Assembly: GCF_046119375.1 (NCBI RefSeq)
Contig: NW_027362763.1
Location: forward strand, 220,224,001 to 220,288,000
Source: Phyllobates terribilis
Lineage: Eukaryota
Length of the DNA stretch: 64,000 nucleotides
Reading direction: 5' to 3'
Shown: positions 1-64,000 of the stretch, piece after piece
How positions within the stretch are numbered: the stretch's first letter is position 1
Layout: every line of letters begins with the position of its first letter
Made by a program: the position numbers and the translations under genes
Notes under the pieces: model-generated
What the model was told of the DNA's origin: nothing
What the model saw: the letters and a program-made list of their open reading frames with translations, nothing else
Databases searched by the model: none

Positions 1-199
1 CCGTACGTTTCGGCGTTTCCATTTGTAGGGGGTGATAACACACTAGTACAAACCACCATTTATACACATACTTCTCCAATCATCACATGCGCACATGACT
101 AGTAATAACAACTACCAGCATCTCCTTACCATTGTTAAGGAACTACTGAAAGTTATTGGTTCATGCTATGAAAATGTAATAGGGGCTGACCTGACATTG

Positions 200-692
200 T
201 AGTTGATTGCTGTACTAGTGCTGTAATCATGTAAAGATGGTGGTTGAGGTGCTGCAGACCTGTAATGATAACAATTCTGGTGCTGTATTACGGTAATAAT
301 GGTGGTTCTGCTGCTGTTTTCGGGTATTAATGGTGGTTCTGATGCTGTATTTATGTAGTGATGATGGTTTTGATGCTGAATTCATGTATTGATGATGATT
401 CTGGTGCAGCATACATGTACTGATGGTTTTTTTGATGTTTTAATCATGTGCTGATGGTGGTTTGTTCCTGTATTCATGTATTAATAATGGTTCTGGTGCT
501 TTGTTTAAGTACTGATAGTTGTTCTGGGGATTTACTCCTATACTAGTGGTGGTTGTGGTGCAGTAGACATGTCCTGATAGTAGATCTGTTTTTTTTATTT
601 ATGCTCTAATGATGTTTATGATGCTGAATTCATGTCCTGATTACGTTTTTGGTGCTGTATTCATGTTCTGATGACGGTTTAGTTGATGTATT
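200..692. repeat. Degenerate low-complexity minisatellite (GGTGGTTCTGGTGCTGTATTCATGTA-like units)
   Basis: Recurring TGATGGTGGTTCT..GCTGTATTCATGT motifs through 200-690. Confidence 0.6.
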
Positions 693-696
693 CATG

Positions 697-1998
697 TGAC
701 GCGCCCCCTGGGTGTGTGCTGTGCAGGGGAACCCGGAACCGGGCCTGTTGTAGGATGCTGGGGGTTGTAGTCTCCGTGTGGCGGTGAACCGGTCCGTGCC
801 CAGGGTGGTCAAACCAGTGGCAGTCTATATGTGTTGTAATAAGTGTCCGACTACGCCACCCGTGGATTGCAGTCAGTGGGGACCGCCGCTGCGCTGCAGA
901 ACGCTGAGGCTGATGTTATATGCGCAGCCAAGAATGGGATAACTCCCCACGGGAGAAGTATTGCCTCAGGGCAGCTAGAGTAGATGATGGTAGTGATGGT
1001 GTGAGCATCCCAGTACTAATGGTGCTGGTGCGGCGATGAAACACAGAGACGTGTGGTTGCAGTTTCCAATGCTTTACTCACAGTTCTTTACTGGTCCTAG
1101 TCACCTCGGTACCGGCGGTGACTGCCCAAGCCGTGCTGCGTCCACCAGGCAAGGGGCTCGACCAACTCCCAGGCAATTCCAGAGCGTGGCACAGGACTCC
1201 CTTCCTTTCCTTTCTCTGGCCGTCCCCACCAGTGACCCACCTTTGTCCAGCTTCCTCGGGCCTTCTGTCGGCGAAACCTCTCTCCAGTTTCCCTGACCCT
1301 ATGTGGTATGCTTTCCTGGTGGATGTAGTGAGGGGTCGCACCAAGATGTGGTCACAACCTCCGGTTTTGGCTGAGGATTAGTCGCCTCCACCAATTTGGG
1401 TTCCGGTACCCTGCTCTGCCAACCCTTCACCCTGTATCTCCTGGGCATATGGGGTTCCTTCTTCACTCGTGTCTCTGGGCCTTTCTCTGTGTTCCTGTTC
1501 CTTGCTTCCTTTCTTACTGTCCTTTCTGTTCCTTCTCCTTTCTCTCTCTCTCAGGCTCCGGCCTCCTGACAAGGCCTGCCTGCGGAGCAGAGCCCATGCA
1601 GAGGCTCTGCTTCCTGTCTTCTCCTCTCACTCTTGACTTCTTCTCTGCACTGCACACTGTTCTAAGATGGTGCCCACCTTATATACCTCCTTCTAACCCC
1701 CGAGCCCAGGTGACTAGCAACCAATGGGATCCTGCCTATGCCCAGAGACCCACCCCTATCTGCTCCTACACCACTGGGTGTACTTTCCCCTCCCCACTCC
1801 AGTCAGGGACAGATGCTGTCGTGCCTGCACTTCTATCTTGTGGGAGCACCGTTGAGCTGTCCCTCGGAAATGGGGTGTGTGTGGTGCATGCAGCTACTGA
1901 GTCCTGGTCCACACTCCATCCTTACCCGGGAGTGGAATACCACACCTCTGGTCTGAGGTGCAATACCCCTGTAGCAGCCGAGCCCTCGGGGTGCAACA
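697..1998 (-). mobile_element. Solo LTR (Gypsy-like), copy A
   Basis: TG...CA ends; 4-bp TSD CATG at 693-696 and 1999-2002; homologous end to end, in inverted orientation, to 4476-5688; TATA-like TATATAA and AGTAAA on the minus strand. Confidence 0.85.
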
Positions 1999-2904
1999 CA
2001 TGCCCTAAGGAGGAAGAAAAATTGAAGTCCTACCTCAGTGTGCTATGTAACCTATGTAGATTCTGTAATCTCATGAAATATTTGTATAATCCATACTACA
2101 TTTTCAGTACTCAAGATGAATTAAAGTGTATTATTTGGTGTGGTACATAGAACTGCAAAGAACATCTACTAAATTGCATGCAAAAAATGGCCCTTTAATT
2201 TTGGTCATAATTATTTTATGGCTGAGGAAGGGAGATGAAACTGGGTCTGGACTACAAAAAGGGCTATTACCTGAAAGGTGGTGTGGTTTCGTTCATGCAA
2301 ACAGAGAATCTGTTTTAAAAATTTGAGTTATACTCCTGCCGTCACCCCTAAAAAGCTCAGCCTATTGAAGGCCAAAGAGCAGGTCAGGAGCTGAGTCTTC
2401 TCCACATGATGTAGATACCAGCTATGTTATACATTTGGAAACTGTCTCTAACAGCAGCGGCCAGTTAACCATTTAGATGTTTTTGTCCATTTCTGATGGT
2501 AACAGAAAAATAGAACAGTGGTACTAGCTACCATCAACATCCTCCCCCTTTGTGATGATCAAAAGTGTGTTTTTTTTCATTGGGGGATTATATTTCAATG
2601 TGGGAAGGGTTGTAATATGAACTTATACCATAGGTAGCAGAAAATCTAATGTCAGCCCTGGGCCTTACAGTTTCTATCCTTTTATGATGGACACAGCAAA
2701 AATGATGAGAGACGTAATGAAGAAGACAATTGCAGACCAAATTAAATTAAAAAGGTTAACTTAATTTTCCTCTTTTTAACCTACAGCTAAAGAGGTTGTC
2801 CACTACCCGAACTCAGTTACTGTTTTTTCCATAAATGCCTAAGGATTATGCCCCTAAACATCCTCATATACCTGCATATCGACGCATGCACAGATTGAGA
2901 TCCT

Positions 2905-3351
2905 GGCTCAATGACGACGTCTCGAGTCTCTATACCTCTATAACACATGAAAAAGGTATAACTGCAGTGCATAACCTCTTTAACCATTCCAAAAAAATCA
3001 GAGATGTTAATGATTTTTGTATTGACCTATTGACCTTTGTTCTTAAAGAAAACTTTCTTTTCAAGGATTCTTTCTATCTGCAGATACAGTGTATGTAAAT
3101 AAGTACACATAATGTGCCCCCCACTTATGAAAACTTCTATATGGCTACCTTTGAAGATCCATTTGTTTAACCCACCACCTTTTCATGGCACACTCCTAGT
3201 TCTGGCGTCGTTATAGTGACAACATTTTTTGCATTTGGGTGAGTGCATTGGACTCCTTGCTTTCCTTTGATCTTCACATCTACAGTATGTGGTTTGGCCT
3301 AAATTAAAATTGGAGATACATTATCACAATAGTGAGATCAACTTTCTGGAT
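2905..3351 (+). pseudogene. Penelope-like retroelement reverse transcriptase fragment (N-terminal part)
   Basis: DDVSSLYTSI, LLTFVLKEN-F-F..FYLQ, WRRYSDNIFCIW (degenerate RYIDD motif, from 3203) and INFLDT; stops and frameshifts. Resumes at ~15147. Confidence 0.8.
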
Positions 3352-3944
3352 ACAATAGGTTAGGAATGACTGACCCGGACCTTTAGGAGGGGAGCATTTG
3401 GCATTATCATGCACTTGCTCTTCTTCTAAAGGGTAGTGTTGAGCCACCCCCGTAGTGTTCGAGTTCGGTTCGGTTCGTCGAACACCCGTGTGTTCGCCGA
3501 ACTGTTCGTCGAACTGTTCGTCGAACACCTTCGAACACCGTTAAAACCAATGGCAGGCAAACAAAAACACATAGAAACACATAGAAAACACCTTCAAAGG
3601 TGTCCAAAAGCTGACAAACTGCTCAGAAGACACAACTAACACATGGAAAAGTGACAAGTACATATAGTCATGCGAAAATAAAAGAGGTGGAGGAGTAAAA
3701 GGAGGGGGAGACACAGATATAGGCATGTCATGCCCTTCTAAAATCCAAAAAGTGAGAAGCCGACACGGCCAGTCCGCTCCTGCCCGTGCCACCTCCGTGT
3801 CGCCGGGTTTGTGCCAGAGCCGCGGTGAACCCTGATGGCCAGCCCCCCTCTCCCAATACTGGTACCTGTCCGCTGGTGGGTCGAGCGAGCCCCCCTGTGG
3901 TGGAGGCAGCTCTAAGCTTTTTAATTTAAATTGTCTCTCTAATT

Positions 3945-4205
3945 TGAATGAATACACTTTAAATCCATTTACAAGGATCTATTGGAGGGCAAGTCTCATG
4001 CCAGCAGCCGCGTAATTCCAGCTCCAGTAGCGTCCACTAAAGCTGCTGCAGTTAAAAAGCTTTTATAAGGATCGAGCTCGGCTGTCCACCGCAAGGCATC
4101 CTACTGCCAGTCCCAGCCCCTATGCCTTGGGGTGCCTCCTGATGCTCTTCACTGAGTATCCCATGGTCCCGAAGCATTTCCTTTGAAAAAATTAAGTGTC
4201 TAAAC
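3945..4205 (+). rRNA. Diverged 18S rRNA fragment (non-functional, captured inside the hAT element)
   Basis: TTGGAGGGCAAGTCT..TGCCAGCAGCCGCG-TAATTCCAGCTCCA..TAAAGCTGCTGCAGTTAAAAAGCT and CCCGAAGC.TTT.CTTTGAAAAAATT match conserved SSU rRNA helices around V4; only ~260 bp, with substitutions and indels in universally conserved positions. Confidence 0.9.
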
Positions 4206-4315
4206 TACAGGTGGTGTAGCTTGCTTAACAGCCGGGATAATCCGCTGACTAGCAGACACTGCTACTAGGCACAAAGTATTTCCTGGGCTAGATGCAGTTA
4301 AAAATTTGTAATTAG

Positions 4316-6120
4316 ATACTCTCGTTGGATGCTGAGAAAGCATTCCATAGAGTCTCCTGGCACGCCATATATGATTCTCTTAAAAAGCTTGGGGTAGGGG
4401 TCTAGGGGACCCTTTTATAGCCAAAATCACGGCCCTGTATCGCAATACGTCACCTAGGCTGTAGATAAATGGAACTGTAGCACCCTGAGGGCTCGGTTGC
4501 TACAGACGTATTGCACCTCACCCAGAGGTGTGATATCTCACTCTCAGGTAAGGATGGAGTGTGGATCAGGACCCGACACCTGCATGCATTACACCACATT
4601 GCCGTGGGGCAGGGCGACCAATATGCCCCTGAGATGGGCACGACAGTCCCTGTCCCTGGCTGGAGTGGGGGGAGGGAACACTGAGGAAGGGGAACCCTGT
4701 AGTGCAGGAGCAGGGAGGAAGCAGTTCCTGGGTGCATTGAGAAGGGAGTATAAAAGATGGGCACCATCTTAGTTCAGTGCAGAGAAGTCTGAGCAGAAGT
4801 GGCAGGGAGCAGGGGCTCTGCATGAGCTCTGCTCCGGAGGCGGGCCTAGTAACAGAGGCCCAGGCCTGGAAGAGGGAGAAGGAAGGAAGAGGAGCGGAGA
4901 AGGCTCCAGGAACGAGGAATGAAGGGATCCCAGGGGTGCGGACGGGCGAGTCGCCACCGCACGCCCGAATCCACCTGCGTGGAGGGGTCAGGCCAAAGGG
5001 GGAGACCGGTCCCCGAACTAGTGGAGGCAGGAAACGACCCTCAGCTAGAAACCGGAGGCTCTGACATTTTATGTGGCGCAGCCCCTCGCTACACCCGCTA
5101 GGAAGGCACCACATAGGGTCAGGGAAACTGGCGCCAAGTTTACCAAGAGGAGGCCCGAGGCAGCCGGACAGAAGTGTTGGTAAGAAAGGCCAGACAAAGG
5201 ACACACAAAGGGGGTCCTGTGAAGTGCTCCAAAGTTATCTGGGAGTTGTCTGAGCCCCTCACCTGGTGAGCACAGTACGACGTGGGCAACCGTTACCTGC
5301 AGACGTGGTCTGGATAATAAGAACTGTGAGTAAAGGCCCTGGACTGCATCACTGACTCCGTGTCGTTACTGCTGCTGCCCTGCACCATCACCTCCATCCT
5401 CCGCATACACTGCCCTGAGGCTATACTCCTCCCGTGGGGAGTTATGCTATGCTCTGCTGCACCCACAACACCAGCCTCAGCGGTCTGCCCTGTAGCGGCG
5501 GTTCACTCTGACCGCAATCCACGGGTGGCGTAGTCGGACATTTAAACATCAAAACCACATAAATAGTTCCGCCACTGGTTTGACCGCCCTGAGCCACGGA
5601 ACCGGGTCGCCGCCACGAAGACTACAACCACCAGCATCCACCAAAAAGGGTCCGGCTCCGGGTGTCCCAAGGCCCAGGGGGTGCGTCAGAACATTTTCAT
5701 CACCTTTCACAATCACCAATGGGACAAGGCAGGGATGTCCTCTGTCCCCTCTCTTATACATCCTAGTGAGGGAGCACCTGCTCTCATCAATTCGCCATAA
5801 CCCCAATATTAGGTGGATTGAGGTGGGAGGCACCGAGTACAAGTGCTCTCTATTTGCTGATGATGTCCTAGTATATATCACTCAATCACATATATCCATC
5901 CATGCTGTTATGGCTGAAATAGATCACTTTGTTACATGGTAAAATTTTAAAATCAATGCAGCGAAGTCTGAGGCCCTCGATGTCTCCCTCCCCAAATCCA
6001 TATAGGATTCCATCCAGTCCAACTTTCCCTTTGCCTGGCCCTCACAGGGTATCAAATACTTAGGAATTCCTATTCATAGAGACCTCTCCCATCTATGTTA
6101 TCTTAATTTTGGGCCCTTTA
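4316..6120 (+). pseudogene. L1 (LINE-1) ORF2 reverse transcriptase fragment, interrupted by a solo LTR
   Basis: ILSLDAEKAFHRVSW (4316), then after the LTR FTITNGTRQGCPLSPLLY, CSLFADDVLVYI and YLG-type motif; no poly(A) tail or L1 TSD seen. Confidence 0.9.
4476..5688 (+). mobile_element. Solo LTR (Gypsy-like), copy B, inserted in the L1 RT
   Basis: TG...CA ends; 4-bp TSD GAAC at 4472-4475 and 5689-5692; TATAAAA near 4749; same family as 697-1998. Confidence 0.88.
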
Positions 6121-6139
6121 TTGAACAATTCCATACAGA

Positions 6140-7705
6140 CCACGGTTGGCAAGTTAGAACTGTAAGATTCACTACGTGAACCGCTGGTGTTTTGTGGAAA
6201 AGCACATGTACACCGTGTTCCAAATTATTATGCAAAAAGTGTTTAGGAGTGATAAGGGAAGAATTTGTTTGTTTATCAGTTAAACTCATTGATGGTGATG
6301 TGTGTCAGGGCTCTTTATATCACTGTAAGCAATTGCAGACACCTGTGCTAATTAGTTTGGCAGGTGTGTCCAATGAAAGGCAAGACTACTTAAGAAGGCT
6401 CTCTCACATTATTAAGCAGCCTACATTTTCTGCCAAAATGGGAAAGAAAAAGGATGTGTCGGCTGCTGAGAAGCAACAAATTGTGGAGTGTTTAGGTCAA
6501 GGCATGACTACAATCAACATTGTGCGATGATCAGGATGAAGTGTCTTGGCAATCAAGAAGTATGTAGCTGATTCACAGTACACACGTGTGCGTGCTGATA
6601 AGGGCAAATTGAGGACTCTTTCCTACAGGCAATTACGTCAGGTTGAAAGAGCAGCGGCAAAAAAGCCTTGTCATAGCAGCAGACAAGTTTTTGAAGCTGC
6701 TTGTGCCTCCAACGTCCCCCGAACAACAAGATGCAGGGTCCTTCAGAGGTTTGCAGCTGTGCATACGCCATCCTGGCGACCTCCTCTATCCACTTCACAC
6801 AAGCAGAAACGGCTCCAGTGGGCCAAACATTACATGAAGACTGATTTCAAAACTGTTTAGTTCACGGATGAGTGCCGTGCAGCGCTCGATGGTCCAGATG
6901 GATGGAGTGGAGGATGGCTGGTTGATGGACACCCCATGCAAACACGGCTACAGCGCCAACAAGGAGGAGGTGGAGTAATGTTTTGGGCTGGAATCATGGG
7001 GAGAGAGATTGTCGGCCCCTTTAGGATCCCTGAAGGCGCTAAAGATGAACTCCATAATGTATGTGGATTTTCTCAAACAGCACTTCCTGCCATGGTTCAA
7101 GAAGAAGAACCGTGTATTTCACAGCAAGATCATTTTTCTGCATGATAATGCACCATCTCATGCTGCACATAAAACATCTGCATCTCTGGCTGATATGGGC
7201 ATAAAAGGGGACAAACTTATGGTGTGACCCCCATGCTCCACTGACCTCTACCCCATTCAGAACCTTTGGAGCATCATTAAAAGGAGTGTCTATGATGGCG
7301 GGAGGCAGTTCACATCTAAGCAACAGCTCTGGGAGGGTATTCTGTCCTCATGCAAAACAATTGAAGCAGAAACCATCCAAAACCTGACAAATTCAATGGA
7401 CGAGAGAGTTCAGAAGCTCCTTTCGAACAAGGGGTCCTATGTGAAAATGTAACATCACCTAGAATAAAGTTTTGAGTTGAAAACTGTTTGATTTCAGTTT
7501 CTAACAACCTGCTAATGCTTATAATTTCAAAAATGACCATTTTTTTGGTCTTTATTAAAATGAAAAGGTTGATCGAAAAGTTTGGGGGATCTAAGAGTGT
7601 GGCAACCCAGTAGTCATGATTACTTCGAATTCTGACAATATGAGGGTCATGCTGCAGGTAGTGCAGCAAGAAGGCACTTATGTGTCTTGCGCATCTCGGA
7701 GCCCC
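6140..7705 (-). pseudogene. Short duplicated hAT transposase fragments (6140-6210 and ~7579-7705) flanking the Tc1 insert
   Basis: 6140-6210 aligns to ~8380-8450 and 7579-7700 aligns to ~8515-8640 of the intact ORF (LLHYLQHDP.IV.IR...DYWVATLLDP). Confidence 0.8.
6211..7570 (+). mobile_element. Tc1-like element with DD37E spacing (TRT-type), right end truncated, transposase 6438-7452 disrupted
   Basis: Starts after TA with CACCGTGTTCCAAATTATTATGC; MGKKKDVS.. HTH region, FTDE, HDNAPSH; 37 codons between the second D and the E position (mutated to Q); several stops and frameshifts. Confidence 0.85.
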
Positions 7706-7909
7706 AAAATTATTTTCCGGGCTAGATGCAGCTAAAAATTATTTTTAATTTTAAATCTGGTGGAGCTTATTATAGATGGCCTAATAGGATCAGTGCTGCA
7801 CACTGCTACAAAGCCCAAATTATTTTCCAGTCAAGATACAGATAAACATGATTAGTAATTTGAAAGCTTAAAACGGTTGGTAGGGTGATTTTAAACAATC
7901 ATCAAGCTT

Positions 7910-10900
7910 TTACTCTCCCCAGGATGACACAGGGGTAGAAAAGTCGTTTCGGATCCATGATTTGTTCATCTTTATGAACGTGAGTCTGTCTACATTATCA
8001 GTGGAGAGCCGCGTGCGCTTATCTGTCAGCACACCACCAGCAGCGCTGAACACACGTTCAGACAGAACGCTGGCTGCGGGGCATGACAAGATCTCCAAGG
8101 CGTAAGTGGCTAGCTCCGGCCATTTATCCAGATTGGAAGCCCAAAAAGAGCAAGGGTCCAGTGACACAGTCGTGGCTTCAATGTTTACTTGGAGATACTC
8201 CTGTACCATCATCTCTAGGCGTTGACTATGTGTCAGACTTCTTGTCTCCTGTGGCCTTGCAAAGGATGGGCTAAAAAAGTGGTGAAATGATTCCGCAAAA
8301 TTGATGTTACCAGCAGATACTGTGGTTCTGTTACGGTTTGAGTGCTGAACACTTGACGGTCCCACGGTTGGCAAGTTGGAACTGTGAGATTCACTACGTG
8401 CACCACTGGTATTTTGTGGAAAAGCACATGTAAGATTCTGCAACAGTCTCTGCTGATACTCCTGCATGCGTGCATCCCTTTCTATGGCAGGAATAATTTC
8501 TGCAAATTTACTTTTGTACCGGGGATCTAACAGTGTGGCAACCCAGTAGTCAGGATTATTTCTAATTCTCACAATTCGAGGGTCATGTTGCAGGTAGTGC
8601 AGCAAGAAGGCACTCATGTGTGTTGCGCATCCAGGAGCACCAAGTCCCTGTTGTGTTGGTGGCGAGGTAACAATCATGCTTCCTTCCTCTGTCCTCTCCC
8701 CCCAACCTCGCACAACAGAAATGTGATCAAGGTCTCCCTCATCTGATGAGTCTTCCATCAGTTCGTCCTCCACTTCTTCCTGGGCTCCTGCACCTTCCTC
8801 ACTAGTTTGGCTGCTACCATGCGCCCTGGTAAAACCATCTCCCCCACCCTCACATGCCTGCCGCCTTGGTGCTGCCGACCTTCTGGACCTTGCAGATGTT
8901 AGCCCTTCCGCATACAACTCCTCCTCCTCTACTTCCTCCACCTCCTCTTGTGCCACCACCTGACTCCGAATTCTGTTTAACATGTGCTCCAGCATGTAAA
9001 TCACCGGAATAGTCATGCTGATAATGGCATCGTCAGCACTAAACATCTTCGTCGCCATTTCAATACTGTGCAGAAGGGTGCATAGGTCCCTGATCTGAGG
9101 CGACTCCTTAAGCGTGATTTGCCCCACCTCTGAATCTCGTTGGCCCAGGCTATACGTCAGAACGTATTGCACCAGGGCTTGTCGGTGCTGCCACAGTCGC
9201 TGCAACATGTGCAGAGTTGAATTCCACCGGGTAGGCACATCGCATTTTAGCCGGTGAAGTGGCAGGCCCAACGACTTCTGTAGAGATGTAAGTCGCTGAG
9301 CTGCGGGATGCGAACGGCGGAAGTGAGCACACAGCGACCGTGCCCTCTGCAGAAGGCCATCTAGTCTGGGATAGTGGGCTAAAAATTGCTGGACAACCAG
9401 GTTCAACACGTGAGCCATACAAGGCACGTGTGTGACATTGCCCCGGCGAAGGGCCGCACCCAGGTTTGCAGCATTGTCGCACACGGCCTTCCCTGGTTTC
9501 AGGTCCAGTGGAGACAACCATTCATGAAATTGGTTCTCCAGAGCTGACCACAACTCCTCAGCTGTGTGACTCACATTTCCCAGACATTTCAATGTAAAAA
9601 CCGCCTGATGACGTTGAGCCCTACTGCCAGCATAGTAAGGAGGTGTGCAGGATCCCTTCTGCGCAGTTAGAAAGCTTGTGGCATGACCAGACAGGCTTTG
9701 GGTGCAGGTGGAAGACCGAGAGGAGGTTGAGGAGGCAGAAGCAGTAGAGGAACTTTGACATAAAGAGGATTGACGCACAACTCGTGGGGACGGCAAGACT
9801 TGGACAGCAGCCCCTTGTCCTGCTGTCACCATAGTTACCCAGTGCTCAGTCAGCGACATGTAACGCCCCTGTCCATGCCTACTCGTCCAAGTGTCTGTGG
9901 TGAAATGCACCCTGTCACACACAGAGTTTCTCAAAGAAGCAGTGATGTTGTGTGCGACATGCTGGTGGAGCGCAGGCACACCTTTCTTTGAGAAGTAGTG
10001 CCGACTGGGCATCTGGTACTGGGGCACTGCGACGGACATAAGGTCTCGAAAATCCTCTGTGTCCACCAGGCGGAAAGGCAGCATTTCTGTAGCCAAGAGC
10101 TTGCAGATGGTGAAATTCAACCTCTTAGCTTTCTCATGGCTAGGAGGAAATGCTCTTTTACTTGTCCACATCTGAGGTACCGAGGGCTGGCTATTGTGCT
10201 TAGACGGGGTTGATAAGGGTGTCCCCGGCAAACTGCCGGTCTGTGAGGAAGATGCAGGCGGACATGTTAGGTTGCCTTGATCCAAAGGTGGTGCTATCGA
10301 TGTCGGACAGCGCTCAACACCAGCTGGTGTTACCACCTCCAAAGAAAATGATGACCTGCCAATCACGCTGGCTGTTGCGGGTAAAGAGGTGGCAGATCTG
10401 CGCCCCAAAACAGGTGTGACTGCTGTCCCCCCAGTCACAGAGGATGAAGAGGCCGCGGATGCACAAGATATGGCAGACGGTGGTTGGCCCGGCCGGCTAG
10501 GCCGCATTGTAGCACACTGAGCTTCCCACTGCAACTTATGCTTCATGTCCATGTGCCGGTTCATGCATGAAGTACTCAAACTATGTATTTTTTGGCCTCT
10601 ACTTAGCTTTTGCTGACAAATGTTACAGATAACACGAGTTGGGTCATCTTTATCGATCTGAAAAAATGCCCAGGCTATGCAAGGCTTAGCACCCATGCGA
10701 CCTGAAGAGCCACCACGACTTGTGGTGAGAGGCAGAGTTGTGTTTGAGGATGCAGTTGTTGACGTGCTTCCAGTACTACGTCTCTGTCCAGGAAGGCGCA
10801 ACCTGACCTCGTCGTCACTAGCATCTTCCTCCACCTCCTCTGCTGACCTCATCTCTTGGCTGACTGTGGGTTGACAGTAAGTGGGATCTCCGACCTCATC

Positions 10901-11611
10901 ATCATCACCCTGTGCGTTATCACACCCGTCGTCCTCAGAGCCAACCTGTTCCTGCCCTGACAAAAAACTAAAGTTGTCGCTCCAATCAGGTATTTGAGTC
11001 TTATCATCGTCTTCCTCATTGTCTCCACCAACAGGAGTTACAGTTTGGGAATGAGGGTCTACATTATGGTCAGAACCTTCTGCGTCTGGTCCTGGATCCG
11101 ACTCATAAAGATTCTGGGCATCAGTGCAGATCATTTCCTCGTCTGGATTCACAGAAGCGCTGGAGTCGACCTCTGATTCCCAGGCTATATTATGAGTAAA
11201 CAGCTCTGCAGACTCAACCATCTGTTCTACCTCATACTCAGACGGGCAGCTGGAGATTTGGGAGCTGTGAGGAAGCAAGTGCGATTTGGGTGACACCTTT
11301 GAGGACTGGAGTATTTGTGATGTTGAAGTTGATGTGGAGGAGAGCCCACTTAAAGGAGCACTTGATATCCGTTGAAGCACCTGCTGTTTTTGTGCCTCAT
11401 CTGGAATTTGTAGCGATTGGCGTGGCCGTAAGAAAGGGATCTTATCACATTGTCCGCTAAAAGAAGTAGACATTTTAGTTTGGCTGGAAGATGGTCTTTC
11501 TTCTGCAGATGTTACTGTTGCTTTAACACCTACCCCACGGACACAACCTTTTTTCCCCTTCCCAACACGCCTATTCCCCTTTCCACCAGCAGCAGGCCTT
11601 TTTCCACTCAT
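7910..11611 (-). CDS. hAT transposase (BED zinc finger, DDE RNase H-like fold, C-terminal dimerisation domain), 1233 aa, apparently intact
   Basis: BED finger AWAFF..CNIC..HMDMKH; catalytic D (FTTDTW), D (VCDNAAN), CxxH (PCMAHVLNL), PTRWNS and E (SVLSERVFS); uninterrupted ORF inside a TIR/TSD-bounded element. Confidence 0.95.
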   Translation of the reverse strand: MSGKRPAAGGKGNRRVGKGKKGCVRGVGVKATVTSAEERPSSSQTKMSTSFSGQCDKIPFLRPRQSLQIPDEAQKQQVLQRISSAPLSGLSSTSTSTSQILQSSKVSPKSHLLPHSSQISSCPSEYEVEQMVESAELFTHNIAWESEVDSSASVNPDEEMICTDAQNLYESDPGPDAEGSDHNVDPHSQTVTPVGGDNEEDDDKTQIPDWSDNFSFLSGQEQVGSEDDGCDNAQGDDDEVGDPTYCQPTVSQEMRSAEEVEEDASDDEVRLRLPGQRRSTGSTSTTASSNTTLPLTTSRGGSSGRMGAKPCIAWAFFQIDKDDPTRVICNICQQKLSRGQKIHSLSTSCMNRHMDMKHKLQWEAQCATMRPSRPGQPPSAISCASAASSSSVTGGTAVTPVLGRRSATSLPATASVIGRSSFSLEVVTPAGVERCPTSIAPPLDQGNLTCPPASSSQTGSLPGTPLSTPSKHNSQPSVPQMWTSKRAFPPSHEKAKRLNFTICKLLATEMLPFRLVDTEDFRDLMSVAVPQYQMPSRHYFSKKGVPALHQHVAHNITASLRNSVCDRVHFTTDTWTSRHGQGRYMSLTEHWVTMVTAGQGAAVQVLPSPRVVRQSSLCQSSSTASASSTSSRSSTCTQSLSGHATSFLTAQKGSCTPPYYAGSRAQRHQAVFTLKCLGNVSHTAEELWSALENQFHEWLSPLDLKPGKAVCDNAANLGAALRRGNVTHVPCMAHVLNLVVQQFLAHYPRLDGLLQRARSLCAHFRRSHPAAQRLTSLQKSLGLPLHRLKCDVPTRWNSTLHMLQRLWQHRQALVQYVLTYSLGQRDSEVGQITLKESPQIRDLCTLLHSIEMATKMFSADDAIISMTIPVIYMLEHMLNRIRSQVVAQEEVEEVEEEELYAEGLTSARSRRSAAPRRQACEGGGDGFTRAHGSSQTSEEGAGAQEEVEDELMEDSSDEGDLDHISVVRGWGERTEEGSMIVTSPPTQQGLGAPGCATHMSAFLLHYLQHDPRIVRIRNNPDYWVATLLDPRYKSKFAEIIPAIERDARMQEYQQRLLQNLTCAFPQNTSGARSESHSSNLPTVGPSSVQHSNRNRTTVSAGNINFAESFHHFFSPSFARPQETRSLTHSQRLEMMVQEYLQVNIEATTVSLDPCSFWASNLDKWPELATYALEILSCPAASVLSERVFSAAGGVLTDKRTRLSTDNVDRLTFIKMNKSWIRNDFSTPVSSWGE

Positions 11612-11714
11612 TTTGGTGGTTAACTAATTCACAACTCTGGAGTTGTTTGCACAAAAAAACAATGGATGGTAACCGAGCAGAGCTGAGTGGCCAAACTGTG
11701 GTATTAGGCCAAAA

Positions 11715-13680
11715 CTATTGGCTGGGTTAGATGCAGAAAAAAATTATTTTGAATTTGCAACCTGATGGAGGTCAGTATAGATGGACTAATAGAGAAAGTC
11801 CGACACACTACTAGAAGGCCAAATATTTTTTCAGAGGTAGATGCAGAAAAAAATATATTCAGTTTGCAACCTGATGGAGGTCAGTATAGATGGATTAATA
11901 GAACAAGACCCACACACAGCTAGAAGCCCAATATTTTTTCAGAGGTAGATGCAGAAAAAAATATATTCAGTTTGCAACCTGATGCAGGTCAGTATAGATG
12001 GACTAATAGAACAAGTCCCACACACTGCTAGAAGCCCAAATATTTTTTCAGAGGTACTGTAGATGCAGATAAAAATTAGTTTTAATTTGCAACCTGATGG
12101 AGGTCAGTATAGATGGACTAATAGAGAAAGTCTGACACACTACTAGAAGGCCAAATATTTTTTCAGAGGTAGATGCAGAAAAAAATATATTCAGTTTGCA
12201 ACCTGATGGAGGTCAGTATAGATGGACTAATACAACAAGTCCCGCACACAGCTAGAAGCCCAAATATTTTTTCAGAGGTACTGTAGATGCAGATAAAAAT
12301 TATTTTTAATTTGCAACCTGATGGAGGTCAGTATAGATGGACTAATAGAGAAAGTCCGACACACTACTAGAAGGCCAAATATTTTTTCAGAGGTAGATGC
12401 AGAAAAAAATATATTCAGTTTGCAACCTGATGGAGGTCAGTATAGATGGACTAATAGAACAAGTCCCACACACTGCTAGAAGCCCAAATATTTTTTCAGA
12501 GGTACTGTAGATGCAGATAAAAATTAGTTTTAATTTGCAACCTGATGGAGGTCAGTATAGATGGACTAATAGAGAAAGTCCGACACACTACTAGAAGGCC
12601 AAATATTTTTTCAGAGCTAGATGCAGAAAAAAATTATATTCAGTTTTCAACCTGATGGAGGTCAGTATAGATGGACTAATAGAGAAAGTCCGACACACTA
12701 CTAGAAGGCCAAATATTTTTTCAGAGCTAGATGCAGAAAAAAATATATTCAGTTTGCAACCTGATGGAGGTCAGTATAGATGGATTAATAGAACAAGACC
12801 CACACACAGCTAGAAGCCCAATATTTTTTCAGAGGTAGATGGAGAAAAAACTATATTCAGTTTGCAACCTGATGGAGGTCAGTATAGATGGACTAATAGA
12901 ACAAGTCCCACACACTGCTAGAAGCCCAAATATTTTTTCAGAGGTACTGTAGATGCAGATAAAAATTAGTTTTAATTTGCAACCTGATGGAGGTCAGTAT
13001 AGATGGACTAATAGAGAAAGTCCGACACACTACTAGAAGGCCAAATATTTTTTCAGAGGTAGATGCAGAAAAAAATATATTCAGTTTGCAACCTGATGGA
13101 GGTCAGTATAGATGGATTAATAGAACAAGACCCACACACAGCTAGAAGCCCAATATTTTTTCAGAGGTAGATGCAGAAAAAAATATTTTCAGTTTGCAAC
13201 CTGATGGAGGTCAGTATAGATGGACTAATAGAACAAGTCCCACACACTGCTAGAAGCCCAAATATTTTTTCAGAGGTACTGTAGATGCAGATAAAAATTA
13301 GTTTTAATTTGCAACCTGATGGAGGTCAGTATAGATGGACTAATAGAGAAAGTCCGACACAATACTAGAAGGCCAAATATTTTTTCAGAGGTAGATGCAG
13401 AAAAAAATATATTCAGTTTGCAACCTGATGGAGGTCAGTATAGATGGATTAATAGAACAAGACCCACACACAGCTAGAAGCCCAATATTTTTTCAGAGGT
13501 AGATGCAGAAAAAAATATATTCAGTTTGCAACCTGATGGAGGTCAGTATAGATGGACTAATAGAACAAGTCCCACACACTGCTAGAAGCACAAATATTTT
13601 TTCAGAGGTACTGTAGATGCAGATAAAAATTAGTTTTAATTTGCAACCTGATGGAGGTCAGTATAGATGGACTAATAGAA
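11715..13680. repeat. Tandem satellite, ~108-115-bp units, about 18 copies, three alternating variants
   Basis: GCAACCTGATGGAGGTCAGTATAGATGG recurs at 11757, 11866, 11974, 12089, 12198 and onward. Confidence 0.95.
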
Positions 13681-15146
13681 TGATGCTATGCCCAAAAGAT
13701 TTTACTTCACTAGGTGCAGTAAAAAAATTGGTATTCTATACACAGGTGGTATATCTTGCAACACAGATAGGCTACTCCACTGACTAACACACTCTGCAAT
13801 AGGCCAAAAAGGATTAGCTTTGCTAGATTCAGCCAAATGCTGTGAAAAAAACTTGCACAGCACTGGCACAGACCTGCCTGGCAAAAACTGATAGGAACTC
13901 ATGTAACCTAGTCCTGAAAAGAACTGCAATTACAATTAGTCTTTACTCCCACAACCGATCTATTTAAGAGCACAGACCTCCCTGATAAAAGTCGTAGGAA
14001 ATGTTGTAACCTAGTCCTTAAAAGGACTGCAATCACAACTATTCCCTACTCCCAAGCTATCTGTATATTTGTGCGAAAATTGGCTTGAAATTAACAAGGT
14101 ATAGCGCACACAGCAACAGCGGTGCCGTCTAACACGCAGCTGCAGCAGTGAGAAAATGGTGGCGTCGGGGAAAATGGCTTGGTCTTATAGGGCAAGGACA
14201 TGTGACATACACTGCCAATGACACATGCCCTTGCTTGTGTGAAAAAAAGCACTTCGCTCCGTGTGTGCGCTGCTGATAGGCTGACAGATTGCACCTCCCC
14301 ACTGTAAATGCGGGAAAGAGAAAAAAAAATGGAGATCTTCATTGTTCCTGCAGAGATCCATCCCCTGCCCCTCCCCCCACCCCGCTGTACACTCAAACTG
14401 CGTATTAACATTAATTTTCATCATTACTGAGAAAAAATCCAGTTATGATTTTGGTGCACGAACAGTTATCGAACATAACCTCGAACAGCCGAATTTTTCT
14501 CAAATTGTTCGTGTTCGCCGAACGGCTCGAACACCGCCCAAAACAGCTCGAATTTGAGATTGGCGAACAGTTCGAGTAGAACAACGCTCATCTCTACTAA
14601 AGGGTTAAAAGTAAATAGAGTTTTTTGGAGGGAATAATGTTTTTCCAGGTGGGTTTTGCCGCCACAGCAGCATGGTCTGGATTGGCTGCGGATCCCAACC
14701 AGTAGTGAGGTGTCGCAGGGGAAGATTGCGTTTCTTCCCCTGGCGACACCTGCTGATAGGGGAGTTATTTTGTAAATAAAATAAGTGGTGGGGGTATATA
14801 GTGACTGGCAGCGCCGATGAGCTTGTCAGTCCTCGGCGCTGCCATAAGAAATTGCTGACTCACCCTCCCTTCCCCCTTTATTTTGCCTTAAGGTTTCATT
14901 TTACTAGTCACGGCCTGAGGGGTTAGTCGTTCGGGGAACCGAATGGACAATAAGTTATAGGTAATGTAAACGGGCTTGAGCTTTGGCTCAGCTGTGGTTG
15001 TTTATAATTATAGCGTTATTATTTGAAGTTACCTGTATTATATGTTTTTAATAAAGGCCGTGGCCAATTAGTCTTCCAAGCAAGTCAAGTGTGTCGGTGT
15101 AATTTTGTTTAATCATAGATAAGTTTAAGGTATGGTTTGTGCATTG

Positions 15147-15480
15147 TAATGCCAAGAGAGGGAGGTACTTTATCTACAGATTTATTTGTAAAACCTACTG
15201 ATAGAAACAATCTATAGCATTTTTTCCAGTTGTCACCCCCTGTTCACTAAGAAAGTGTTTCCCACTTCCCAATTTCAAAGGGTCAATAGAATTGTCTCTG
15301 AGTCAATTAAAGAACAGCATCTGGATGAGATATCTAATAATTTTACATTAAGGGGCTATCTAGAAAGGGTATTACAACTGGATAGGAAAAACCACCCGTG
15401 AAAATGGGTCCAATCAAATCAAAGTATAGCTTTCGTCCACACCTATCACCTGTTTTCAAATAAAATCCATAAGGCGAAAC
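15147..15480 (+). pseudogene. Penelope-like RT C-terminal (thumb) fragment, continuation of 2905-3351
   Basis: GGTLSTDLFVKPTDRNNL, SQFQRVNRIVSE, ..RGY and AFVHTYH motifs. Confidence 0.75.
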
Positions 15481-15524
15481 TGTAATGACCTGGGAAATCA
15501 TAATGGCAGGTCAGTTTTAGCATT

Positions 15525-15796
15525 TAGTGAATATGGTAAATAAACAAACAAAAAAACATTTGTCGAATTGCACTTTTTTTGCAATTTCGCCGCACTTTGA
15601 ATTTTTTTCCTGTTTTCCAGTACACGATATGGTAAAACCAATTGTGTCATTCAAAAGTACAAATCATCTCGCAAAAAAAACAAGCCCTCACATGACCATA
15701 TTGACAGAAAAATAAAAAAATTATGGCTTTGGGAAGACAGGGAGCAAAAAATGAAAATGCAAAATACGAAAAAGCCCAATGTGGTAAAAGGGTTAA
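15525..15796. mobile_element. Terminal fragment of a TTAA-flanked (piggyBac-like) non-autonomous element
   Basis: Ends AAGGGTTAA; similar to AT-rich internal sequence of 16116-20108. Confidence 0.5.
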
Positions 15797-16115
15797 AGAA
15801 CTTTTTAGATAACTGAACAATTATTTTGATCCCTTTAAAAAGAGGCAGGAAAATTGCCTGGTCATGAAGGGGTTAAGACATTAATTAAATAACTAGTGAA
15901 GAATTTGCAGCACTCGTCAATAAATTCAATATGCTGTATTTCATAATGCCGCAGTTGTGCAGGATAAGCAGAGCTTATAAAATAGTTAAGTCAAAACATA
16001 TTTATGGACTAACAAAAATTATCATACTTGTTGTTAATCTAATCTCACAATTTCTTAATTAATGAAAAATTAAATAGATTTTCAAGAAGCAAAGATCAAA
16101 TACACATATCATTAA

Positions 16116-19100
16116 CCCCTTAACGGCTGCCGTAACTCATTTTTACGGCAGTCATTAAGGGTACTTATGCCTCTCCGCCGAGAAAATGGGTCGCTGAGGC
16201 ATAAGTGAATAGCGCCGTCTAATGGCGGCGATTCCCACTGGTGTCAGCTGTATTTGACAGTTGACATTCTGCAGTATATGCCCTGGATGGTTTTGATGCC
16301 GATTGGGGCTGATTAACCCCTTAAATACTGCTGTCAATCATGACAGCGGTATTTAAGTGGTTACAAGGGGGTCTTGCGGCCCCCTTGGTGACTATCGGAC
16401 CTCCGCGATGAGAGTCACGGGTCCCGATGGTTACCATGGTACCCTAAGATCATGTGATGATCCAAGGGTACGGTGGCCTGTGAGATCCAGCAATAAGCTG
16501 GATCTCACAGGCAGAGTCAGTAAGTTCAGTGACTCACTGACAGGTCTCATGCACTGCAGTTCAGGAGTACTGCAGAGTATGAGACCAGCGATCAAAGTGA
16601 AAATCCACAGTGGGACTTAGTGAAAAAGTAAAAAAAAGTAGTGAAAAAGTAAAAAAAAGTGTAACAAAATGTGTAAAAAAGTAAAAAAGCACACAAAAAA
16701 GTGCACACAAATCACTAAAATCCATTTCGCCACTCAAAACGCAGGCTTTGTGATAAAACAAAAATAAACAAAAAAACTTACAAATAATTGGTTTTGCCAC
16801 ATCCAGAACGACCCATTCTATAAAACTGTCACGCTATTTAATCCGTTTGGCGAACATCGTAAAAATAGTAAATAAAAAATATGCCAAAAATTACCTTTTT
16901 CATTATACTGACAAAAAAATGAATTAAATGCAATCAAAATCAAGCTATAATATGGCGGCCAAAAAATAAAAAAGTTAGAGCTCTCAGAATGCGAAGATGC
17001 AAAATCAAATTCTTTTCTGTAAAATACAGTTTTTAGTGTGTAAAAATAGCAAAGCATAAAAAAAAAATAAAAAAATCTGGTATCGCTGTAATCGTACCAA
17101 CCCGACAAATAAATTGGTAAGATCATTTTTACCACATGGTGAAAGGCACAAAAAATAAAAAATAAAACAATAACTGAATTACTGGTTTTTATTCATTCTG
17201 TGTCTAAAAAATTTGAATAAATGTGATCAAAACTTACTATGTGCCCCAAAATGGTACCAAAAAAATCTGCAACTTGTCCCGCAAAAAATAAGCCATCATA
17301 TAGTTCTGTTCACCAAAAAATAAAAAAGTTACAGATCTCAGAACATGGTGATGAAAATAACAACTTTTTATATAAAAATAAGAATTTTTTTGTGTGATAG
17401 CAGCAAAACCTAAAAAACCCCGATATAAATCTTGTATTGCTGTAATCGCACCGAACCGAAGAATAAATCCGCTTAATCACTTATATCGCATGGTGAACTG
17501 CGCAAAACTAAGAATAAGGACTGTTCTTGTACTACTGTCTATTTCTTCATTCTGCCTCCAAAATAATCGGAATGAGGCTCGGCTCACGTTTATCCTGCGC
17601 TCTCTGCTGAGCACTTATGTCGGGGTTTCCTTGTAAATTCACCAAAACCGCAATTCAGACAAAAAACCCAGATAGAGACACTCACTTATGAGGCTGATGG
17701 AGTCCCTTTTGACTGGTCTCTTTTCCAGTGGTGTCCCATCATATTAGGCTTTTTTTTAGCGCACAAGAGTGGACGACCACAGATCTGTGCATGTCTAAAA
17801 AGATGGAGACCACCAGAGCAGATGTCAAACAGACTCCAAAGTGTCTCCATCTGCCTCTTTGAGCTGGGTAGTTCCCTTGGGGGTTTTGTCTGAATCGCAT
17901 TTTTGTGGAATTTACACGGAAACTACAACGTACATGCTCAGCGCAGACTGGCGATCCAGTATTATTCTGGAAACAATCGAAAATTATATACCCCAAAATG
18001 TAACCAATTAAAACCCTAATTTATCCCACACAAAACCAGCCCCCTCTCAGGTCCATCTTCTGTCACTGGAACTATAGGAGGTCCCACATTACTAGTAGAA
18101 CAAACACTCTGGAAAAAAGACAGCTCCCACCCCCTCAAATAAATTCCAGTGAATTTGACGCTCTCAAATCCAAATACCCCCCTCCTTCTGAGCCCCACTA
18201 TGCCTAAACCGCAGTAAGCGGCCACATGTTTGGCATTATTGTAGCAGGGAGAGCGCACTTAACAATTTACGGGGTGTTTGTCACCGGGAGAAATGTATGG
18301 GGGCGCTACAAAATATGTGGACACTACACTTTATGGGGGCACAATGTATGGGCACTAAACTGAGATATTAGGAATTCTCCAGAATAAAGTCTGGCATGGA
18401 TGTTACATAATATTCTCTGCATCAGTTGATGAATTCATTGCGTTGTGTAATTTATACAATGGGGTCAATTTTTATTTTTTTTTTCTGGAACCTTTGGGGC
18501 TCCGCAAATGTCACCCACAAACTATTCTACTAAAATCTGTGCTCCGAAAGCCAAATAGTGCTCCTTCCTTCTCAGCCCTGACGTGTGGCCTAACAGTAAT
18601 GTCTGATGACATATGGGGCATCATCACGTTCGGGAGGAAATCATAACAAATTATGGGGTCCGTTTTCTTCTATTATCCATTGTAAAAATTACAAAATTGG
18701 GGCTAAAACTACATTTTCGTGAAAAAAAATTAAAATTTTCAATATGACGACCTAATGTTATAAAATTCTGTGTAGTAACGGTGTGTTCAAAATTCTCACT
18801 GCTTACCTGGATAAAATCCTTGAGGGGTATAGTTTCCAAAATGCGGTAACCTGTCAGGGTTTTCCACTGATTAGGCACATCAGGGGCTCTCCAAATGCGA
18901 AATGACACCCACAGACCATTCCATCAATGTCTGCATTCCAAACGTCACTCCTTCCTTTCCAAGCCCTGCCGTGAGCCTAAAGAATAGTTTTCCCCTACAA
19001 ATGAGGTATGTCTGTACTCAGGAGCAATTGCACAACAAATTTTGGGGTTCGTTTTTCCTGTTACCCTTGTGAAAATAAAAAAATTGGAGGTAAAAGAAAA

Positions 19101-20108
19101 ACTTTGTGGAAAAAAATTAGATTTCTTAATTTCATGGCTCTGTGTTATAAACTTCTGTGAAGCACCTGGCGGTTCAAGGTGCTAAACACAAATCTAGATA
19201 AGTTTCCTGAGGGGTCTACTTTCAAAAATGTGGTCACTTGTGGTGGTTTCCACTGTTTAGGCACATTAGTGGCTCCTCGAAAGCGACATGGCGTCTGCTA
19301 ATTTTAAAGCAAATTTTACATTCAAAAAGTCAAAAGGCGCTCGTTCCATTACGAGCCCCGCCGTGCACCCAAACAGTGGTTTTCCCCCACACATGGAGTA
19401 TCGGTGTGCTCAGGAGAAATTGAATGACACATTTTGTGGTCCATTTTCTCTCATTACCCTTGTGAAAATAAAAAAATTGGGTGTGAAATATAGATTTTGT
19501 GAAAAAAAGTTAAATGTTCATTTTTTCCTTCCACGTTGTTTCAGTTCCTGTGAAGCACCTGAACAGTTAGTAAACTTCTTGAATGTGGTTTTGAGCACCT
19601 TGAGGGGTGTAGTTTTTAGAATGGTGTCACTTTTGGGTATTTTCTGTCATGTACACTCCTCAAAGTCACTTCAAATGTGATGTGGTCCCTAAAAAAAATG
19701 ATTTTATAAATTTTGTTGGAAAAATATGAAATCGCTGGTCAACTTTTAACCCTTATAACTTCCTAACAAAAAATAAATTATTTAAAAAATTGTGCTGTGG
19801 GAAATGTTATTAATTAACTATTTTATGTGACATATCTCTTTGATTTAAGAGCATAACAATTCAAAGTTTGAAAATTGAAAAATTTTAAAAAATTTTAAAA
19901 AATTTCCATTCTTTTCACAAATAAATGCAAATCATATCAAATAAATTTTACCACTATCATGAAGTACAATATGTCACAAAGAAACAGTCTCAGAATCAGA
20001 GGGATCCATTGAAGCGTTCCAGAGTTATTACCTCATAAAGTTACACTGGTCAAAATTGTAAAATTTGGCATGGTTATTAAGGACATTTTTGGCTCTATCC
20101 TCAAGGGG
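16116..20108. mobile_element. Non-autonomous piggyBac-like element (~4 kb) with internal degenerate repeats
   Basis: TTAA at both sides (16112-16115, 20109-20112); CCCCTT / AAGGGG termini; no transposase ORF; repeated internal blocks ~18500-19700. Confidence 0.7.
17577..17960. mobile_element. MITE (PIF/Harbinger-like) nested in the piggyBac-like element
   Basis: GC-richer insert with internal inverted repeat GCAATTCAGACAAAAAACCC / GGGTTTTGTCTGAATCGC; boundaries approximate. Confidence 0.45.
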
Positions 20109-20771
20109 TTAAAACATCGCTATTAATCAAAAAGAAATGAAACAGAAAACACCCTCATTGTCTCTAATCAATGCTATAAGTTTCATGAAATTCAGGAAAA
20201 TCATTAAAAAAAATCATATATTCAACATAAATCGATAGACAAGTAATAAAGTCCTTCATAGATAATTCTTCACCACCAACATTAATATATTTTGAAGTCA
20301 TAAACTGAGAACAAAATGAACAATTGCCAAATCTAAGTATACTAACCCTGTATTACCACACATCTTTGCCAGTTTCTAGCATTTTCATGTTTCCTGTGGA
20401 TCAACCTCCCACAATTTCATCTATTATGTTACTACACTTATGGGATGCAACTATAAAGGGGATACATTTTCTATATATTAAAACTAGGTCATCTAAAATT
20501 AAATATCAATTCCAGTGCTCCAAACGGTATCTAATAAAAAGAACAAATAATTTGAACCACTTTTTAGCCCTTTAAGGTAAACACAGCCTCATTAATGTCC
20601 AAGTGACCTCAATCTATCTGGATAGGGAAAAATCGACTAATAACCTTTAGTAATCAACAGACTATTTAACAACACACTGTAGTTTCAGACTTTTTAGGCT
20701 TCTTAAATGGAAAAAATGGAACAAATTATCTATTTCTGGTGGCAGATGCCTGCCATGCTGGTTTTTATATA

Positions 20772-22341
20772 CACTGCTCAAAAAAATAAAAGTAACACTT
20801 AAACAACACAATGTAACTCCAAGTCAATAACACTTCTGTGAAATCTTCCTGTCCAGTTATGAAGCAACACTGATTGTAAATTAATTTCTCCTGCTGTTGT
20901 GCAAATGGAACAGACAGCTGGTAGAAATGATAGGCAATTAGCAAGATACCCCCTATAAAGGAGCTGTTCTGCAGGTGGTGACCACAGACTATTTCTCTGT
21001 TCTCATCCTTTTTGGCTGTTGTTTTGGTCTCTTTTTCATTTTGAAATTGCGCTCACCCCTAGAGGTACAGTAGCATGAGGCGGTGTCTACAGTACAACCC
21101 ACAGAAGTTGCTAAGGTAGTGCAGCTCATCAAGGATGGCACATCAGGGTGAGCTGTGGCAAGAAGGGTAGCTGTGTCTGTCAGCACAGTGTCCAGAGCAT
21201 GGAGCATATACCAGAAGATGTGGAGGGAGCCATAGAAGGGCAAAAACCCAGCAGCATGACCATTACCTCCTCCTTTGTGCAAGGAGGAAAAGGAGGAGCA
21301 CTGCCAGAGCCCTGCAAAATGATCTCCAGCAGGCCAGAAATGTGCATGTGTCTGCACAAACAGTTAGAAACCGACTCCATGAGGGTGGTATGAGGGCCCG
21401 ACGTCCACAGATGGGGGTTGTGCTCACAGCCCAACACCGTGCAGGATGCTTGGCATTTGCCACAGAACACCAGGATTGGCAAAGTCACCACTGGTGCCCT
21501 GTGCTCTTTACAGATGAAAGCAGGTTCACCCTGAGCACATGTGACAGACGTGACAGAGTCTGGAGACGCCGTGGAGAGCGATCTGCTGCCTGCAACATCC
21601 TTCAGCTTGACCGGTTTGGCAGTGGGTCAGTAATGGTGTGGGGTGGCATTTCTTTGGAGGGCCGCACAGCCCTCCATGTGCTCGCCAGAGGTAGCCTGAC
21701 TGCCATTAGGTACCGAGATGAGATCCTCAGACCCCTTGTGAGACCATATGCTGGTGCGGTTGGTCCTGGTTCCTCCTAATGCAGGACAATGCCACACCTC
21801 ATGTGGCTGGAGTGTGTCAGCAGTTCCTGCAAGATGAAGGCATTGAAGCTATGGACTGGCCCACCCGTTTCGCAGACCTGTATCCGATTGAGCACATCTG
21901 GGACATCAAGTCTCGCTCCATCCACCAACATCACGTTGCACCACAGACTGTCCAGGAGTTGGCGGATGCTTTAGTCCAGGTCTGGGAGGATATACCATAG
22001 GAGACCATCCGCAACCTCATCAGTAGCATACCCAGGCATTGTAGGGAGGTGATACAAGCACGTGGAGGCCTCACACAATACTGAGCCTCATTTTCACTTG
22101 TTTTAAGGACATTACATCAAAGTTGGATCAGCCTGTAGTATGTTTTTCTACTTGAATTTTGGGGGTGACTCCAAATCCAGGCATCCATTGGTTAATAAAT
22201 TTGATTTCCATTGATGATTTTTGTGTGATTTTGTTGTCAGCACATTCCACTTTATACAGAACAAAGTATTCAATGAGAATATTTGATTCATTCAGTTCTA
22301 GGATGTGTTATTTGAGTGTTCACTTTATTTTTTGAGCAGTG
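20772..22341 (+). mobile_element. Full-length Tc1 element (DD34E), transposase ~21076-22083 disrupted
   Basis: TA TSDs; TIRs CACTGCTCAAAAAA(A)TAAA; [16 protein letters not shown]-x-DLYPIEHIW with 34 residues between D and E; frameshifts and stops. Confidence 0.95.
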
Positions 22342-22482
22342 TATAATAGAACAGGGCACTCCTGCTAAAGGTAAACAAGTGGGGGACCAATCCGTACTCA
22401 AATATATGAAGAATTTTGCACTCAAACATGTATTTTAATATAGAGAAGTGTTTAATAGCAATACACAGTGAAACATATATAT

Positions 22483-22513
22483 GACGTTTCAGTCTTTACT
22501 AGACCTTCCTCAG
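22483..22513 (-). ncRNA. Minimal hammerhead-ribozyme-like motif (Penelope terminal-repeat type)
   Basis: Minus strand reads CTGAGGA-AGGTCT-AGTAA-AGACT-GAAAC-GTC: CUGANGA and GAAA core, short stem II, palindromic ACGT stem III, GUC; stem I is weak. Confidence 0.5.
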
Positions 22514-24822
22514 ATAAACAGATTGCTTAAGACGTGCATGACACCAGAAGACGCTAAGAGCTTGTATATGTGAAATAACGCAAAGTAATAGTGGAACAGC
22601 TACTGTAAGTATGTCGCGTATGCAAATCAGATGTTTATACAAAGACGGTACAAACCGAAGAAGCCATGTCTTTTTCACAAAATGTGCAAAATGTATTCTT
22701 TGTTTGGAGAGTTTAAAAAGCTTTTTCTTTGGCTAAATAAAGAAGTGAAAACGTTTTCACAATGCATCTACAAATTATCATTTTATTTAGGGAGCAAAAA
22801 CAGGTATGCTCAATGTTTTTAAAAATTAAGAAGTTACTGCTTCTCAACTAGTCATGAACAAATTATCAATATTTTCTGATCTGCAACAGGTTTGTTAATC
22901 TTAAAGTGAGTAAATAATTGCAAAAGCTTTTTATCAATTCTTCCAAAAAATAACTCTTTCTAAGGGAGCAGTAACAGGTTAGCTGTTTTCAAAGTATAGA
23001 AGTAATGGAACAACAAGTTTTTCAAAAACGTATCCCTATTTTGTGAGTTGTTTGATGCTTGAGTATAATCAATTGAGTATGTTTCACATCAGCTCTACAG
23101 TCTATCACTATAAAACAAAGTGTGCAGCCATGAGATGACTGGCTGCCATGACTGTGAAATGACAGTTTCAGCAAAAGAAGCCGCATGGTAGATAGATAGG
23201 AAGGAGCAGGCAATGAGATCACTTGCTTCAGAGTTTACTATAAATCGAGTAGATTTTACTACAGACAATCTTTTAGTTGCACATCACTTGCACTGTGTAT
23301 TGCTGGGGCCAAGACCCTGCTCCACTAATGATATTACCTCCTTGGCACCTCTTTGTCTGTTTCCTCAATCTTATCAACCACCCAAATCTTTATTGGCATC
23401 CCAGAAACAGATGATAGTTTCCTCTTTGGGAAACTGCATGAACTCCCTGCTTACCTGTCTGATTCTGACCTTGAATTTTGCTCTGACTAAGAGAGCCACT
23501 ACCACTGCAATTTCACTTACCACCATGACTCACAGAACCAGCAACTTAGCTTGCTGTTAGAATTGGATCATCCATCTCCTTCAGCACCCATTTCTTTCAG
23601 GTGCAAAATGTGACTAGTCACCTTTTCCAATAAACAAAAGTTGTTCTGTTTCATTATCTTTCTAAGCCCTGGAGTGCTGTGGGTTAGTGAACTAAGCAGT
23701 AGATCAGAAACAGGTATCATTGACGGAATAGAAATTCTACTGTGTACAACATTCAGTGCCGCGGTCCCCTAGGAATTGGGACAGGAAGGTCGGGCGAGAA
23801 GGTGTGGGTGTTTGTTGTGGCACAATTTCAGCTTGCCCACAGCCTCTGCATGCACCATCACTATCACCATCACGTCCAGTTCCCTGTCCCTTGAAACGCG
23901 CCTTGCCCATTTTAAATGGAGGACAATATCTTCCACGCTCAGTACAAATGTCTGAGTTTGGAGAGAACTTATACTGTATGTGATCCGTGTGATGGAGAAA
24001 CCACAGTTTTTAATACCTGGCCTGTAGTTAACTATTTTGAAAAGCAAACTGGTGTCCAAAACTTCGCTGACACACTGAAACAAATTTTTAATGGAGGCCA
24101 GAAATGTCAGTATTTTCTGAACACATTTATGTGATCCGTGTGATGGATAAGCCACAGTTTTAAATACCTGGCCTGTAGGTAACTACAGTATTTTGAGGAG
24201 CGGGGGTGCAATTTTGCCATCTTTACCTAGAGTGCCAACCTCCGTTGTCAGGCAGGGTACACTTTATAGCCTTTATCAAAGGGCCTGATTAGTTTGGATA
24301 GAGGTGTATAGACTTATCTATATATGTTCTGTATGTGTTTTTTGCACTATATCACTTGTTTTATGCTTAATCAATTTGCTCTGAGGACACTCAATGTCCA
24401 TTATTGCCAGTAGTGAGATTGTTATCTGTATTGATTGGACATAGCATTTGTTCCATGAGTTCTGATCTCACTATAAAAGCATGCTTAAGAATTGAGTGAC
24501 CAGATATGGCTTTTTGTGTCCTCTACGTTCAATATTTGTGTGTCAGTCCGTATCTTAAAATTATCTAATAAATAGTGTTGAGCGAGCATGCTCGACACTG
24601 CTCGGTACTCGCCCGAGCATCATGCTACTCGGGATGTTCGGCGAGCACCGAGCATTTCCGGGTTACTCGGGCGGGAGCTCAGGTCTCCGCCCTGCATGTT
24701 TGGCGCTCTTTACAGAGCCAATGAACATGCAGGGATTGCCAGCCAGTCACTGTAATGCCGCAGCCATGTTGGTTGTGGGCATTACATTGATTGGCTGGCC
24801 GCACAGCGTCACCTCGAGTATT

Positions 24823-26006
24823 TGTAACCGGGCGCCGCCATCTTGGACACAGACGGCCGGGATCAGACAGTGTAGGGACAGCGCTGCTGATTTAGGAAGA
24901 GATATATTGTTAGGGGGGCGGTTGCAGACAACTTTATTTAATGGAACACAACCGACCTCGGGGTCTGCAATGCAGCCTAGAGGACTGCTGCCGAACACTT
25001 TCCGGGTGGAAAGGCAAACGACAACTTAAATATTAAACCCTTCCATGTTAATTCACACAGGAACGGGTAAAGCGGTATGCTCTATCTCCGTTAACTGCAC
25101 GGAGGAAGAGAGCGACTGGCGACGCACCTAACAAATATCTTAACCCTTCGTGTTAAGGCACACGGAAGGGTAAGACGGTTCGCACAATCTCCAAGAACCG
25201 CAGGGAGACATGCGACCGTGGGAACAGCAGTAGCCCTGTCTTTGATACAGGCGCTATGCTATGGGGATTGGCGCTAAAGCGGTTCACACAATCTCCAAGA
25301 ACCGCAGGGAGATGTGTGACTGGACTAGGAGCAGTAGCCCTGTCTTCGACACAGGCGCTATGCTATAGGAGAAGGCGCTAGCGTGCGGGTGTGATTCCCG
25401 CCGGGTATTCGAGCCCTCAGCCGGCGAGCTACCGGACTGAGCCAACCCGCTCTATATAGCTCACAGGCGGCTCGGGGTGTAAGGCGAACCCACTGGTCAG
25501 AAGAAGTCTGCAAGGTGAAGCTACCTGCCTACTTAATCTGACCTGCCTAACTAAAGCTAAGGCTCTTAGAGGAGCCCAGAGAAAGCGTGCACACCACAAA
25601 CAGCTAGCTCAAATGATCTGAGCGTGTCGCCATCTTTGTGGGCGGGCCTTTTAAAGATTAAGCCCTGCCCACCGACGCGCTATTGGTGACGTTACCCGTG
25701 AACCAATCAGGCGGTGTCAGGTCACCGGGTCAGGTGGGTGCCAACCACCAATCATGATCCGCCAGGTCACGGACATGCTCAGTATGGCAAAACCTGGACT
25801 TAGATTCCACAAGCCCTGTCTCACTCTGCAACCCAGGCTTAACATTGCTAGGCACAACTACCTGGGAGACAAACAGGGCTTGCGGACCAGCTAGGTGTTG
25901 GAGCTGATGGCAATGCTGAGCAGCATCAGCCCTGGCTGGACTGAAATGGGAGTCCACAGAAGGCCCTGGACCGATTTTGAATCAAGCACCAGACCGACAC
26001 CTAACA
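24823..26006 (-). mobile_element. Probable solo LTR inserted in the 5' region of the hAT element
   Basis: TG...CA ends; flanks TATT / TATA (3 of 4); AATAAA on the minus strand ~110 bp from the left end; internal 104-bp tandem duplication (25183, 25287). Confidence 0.6.
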
Positions 26007-26269
26007 TATATACTGCAAAATAGTTAGTGTAGGGTCTGTAAAGTCTGCCAAATCAAACAAACAGTCCTTCTCAGGACTAATATCCATTCCAGATATCAGG
26101 CAGGCAGGCTGTATAGGAGACGCAGTGGTTATACCAGCAAACGCTGCACTACAGTCCTGGGTGCTACTGTTGCTGAAATTTCTGGACTTAGCTCCTGGTC
26201 TCAGGAGCCAGGAAAAATCCTTTTTTTTCATATAAATCCTCTTTTTTTTTTTTTTTCCTCATTCACACT

Positions 26270-29200
26270 GTACAAATAAACGTCTTATTAACATTTTGGT
26301 GTCCCCCCCCCCCCAAAAAAAAAGTGTGTCTGTGACAGTTCAGACACAAATATATCTTTTTAAAAGTGTCTGGTGTAGGCCAGAGAAATAGAAGTGTGGT
26401 TTTGCAGTTCCACGGTTCAAACCTCTGTATTATCCACTTTTGGGCCATTTTTACCTTAAAAAAAACAGATTGAGTGTGTCGCTCACTGTTCAGCTGCAAA
26501 TATATCTATTTAAAAAAGTCTGGTATACACCTGTAAATTATAACTGTGGTTTTGCCGTTCCACGGTAAAAAATCTCTATTATCCTGCTTTTGGCATTTAT
26601 GGCCATAAAAAAAAGCAGTAATAGTGTCTCCTGATTGCTCAAACACAAATATATCTGCTTAAATAGTCTGGTGTAGGCCAGAGAAATAGAAGTGTGGTTT
26701 TGCAGTTCCACGATTCAAACCTCTGTATTATCCACTTTTGGGCCATTTTTACCTAAAAAAAAACAGTTTGAGTGTGTCGCTCACTGTTCAACCGCAAATT
26801 TATCTATTTAAAAAAGTCTGGTATACACCAGTAAATTACAACTGTGGTTTTGCCGTTCCACGGTAAAAAATCTCTGTTATCCTGCTTTTGGCATTTTTTG
26901 CTGTAAAAAAAACTGTAATAGTGTCTCCTGATTGTTCAGACACAAATATATCTGTTTTAAAGAGACTGGTATACACCAGTAAATTATAACTGTGGTTTTG
27001 CCGTTCCACGGTCAAAAAACTATTATCCAGCTTTTGTTATTTTTTTCATAAAGAAAAACATTAATAGTGTCTCCTGATTGTTCAGACACAAATATATCTG
27101 TTTAAAAGAGTCTGGTGTAGGCCCGAGAAATAGAAGTGTAGTTTTGTAGTTCCACGGGTCACATCTCTGTATTATCCTGCTTTTGGCATTTTTTGCTGTA
27201 AAGAAAAACAGCAATAGTGTTTCCAGATTGTTCAGACACAAATATATCTGTTTATAAGAGTCTGGTATACACCAGTAAATTATAACTGTGGTTTTGCCGT
27301 TCCACGGTAAAAAAAACTCTATTATCCAGCTTTTGGCATTTTTTGCCGTAAAGAAAAACAGTAATAGTGTCTCCTGATTGTTCAGACACAAATATATCTG
27401 TTTTAAAGAGACTGGTGTACACCAGCAAATTACAACTGTGGTTTTGCCGTTCCACAGTAAAAAATCTCTATTATCCAGCTTTTGGTATTTTTTCCGTAAA
27501 GAAAAACAGTAATAGTGTCTCCTGATTGTTCAGACACAAATATATCTGTTTAAAAGAGTCTGGTGTAGGCCCGAGAAATAGAAGTGTGGTTTTGCAGTTC
27601 CACAGGTCAAATCTCTGTATTATCCTGCTTTTGGCAGTTTTTGCAGTAAAGAAAAACAGTAATAGTGTCTCCTGATTGTTGAGACACAAATATATCTGTT
27701 TAAAAAAGTCTGGTGTAGTCCTGAGTAATAGAAGTGTGGTTTTGCAGTTCCACAGGTCAAATCTCTGTATTATCCTGCTTTTGGCATTTTTTGCCATAAA
27801 AAAAAACAGTAATAGTCTCTCCTGATTGTTCAAACACAAATATATCTGTTTAAAAGAGTCTGGTGTAGGCCTGAGAAATAGAAGTGTGGTTTTGCAGTTC
27901 CACGGGTCAAATCTCTGTATTATCCTGCTTTTGGCATTTTCTGCCTTAAAGAAAAACAGTAATAGTGTCTCCTGATTGTTCAGACACAAATATATCTGTT
28001 TAAAAGAGTCTGGTGTAGGCCCGAGAAATAGAAGTGTGGTTTTGCAGTTCCACGGGTGAAATCTCTGTATTATCCTGCTTTTGGCATTTTTTGCCGTAAA
28101 GAAAAACAGTAATAGTGTCTCCCGATTGTTCAGACACAAATATATCTGTTGAAAAGAGTCTGGTGTCGGCCTGAGTAATAGAAGTGTGGTTTTGCAGTTC
28201 CACGGGTGAAATCTCTGTATTATCCTGCTTTTGGCATTTTTTGCCGTAAAGAAAAACAGTAGTAGTGTCTCCTGATTGTTCAGACACAAATATATCTGTT
28301 TAAAAGAGTCTGGTGTAAGCCCGAGAAATAGTAGTGTGGTTTTGCAGTTCCACGGGTCAAATCTCTGTGTTATCCTGCTTTTGGCATTTTTTGCCGTAAA
28401 GAAAAACAGTAATGCTGTCTCCTGATTGTTCAGACACAAATATATCTGTTTAAAAGAGTCTGGTGTAGGCCGAGAAAAAGAAGCGAGGTTTTGCAGTTCC
28501 ACTGGTCAAATCTCTGTATTATCCTGCTTTTGGCATTTTTTGCCGTAAAGATAAACAGTAATAGTGTCTCCTGATTGTTCAGACACAAATATATCTATTT
28601 TAAAGAGTCTGGTGTAGGCCAGAGAAATAGCAGTGTGGTTTTGCAGTTCCACGGGTCAAATCTCTGCATTATCCAGCTTTCGCCATTTTTTTGCCATAAA
28701 GAAAAACAGTAATAGTGTCTCCTGATTGTTCAGACACAAATATATCTGTTTAAAAGAGTCTGACTCTGGAATACACCAGTAAATTATAACTGTTGTTTTG
28801 CCGTTCCACAGTAAAAAAACTCTATCATCCAGCTTTTGGCATTTTTTGCCGTAAAGAAAAACAGTAATAGTGTCTCCTGATTGTTCAGACACAAATATAT
28901 CTGTTTAAAAGAGTCTGGTGTAGGCCCGAGAAACAGAATTGTGGTTTTGCAGTCCCACGGGTCAAATCTCTTTATTATCCTGCTTTTGGCATTTTTTGCC
29001 GTAAAGAAAAACAGTAATAGTGTCTCCTGATTGTTCAGACACAAATATATCTGTTTAAAAGAGTCTGGTGTGGGCCTAAGAAATAGAAGTGTGGTTTTGC
29101 AGTTCCACGGGTCAAATCTCTGTATTATCCTGCTTTTGTCATTTTTTGCCTTAAAGAAAAACAGTAATTGTGTCACCTGATTGTTAAGACACAAATATAT

Positions 29201-29270
29201 CTGTTTAAAAGATTCTGGTGTAGGTCAGAGAAAGAGAACTGTGGTTTTCCTCTTCCACGGTTCTAATCTA
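26270..29270. repeat. Tandem satellite, 150-bp unit, about 20 copies, two subtypes
   Basis: CAGACACAAATATATCTG recurs at 150-bp spacing (GACACA at 27983 and 28133). Confidence 0.95.
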
Positions 29271-29329
29271 CTTTTCATTACCCTTTTTCCATTGATAGTG
29301 CGAGTGTAAGCTAATTTACTTCATTTACA

Positions 29330-32300
29330 ATGGGCAAGGCGCTTATCAAGGGACATGGAACTGGGCTTTCTGGTGATGGTGCATGCAGAGGACGGGGCCG
29401 TGGCCAAGGTGAAAATGTGCCACAACCAACAGCCACATCTTCTCACTCCCAGTTCTTGACCAAATTACTAGGGAAGCACAGAACAACACCAGTATTGCGA
29501 CCTGATCAGTGTGAACAGGTTATTAATTGGATAGAAGATAATACTTCCAGTTACCTGGGCACCACCACCTCCGGTCTGCCTTCAACACGGTCAAATCTTA
29601 GTTGCCGTGAGTCTCGACCGCATACTCCTCCTCACCCTAATGCTCCTTCCCACCATGCCGAGTGTCATCAGACAGCAACTGATCCCACACTTGTACACTC
29701 TGAAGAGCAGTTCACTGGTCCATTTCCAGATTTTTGCCCCTCGCCTGCTCCGCTTGAAGTGGTGGAAGAGGAGATCCCATGTAGCGATGCCCAAAAATTT
29801 GAACAGCCACGGCCACAGGAAGTCGATGCTGGCAATTTGTCACAAGAGGTGGACGATGACGAGACACAATTTCCAGGAAGTGAGGAGGAGGATCGTGGTG
29901 CGCAAGTGGAAGAGGAGGAGGTGGTGGATGATCTAGTAACTGAACCAACGTGGCAGGAGGACATGCAGAGCGAGGCCAGCAGCACACAGGGTGAGGGAGG
30001 CAGAGTACCGAAACTGGCAGGAAGAAGCAGTGTGGTGGCCGCAGAAGGAAGGCGGGCAACCATTACCCGTAACACCAACATGAGGGACGTTGCCAGTACA
30101 AGCTGTAGGTCTTCCAGAGTCTCGAATTCTTTTAAAGACTCTGCTGATAACCCCAAAAAGGCCATTTGTACCACCTGCCATGCCAGCATCAGCAGGGGTG
30201 ACAAAACTACCAGCCTGACCACCACCAGCATGATCAGGCACATGGTAGCAAAGCACCCGACTTTGTGGGGCGAAACCCAGGGTGCACGACCAGTGTCAGC
30301 GGGTGTCACCACTGCTTCTTCCGCTGTTGTGCGTGCAATAGAACCCCCTTTTGTGTGTGCAAGGCAATCCCCTGTCCATACTGCATGCAAAGATGCCCCC
30401 TCCTCTCAGTCTTCACTTGTTATGGCAGTAAAGAAACAGCATCAACGTCCACGTCCACGTCCCACCGCAGCGTTCAATTGTCCATATCCCAGTCCTTTGA
30501 ACGAAAGCAGAAATTCGCAGCCAACGCCCCTCAGGCCACAGTCCTAAATTTGCATATTTCACGACTGCTTGCGTTGGAAATGCTGCCTTTTAGGCTGGTG
30601 GAGACGGAATCCTTCCGCAACCTTATGGCGGTGGCCATCCCTCGGTACTCGGTCCCCAGCCGACACTATTTTGCTCGGTGTGCCATCCCCGCACTACACA
30701 AGCACGTGTCCCAAAACATCTGCTGTGCCCTCAACAACGCAGTTACTGGGAGAGTCCACCTGACAACAGACACGTGGACAAGTGCTTGTGGCCAGGGACG
30801 GTACATCTCCCTGACGGCACACTGGGTAAACATAGTGGAAGTCGGGACCCAGTCGAACCTCGGGACGGAACACATCCACCCCACACCAAGGATTGCGGGC
30901 CCTATGTCAGTCAGAGTTGCCCCCACAGTGTACAGCTCCTGTGCATCATCCTCCTCCTCCTCCTCATGTTCAGCCTCCATCTCAGATATCACCACATCTG
31001 TTACAAGCTGGAAGCACTGCAGTACTGCCTCCGCCAAGCGGCAACAGGCTGTGCTGAAACTCATAAGCTTAGGTGATAAACCTCACACTGCTTCTGAGTT
31101 GTGGACAGCTGTGAAAAAGCAGGCAGATCTGTGGCTGAGACCGCTGAACCTACATCCAGGCATGGTCGTGTGTGACAATGGCCGTAACCATGTGGCGGCT
31201 CTGAGGCGAGGCGAGATCACACACGTACCATGCCTGGCTCATGTGCTTAACCTCGTGGTTCAGCGGTTTCTTAAATCGTACCCCGAGTTGCCAGATCTGC
31301 TCATCAATGTACGCCGCCTGTCAGCTCATTTTCGCAAGTCGGCTACAGCTTCCGCCGACCTTGCTGTGTTGCAGCAGCGTTTGCAGCTTCCGGCACACCG
31401 ACTGGTGTGTGATGTCCCCACACGTTGGAACTCTACCCTCCACATGTTGCTAAGGATTTGTGAGCAGAAGAGAGCAGTTGTGGAGTACCAGCTGCAACAA
31501 GGCCGTCGATATTCAGGTCAGACTCCACACATAAGACCTCCGGAGTGGACCTGGATGTCTGACATATGTACCATCTTGACAAACTTTGAGGAGTCCACCA
31601 AGATGGTGAGTGGTGATGACGCCATCATTAGCGTCAGCATTCCACTTGTCTGTCTTTTGCAATGCTCTCTGCAGAGAATTAAAGAGGAAGCATTGCAGCC
31701 CGAGCATGATGAGATGGATCAAGAAGGCGTAGCGGTCGACTACACACAGCCCAGCCTCATCTCATTCGAACGTGCATTGGGGGACAATGAGGGAGAGGAG
31801 GAGGAGGAGGAAGTACAGGAGCTGGTATCATGCGCTGTAGACGGTAGTACCTGTACAACTGTCATACCGTCGGTTCAGCGTGGGTGGCCTGAGGACAGGG
31901 GGTAGGAGGAGGAGGAGGAGGAGAGCAAGGTCAGTTGTCATCTTGGTGAGGACACGGAAGTCTTGCTCGTTACCAGTCTGGCACGCATGGCTGACTTTAT
32001 GTTACGCTGCCTTAACCGTGACCCTTGCGTTGTCAAAATGTTGGGTGACAGTCATTACTGGTTGGTGACACTTTTAGACCCACGATACAAGGAGAACTTT
32101 CACTCTCTTATTCCTGAGGTGGAGAGGTCTACAAAAATGGGGCAGTACCAGAAGGCCCTTGCTGTAGAACTGTTAAAAAAATTCCCATCTGAACATGCTA
32201 GCGGCAGAGGTCACAGTTCGTTGCCCAACCAAGGCGTACATGCGAGAGAGACGCAACCACAATCCAGCAAAGGCAGGAGAACACTGTCAATGTTCTGGGA

Positions 32301-32680
32301 CAGTTTTCTGAGACCCCCCCCAGCTTACAGGCCTTGAGGCGCGGGGCACTTTCACAAGGAGTGGAAAGTTTCAAAAGGTGGTGAGGGAGTACCTTGCCGA
32401 CCGTACCAGCATCCTCCGTGATTCCTCTGTGCCTTTTAATTTTTGGGTATCCAAGCTGGACATTTGGAATGAACTCGCTCTGTGCGCCTTGGAGGTCCTG
32501 GCCTGCCCTGCCGCAAGCGTGTTATCGGAGTGTGTTTTTAGTGTCGCTGGGGGAATTATAACTTATAAGCGCACTCGCCTGTCAACTGACAATGCTGACA
32601 AGCTGACCCTTATCAAAATGAACAAGGGCTTGATTGGGCCAGACTTCTCATCACCACCAAATGACAGCAGAGTAACATAA
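29330..32680 (+). pseudogene. hAT transposase pseudogene (BED, DDE, dimerisation domain); two frameshifts and one premature stop
   Basis: ORF pieces 29330-30547, 30265-31905, 31963-32337 and 32378-32680 carry CTTC..HMVAKH, LTTDTW, VCDNGRN, PCLAHVLNL, PTRWNS and SVLSECVFS; TAG at 31903 sits in a GAG run. Confidence 0.93.
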
Positions 32681-32854
32681 AGTCAAATCCACTGTGTTAT
32701 TTCGGGAGGTGTATTCACATGCACCGCTTCACACCCACACATGGGTATACGCTTCCTCATTTCGGCTGTTTTATGCTCTTCTCCTTATCCTCAGCCTCCA
32801 CCACCAGTATACCACCAGGGTGACCGTGGTCCATGTTGGCATTATTGCAAGTTC

Positions 32855-34450
32855 CTCCGTCCTTATTTTTGGCAGCTTTAGCTTGGAAGGCATAAGCAAA
32901 GACTATGGGAGACCCACTCCCCAATAATTGGAATAATGTTTGTAATATGCTGTACTGCATGGCTCTTGTAAGGGGCATTGCAAGTTCCTCCATACTAATT
33001 TTTGGTAGCTTTTGCTTGGAAGGCATAAGCAACGACTATGGGAGACCCACTCCCCAATAATGGGAATAATGTTTTTAAGATGCTGTACTGCATGGTTCAT
33101 GTAAGGGACATTGCAAGTTCCTCTGTACTATTTTTGGCAGCTTTTGCTTGGAAGGTATAAGCAAAGACTATGGGAGACCCACTCCTCAATAATGGGAATA
33201 ATGTTTTTAAGATGCTGTACTGCATGGCACTTGTAAGGGGCATTAAAACCGTCTTGTTAAGCTACTGCCACCTCCACCATTCTTCTAAGGGGCATTAAAA
33301 CCGTCTTGTTAAGCTACTGCGACCTCCACGTCTCTTCCAAGGGGCATTAAAACCGTCTTGTTAAGCTACTGCGACCTCCACGTCTCTTCCAAGGGGCATT
33401 AGAACCATCTTGTTAAGCTATTGCGACCTCCACCACTTTTACAAGGGGCATTAAAACCATCTTGTTAAGCTACTGTGACCTCCACCACTTTTCCAAGGGG
33501 CTTTAAAACCGTCTTGTTAAGCTACTGTGACCTCCACGTCTCTTCCAAGGGGCATTAAAATCATCTTGTTAAGCTACTGTGACCTCCACCAATTTTCCAA
33601 GGGGCTTTAAAACCGTCTTGTTAAGCTCCTGTGACCTCCACGTCTCTTCCAAGGGGCATTAAAACCATCTTGTTAAGCTTCTGCGACCTCCACATCTCTC
33701 CCAAGGGGCATTAAAACCATCTTGTTAAGCTACTGTGACCTCCACCACTTTTCCAAGGGGCATTAAAACAGTCTTGTTAAGCTGCTGTGACCTCCATGTC
33801 TCTTCCGAGGGGCATTAAAACAGTCTTGTTAAGTTACTGCGACCTCCACGTCTCATCCGAGGGGCATTAAAACCATCTTGTTAAGCTACTGCGACCTCCA
33901 CGTCTCTTCCAAGGGGAATTAAAAGCGCATTGTTAAACCACTCTGAACTCCACAGCTCTTCCAAGGGGCATTGAAATGTTGTTTTTAATTAACTCTAACC
34001 TCCACGACTCTTTGAACGGGCACTGCATTTCCTCCTAATTTTTGCCAGCTTTTGCTTCAAAGGCATAAGCAAAGACTATGGGAGACCCACTCCCCAATAA
34101 TGGGAATAATTTTTGTAATATGCTGCACTACATGGCTCTCGTAAGGGGCATTGCAAGTTCGTCCATCCTAATTTTTGGCAGCTTTTGCTTGGAAGGCATA
34201 AGCAAAGACTATGGGAGACCCACTCCCCAATAATGGGAATAATGTTTTTAAGATGCTGTACTGTATGGCTCTTATGAGAGGCATTAAAACTGTCTTGTTA
34301 AGCTACTGTGACCTCCACGTCTCTTCAAAGGGGCATTAAAAGCGTCTTGTTAAATCAATCTGTACTCCACAGCTCTTCCAATGGGCATTGAAATGTTGTT
34401 TTTAATTACCTCTAACCTCCACGACTCTTCCAACGGGCATTGAATTTCCT
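32855..34450. repeat. 3' tandem repeats of the hAT element: ~116-bp units interleaved with a 52-bp array (33236-33960, about 14 copies)
   Basis: CTATGGGAGACCCACTCCCCAATAATGGGAATAATG units; AAGGGGCATTAAAACCGTCTTGTTAAGCTACTGCGACCTCCACGTCTCTTCC units. Confidence 0.92.
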
Positions 34451-35840
34451 CCTAATTTTAGCCTTCCATTCACTGCTTAGGCCAACAGTGTACAGGAGAC
34501 CCAGTTGCTACATATGGAAAAAACGGTTTAGTTAATGCCCTCTGACCTCCATGTCACTTCCAAGGGGCTTTGGAGTGACTCTAAATTTTTGGTATTCATT
34601 GCAATCACTGTATGCCCTATAACTGTGTTGCTGAACCGCTCCTTTTGTTACAGAAAGATATCCTACAAGACATGTGTGGTTGACTGGCCTGATATTGATG
34701 AGAATGGTCCCTGTTCCTCCTGCTCTTTCTCCTTTGTCACCACCTCATCAATCATTTATCACCTGAAGCTTTGTTTTAACGGGAGTCATAGAATTGGGAT
34801 AGTAGCAGGAAAACATCCAGCAATCCTCGGAGGAGGTAGGATATGCGCCAAAACGCTGACCACCTCAGGCCTAGCTGCAACTACATACATGCACTTGCAT
34901 TCCAAGAAAACAAAGCAGATGCTAACTTCTATCATCATCATCATGCTCCTCACCTTGGCACTCTCAACTCCTCTGATGGAGAAGCCAGGGCCCACCGGAG
35001 GAGTCTGGTTCTCTGGTTAGCTCGTCCAATGCTGCCCTAAAGCAGGCCAGGCTAAGAAAAGTGTGGGGGAAGTTCCCAGGAGAAATAGGGGCGGCTGGGG
35101 ACTGTTTATGGACACCTGGCCGCCCCCAGGCGGCTGGGGACAGTGTGTGGGCACCAGGCCGCGGGGCGGCTGGGGACCGAGTATGGACACCCGGCCACCC
35201 CCTGGCTGCTGGGGACCGAGTGTGGACACCCGGCCGCCGGGCGACTGGGGACTGAGTTTGGATGCCAGGCCGCCGACGCAGCCATGACGTGGTGGCCAGA
35301 TTCCGCCTCCCCATGCCTAAAAGGCCCAATTTAAAGTGCAAGCAAGCAAGCAGTATGGTACTGCAGCCTGGGGGTGGGTGGGTGTCAAGCTGAATATTTG
35401 TGCTTGCATTGCAAGGAATGGGAGAGGTGCAATTGAACACTGCCCTGGGACAAGGACTTGAACGGGGATAGTTGCAAGTCTGCAGCGGCAGGTGCAGGGT
35501 GGGAGGCATCTTCGCATGTGCTATGAACAGTGGGTTGGCATGCACACACTACAGCGGAATAGGCTGTCCTTCCCACTAAATGCACTGGGGAGGGCACAGG
35601 CAATGTTTTGGTATGAGCGCTTAATCTTATGTATAAGGCGCGCCGGGACAAATATGGGCGGCTGGGGACCGAGTATGGATACCTCGCTGCCGAAGCAGCC
35701 ATGAGGTAGTGGCCAGCTTCAGCCTCCTCCAAACTAAAAGGCCCCATTTCAAGTGCAAGCTAGCAGTATGGCATTGCAGCCTAGGGGTGGGTGGGTGGCA
35801 GGCTACACACTTACGCTTGCATTCCAAGAAAACAAAGCAG

Positions 35841-36209
35841 ATGCTAACTTCTATCATCATCATCATGCTCCTCACCATGGCACTCTCAACTCCCCTGATG
35901 GAGAAGCCAGGGCCCACTAGAGGAGTCAGGTTCTCTGGTGGGCTTGTCCAATGCTGCCCTAAAGGAGGCCTGGCTAAGAAAAGTGTGTGGGAAGGTGACA
36001 GGAGAAATAGGGGCGGCTGGGGACCGTTTATGGACACCCGGCCACCTCCAGGAGGCTGGGGACCGTGTGTGGACACCCGGCTGTGGGGCGGCTGGGGACC
36101 GAGTATGGACACCCAGCCTCTCCCTGGGGGTAGGGGACTGAGCGTGGACATCCGGCCGCCGGGCGGCTGGGGACTGAGTATGGATACCTCGCTGCCGAAG
36201 CAGCCATGA
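35841..36209 (+). CDS. Hypothetical 122-aa ORF, signal-peptide-like N terminus plus GGWGP repeats (copy 2)
   Basis: MLTSIIIIMLLTMALS-TP followed by GGWGP(F/S/C)xDT repeats; no evidence of expression. Confidence 0.3.
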   Translation: MLTSIIIIMLLTMALSTPLMEKPGPTRGVRFSGGLVQCCPKGGLAKKSVWEGDRRNRGGWGPFMDTRPPPGGWGPCVDTRLWGGWGPSMDTQPLPGGRGLSVDIRPPGGWGLSMDTSLPKQP

Positions 36210-36341
36210 GGTAGTGGCCAGCTTCGGCCTCCTCCAAACTAAAAGGCCCCATTTCAAGTGCAAGATAGCAGTATGGCATTGCAGCCTGGGGGTGGGTGGC
36301 AGGCTTCACACTTACGCTTGCATGCCAAGAAAACAAGGCAG

Positions 36342-36710
36342 ATGCTAACTTCTATTATCATCATCATGCTCCTCACCTTGGCACTCTCAGCTCCCCTGAT
36401 GGAGAAGCCAGGGCCCACCAGAGGAGTCTGGTTTTCTGGTGAGCTTGTCCAATGCTGCCCTAAAGCAGGCCAGGCTAAGAAAAGTGTGTGGGAAGGTGGC
36501 TGGAGAAATAGGGGCGGCTGGGGACCGTTTATGGACACCAGGCCGCCCTCAGGAGGCTGGGGCCCGTGTGTGGACACCCGGCTGCGGGGCAGCTGGGGAC
36601 CGAGTATGGACACCCAGCCTCCCCATGGGGGCAGGGGACCGAGCGTGGACATCTGGCCGCCGGGCGGCTGGGGACTGAGTATGGATACCTCGCTGTGTAA
36701 GCAGCCATGA
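36342..36710 (+). CDS. Hypothetical 122-aa ORF, signal-peptide-like N terminus plus GGWGP repeats (copy 3)
   Basis: MLTSIIIIMLLTLALS-AP...; same length as copy 2, 16 amino-acid differences by hand count; no evidence of expression. Confidence 0.3.
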   Translation: MLTSIIIIMLLTLALSAPLMEKPGPTRGVWFSGELVQCCPKAGQAKKSVWEGGWRNRGGWGPFMDTRPPSGGWGPCVDTRLRGSWGPSMDTQPPHGGRGPSVDIWPPGGWGLSMDTSLCKQP

Positions 36711-37616
36711 GGTAGTGGCCAGCTTCGGCCTCCTCCAAACTAAAAGGCCCAATTTCAAGTGCAAGCTAGCAGTATGGTATCGCAGCCTGCGGGTAGGTGG
36801 GTGGTAGGCTGCATATTTGCGCTTGCATTGCAAGGAATGGGCGAGGTACAATTGAACACTGCCCTGGGACAAGGACTTGCACGGGGATAGTTGCAAGTCT
36901 GCATCTTCTGATGCGCAAGGATCACTTCTGATGGGCACACTTTTAGGCAGTGACCTTGGTATCAGAGATGCTTCCAGGGGTCTTCCCCATGCTGTTCCCA
37001 TGTCTTTTCAGCACTGTATGCATGTGTCACACAGCACATGGCCAGATAAAGTTGTAAAATGTTAAAATTACATTTCCCGGTGAATGCATTTGTCACGGTT
37101 GAAAGCAATACAAAAGTGCAAAAACGCAAAAGAAATGCTACTTGTGAACCTAGCCCAAGGTGTAGAGGAGTATTTTTGTTTTTGGTTATTTATTTTACCT
37201 TATACACACGTCTTTACCCTGGAAAGGAAATTCCTTAACATATTTCACAGGAAAACCGTTTCAGTTTCGTTTTTGAACGTTTTATTGTGAGCCCGTAAAA
37301 GTGGCTTAATATCTCTGACCACATTGTTGACAGCAGTGACCTGGAGGTCATAAATGCTTCCTGGGGCGATCCCCATGCTGTCCCCATGTCTTTTGAGCAC
37401 TGTCACTATCGTTTTGGGCACATTTTAGGCTTTTTACAGACTGCCGGGGGTGCCGCCACAAAAATGCTCGGGTCTCCCATAGACTAACATTGGGCTCGTT
37501 GCTCGGGTCGAGCATCCGAGTATCACGGTGAGCTCGGCCCAAGATTCGAGCACCCGAGCATTTTAGTGCTCACTCAACACTACTAATATAGTATAGATTT
37601 TTTATTTTTTGAGGGT

Positions 37617-40498
37617 TCATGTTAACCTCATTTTAGAAAGTCAACTACAGCTTCCACTGCCTTTGCCGTGTTTCAGCAGCGTTTGCAGCTTCCGGCTCAC
37701 AGACTGGTGTGTGATGTCCCCACGTGTTGGAACTCTACACTACAGATGTTGGGAAGGATTCGTGAGCAGAAGAGGGCCGTTGTTGAGTACCAGCATCAAC
37801 AAGGCCATCGGTATTCAGTTCAGACTCCACACATAAGACCTACCTCAGAAATGAACATGGATGTCAGACATATGTACCATCCTCCACCAAGATGGTGAGC
37901 GGCGATGAAGCCATAATTAGCGTCACCATCCCTCTTCTCTGTCTCCTGAAATGCTCTCTGCTCACAATCAAAGAGGATGCATTGCAGGCGGAGCATAATG
38001 AGATGGAGCAAAGAACCATACAGGGTGATTACACACAGCCCAGCCTTATCTCATCCCAACGTGGATTGGGTGACACGAGGAAGAGGAGGAGGAGGAAGAA
38101 CATGAGCTAGTTTCATGTGCTATAGACGGTACTACCTGCACAACTGTCATACCGTCTGTTCAGCGTGGATGGTCTGAGGACAGAGAGTAGGAGGAGGAGA
38201 GCATGGTCAGTCGTCCTCTTGGTGAGGACATGGAAGTCTTGCCTGTTAGCAGTCTGGTACACATGGCTGAGTTTATGTTACGCTGCCTTTCCCATGACCC
38301 TCGCGTTCTCAAAATTTGGGTGACAGTCATTACTGGTTGGTGACACTTCTAGACCCACGCTATAAGGAGAACTGTATATCTCTTATTCCTGAGGAGGATA
38401 GGTCTACAAAAATGGGGCAATGGGGCAGTACCAGAAGGCCCTTGTTGCAGAAATATTAAAAAAATTCCCATCTGAAAACGCTGGCGACAGAGGTCACAGT
38501 TCGTTGGACAACCAAGGACTACAGGCGAGAGAGACACAACTCCAATCCAGCAGAGGCAGGGGAACACAATCAAATTTCTGGGTGAATTTTCTCAGCCCCT
38601 CCCATCGCATAGCACCTGAGGTGTGGGGTACTCATACAAGGAGTGTAAAGTTTGGGAAGATTCTGAGGGAGTACCTTGCCGACCGTACCAACATCCTCCG
38701 TGATTCCTCTGTGCCTTATAATTATTGGGTATCCAAGCTGGATACGTTGAATGAACTCGCTCGCTACGCCTTGGAGGTCCTGGCCTGCCCTGCCGCTAGC
38801 ATTTTATCAGAGCAGGTTTTTAGTGCCGCTGCTGGAATTATAACTGATAAGCGCATCTTCCTGTCAACTGAAAATGCTGACAGGCTAACTCTTATAAAAA
38901 TGAGCAAGGGCTGGATTGGGCAAGACTTCTGAACACCACCGAATGATAGCAGGGTAACATAAACTCAAATCCAGTGTCTTTTTTTGGGAGGTGTATTCCC
39001 ATGCACCTTTTCACACCCACACATGGGTATACGCTTCCTGATTTTGGCTATTTTCTCTTGTCCTCCTCCGTCTACTCATCCTCATCCTCTACCACCATTG
39101 TCACCAGGGTGACCGTGGTCCGTGATGCAATACCCACATAATTTTTTTAAAGGATGGTTATGATGCCCGTAAAAAAAAAAAATTCATACAGTATGTTCAT
39201 GTATATCCCCCAGGGGTAAATGTTTGTCAGCCCATACACTTAGTGCATTGGCATTACAAGTATAGGAGACCCGCTTATTTCTATTGGGAACATTTATTTA
39301 GCAGCCCTTGCATTCACTGCATAGGCAAACACTATGGGAGACCCACTTCCTAATAATTGGAACATTGTTTTCAGGAGGCCCTCTGACTTCCACGTCTCTT
39401 CCAAGGCGCATTGAAGGGCCTCCAAATTTTTGGTAACCCTTGCATTCACTGCATAGGCTAACACAATGTGAGACCCACTTCCTGATAATGGGAACATTGT
39501 TTTCAGGAGGCCCTCCTCTACGTCTCTTCCATGGGGCATTGGAGTAGGTCCAAATTTTTGGCAGCCCTTGCATTCACTGCATTGGCAAACAGTATGGGAG
39601 ACCCACTTCCTAATAATGGGAACATTGTTTTCAGGAGGCCCTCCTCTAAGTCTCTTCAAAGGGGTATTGGGGTGCGTCCAAATTTTCAAAGGGGTATTAG
39701 GGTGCGTTCAAATTTTTTGGAAGCCCTGCCACTGACTGCATACGCAATAACAGCATAGGAGACCCACTCTTTAGTAATGGGAACAACAAAGCATAGCCGG
39801 CTTATGGATCACTAAGAATAGTGAGGGCCGACTGCTGGCCCTTTAAGTATAGTAAAGGCCACGTGATGGCCCTATAAAAATAGTCTTTGTGACTTTCAGA
39901 GTCCCTCCTTCATAAAAGAAACAGGATGTGTCTTATCATGTCTCACACACCACATGGCCAGATAAGGTTGTAAAATGTTAAAATGACATTTCCCGGTGAA
40001 TGCATTTGTCACAGTTAAAAGCAATACAAAAGTGCAAAAATGCAACAAAAACTCTATGTGTGAACATAGCCTATGGTGTGGAGGAGTATTTTTGCTTTTG
40101 GTTATTTATTTTGCCTTATATACAAGTGATTACCCTGGAAATGATGTTCCTTAACATATTTCCCAAGAAAATACATTTTGGTTTAGTTTTTGTATGTTTT
40201 TGTGAGTCCATAAAAGTGGCGTAATACCTCTGACAACATTGTTGACAGCAGTGACCTGGAAGTCAGAAATGCTTCCAGGGGTCTTCCCCATGCTGTTCCC
40301 ATTCCATTTGAGCACTGTTCCCATCGATTTGGGCAATTTTTAGGCCCTCTGCAGACGGCCGTGGGAAGCCGCCTGAAAAATGCTCCAGTTTCCCATAGAC
40401 TTACATTGGGCTCGTTGCTCAGGTCGAGCACAAGAGTATTCCAATGTGCTCGACCCGAGCAACGAGCACCCAAGCATTTTAGTGCTCTCCCATCACTA
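37617..40498 (+). mobile_element. 5'-truncated hAT element: C-terminal transposase remnant (~37640-38960), ~118-bp repeats (39295-39785) and right end
   Basis: RLVCDVPTCWNS, ALEVLACPAASILSEQVFS; right end ..CCCATCACTA at 40498; last ~550 bp parallel 36950-37582. Confidence 0.88.
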
Positions 40499-42122
40499 AT
40501 GCACACCCATACATGTCTATTGTTGCATGTAAAACATTGGACTACACTCAGATGTTATCAAAGTGCAATCCGATTTACGAGAACAGAAACAGTGGAGAAG
40601 ATCGAAAAATTAAGTTGCTAAATAAACGTTTGGCTACCACTGATTACAATTCGTTTTTCCCTAGCCATATATGTTCCTTGGACATTAATAAGGCTGTGTT
40701 TGCTTTAAAGAGCTCAAACGGGATTTAATACAGTCCTAGGGGAACTCCAAATGTTATACTTTTATTTTCAGGGCAATTAGAGGCATTGCGATATTGCAGC
40801 AAATTTATTATTGGCAAATCCTATTTTCAGGGAAAAAATGGCGAAGCTAGCAAACTCAAATTTCAAAAGATCCCCCCATCTCTAATATTTAACTGGAAAA
40901 AGAACTTTTCATGCACAATATTGCTATCAAAACGATGGACCTCCATTAAAAGTAAATGTAGTCTGTTAGGCACTGCTAGTGCCTATCATGTGACAGATTC
41001 AGCCAAGAGTGTTGGCTTCTGGGACTACAAGTATTTCTTTAGCTCACAAACAAGGCAATCATTTACATATGTTTTATACTGAGAAATAGACTTTATTAAG
41101 AGCATATGTGGTAATGGGAAAACCCCTTTAAGACTGAGGTGATTTAATTTTATTCTCTACTTTTTTGTGTGTCACCATTTTGATCATAATTACATGTTCT
41201 AAGGTACTAAATAATCTAACAGTGTTGGTTTGAAGCTCTTAATAATTCCTTATATAAAAATAAATTATATGCCTAGGTTTTAAAGATTTTTTCTTGAGAT
41301 TGTCAATACTTTGCCTATATTTATTGAACAGAAGTATTTAAAATGTAAAACATTTATTTTACAGAAAATGTAGTAATGTGTGATTTTACAAGGCTGTTGC
41401 CAACGATATACAGACTGCAGGATTCTAGAGTAATGGTCGGTTCATGAGAATGTATCACATCTTCATTTAGGAGTCATAAAGTTATAATGAAGGACACGAT
41501 TTACAAAGAAGACTTTGGAAAATACTTTAGAAAAGACTTTCTTGATCTCACAGGACAGGGTCTCAGCTGCAATACATTTGTGTGAAAACTGCTTTAAAGA
41601 GAGTCTGCACCTTTTGACACCATGTCATTTTCAGCTCCAACATTCTCTGCTGGTTATTTCTTATTATATCTATATGGCAATGTAATCTCTATTTTTCGGT
41701 AGAGGTAAATGATAATGCTCTACTTGCCTACCTAGTGGAGTATGCATATCATTTTATTATTGAGTTCAATACATACAGTGTATGCAGTAGCCTCCTTAGC
41801 TCCCCCTAATGGCTAAAAGAAGCCTTAATTTTATCATTTACTTTACATATATGCAAAGAATTTGAAGCTGTGCATCACAAACACAAAGCTACAACCAGGT
41901 CTGCTTAGCAAAAAAGAATGCACTGACTCCCATTGGCAAGTCTCTAGAGCAGATCTCTGAATGGATTATGCACTAAACTACATCACTAAAGTTAAATCAT
42001 CAATTTTAAGAGTTTGTGTAATCCAGATCAAGATAAAGACAATGTTTGATTTACCTAGTGAAAAACCTGACCAGCAACTCCTAAGTTTGAACAGATGCAA
42101 GCTGCAGTAACTGCATAATATA

Positions 42123-42558
42123 CAAAAAGAAAGCGCAACAGCACTCTGTGAGGGCCAAGCTACATGAAAACAATGAAAACATTGAATCTAAACTGTATTG
42201 TTACTCAGTAAGCTATACTTACAAAAACTATACTTACTTCTACCACTCATTTAAATATTAGGCGTTTTAGCCTGGGAGAGACATGTTTGTCCGTTCAGTT
42301 GTAGGCTTGTAGCCCAAAAGTGGCATGTATGGTAGATTAGGAATAGCCCAAAAAGGGCATGCAGGGTAGATCAGGGCCCATCAGGGGAGGTCACCTTGCC
42401 GTGGTTGATGGGCACACATGAATTGGCCAATTTATGCTCTAAGAACCTTCGTTTTTTGTAAATATAACTTACTGAGTAACAATACAGTATGAATTCAATG
42501 TTTTCATTGTTTTCATGTAGCTTGGCCCTCACACAGTGCTGCTGCACTTTTGTTTTTG
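42123..42558. repeat. Foldback element with ~105-bp inverted repeats
   Basis: CAGCACTCTGTGAGGGCCAAGCTACATGAAAACAATGAAAACATTGAAT..TTACTCAGTAAG (42123-42228) is matched in reverse complement at ~42451-42558. Confidence 0.8.
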
Positions 42559-42631
42559 TTTGATTTACCATATTGGTGATGGAGACAATTTTGAGATTAA
42601 TGACATAACCTGATTTTTCAAATTTGATATA

Positions 42632-43050
42632 CAGGGTGGGCCATTTATATGGATACACATAAATTAAATGGGAATGGTTGGTGATATCAACTTCCTATTT
42701 GTGGCACAATAGAATATGGGAGGGGGAAAACTTTTCCAGATGGTTGGTGACCATGGCGGCCATTTTGATGTAGGCCATTTTGGATCCAAATTTATTTTTT
42801 TTAATGGGAGGGTCCTGTGACACATCAAACTTATTGAGAATTTCATAAGAAAAACAATGGTGTGCTTGGTTTTAAAGTAACTTTATTCTTTCATGAGTTT
42901 TTTACAAGTTTATGACCACTTATAAAATCTGTTAAGTGCTGCACGTTGTGTTGGATTGTCAATGCAACCCTCTTCTCCCACTCTTGACACACTGATAGCA
43001 ACACCGCAGAAGAAATGCTAGCACAGGCTTCCTGTATCCATTGTTTCAGC
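42632..43050. mobile_element. Tc1/mariner-type element end fragment
   Basis: TA followed by CAGGGTGGGCCATTTATATGGATACAC, a typical Tc1/mariner-like terminus; no second end seen. Confidence 0.55.
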
Positions 43051-43419
43051 TGCGAAACATCAGAAAGAGTGAGAGGACACTGCTAACAATTAGAGCTTAT
43101 GCTCTACTGGGGAGAGATAGAGTAAGAGAGAGAGAACCCTGCGGAACACAAAAGCTTACACACTGTATGAAAGAGAGACTTATTTAGTGACTCTGGAAAT
43201 GGAAAATGAAACTGTGCTCTATTGCGAACCACTGTAAGTGAAAGTGACTCAATTCTGTACCCATTGGTGATTCACAGAACTTTAAAACAATTAGACATAA
43301 AAATTATAAATTATGTTTTTTTCCAGTTAAACATTCTTTTAGCCCCAAGCTTGGACCTCATAATTTATTACACAATTTCTCCTGAATGCAATAACTCCCT
43401 ATATTTAGTCAAAAGATTG

Positions 43420-44350
43420 TGAAGGCCATGTCGCAGTTGCAGAGCCTTTGAGTTTCCAAAACAGCAGAAAAGCCCCACAAGTGACCCAATTGTGGAAACT
43501 AGACCCCTCAAGGACTTCATTTAGGGATGTTTTGAGAATTTTTAACCCTTAGCTGCTTCTTAGGACTTTTGTAACATTTGTAAATGAAAAAAAAATGTTT
43601 TTCTGATAAAATGTTGTTTTAGCTTGAAGTTTGTAATTTTCACAAGCGATAATAGGAGAAAATAGACATCACAGTTTATTGTAAAAATTCTCTTGAATAC
43701 AGCAATAACTTATTTGTGGTCAAAAACTAACGTTTCAGCACATGATAGAGGTCAGTAAGAATTTTTGGACCACATGGTTGACTGGCACAGATTGAGGTTG
43801 CCATGTCTCATTTGGACAGCCCCTAACATCCTAAAAATAGCGGAATCCCCTATAAGTGATGCCATGCTGGAAACAAAACCTTACATGGGATTAACCTAGG
43901 AGTGTGAGCATTTCGAACAATGAGGTGCTTCACATAACTTTATAATATTTTGATGTGAATATGAAAAATATTTTTTTTTCTAGTTAAATGTTTCTTTAGT
44001 ACCAAATTTGTAATTTTCACACAGAGTAATATAACAAAATGGACACAACATTTAGTAATACAATTTCTTCAAACACAGTGAAACTCCATATCTGCTCAAC
44101 AACTATTTATGGGGCAAATAGCAGGACTCTGAAAGCAAAGAACATTATTTGATTTTTGGAGCACAAATTTACATACCATGTTGCATTTGTAGAATCACTG
44201 AGGTGCTAAAAGAAAACAGAAACAAACACCCCATTTTGGAAACTCCACAAGGATTAGTCTAGGGGAATGATGTGCATTTTTAAATCACAAACTATATTAC
44301 AGAACTTTATAAGATTTGTCAGTGAAAATGAAAACATTTAGGTTTTTCCA
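43420..44350. mobile_element. Internal fragments of the piggyBac-like non-autonomous family
   Basis: CCCCACAAGTGACCC..TTGGAAACTAGACCCCTCAAGG units, the reverse complement of units in 18800-19650. Confidence 0.6.
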
Positions 44351-44849
44351 CTAAAATGTTATTATCTCTCTCTCCTGTATTGTGTATGCTTATGGCCAGG
44401 GGAGATCTCGCTTTCCTGTTGAGTGTAAGCTCTTATGATCAGCAGGGTCCTTTATTCAACTCCTATAGAGTGTTAGATCTTAGAGTTAATGTGGTCCTCT
44501 TGCCTGTACAGTGTAAACTTTACTGGTCAGCAGGGTTCTCTCTCTCACCTTTCCCCTCATGTAGTTTTTGAGCAACTACAAGCTTTCCAGTATTGAGATT
44601 TGCACAAATTTATTTGCCGTAAATAGCATTTTTGGGGAAAATTCAGCAAAGTCAGCTAATTTGAATTTTAAAAGATCCGCTCATCTATATTGCTATGCAA
44701 AGTTCAAATATGACATGGGCGATGTGCAGAAAAAAAACTATCATAACAATATGGTTTCCACTAGCAACAGGAGTGCTATCACTGGTAGTGCTACCTTGAA
44801 CCATCCCAGCAGTAGTAGTACCAAATTAAAAGCACATATGGCCTCGTTT

Positions 44850-46870
44850 GCAAGCATCTGAAAATGCATTATCCGGGTGGAAGCGGAGAGCATAATGGAC
44901 TTTATGTCCCATCCTTCATCTCCACCCAACATTTAAGAGACTGCATATCTAAGCACAAGTCGACTATTCGTTGCAGGAACCTGATGCTGCCCGTTCCACA
45001 ACACTTTCACAGTGCGGGTCATACTGTAGCCCAACTTAAGTATCAGGTCATTGAACAGATCAGTCAGACAAGACGTAGAGGTGACCTCCACTTACTACTA
45101 AAAAAATGAGAGGCATACTGGATTCATGAACCCCAGGCATTGACACAGAGAAGTTTAAATAGGGATTATTACCTTCAAGTGTTCCTATAATTAAACTATT
45201 CATTTTCCCAATACATCTTTACCTAGACCTGACCCTATAAGTTACTCCTGAGACTCTTTGCATACATTTCACTGACGTTTTTGTGATTCTTGTATTTTTT
45301 TTTTTTAATTCTTTACATTTTCGCATATTTTGTCCTTTTATACCATAATGGTTCATTGCTTAACAGTGAGATTTGTACCTCGATGATTGTATTATATGAC
45401 GCTTATCAAGAAAATTAAGTCTTTTTTACTAGCCCCCAATCCTCTCCTTTGAGACATGTGAGTATATCATGTTATCTCTTGTACAAATTTTATTATTATA
45501 TATCTATCCTTGGGACAAATGTAATTGTGGATTTGTAACGATAGCACAGATATCTAACATATCTTTTTTATTTTAGACACAAAACCAATAATTTTCCAGA
45601 TCTGAAAGTGGCTTTTTATGGGGGCACCAACCTGGAACGGATACCACATCACTCCTTCTAGATTGTCTGTAATTTATACTCTATGCATCTAACCGGACCT
45701 GGTCCTCGATCCTTGTACCTTTATTTTCTCTAAATCCATAGCTCCTGCACACTGGACCAGATCTGATTCTGTCTGTGCTGCACTGACAATCGCTTAACAT
45801 TGGTATATCTTGCACTGCTCCTGGACTTTCAGCCATGCCTCTGGATAGATGTCATTCAGATGGCCCTGTTCCTTTATCCAATTGCGGCTAACCATGCCCC
45901 TCTCAACCTGATCAATCCACTGTTCTCACTCCATATGCGTCCATCTGCGCCCACTTACATCCAATTGGCTGACACATCACATGCCCCCAGTCAACCCGGG
46001 TCATTTAAACCCAGGCTTCACTAATCTCTGCAGGGCTTCCTGTCTGAGTGATGGAGTCCGCCGACATGCACCCAGCACTGTTGTAAGCAGCAGTTCACTA
46101 TCCAGAGGGTATGTATATGAAACTGTTTTACCGCACACCACTTGTCCCTGTGCACTATCTGATTAATAGTAAAGTACAGTTGGCCTTATCACAACATCAT
46201 TTGTGTATGTTCTGTCTTAGCTAGTGCTTTTCTAATGGGGCGCCATTCAATCTAGTATGTTAACACCTTCACTACCTGCACCATACTTATAATAACACAG
46301 TCACATCTCTCTTTTTCCTCTCACTGGGGATTTGGTCGCATCAGCTTATATATTCTCTGATCCTTAACTTCTTTTTTATTCCTTGTCTTTTTTTCTCTCC
46401 TTTTTTTCTTACTTTCTTATCAGTATGTTTTATTTTTATTTTTATTTTTAGATTTTCTCCACTTTATTCCTTTTCCAAAGTTTCCCCTCTGGTCTATTTT
46501 CTTTTTCTCCTATTTGGCTTGACTGCCTGCTTCCCTTTTTTTTCCTATAACCCTATCACTTTTCCTCAATGAATTATTAATTATTTTCTCCTAACTTCTT
46601 TGCCCCTCTATTTACCCCATAGGACTAGAAATAACATGATTTGGGAGTATTGTATCCTTTATATTACTAAACTGATATTTTTTTTAATTCCTTTTTTGCA
46701 ATGACTATTATATGACCGATGTAAATGTTGCAAATTTTGTTCTATTCTGTTTTTCACATAATATGTACTTTATTATCTTTGTAGACTGATGAAGGTCTTG
46801 TTTTAACCAAAACGTTTCTTATTATTTTCTGGATTTTCAACAACAAATAAATTTATTCTGAACACATTTC
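44850..46870 (+). mobile_element. Penelope-like element 3' part: GIY-YIG endonuclease C-terminal fragment (44864-45200) and terminal repeat
   Basis: LRDCISKHKSTIR..VPQHF..GHTVAQLKYQVIEQI..RRGD..LL..EAYWI; ends with CTGATGAAGG..AAAACG and AATAAA. Confidence 0.7.
46786..46817 (+). ncRNA. Degenerate hammerhead-ribozyme-like motif
   Basis: CTGATGA-AGGT..AACC-AAAACGTT; the GAAA core reads AAAA, so probably inactive. Confidence 0.4.
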
Positions 46871-48310
46871 ATGAGTGCCAAGTGTCTTTGGTAATTTATC
46901 CTTCATCTCAATCACAGCAGAATGAGGTAGCCTCTGACAGGGATACCATCAACTGGAGTCAACATTCTTCTCAGTCCACCTCCTCTGCCATTAATATTGT
47001 ACATAGCAGAGTATCCAATCGGTCAATGACAGCTGTTTCTATTTTACCCCAAAAGTCTTATAATCCACAACACGTTATGGCTAAGAGAGAGAGTTCACGA
47101 GAAAAACTTCTTCCATATTATATTTTGGAAGCCATGCACAATAAGCCTTTGTTCTCAGAAAACATGTTGCTAGAGTAGATGAACATCAAAATTCTAATGC
47201 CAATCTTTGCACTGTTGTAGTAGGGACATTGTCAGTGATAATAGTACTCTGAGCTAAGGCAAACCTCAGGGTGAAAACCAACTGGTGGGGAGACAAGGAA
47301 CACTGGCCATTTCACACACAAAGGCATCTGTCAGTTGAATCATGGATGACAACAAAAATGATGATGATTCCATGTTGGACAAAAACCTGCACATCAGCTA
47401 AACATGATGACAATGAGTTTGGGTCATCAAAAAGGAGGTTTCCTGCATGGGTGATACTCAGCGCAGGCAAGGTGCATGAAAAACATTCTCTTAAACCATA
47501 TCGGCTTTTCCTGCGGTTAGCTGTAGAGAAGTAGTACCGCATGCACTTTTGGTGGAGGATGCTTTAAAGTTCGGTGGCAGCAAGTCATACCTTCAGGCTT
47601 CTTGTTTGCTGCAGCCAGATGATTCTTTGGCACTCTACAGGCTTTCCAAGCGGAAAATAAGCCATGGACGTCCTCACTCTTATAGAATAGATAATGTGAC
47701 TCTCCATCAGCATTTGACGTGACATCACTTGCCCATTTAGCAAAAGTCAAACAGGCCAGTAAATAGAGCAAGCCTGAAGTCGTTATTCACGGCTTTCCTT
47801 TCTGTCAACCTAGTCACAGTCTTGGGTAGCACCTGTTTTGAGTCATCATCATCATCACCCTCCTGTCGTATGCCAAGTACACCTTCTTTTTTTTCATTGA
47901 GGCAAATATCCATTGCTTATTTTGTGTTGAGGAAACAGACATATGCTTTCAATTTGGACTTCATTTGGTTACTGTTCCAGTGGTGACTTTCTTATGAATG
48001 CACACAACTGTGGTCAACCACACATTTTGTTTGCTTGAAAGATATCCAAAATGAAGAGACGTTGCCGAAACAGAGGCCAGAAAGAGTCCTTCTGCCTCCA
48101 TTATAGTTAGTGGTTCCATAGAGGATTTTGTCTGAATTATATTTTTGGGGGTAATTTACTTGAAAACCATAAGTGCTCATGGTAGGGTACAGTACAAATA
48201 TGAACCAAGTCTTATTCTGACTTTTGTAATTTAGAACCTCAATAATTGTTTTTAAATCTTTTTATGCAATTGAATAAGTTGCAAAATTTCTTTATTCTTT
48301 GGATCAGTAC

Positions 48311-51300
48311 TAGTGATGAGTGAGCGTGCTTGCAACTGCTCTGTACTCGCCCGAACATCTCACTGCTCTTGATGCTTGGCACTCGGTGAATACTTCCAGG
48401 TTGCTCCGATGGGAGCTTGGGTCTCTGCTCCCCATGTTTGGCGCTCTTTTGACAGAGAATAAACATGCGGGGATTGCCTGCCACTCACTGTAATGCCATG
48501 TTGGTTGTGGCATTAAAGTGATTGGCTGGCCGCATAGCATCATCGGGTCTATATAAGACCTGGTGCCGCTATGCTCGTCACAGTCTACCCCGGAAACCGG
48601 CAAAGTAGAGAGAGGTGCTGCTGAGTGAGGGAGAGAATTGGTGGTTTATTAGTTAGATAGGGGTAATCCACAGCAAGATATATATCCATCTGAACTAGCA
48701 GTCCTTCTAAGGACTAATCCAGCTGCATATATTACTGGTGATAGTAGAAGTTAGGCAGGCAGCTGGTGGACAATGTATACAGCAGAATAGAGTCCATTGC
48801 ACGTTCTATCTGCTGCTGTTACAGATATCTATAGCCCTAGATTTTGGGGCTATTTTTTTTTGCTTTTAATCCTGATTATTTGCTTAAAAAGCAATACAGT
48901 ACACCATTTTATTGCTCCAATTTCTTGTTAGAAGAATACAGACAGATTTTTTTTATTTTATTCGCATTGCTGTATTGTGGAAGCAGAGAAACGTATCCAT
49001 CAGATGGGATCAGATATTACTGCGCTAATAATCAAGACATTTTTGGGAGCTTGCCAGATATTGCACTCCATTTAAAGTCTGGCAGTTGAGTGTTGTTCAA
49101 ACCTATTTACTCTTGGTCACTGACCAATATCATACTAATAGGCTACTGCCTAAAACCGTTGTCATCACACGTGATCCCATATTACTGTAGTAATAATACA
49201 GACATTTATGTGAGCATGCCAAATATTATACTCCATTTAAAATGGAGTGGCAATGGAAGTGGTCGTGGATGTGATGGTGATGGTGCACGCAGAAGTCGAG
49301 GCCATGGGCAAGATGAAACTGTGCCTTCTGAGGGAGCACAACAAACACCCACATCATGTCGAACTACCTTCCTGTCCCAATTACTAGGGGGCCACAGAAC
49401 ACCACTCTTGAAGCCAGAGCAGTGTGAAAAGGTTGTTGGTTGGATAGCAGATAATGCTTACAGTCAGTTTGAAACCACCACCACCCTGTCTTCCACATGG
49501 TCCAGTCTCAGTAGCCGTGTGTCTGGACCACATATTCCTCACCCTGATCCTCCTTCCTCCTAGCATTCCAAGTGCCTGGAGACAACTGATCCCACACTTG
49601 GATACTTCAAAGAGCTATTCACTTTTTCATTTATAGATTCGGGCCTCTCGCCCTGCCCCCTTCAAATGGAGCAAGAGGAGATCGCATGATTTGAGCAGCC
49701 ATGGTGACATGAAGGTGATGGTGGGAAAGTGAAATTAATGTTGCAAGAGGTGGATGATGAGACACAATTTCCCCCAAGTCAGGAGGAGGCCCAGGGTGCG
49801 TACATGGAAGACGATGTGGTGGATGATGAAGTCACTGACAAAACATAGCAAGGTGACATGCATAGCAAGGACAGAAGCACAGAGGGTGAGGGAGGCGTAA
49901 CACTACAACAGGCAGGAACAAGCAGTGGGATGGCCACAGACTTAAGGTGGATAATTGTTCCATAGAAGATCAACACAAGGGAAGTTGCCAGTCCAATTGT
50001 TAGGTCTTCCTGAGTCTGGCTCTTTTTTAAAGACTGTCCCGATAACCCCAAAAATGCCATTTGCAACCTCTGCCATGCCAGCATCAGCATGGCAGCAAAA
50101 CTACCAGCCTGACCACCACCAGCATGCTCAGGCACATGAAACAAAAGCACCAGACTAGTTGAGCCGAACGCCAGGTCCAGAAACAGTGTCTGCGGGTGTC
50201 ACACTGCCTGTTCCACTGTTGTGCCTGCACGCCAATCCCCTGTCCATGGTGCAGGCGAAGATGCCTCCCTCCCTGCACCTGTCGTTGCATACATGCAACC
50301 ACCACCATCAGCAACCACGTCCACATCCTTTTCCCAGTGCAGTGTTCAGTTGTTCCTACCCCAGTCCATTGAGCAAGTGCACATACGCAGCCAACGCCCT
50401 ACAGGCCACACTACTAAACTCCCACATTTCTCAAATGCTTGCAATTGAAATGTTGCCATTCTGGTTCAAGGAGACTGAATTTTTCCACAACCTCATGGCG
50501 ACGGCCATCCCTCGGTACCTGGTCCCCAGCCGCCACTATTTCTCTCGGTGTACCATCCTCGCCTTACACAAGCACGTGTCCCTGAACATTACCTGTGCCC
50601 ACAACAACGCAGTTACTGGGAAGGTCCACCAAACCACGGGCACATGGAAAAGTGCTTGGGCCAGGAATGGCACATCTCACTGATGTTACACTGGGTTAAT
50701 ATAGTGGAAGCCAGGACCCAGTCGGACCCTGGGAGGGAATACGTCCTCCCGACAGCTAGCATTGCAGGCCCTGGGTCAATCAGGGTTGTCCCTACATTCT
50801 GCAGCTCCTGCGTTTCCTCCTCCTCCTCAGTCTCCATCTCCGAAATGACCACATCAATCGGAAGCTGGAAACACTGCCACACTTCCTCGGCCAAGTGGCA
50901 ACAGGCTGTGCTGAAGCTCATATGCTTAGATGACAAAGCGCACACCGCTGCAGAGTGGTTGACAGCTGCAAAAGAGCAGGCACATCTGTGGTACTCATTG
51001 CTGAACATACAACCAGGCATGGTCGTGTGTGACAATGGCGGGAACCTGGTGGCGGCTCTGAAGCTAGGCAAGCTCACACATGTACCATGCCTGGCTCATG
51101 TTTTCAACCTAGTGGTTCAGTGGTTTCTCAAAACCTACTCGGAATCTGAATGAACTGCTTGTCAAAGTATGCTACATGTGTGCCCATTTTCGAAAGTCAC
51201 CTACAGCTTCTGCCGCTCTCGCCATGCTTCAGCAGCATTTCCAGCTTCCTGCTCACTGACTGGTGTGCAATGTCACCACGCATTAGAACTCAACATTGCA

Positions 51301-51968
51301 TATGTTGGGAAGGATCTGTGAGCAGCAGAGGGCAGTTGTTGAATACCAGCTTCAAAACACTCATCATTATTCAGGTCAACCTCCGCACACAAGAGGTAAT
51401 GAGTGAGCATGAATGTCAGACATCTGTGCCATCCTCCAAAACTTTGAGGACTCCACCAAGATGGTGAGCGGCGATGGCGCCATAATTAGCATCACCATCC
51501 TGCTTCTCTGTCTACTAAAATGCTCGTTGCTCACAATTAAAGAGGAGGCATTGCAGGTGCTGCACGATGAGATGGAGCAAGGGACGATACAGGGTGATGC
51601 CACACAGCCCAAGCTCATCTTATTCCAGCGTGGATTGGGTGATAATGAGGAGGAGGAACAGGAACTGGTTTCCTGCGCTACAGACGGTACTACCCACACA
51701 ACTGTCATACTGTCTGTTCAGTGTGGATTGCCTGAGGAGAGGGAGAACAAGGAGGTTGAGGAGGAGAGCATGGACAGTTGTCCTCTTGGCCAGGACAGGG
51801 AAGACTTGTGCCCCTGCAGACCTCCGGGGGGGAAGGGGACGCCGGAAAAATGCTTGCATTTACCATTGACTTACATTGGGCTTGTTGCTCAGGTCGAGCA
51901 CCCGAGCTTTGTGATTTGCTTGATCCGAGGCATGAGAACCCGAGCATTTTAGTGCTCGCTCATCACTA
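48311..51968 (+). mobile_element. Internally deleted hAT element (3,658 bp) with degenerate transposase (~49242-51790)
   Basis: TIRs TAGTGATGAG / CTCATCACTA; TSD ATCAGTAC / ATCAGAAC; remnants VCDNGGN and PCLAHVFNL; C-terminal domain deleted. Splits an AT-rich piggyBac-like remnant. Confidence 0.92.
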
Positions 51969-51976
51969 ATCAGAAC

Positions 51977-52760
51977 CATTATTCGGTTATCAAAATTATA
52001 TAGATGTTTTATGATTTGCTACTTTTACTCTCTAAAAAATGCGCTTTTAAAACATTTATGTTTTTTTTTCACCATATTCTAAGAGATATCATTTTTTTAG
52101 TCTTTGATCAACATAGCTGTATTATGGCTATTTTTTTCCAGGACAAATAGAAGTTTTTATTAGTACCATTTTAGGGAGCATTACATTTTTTGATTGCTTT
52201 TAATTCAGATTTTTCAGATGCAGAATGAACAAAAACCAGCAATTCACTTTTTTTTCTATTCATATAAAAGTGAAAAAACAAATTTTTCTTCACGTCAGTA
52301 TGTTTATAGCGATACCAAGTTTATACAGCTTTTTAATGATTTGCTACTTTTGTAAACTAAACACAAGATTTTACAAAAAAATTGTTTCCTTTTGCATCCA
52401 CATATTTTGAAAGCTTTAACTTTATATTATTCTTTTGATAGAGCTGAATGTGAGCTTTTTTTTGCAGGACGAGTTAATGTTTTTATTGATACAATCTTTT
52501 TTAACGTATGACTTTTAGATCACTTCTTATTTTACTTCTTTGTGTGACATATGATGAAAAATCTTCATTTTGATGTTTTTTTTTTCTTTTTGTATGATGA
52601 TCGCCTTATTTAAAGAAATAACATGACAATTTTATACTTAGGATGTGGCGATACCAAGTATTTATACTTTTTTAAAGGTATTTTTGTTTTAACACAAAAT
52701 CTGCCTTTCTAGAGGAGAAACAGCTTTCTGTGTTATTATTGTGCTTCTCAGTGTTTTTTT
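51977..52760. mobile_element. AT-rich remnant of the piggyBac-like non-autonomous family (its left part is ~48090-48302)
   Basis: GCGATACCAAGT..TATA and T-rich blocks resemble the reverse complement of 16800-17500. Confidence 0.5.
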
Positions 52761-53024
52761 TTTTACATTTTTTCTTAATCTTAATTGTGATTCGAACTAA
52801 ACTTAACAGCCATGAACCAAATTTTTTGGATGGAAAAATTTGCCAAAGCTGGTGAATTTGAATTTCAAAATATTTGATCATCCATAATCAGCACTTTTCC
52901 TAGTATGTCACTGCTTCCTTCATAGCCTATACAGTGGTGGACTCCAGTTATTCGTGGTAATGAAGCTCAGTTGAGTGCACGTGGCAGAAAGGCACATATT
53001 CTGCCTTTTCATTCCTTTGCATTA

Positions 53025-53408
53025 GACCTCATTCAGATGTCTGATTTTCTTACAAACGAGACAAACGGACCAATTATTTTGTTCATATTTGGATCATAGT
53101 TTGATCACAGTTTGATCAGAGGTTGGTCTGAGTTTCATCAGCTTTTCTCGTACGTGGAGAAAAAAAAAAGTTTCTCTACTTTCTCCTTTCTGACTGCCAG
53201 GAAAATTGAACTACGTTTGGATGGCATTGGAGTGAAGTCTAATTTTTTCCCAAACTCATAGACTTGCATTGCCAATTTTTATCTGACTGTCGGATCAAAA
53301 TCGGACATGTCTCAACTTTTTTAAATTGACCACTCGGTTCGAGGAAAAAATCGGACAAGTGAACAACCCTATAGACTGTGAAAAACACATAAGATGTCTG
53401 AATGAGCT
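53025..53408. mobile_element. PIF/Harbinger-like MITE
   Basis: TIRs GACCTCATTCAGATGTC / GATGTCTGAATGAGCT; TTA-like flanks. Confidence 0.65.
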
Positions 53409-54677
53409 TTTAGCTGACCTCTATGTCCACTTGTCAACCATTATACTCTCTGGAAAGGCCTGTCCACCAAAAACCCTGTCAGTCTGGTTGCAATTTTGTG
53501 TTTTAATCATATTCTGTGCTGAGGACAGACATTACTTAATCTTATCACACATTGTTCCATTTATATTTTATAGTATATGTGCAGCAAAACTACAGATATT
53601 CTGTTCTTTAGTTTTATTTCAGGTGGTCCTGGCTAATTCCCTACACTTTTCTATAAGAAAATCTTACAACAATTACTGTCTCCATGGTGATTGGCTGTTT
53701 TTGCTATAAATGAGAAGGAAACTGTAACACCTAATACTGTAATTATACTTTATACAACAAGTAAAAATAATAACCAGATTTACATTGGGTAAGAATGATT
53801 TCTGCTTATAAAATGTGTAGATAATAATGATTTGTATGAAGGACTCCTATATAAAAGGATAACATTTGTGTCCTGCTACTGTAATTATTATTACGCAGGT
53901 AAGTCATAGAATATACCTGTCCAATAAACTTTTAAAGTTACATCAGGAAAATGGTCTATTGAATTTTATTTGTTTTCTTTTCCCCAAAAGAATAATAAAT
54001 ATTTTCTTTTTTTTAAGTTGCTATAGAAAAGGTAAGGAAATATTTTTTATGTGCTGGTAAATGTATTCCTTTTCCTACAGAGCACAATCATTTTTTTAAC
54101 TACATTAGATTTTGCAGTATATTTCTTTCTTACCTTTCTATTGCATCAATGCTGCTGTTCCATTAGGACACAATTTCTATTGGTACGCAAACTGATTTAT
54201 GTTCTTGAACAGTGCTAATCATTTCATTGGTATAAACATTTCCCTTGTGGACAGTAATTGTCTTCCCTTTGTGTATTTATTGTGTGTTTATGGGAAAAAT
54301 TGTACTCAGAATGAAATAGAACAGCTCGCCATAAACAATGCATTTATCCCCCATAGATCCTTGTACGAACAATGCTCTGTCTGCCACTAGTTACTGTAAT
54401 TATTTATTTTTTCATTGCAGTGTGGTAAAAAGTTATTTACAAACAGAACAAATATGTTTTTCTTCAAAAAAAGTTCTTGCGTAAAATAATAAATAGTACA
54501 ACTATTCCTTCCACAAAAAGAATAGTTAATAAAAAGTCATGAATTTAAAAAATTCTGCAGTGGCCCAATTATCTCAAATTTATGAATCTGAATCTGAACC
54601 TAAAATGATAGAATAGAGGTGGCTAAAAAGGTTACTCATACAGTATACATCAGGAACGAGTAGATCTTGTTGTTAAA

Positions 54678-55720
54678 TAGGGATGGGCGGAACCATGGAT
54701 AACCTGGACTGTTGGGTTTGGCCGAACTTTATTAAAAGTCTGTTTCGCGTAGCAGAATTATACCCGAATTTGATCCCGAACTCGGAATGAGGGGTCCGTA
54801 CATTCGGTGGTTCCCACGCTGTCATCTGTGTGACAGCGCGGGAAACACTGGCTATGATCGGTGGTAACCTTACTGAAGTCACTGCCAGTCACAGCCACTG
54901 GGTATAGTGGACCTCTGCGAGTTCCCACACTGCCACACAGATGATAGTGTGTGAGCCAGCAGCTGTAACCGGCGGTGAAAAAGTTACTGTCGGTCAGGTG
55001 TTGGCTGATGACTTCTACTCTCATCAGCATATGCCTGGTCTCACTGATAGCAGCGAGAGAAGGTGATGCTGATGAGAGTTTTCTCCAGCCGGCTCCGGTG
55101 CTTAGTAATAAATAATAATATAATTAGTGTGTGTGTAGCTTACTGTACATGTATTTAGCTAATAAATCAATAAAAAAATGGCCTGAAGCCCCCTTTATTT
55201 TTAATACCCAGCTGAGGGAAAGCAGACAGCAAGGGGCTGGTGTTTTTATTCTTGCAAGAGGGCAATAAATATGGAGGTTCCTTAATATCAGCTCACAGCT
55301 GTCTGCATTGCCTTTACTAGTTATTAAAAAGGGGGGACCCCCCATAAAATATTATGTGGGGCCCCCCTTATTTTTAATACCCAGCAAAGGTTAAGCAAAT
55401 CACTGCGAGTTGATATTACTAGGCTGGGAAGGCGCCATGGATATTGGCCCTCTCTCAGACTAATAACACCAACCCTCAGCCATCCCAGAACTGGCGCATC
55501 CATTAGATGCATCAATTCTGACTCTTAGCCTTGTCTCTTCCCGCTTTCCCTGGTGCATTGGCAAGCGGGGTAATAGTTTTGGGTTGATGTCACTTGTTTT
55601 ATGTTTGTTGACATCAAGCCCAGGGGTTAGTAGTGGAGGGGTGTCTATCATACAGCCCCATTACTAACCCCATAGACAAAAGTAATAAAGACACATGAAG
55701 AGAAAAGTCCTTTAAATGAG
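54678..55720. mobile_element. Truncated non-autonomous hAT (TAGGGATGGGCG end)
   Basis: hAT-type terminus with CCGAAC/TTCGG subterminal motifs; interior 55330-55520 is homologous to 59180-59350 in inverted orientation. Confidence 0.6.
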
Positions 55721-56043
55721 AAAATCAGTCCCTGACAATTCCCCTCATTTCCCCATTTATTAACCTAAAAATTAAAATCAAAGTACAGCAACTATATTTG
55801 ATATATATATATACTGAATTCTGATAGGTAATGGGCCAGTTTAGCAAAGAGTGAAGCTTATGTTTCAAACTATTTGTTTTCTTCTAACTGTTTGCTATTA
55901 TTATTGAGAACGTGATGTAAATTGTATTAAACTGAGAATGGTTAATGTTTGGATTACCCTGACCTTCTATTATGACATTATCTGTTTGTAACCATTATCC
56001 TGTGGAATTTTTCAACAAAAAGAGTTAAAAAAAAATCAAAGTA

Positions 56044-56130
56044 CCATATTTTTCGGACTTTAAGACGCACTTTTTTCCACCAAAATTTTGGAGGAAAGTG
56101 GGGGGTGCATTTTATAGTCCGAATGTGGGG
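56044..56130. mobile_element. pogo/Tc2-like MITE end
   Basis: TA followed by CCATATTTTTCGGACTTTAAGACGCAC with internal partial palindrome ..GTGC..TATAGTCCGAA. Confidence 0.5.
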
Positions 56131-57371
56131 GTATTAAAATATACTTATTTATGTATATTTTTATATATTGGACTGTTTATCAGATGGGATTCTTCCAGAG
56201 AACAGATCACGATATTCATATAGAAAAATGTAGCGGTTTATTCTTTGAATTGTCCATTAAAAAGAATAATTTCAGTAGTTACATAAAATAGGTGAAATAG
56301 TTACAAAATGATTGTCCATTTGTCTCAATTAATTGAGATTTACCCATCTTTTCCTTGGATCCTGGATGGTAGGTTGCATCTGTCTGTGTCCAGCACGTGT
56401 GTCAAGGCCTACATGTCATCTGCTTCCTCTACACATAGATCCTCCATCTGGTGTCGTGTGTCCAAGAGAGAGCGAGAGAGCCCCCTCCCTGTGACTGACA
56501 TGTGTTATATAGGCCCCTCATAGCACCTGTTCATCATATATGGCACTAACTTACACTGAGCTAAAAATACAAGAATAGCCCCCTAGCATGAGGCTAATGC
56601 AATCTTCTGCAATCTTCTGCAATGTATGGATACCGAATTCAGAATTAAGAATAAAAATGAATATCCATAAATAATATTTAACAATTCCCCCTTTTGAGGA
56701 TGACAGACATCAAGTACAGTAGATTGGTTTATCATTTGAATAACAGGAGCATCTTTCTTATTTTCTTCTTCCTTGGCAATATAATTTAATGTCCATAATA
56801 ATAATAATATTAATAATAATATCAATATCGGATTATTGTTATATGCATTCAATTGCATAATGATGTGAATTCATCATATGGTAAGCCGTGACTAAGATTC
56901 ATATAAAATGTATAATTATACTAACTAAATCTAAATCGAAGCAAACACAGGTTCAAATCACCATCATCTAATGTCATCGGATCTTTGTCTTGTCTTCTTC
57001 TTGGTTCTTTTAAAACACAGTTTTAGATGAAAACTCCTTTGAAATAAATTATAGTGTGTTGATATTGTACAGTCCATAATTGTATTTATTATTGTTCAGT
57101 CCATACCTGCGCTGCAGCTACACTGGGTGCCGGCTATTAAGGAGAATGAAGTCACTGCTCCCCACGCACACAGTCCCGGCGTGGGGAGCATTGACTATTC
57201 CCACAGCTGATCTCACCTTGTGAGGGCACATTGCAGGGACGTCATGTGTGGCTCACATGGTGAGATCAGTGCTGGCAGCAGAGCAGGATGCAGCACTGGA
57301 GCACAGGGAAGAAAGGTGAGTAGAAGTGTTTATTAATTTTTTTATGGGCAGCGTCAGAGGGATTAAGGGTG

Positions 57372-58480
57372 CAATGCATACCAAGATGGGGATTGCTGTG
57401 TCATGCATACCAGGATAAGGATGAGGGGTGCCATGCATATAAGGATAAGGGGTACCATGCATACCAGGATTGGGGATGAGGGGTGCCATGCATACCAGGA
57501 TAAGGATGAGGGATGTTATGTATTCCAGGATAAGGATGAGGGGTGCCATGCATAACAGGATAGGAATGAGGAGTGCCATGCATAACAGGATAAGGATGAG
57601 GGGTGCCATGCATACCAGGATAAGAATGAGGGGTGCCATGAATACAAGGATAAGAATGAGGGGTGTCATGCATACCAGGATTAGGGATGAGGGTGACATG
57701 CATACCAGGATAAGGATGAGGGGTACCATGCATGCCAGGATAAGGATAAGGGGTACGATGCATACCAGGATAAGGATGAGGGATTCCATGCATACCAGGA
57801 TAAGGATAAGGGGTGCCATGTATAATAGGATAGGAATGAGGAGTGCCATGCATAACAGGATAAGGATGAGGGGTGCCATGCATACCAGGATAAGGATGAT
57901 GGGTGACATGCATACCAGGATAAGAATGAGGGGTGACATGCATACCAGGATAGGGATGAGGGGTGCCATGCATACCAGGATAAGGATGAGGGGTGCCATG
58001 CATACCAGGATAAGGATGAGGGGTGCCAAGCATACCAGGATAAGGATGAGGGATGCAACGCATACCAGGATAAGGATGAGGGATGCCATGCATACCAGCA
58101 TAAGTATGAGGGGTGCCATGCATACCAGTATAAGGATGAGGGATGCCATGCATACCAGTATAAGGATGAGGGGTGCCATGCATACCAGTATAAGGATGAG
58201 GGGTGCCATGCATACCAGGATAAGGATGAGGGGTGCCATACATACCAGGATGAGGATGTGGAATGCCATGCATACCAGGATGAGGATGTGGGATGTCATG
58301 CATACCAGGATGAGGGGAGCCTTGCATACCAGGATGGAGATCAGTGGTGCCATGCATACCATGATGCAGGGGTGTCATGCATACCAGGATGTGTGGTGCC
58401 ATGCATATGAGGATGAGGTGAGCCTTGCATACCAGGATGGAGATCAGGGGTGCCATGCATACAAGGATGGAGGGGTACCA
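57372..58480. repeat. 30-bp minisatellite (CATGCATACCAGGATAAGGATGAGGGGTGC)n
   Basis: Exact 30-bp periodicity through most of the array. Confidence 0.95.
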
Positions 58481-59026
58481 TGCAGGGGCAGACTGGCCAG
58501 GGAGGCAGGGGGTACATGCCCCCCGGGCTGGTTCCAAGCAGTTGTTCAGGGCTGCACAGCCACCTGCTGATTTAGAGGCTGCAGCCTGCAATGTATTTTA
58601 ATGCGTACATGTGCAGGCCAGGTGGCAACAGCACAGAGCAGACACTGCTCACCTCACGCTGACCTTCCTGTGAGCAGTGAGGGAGGTCATACATCTCTGT
58701 ATCCTGGTAAGTCTGGGCGCCGTGATGCCAGAGAGGCAGGAGAATTACACAGTTTGTACAAAGAGGAGGCTGTGCCCTGATAACACCTCACAAGTCCAGG
58801 GCCGGATCCTGAACTTTATAGCCGCTCTGCTGAGGATCAGGGGGATTTTATTATGGCAGTTTGCACCTTCATGCAGGTTGGGCTGTCATTGGTTCAGATC
58901 TGTATGAAGGTCCAAACTTCCCCAGGTAATACAGCCACTGCTGAAATGAGTATGCAGACCCTGCACAGGACTAATCCTGCGGCTACAGGACTCTTAGATT
59001 ATATATACACAGCTAGATATTATAAT

Positions 59027-59719
59027 TAGAGATGAGCGGTATTCAACTAGAACTGTTCGTCAATCTCAAATTCGAGCTGTTTTGGGCGGTGTTCTAGTCG
59101 TTCGAATAATTATAAGCTGACATCAATCCCAACCCTATTACCCCACTGCCACCGCTACAGGGCAGTGGGCAGAGCGAAGCTAATTGCCAGAATTGGCGCA
59201 TCCTATTAATGCGCCATTTCTGGGGCGGCTGACGGCTGGTGTTTCTAGCCTGGGAGGGGGCCAATATTCATGGCACCTTTCCTGGGCTATTAATATTAGC
59301 CCCCAGCTGTCTGCCTAGCCTTTGCTAGCTATCATTTTTTTGGGGTCCCCCATTTTAATAGCTAGTAAAGGCTATGCATGATACCCTACACTATCACTGT
59401 ACTTATTATATATAGGACTGACATGTTTCTATCTATCTAATCTATATGTGATGCTCTATTCTTTCTGTTCTAAATTGTCGGGTAACGGTGTATGCCGCTG
59501 CTGAATTGCCGGCAGGCTTTTTTAAAGAGAGTGTCTTCTGAGCAGATTGTCAGCTTTTGGACACCTTCTGAAGGTGTTTTCTATGTGTTTTTGTTTGCCT
59601 GCCATTGGTTTTAATGGTGTTCGACGGTGTTCTAAGGTGTTTGACGAACAGTTCCACGAACATCCTGGTGTTCGACAAACCGAACCGAACCCGAACACTA
59701 CGGGGGTGGCTCAACACTA
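59027..59719 (+). mobile_element. Non-autonomous hAT MITE (693 bp) with the ends of the 3434-14596 family
   Basis: Perfect TSD ATTATAAT; ends TAGAGATGAGCG and CGGGGGTGGCTCAACACTA match the reverse complement of 14520-14596 and 3434-3640; foreign interior 59110-59470. Confidence 0.93.
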
Positions 59720-60565
59720 ATTATAATGTGTGATGTCCTGTAACTGATGCAGGATCAGTCCAGTGCATAAACCATTATACCATATAATGTCAGTGCACAG
59801 CACAGTACATACAGTGCTGGTAGACGAGATACTGTGACTACAAACATCAGATGTAATGCAGTATACACATTGTTATATGTACACACACATATAGATGACA
59901 ATATGCATTATAACATCTCATGTCTGTATCACTGTGTATCACATACCAGTCACTTATTATTCTGTGTACAAACATCCGATCTAATATACAGGATAATATC
60001 TGGCTGATGTAATATCTGATGTCTGTAGTCATAATATAATATATAGTGACATACATCCTGTATACTGTATGTAATCTATAATATAACTGGAGATGCGTGT
60101 CTGAGCCTGAAGCCTTTATAGACTGTGCAAGCGCGACACGCCTGCGCAGTCTGGCTCTGGACAGAAGCAGGCATGGGGCCATCACAGGTAAGAGGAGTGT
60201 GTATGGTGCTGGAGATCACGGTATGTGCAGACACTGAACGCATACCGCGAATCTACGGAGCCATACTTACATACTTACCTGACCAGGAGGAGCATTTCCG
60301 CGTCGCCTCTGGTCACCGGAAACCGTGGCAGGAGCGAGGCTTCGGAATCGGCGCATGTTCATAGCGCTATCTGGCGCCATTTTACTGAAGACACATTTGC
60401 AGTGTTTCTTCAGCTAAATGGCTACGGACAGCGCGGTATGGGCACACGCGTACTCTGGCACCACACTACTCCCCCGGTCTCCGGCAGAATAGGACACAGC
60501 GGCGCTGGAGCACAGGGAAGAAAGGTGAGTATAAGTGTTTATTTTTTTTAAAGTGTGCAGCGTGA

Positions 60566-63500
60566 AAGGGATGAGGGGGCACACATACCAGGATTGGGGG
60601 ATGAGGGGTGCCATGCATACCAGGATTGGGGATGAGAGTGCCATGCATACCAGGATAGGGGATGAGGGTTGCCATGCATACCAGGATTGGGGATGAGGGG
60701 TGCCATGCATACCAGGATTGGGGATGAGGGGTGCCATGCATACCAGGATTGGGGATGAGGGGTGCCATGCATACCAGGATTGGGGATGAGGGGTGCCATG
60801 CATACCAGGATTGGGGGGTGAGGGGACCATGCATACAAGGATTGGGGGGTGAGGGGACTATGCATACCAGGATTGGGGGGTGAGGGGTGCCATGCATACC
60901 AGGATAGGGATGAGGGGAACCATACAAACCAGGACAGGAATGCGGGGTACCATACATACCAGGATAGGAATGCGGGGTACCATATGTACCAGGATGAGGG
61001 ATGGGGTGCCATGCATACCAGGATTGGGATGAGGGAGCCATACATACCAGGATAGGAATACGGGGTACCATGTATACCAGGATAGGGATGAGGGGTACTA
61101 TACATACCAGGATAGGGATGAGGGGTACTATACATACCAGGATAGGAATTCGGGGTACCATGCATACCAGGATGAGGGATGTGGTACCTTACATACCAGG
61201 ATAGGATTGCGGGGTATAATGCATATCAGGATGAGGGATGGGGTGCCATGCGTACCAGAATAGGGATGAGGGGTACCATGCATACCAGTATAGGGCTGAG
61301 GGGTACCATGCATACCAGGATAAGGGATGGGGTGCCATGCATACAAAGATAGGGATGAGGGAGCCATACTTGCCAGGATTGGGAATGAGGCGTGCCATGC
61401 ATGCTAGGATTGGGGATGAGGGGTGCCATGCATACCAGGATTGGGGATGAGGGGTGCCATGCATACCAGGATTGGGGATGAGGGGTGCCATGCATACCAG
61501 GATTGGGGATGAGGGGTGCCATGCATACCAGGATTGGGGATGAGGGGTGCCATGCATACCAGGATTGGGGATGAGGGGTGCCATGCATAGCAGGATTGAT
61601 GATGAAGGGTGCTATGCATAGCAGGATTAGGGGGTGAGGGGACCATGCATACAAGGATTGGGGGGGTGAAGGGACCATGCATATCAGGATTGGGGGGTGA
61701 GAGGTGTCATGCATACCAGGATAGGGATGAGGGGAACCATACATAACCAGATAGGAATGCGGCGTACCATGCATACCAGGAAGAGGGATGGGGTGCCATG
61801 CATACCAGGATTGGGATGAGGGAGCCATACATACCAGGATAGGAATACGGGGTACCATGCATACCAGGATAGGGATGAGGGATACTATACATACCAGGAT
61901 AGGAATTCGGGGTACCATGCATACCAGGATGAGGGATGTGGTACTATACATACCAGGATAGGATTGCGGGGTATAATGCATATCAGGATGAGGGATGGGG
62001 TTCCATGCATACCAGAATAGGGATGAGGGGTACCATGCATACCAGTATAGGGCTGAGGGGTACCATGCATACCAGGATAAGGGATGGGGTGCCATGCATA
62101 CAAAGATAGGGATGAGGGAGCCATACATACCAGGATTGGGGATGAGGCGTGCCATGCATACCAGGATGAGCGATTGGATGCCATGCATAACATGTTTCTT
62201 GGATGAGGAGGCCATGCATACCAGAATTGGGATGAGGGGTGCCATGTATACCAGGAAGAGGGGTACCATACATACCAGAATAGAGATGAGGGGTACCATG
62301 CATACCAGGATAGGTATGCGGGGTATCATGCATAACAGGATTGGGGGATTAGTGGTGCCATGCATACCAGTGTGAGGGATTGGGTACCATACATACCAGG
62401 ATAGGGATGAGGGGTGCAATGTATACCAGATTTCGAATGAGGGGTGCCATGCATACCAGCATTGGGGATGAGGGGTGCCATGCATACCAGGATTGATGAT
62501 GAGGGGTGCCATGCATAGCAGGACTGGGGATGGGGGGTGCCATGCATAGCAGGATTGGGGATGAGGGGTGCCATGCATTCCAGGATTGGGGATGAAGGGT
62601 GCAATGCATAGCAGGATTAGGGATGAGGGGTGCCATGCATACCAGGATTGGGGATGAGGGTTGCCATGCATACCAGGATTTGGAATGAGGGGTGCTATGC
62701 ATACGAGGATTGGGGATGAGGGGTGCCATGAATAGCAGGATTGGGGATGAGGGGTGCCATGCATAGCAGGATTGGGGGTAAGGGGTGTCATGCATAGCAG
62801 GATTGGGGATGAAGGGTGCAATGCATAGCAGGATTAGGGATGAGGGGTGCAATGAATACCAGGATTGGGGATGAGGAGTGGCATTCATACTAGGATTGGG
62901 GATGAGGGGGTCATGCATACCAGGATAGGAATGAGGGGTATCATGCATAAGAGGATAGGGATGTGGGAGGGCTATTCATACCAAGATTTGGATGAGGGTC
63001 CATGCATACCAGGATAGGGATGAGAGTACCATCCATACCAGGATGAGTGGTACCATACATACCAGGATAGGGATGAGGGATGGGGTACCATGCATTCCAG
63101 GATAAGGATGAGGAGTGCCATACATACCAGAATAGGGATGAGGGGTACCATGCATATCAGGATAGGAATGTGGAGTACCATGCATACCAGGATGAGTGAT
63201 GGGCCGCCATGCTTACCAGGATTGGGGATGAGGAGACCATACATACCAGGATTGGGGGGATGAGGGGTACCAAGAATACCAGGATTGGGGAATGAGGGGT
63301 ACCATGCATACCAGGATTGGGGATGAGGGGTGCCATGCATACCAGGATTGGGGATGAGGGGTGCCATGCATACCAGGATTGGGGATGAGGGGTGCCATGC
63401 ATACCAGGATTGGGGATGAGGGGTGCAATGCATACCAGGATTGGGGATGAGGGGTGCCATGCATACCAGGATTGATGATGAGGGGTGCCATGCATAGCAG

Positions 63501-64000
63501 GACTGGGGATGAGGGGTGCCATGCATTGCAGGATTAGGGATGAGGGGTGCCATGCATACCAGTATTGGGGATGAGGGGGTCATGCATACCAGGATAGGAA
63601 TGAGGGGTATCATGCATACGAGGATAGGGATGTGGGAGGGCCATTCATACAAAGATTTGGATGAGGGTCCATGCATACCACGATAGGGATGAGGGTACCA
63701 TCCATACCAGGATGAGGGGTACCATACATATCAGGAGAGGGATGATGGATGGGGTAAGGATGAGGAGTGCCATACATACCAGAATAGGGATGAGGGGTAC
63801 CATGCATACCAGGATGAATGATGGGCTGCCATGCATACCAGGATTGGGGGATGAGGAGACCATACATACCAGGATTGGGGGATGAGGGTTACCAAGAATA
63901 CCAGGATTGCGGAATGAGGGGTACCATGCATACCAGGATTGGGGATGAGGGGTGCCATGCATGCCACGATTGGGGATGAGGGGCGCCATGCATACCAGGA
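60566..64000. repeat. 29-31-bp minisatellite (CATGCATACCAGGATTGGGGATGAGGGGTGC)n with higher-order block duplications; runs off the window
   Basis: 31-bp core variant; blocks ~60900-61400 and ~61720-62150 are similar, as are ~62900-63250 and ~63560-63900. Confidence 0.95.

What the first reader, a model, noticed from the sequence alone, without database searches (positions are those of the whole stretch)
34590..36920. Built-in antisense module: scrambled, amplified reverse-complement pieces of hAT transposase in the element's own 3' region
Seen: read on minus, this block is a patchwork of non-contiguous transposase segments. They include post-BED VVCACQPTVH..CEDAS, SVQL..QCKHKY, LALEMGPF..LMA..YSVPSR, HILPPPRIAG and an EEQ acidic linker. 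They are rejoined out of order, then amplified as a ~501-bp unit and a YSVPSR-derived minisatellite. The 17-mer TACTCGGTCCCCAGCCG matches this element's own ORF (~30647-30663) exactly; flanking identity looks only about 65-70%, so the donor is a diverged relative. A read-through transcript would hold sense and antisense copies. Inference: a self-limiting or anti-competitor RNA system (hairpin siRNA or piRNA trigger) carried by the transposon. I know of no description of this architecture, but could not search.
Basis: partly seen in the sequence, partly recalled or inferred. Interest (0 to 1): 0.82.

Follow-up and report, generated by a model that had tools for sequence, protein, structure and literature searches.

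The report
Reversed transposase scraps inside a frog transposon
A dead 13-kb hAT "jumping gene" in a poison-frog genome carries, behind its own gene, a tandemly amplified patchwork of backwards fragments from a related transposase; many copies in the genome share it, but it looks like inherited repair filler, and nothing yet shows it acts as an RNA silencer.

Summary
Window 34629-36946 lies inside a TIR/TSD-bounded hAT copy (24573-37582). On its minus strand it carries DNA-level homologs of the transposase gene. All the named pieces are there, along with a 501-505-bp tandem unit, a 36/39/75-nt YSVPSR-derived minisatellite, and the exact 17-mer (three copies in the block, one in the ORF). Two corrections are needed. 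First, the fragments are colinear with the transposase and separated by two internal deletions; the "scrambling" comes mostly from tandem duplication. Second, the patch also holds a ~200-bp piece of unknown origin and shuffled duplicates of the element's own 3' subterminal DNA.

The block is not private to this copy. Public DNA runs of this species and of a related species hold it at depths comparable to the transposase gene, and they include a single-unit variant. It also appears in contigs from an RNA library.

The proposed function is not supported. Complementarity to the element's own ORF is only 65-74%. No exact match exceeds 17 nt. Thirteen ATTAAA signals lie between the stop codon and the block. 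The RNA/DNA depth ratio across the block is unremarkable. Related inverted-duplication silencers are already described (Mu killer, Ac composite insertions).

My best reading is ancient template-switch filler in a progenitor element, inherited by its descendants. An earlier scan note (s1-241531) reports the same architecture elsewhere in this genome.

The parts
24573..37582 (+). Host hAT element (copy 1), 13.0 kb. 5' TIR at 24573-24588, 3' TIR at 37567-37582, TSD at 24565-24572 and 37583-37590.
   Evidence: TIR motif search; sequence views; TIR 15/16 and TSD 7/8.
29330..32680 (+). Frameshifted transposase pseudogene in four ORF pieces, with zf-BED and hAT dimerisation domains.
   Evidence: profile positions 14-898 matched in three frames; 91% identical to a Phyllobates terribilis protein.
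30335..30761 (+). Sense segment of the element's own ORF (post-BED region through YSVPSR and beyond) that the block mirrors. Further small mirrored segments lie at 30871-30900 and about 31636-31794.
32844..34628 (+). The element's normal 3' minisatellites (133-bp and 52-bp units). Each 52-bp unit carries an ATTAAA hexamer.
   Evidence: shared with copy 2.
34629..34884 (-). Left part of the block: reversed transposase fragments matching profile 562-607 (34666-34812; the IPLL...acidic EEQ stretch) and profile 305-327 (34816-34884; HILPPPRIAG).
34881..35087 (.). The 'a-part': about 200 bp of unknown origin inside each unit (other copies at 35803-36009 and 36304-36510). No homology to any hAT sequence in the window.
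35088..35275 (-). YSVPSR-derived minisatellite (36/39/75-nt periods). Sister arrays lie at 36010-36188 and 36511-36689. The 17-mer occurs at 35167, 35659 and 36089.
35241..35567 (-). U1 core: a reversed, colinear copy of ORF nt 30335-30670 (VVCACQPTVH..CEDAS, SVQL..KHKY, LAL.IGPF...VPSR).
35561..35762 (-). Segment X: a reversed copy of ORF nt 30567-30761 (LALEMGPF..YSVPSRPY..QNIACAL) with no minisatellite expansion. It starts the tandem array.
35656..36946 (-). Tandem array of the unit, period 501-505 bp (U2 35803-36303, U3 36304-36946). Absent from the single-unit variant seen in reads (joint 35518>36916).
36925..37020 (+). Right-hand filler: shuffled duplicates of the element's own 3' subterminal DNA. 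36931-36946 resembles 37415-37429. 36947-37017 duplicates 37333-37403 at 83%.
37021..37582 (+). Normal 3' subterminal region and TIR, colinear with copy 2 (39937-40498, 83.9%).
37627..40498 (+). Copy 2: a 5'-truncated relative (about 82-84% identical) that lacks the block. It has about 150 bp of unrelated sequence (39786-39936) where copy 1 has 34629-37020.

Best explanation
The block is filler DNA that a progenitor of this hAT subfamily acquired once, and every descendant copy then inherited it.

Inferred origin: during repair of a double-strand break or gap in the element's 3' non-coding region, DNA synthesis switched templates. It copied, in reverse orientation, an already internally deleted stretch of a diverged hAT transposase gene (profile positions about 150-256, 305-327 and 562-607). 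It also copied about 200 bp of unknown DNA and short out-of-order pieces of the element's own 3' subterminal region. This patch replaced about 150 bp of the original sequence.

Shown: slippage or unequal exchange then expanded a 36-75-nt minisatellite at the YSVPSR-coding site and a unit of about 503 bp. This element is prone to such arrays; it also carries 150-, 133-, 128- and 52-bp arrays.

Inferred consequence: the rearranged element kept its ends and stayed mobile, so the patch hitch-hiked to high copy number and into related species. It most likely has no function of its own. Any antisense RNA it yields would pair only imperfectly with this family's mRNA.
For: Location and boundaries:
- The block sits inside a TIR/TSD-bounded element.
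- No TIR-like motif lies at the block's edges; all five TIR hits in the window are element ends.
- The left edge is in the middle of a repeat unit. The right edge is flanked by shuffled duplicates of the element's own 3' DNA.
- The related copy 2 lacks the block and has different DNA there.

Nature of the fragments:
- They are colinear with internal deletions, and they match in all reading frames, so they are decaying DNA and not a selected ORF.
- One component has no hAT homology.
- CpG observed/expected is 0.40, like the rest of the element.
- There are no Rfam or Pfam hits.

Family-wide inheritance:
- Summed word depth across the block in a DNA run is 0.4-0.9 M, against 1.15-1.5 M for the transposase C-terminal part.
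- The non-transposase a-part is equally deep.
- A single-unit variant (joint 35518>36916 with CGC between) is present in organisms A and B.

Weak pairing potential:
- The longest exact complement is 17 nt.
- Identity is 65-74%.
- Predicted helices are 11 bp or less.

Precedent: filler DNA and rearranged derivatives are documented for hAT elements Ac/Ds (PMC3260210).
Against: - The block-bearing form is the majority form of a very abundant family and persists in a related species. That is also what a useful module would look like.
- The amplified part is exactly the most conserved coding motif. It gives 23/24-nt matches to another hAT lineage in the window, which would suit mismatch-tolerant piRNA targeting.
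- Three of four checkable family-majority bases move the block closer to the ORF antisense, so consensus-level complementarity is higher than in this decayed copy.
- Block sequence is present in RNA-library contigs.
- Junction microhomologies, the usual signature of template switching, could not be shown in this decayed copy.
Confidence: 0.62

Rival explanations
1. Nested insertion. A short, internally deleted non-autonomous relative of this hAT inserted in reverse orientation into the 3' region of the progenitor. It later lost its ends through deletion and decay, then underwent tandem duplication. On this reading too, the block is functionally neutral.
For: On the minus strand the fragments are colinear and look like a classic internal-deletion derivative (profile 154-256, 305-327, 562-607). 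hAT copies are densely packed and adjacent to one another in this window.
Against: No TIR-like motif or TSD lies at or near the block's edges. The reversed fragment has no 5' or 3' non-coding hAT sequence. The right edge consists of shuffled pieces of the host element's own 3' DNA, and one internal piece has no hAT homology. These features fit a template-switch patchwork better.
Confidence: 0.2
2. Functional antisense module. Read-through or antisense transcription of the block gives RNA complementary to the post-BED/YSVPSR segment of hAT transposase mRNAs. That RNA feeds siRNA or piRNA production and represses either the element itself or, more plausibly, a rival hAT lineage.
For: The block is family-wide and shared with a related species, and it is present in RNA-library contigs. 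The amplified part is the most conserved motif; it gives a 17-nt exact match to the own ORF, present three times in the block, and 23/24-nt matches to copy 3. Thermodynamically the two segments would pair: cofold gain is -105 kcal/mol against -26 for shuffles. Inverted transposase duplications do trigger silencing in maize. An earlier scan note reports the same layout in three other copies (unchecked).
Against: Identity to the own ORF is 65-74%, with no perfect match of 18 nt or more. Predicted helices are 11 bp or less in U1. Thirteen ATTAAA signals precede the block. The RNA/DNA depth ratio of the block (about 3e-4) is no higher than that of the ORF or the flanks. Contigs carry no strand information, and an RNA library can contain DNA. 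No target family with high complementarity was found in the window. A self-limiting module should not mark the most successful lineage. High copy number is explained by descent alone.
Confidence: 0.12
3. The plus strand of the units encodes new peptides (ORFs of 150-166 aa with GGWGP repeats), as another first-stage note suggested.
For: Plus-strand ORFs span almost a whole unit: 35709-36209 and 36258-36710. The stop at 35018-35020 is private to this copy, because the family majority has G at both 35018 and 35019.
Against: Long ORFs occur on both strands and in several frames of this GC-rich repeat. There is no Pfam hit. Word-index searches with two other block ORFs (one per strand) found no homolog among 5.8 billion proteins. 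The exhaustive search with the 166-aa plus-strand ORF found only a chance match to an unrelated 25-aa-repeat protein. The sequence is demonstrably decayed antisense transposase DNA.
Confidence: 0.03
4. A private rearrangement or an assembly artefact of this one locus.
For: The three other hAT copies in the window lack it.
Against: Hundreds of thousands of contigs from independent runs and samples, including another species, cover the block at 80-99% identity. They cover its non-transposase parts as well, and they include variant forms of it.
Confidence: 0.02

Closest known systems
Filler DNA / abortive-gap-repair derivatives of hAT elements (maize Ac/Ds; Ds-like elements with filler DNA, PMC3260210)
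   Same: It belongs to the hAT superfamily. An internal segment is replaced by a patchwork that includes transposase-gene fragments and unrelated DNA. The termini are retained, so the rearranged element stays mobilisable. The insert has no TIR or TSD of its own.
   Different: Here the transposase fragments are reversed and come from a diverged lineage, not the element itself. They sit beside a full-length transposase gene rather than replacing it. They were then amplified into a ~503-bp tandem array plus a minisatellite. The rearranged form became the abundant form of the family in a vertebrate.
Mu killer (maize; partial inverted duplication of mudrA, PMC3440606)
   Same: A rearranged DNA-transposon derivative that holds transposase sequence in inverted orientation, so that one transcript could carry both sense and antisense.
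   Different: Mu killer is a single, immobile locus with near-identical arms that give a ~4-kb hairpin, siRNAs and demonstrated heritable silencing. Here the arms are 65-74% alike and 4.5-5.3 kb apart. The structure is carried by many mobile copies, and neither small RNAs nor silencing are shown.
Ac composite insertions with inverted fractured Ac fragments (bioRxiv 10.1101/2020.01.07.897926)
   Same: A hAT element with inverted fragments of its own coding region, generated by aberrant transposition or replication. These are proposed as general initiators of silencing.
   Different: Those are recent, identical-sequence inverted duplications at one locus, and they produce dsRNA and 21-24-nt siRNAs experimentally. 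This block is old and diverged, derives from a heterologous donor, and is inherited family-wide.
Animal piRNA clusters holding antisense transposon fragments (from my own knowledge, not checked here)
   Same: Decayed, antisense-oriented TE fragments that could give mismatch-tolerant guides against related active elements.
   Different: piRNA clusters are host loci defined by small-RNA output and chromatin. Here the fragments ride inside a transposon, and no small-RNA evidence exists.

Membership tests
hAT superfamily transposon (host element) | 8-bp target-site duplication flanking short terminal inverted repeats | tested here: met
   TSD CTAATAAA/CTAATATA (7/8); TIRs 15/16 identical. A second copy (48311-51968) has the same TIR type and TSD ATCAGTAC/ATCAGAAC.
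hAT superfamily transposon (host element) | Transposase with a BED zinc finger and a C-terminal hAT dimerisation domain | tested here: met
   PF02892 E 1.2e-6 and PF05699 E 1.5e-8. A frog hAT profile matched over positions 14-898. The gene is frameshifted in this copy.
Filler-DNA / template-switch repair patch inside a cut-and-paste transposon | The insert lacks its own TIRs and TSD | tested here: met
   No TIR-like motif at or near 34629 or 37020.
Filler-DNA / template-switch repair patch inside a cut-and-paste transposon | Patchwork of short segments from several templates, some inverted, some from the element's own nearby sequence | tested here: met
   Reversed transposase pieces with two internal deletions; a piece of unknown origin; shuffled duplicates of the element's own 3' subterminal DNA.
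Filler-DNA / template-switch repair patch inside a cut-and-paste transposon | Microhomology at the junctions | tested here: inconclusive
   Only a ~16-20-nt similarity at the unit junction (34881-34909 against 35390-35418) was seen by eye. The primary junctions are too decayed in this copy, and other copies could not be fetched.
Inverted-duplication hairpin silencer (Mu killer / Ac composite-insertion type) | Transposase sequence present in inverted orientation relative to a sense copy | tested here: met
Inverted-duplication hairpin silencer (Mu killer / Ac composite-insertion type) | Near-identical arms able to form long perfect dsRNA | tested here: not met
   65-74% identity; longest exact match 17 nt; predicted helices of 11 bp or less in U1.
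Inverted-duplication hairpin silencer (Mu killer / Ac composite-insertion type) | A single transcript spanning both arms | tested here: inconclusive
   Block sequence occurs in contigs of an RNA library, but without strand, continuity or enrichment. Thirteen ATTAAA hexamers lie between the stop codon and the block.
Inverted-duplication hairpin silencer (Mu killer / Ac composite-insertion type) | Small RNAs from the arms and trans-silencing of the active element | not testable with these tools
   No small-RNA run could be laid. The single read-laying run was used on DNA and RNA contig sets.

The most novel reading that the evidence does not exclude
A highly successful mobile hAT family carries an amplified antisense cassette as a heritable part of its 3' region. 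The cassette is directed at the most conserved post-BED/YSVPSR coding segment of rival hAT lineages. Its transcripts would be fed into the host piRNA/siRNA machinery to suppress competitors while sparing the carrier, whose own ORF is too diverged to be hit. This would be transposon-versus-transposon RNA warfare.
Probability: 0.08. Interest if true: 0.85.

Novelty: new variant of a known kind. Interest (0 to 1): 0.36.

Why it matters
If the patch is neutral filler, it is still a clean vertebrate example of two things: how repair-generated patchworks become fixed in a transposon lineage and are then copied many times, and how tandem arrays grow inside giant frog hAT elements. It would also serve as a diagnostic marker for tracing this subfamily across dendrobatid frogs.

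If it instead produces small RNAs, it would be the first mobile, family-wide antisense cassette in a DNA transposon. It would make competition between transposon lineages through the host silencing pathway directly testable.

Tried and rejected
1. Fetching other genomic copies from frog assemblies via close transposase homologs. No DNA was served because the files are too large.
2. Finding other copies through proteins predicted from block ORFs. The minus-strand 193-aa ORF and the plus-strand 161-aa ORF gave no hits. The exhaustive search with the plus-strand 166-aa ORF gave one hit to a 2316-aa protein with 25-aa GGYGSVMDSR repeats on a 201-kb contig of an unrelated assembly. I judged this a chance low-complexity match.
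3. A metagenome scan with a 19-mer shared by all units. It returned three GC-rich contigs with no other similarity to the element, so these were chance hits.
4. Rfam at a permissive threshold over 32600-37700. Nothing was found.
5. Homology of the ~200-bp a-part to the transposase region it would replace, to segment X, and to the whole ORF. None was convincing: local-alignment scores against the three candidate segments lay within the shuffle range, and the minus strand against the whole ORF scored just above all 100 shuffles (27 versus a mean of 20.8) with no convincing alignment. blastn also found no matching sequence in the window outside the block's own unit copies.
6. Looking for the same architecture in the other hAT copies of the window. 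There were no ORF-to-flank inverted matches in copy 0 or copy 3.
7. Assigning the donor subfamily by blastx. The best hits were only 42-61% identical over 38-104 aa, or 78% over 23 aa, to several frog lineages, which is too short and decayed to resolve.
8. A first duplex-energy script timed out. It was rerun with fewer shuffles.
Full report
**Context.** The window is transposon-rich DNA from a dendrobatid poison frog. The best protein matches to the transposase here are annotated genes of Phyllobates terribilis (91% identity) and Anomaloglossus, Ranitomeya and Dendrobates (48-73%). hAT elements make up about 4% of a related genome (PMC11152451). A profile built from 32 frog hAT transposases finds four hAT copies in the window:
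- Copy 0, minus strand, 7574-10918, with a contiguous ORF match.
- Copy 1, plus strand, 29909-32668.
- Copy 2, plus strand, 37629-38950, 5'-truncated.
- Copy 3, plus strand, 49789-51793.

**The host element.** A TIR motif taken from the 3' end of copy 2 occurs only five times in the window. These pair up as the ends of copy 1 (24573 and 37582) and copy 3 (48311 and 51968), plus the 3' end of copy 2. Copy 1 has TIRs identical at 15 of 16 positions and an 8-bp target-site duplication, CTAATAAA/CTAATATA. It is therefore a 13.0-kb element. Its transposase gene (29330-32680) has zf-BED and hAT dimerisation domains but is broken into four ORFs. The finding's block lies inside this element, between the normal 3' minisatellites (133-bp and 52-bp units, 32844-34628) and the normal 3' subterminal region (37021-37582). 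Both of these are shared with copy 2.

**Check of the observation.** blastn of the block against the window gives only reverse-strand matches, and only to hAT coding DNA:
- 35281-35557 matches 30629-30345 at 65.4%.
- 35571-35760 matches 30751-30567 at 66%.
- 36804-36883 matches 30525-30446 at 73.8%.
- 35415-35567 matches copy 3 at 72.7%.

tblastx finds the same correspondence in every frame, so this is nucleotide homology of a decaying sequence and not a conserved protein. Against the frog hAT profile, the minus strand matches positions 154-248, 216-256, 159-216 and 562-607 with whole-window E-values from 2e-9 to 3e-4. It matches 305-327 weakly, and blastx supports that last piece with 78% over 23 aa, E 4e-7. 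The ~501-bp unit is real: 35656-36332 versus 36161-36837 is 92% identical with a period of 501-505, and U1 34881-35484 versus 36304-36903 is 87.6%. So is the YSVPSR-derived minisatellite with periods of 36, 39 and 75 nt. The 17-mer occurs three times in the block and once in the ORF, and nothing longer matches exactly.

**Corrections to the anatomy.** Read on the minus strand from 35567 down to 34666, the pieces run in transposase order: profile 154-256, then the expanded minisatellite, then about 200 bp with no detectable homology to any hAT sequence, then 305-327, then 562-607. That is a colinear fragment with two internal deletions. The out-of-order look comes from the tandem array to its right, which starts with a cleaner copy of ORF nt 30567-30761 (35762-35561). 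The real left edge is about 34629, in the middle of a 128/133-bp repeat unit. On the right, the patch continues with a 16-nt copy of 37415-37429 (36931-36946) and an 83% duplicate of 37333-37403 (36947-37017), in swapped order. Colinearity with copy 2 resumes at 37021. Copy 2 has about 150 bp of unrelated DNA at this place. There is no TIR-like motif at either edge of the patch.

**Is it private to this copy?** No. I laid contigs of four public runs on 31700-37650 at 80% likeness or better.
- In a DNA run of the same species, the summed word depth is 0.4-0.9 M across most of the block, against 1.15-1.5 M over the transposase C-terminal part and 1.0-2.0 M over the 3' end.
- The left part (34486-34883) and the a-part, neither of which any hAT ORF in this window resembles at 80% or more, are as deep as the transposase-derived parts. 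So the depth is not a spill-over from hAT genes.
- At many block positions almost all contigs carry a base different from this copy (for example 34701, 35311, 35361). The window therefore holds one decayed member of a large family.
- A joint 35518>36916 with CGC between, seen in the same-species runs and in a run of a second species, shows that a single-unit form with the same right-hand junction exists.
- In the second species the block's depth (3-14 k in most bins) is similar to that of the transposase (4-16 k).
- Depth sums are not copy numbers, and the contigs are short, so long-range structure in other copies is not shown.
- An earlier first-stage note (s1-241531, unchecked) reports inverted transposase pieces downstream of the ORF in three other copies of a hAT family in this genome. 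That agrees with the depth evidence.

**Is it an RNA module?** The geometry would allow one transcript to hold both sense and antisense, and predicted pairing is well above shuffles. duplexfold gives -313 against -193±10 kcal/mol. The cofold gain is -105 against -26 kcal/mol. The evidence against a silencing role is as follows:
- The duplex is riddled with mismatches. The longest uninterrupted helix is 11 bp in U1, and the longest exact match anywhere is 17 nt. That is short of what Dicer products need.
- No AATAAA lies between the stop codon and the block, but 13 ATTAAA hexamers do, one per 52-bp unit.
- In the RNA library, block depth divided by DNA depth is about 3e-4. That is the same order as the ORF (about 5e-4) and below the 3' end and minisatellites (about 1e-3). 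This is what background transcription of many dispersed copies, or some DNA carry-over, would give.
- Contigs carry no strand information.
- CpG observed/expected is 0.40, like the rest of the element.
- Rfam and Pfam find nothing.

Points that keep the idea alive:
- The amplified part is the most conserved coding motif and gives 23/24-nt matches to copy 3.
- Three of four checkable family-majority bases bring the block closer to the ORF antisense. Complementarity at the time of amplification was therefore higher, perhaps around 75-80% by my own rough correction for the ~83% identity between copies.
- The block-bearing form is the successful one.

**Best explanation.** A single old repair event with template switching in the progenitor element copied a reversed, already deleted piece of a diverged hAT gene, together with unrelated DNA and scraps of the element's own 3' end. 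Tandem expansion followed, and the patch was then passively inherited by all descendants. The patchwork, the lack of termini and the family-wide distribution are shown. The template-switch mechanism and the neutrality are inferred. A nested reversed insertion that later lost its ends is the main alternative for the origin. A small-RNA function is the main alternative for the consequence.

**Comparison with known systems.** Filler DNA and transposase-fragment-bearing derivatives are described for maize Ac/Ds (PMC3260210). Inverted transposase duplications that give hairpin RNA and heritable silencing are known as Mu killer (PMC3440606) and as Ac composite insertions (bioRxiv 10.1101/2020.01.07.897926). 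The present case differs in four ways: it is heterologous, old and diverged; it is tandemly amplified; it sits next to a full-length gene; and it is carried by a mobile, abundant vertebrate family. It fails the defining feature of the hairpin silencers, which is near-identical arms. I therefore do not file it as one of them.

**Verdict.** The structure is real and family-wide, and it is a variant of a known kind of transposon rearrangement. The proposed function is unproven and, on present evidence, unlikely (about 0.1). The interest is moderate.

Noticed in passing
window 37583-40498: A 5'-truncated second copy of the same hAT family starts only 45 bp after the 3' TIR of copy 1, entering at transposase profile position ~461. 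It is 82-84% identical to copy 1 and has its own 3' TIR at 40482-40498.
   Followed up: partly
window 48311-51968: Third hAT copy, from a diverged subfamily, with TSD ATCAGTAC/ATCAGAAC. The transposase match stops at profile position ~669 and the 3' TIR follows within about 200 bp, so this is an internal-deletion derivative lacking the C-terminal domain.
   Followed up: partly
window 7574-10918 (minus strand): hAT copy 0 gives one contiguous single-frame profile match (positions 15-896, E 4e-296), so its transposase ORF looks intact.
   Followed up: partly
window 27000-29410: About 16 tandem copies of a 150-bp unit fill the 5' non-coding region of copy 1 right up to the start of the transposase ORF. 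Together with the 133-, 128- and 52-bp arrays, this shows the family is unusually prone to internal tandem arrays.
   Followed up: no
window 33242-34335: Every 52-bp unit of the 3' minisatellite carries an ATTAAA hexamer (13 in all). There is no AATAAA anywhere between the transposase stop codon and the element's end. The array may act as a repeated polyadenylation site.
   Followed up: no
window 23755-23910 (minus strand): An isolated fragment 55% identical (54 aa) to the first 52 residues of copy 1's N-terminal ORF lies about 660 bp outside the 5' TIR. It is a remnant of yet another hAT copy.
   Followed up: no
window 60001-64000: Strong strand asymmetry (GC skew 0.33-0.41, AT skew 0.14-0.16) at the end of the window. 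The cause was not examined.
   Followed up: no
window 40410-40467 and 37494-37514: The 3' subterminal region of this hAT family contains a ~58-nt palindrome just inside the TIR (82.8% self-complementary in copy 2).
   Followed up: no
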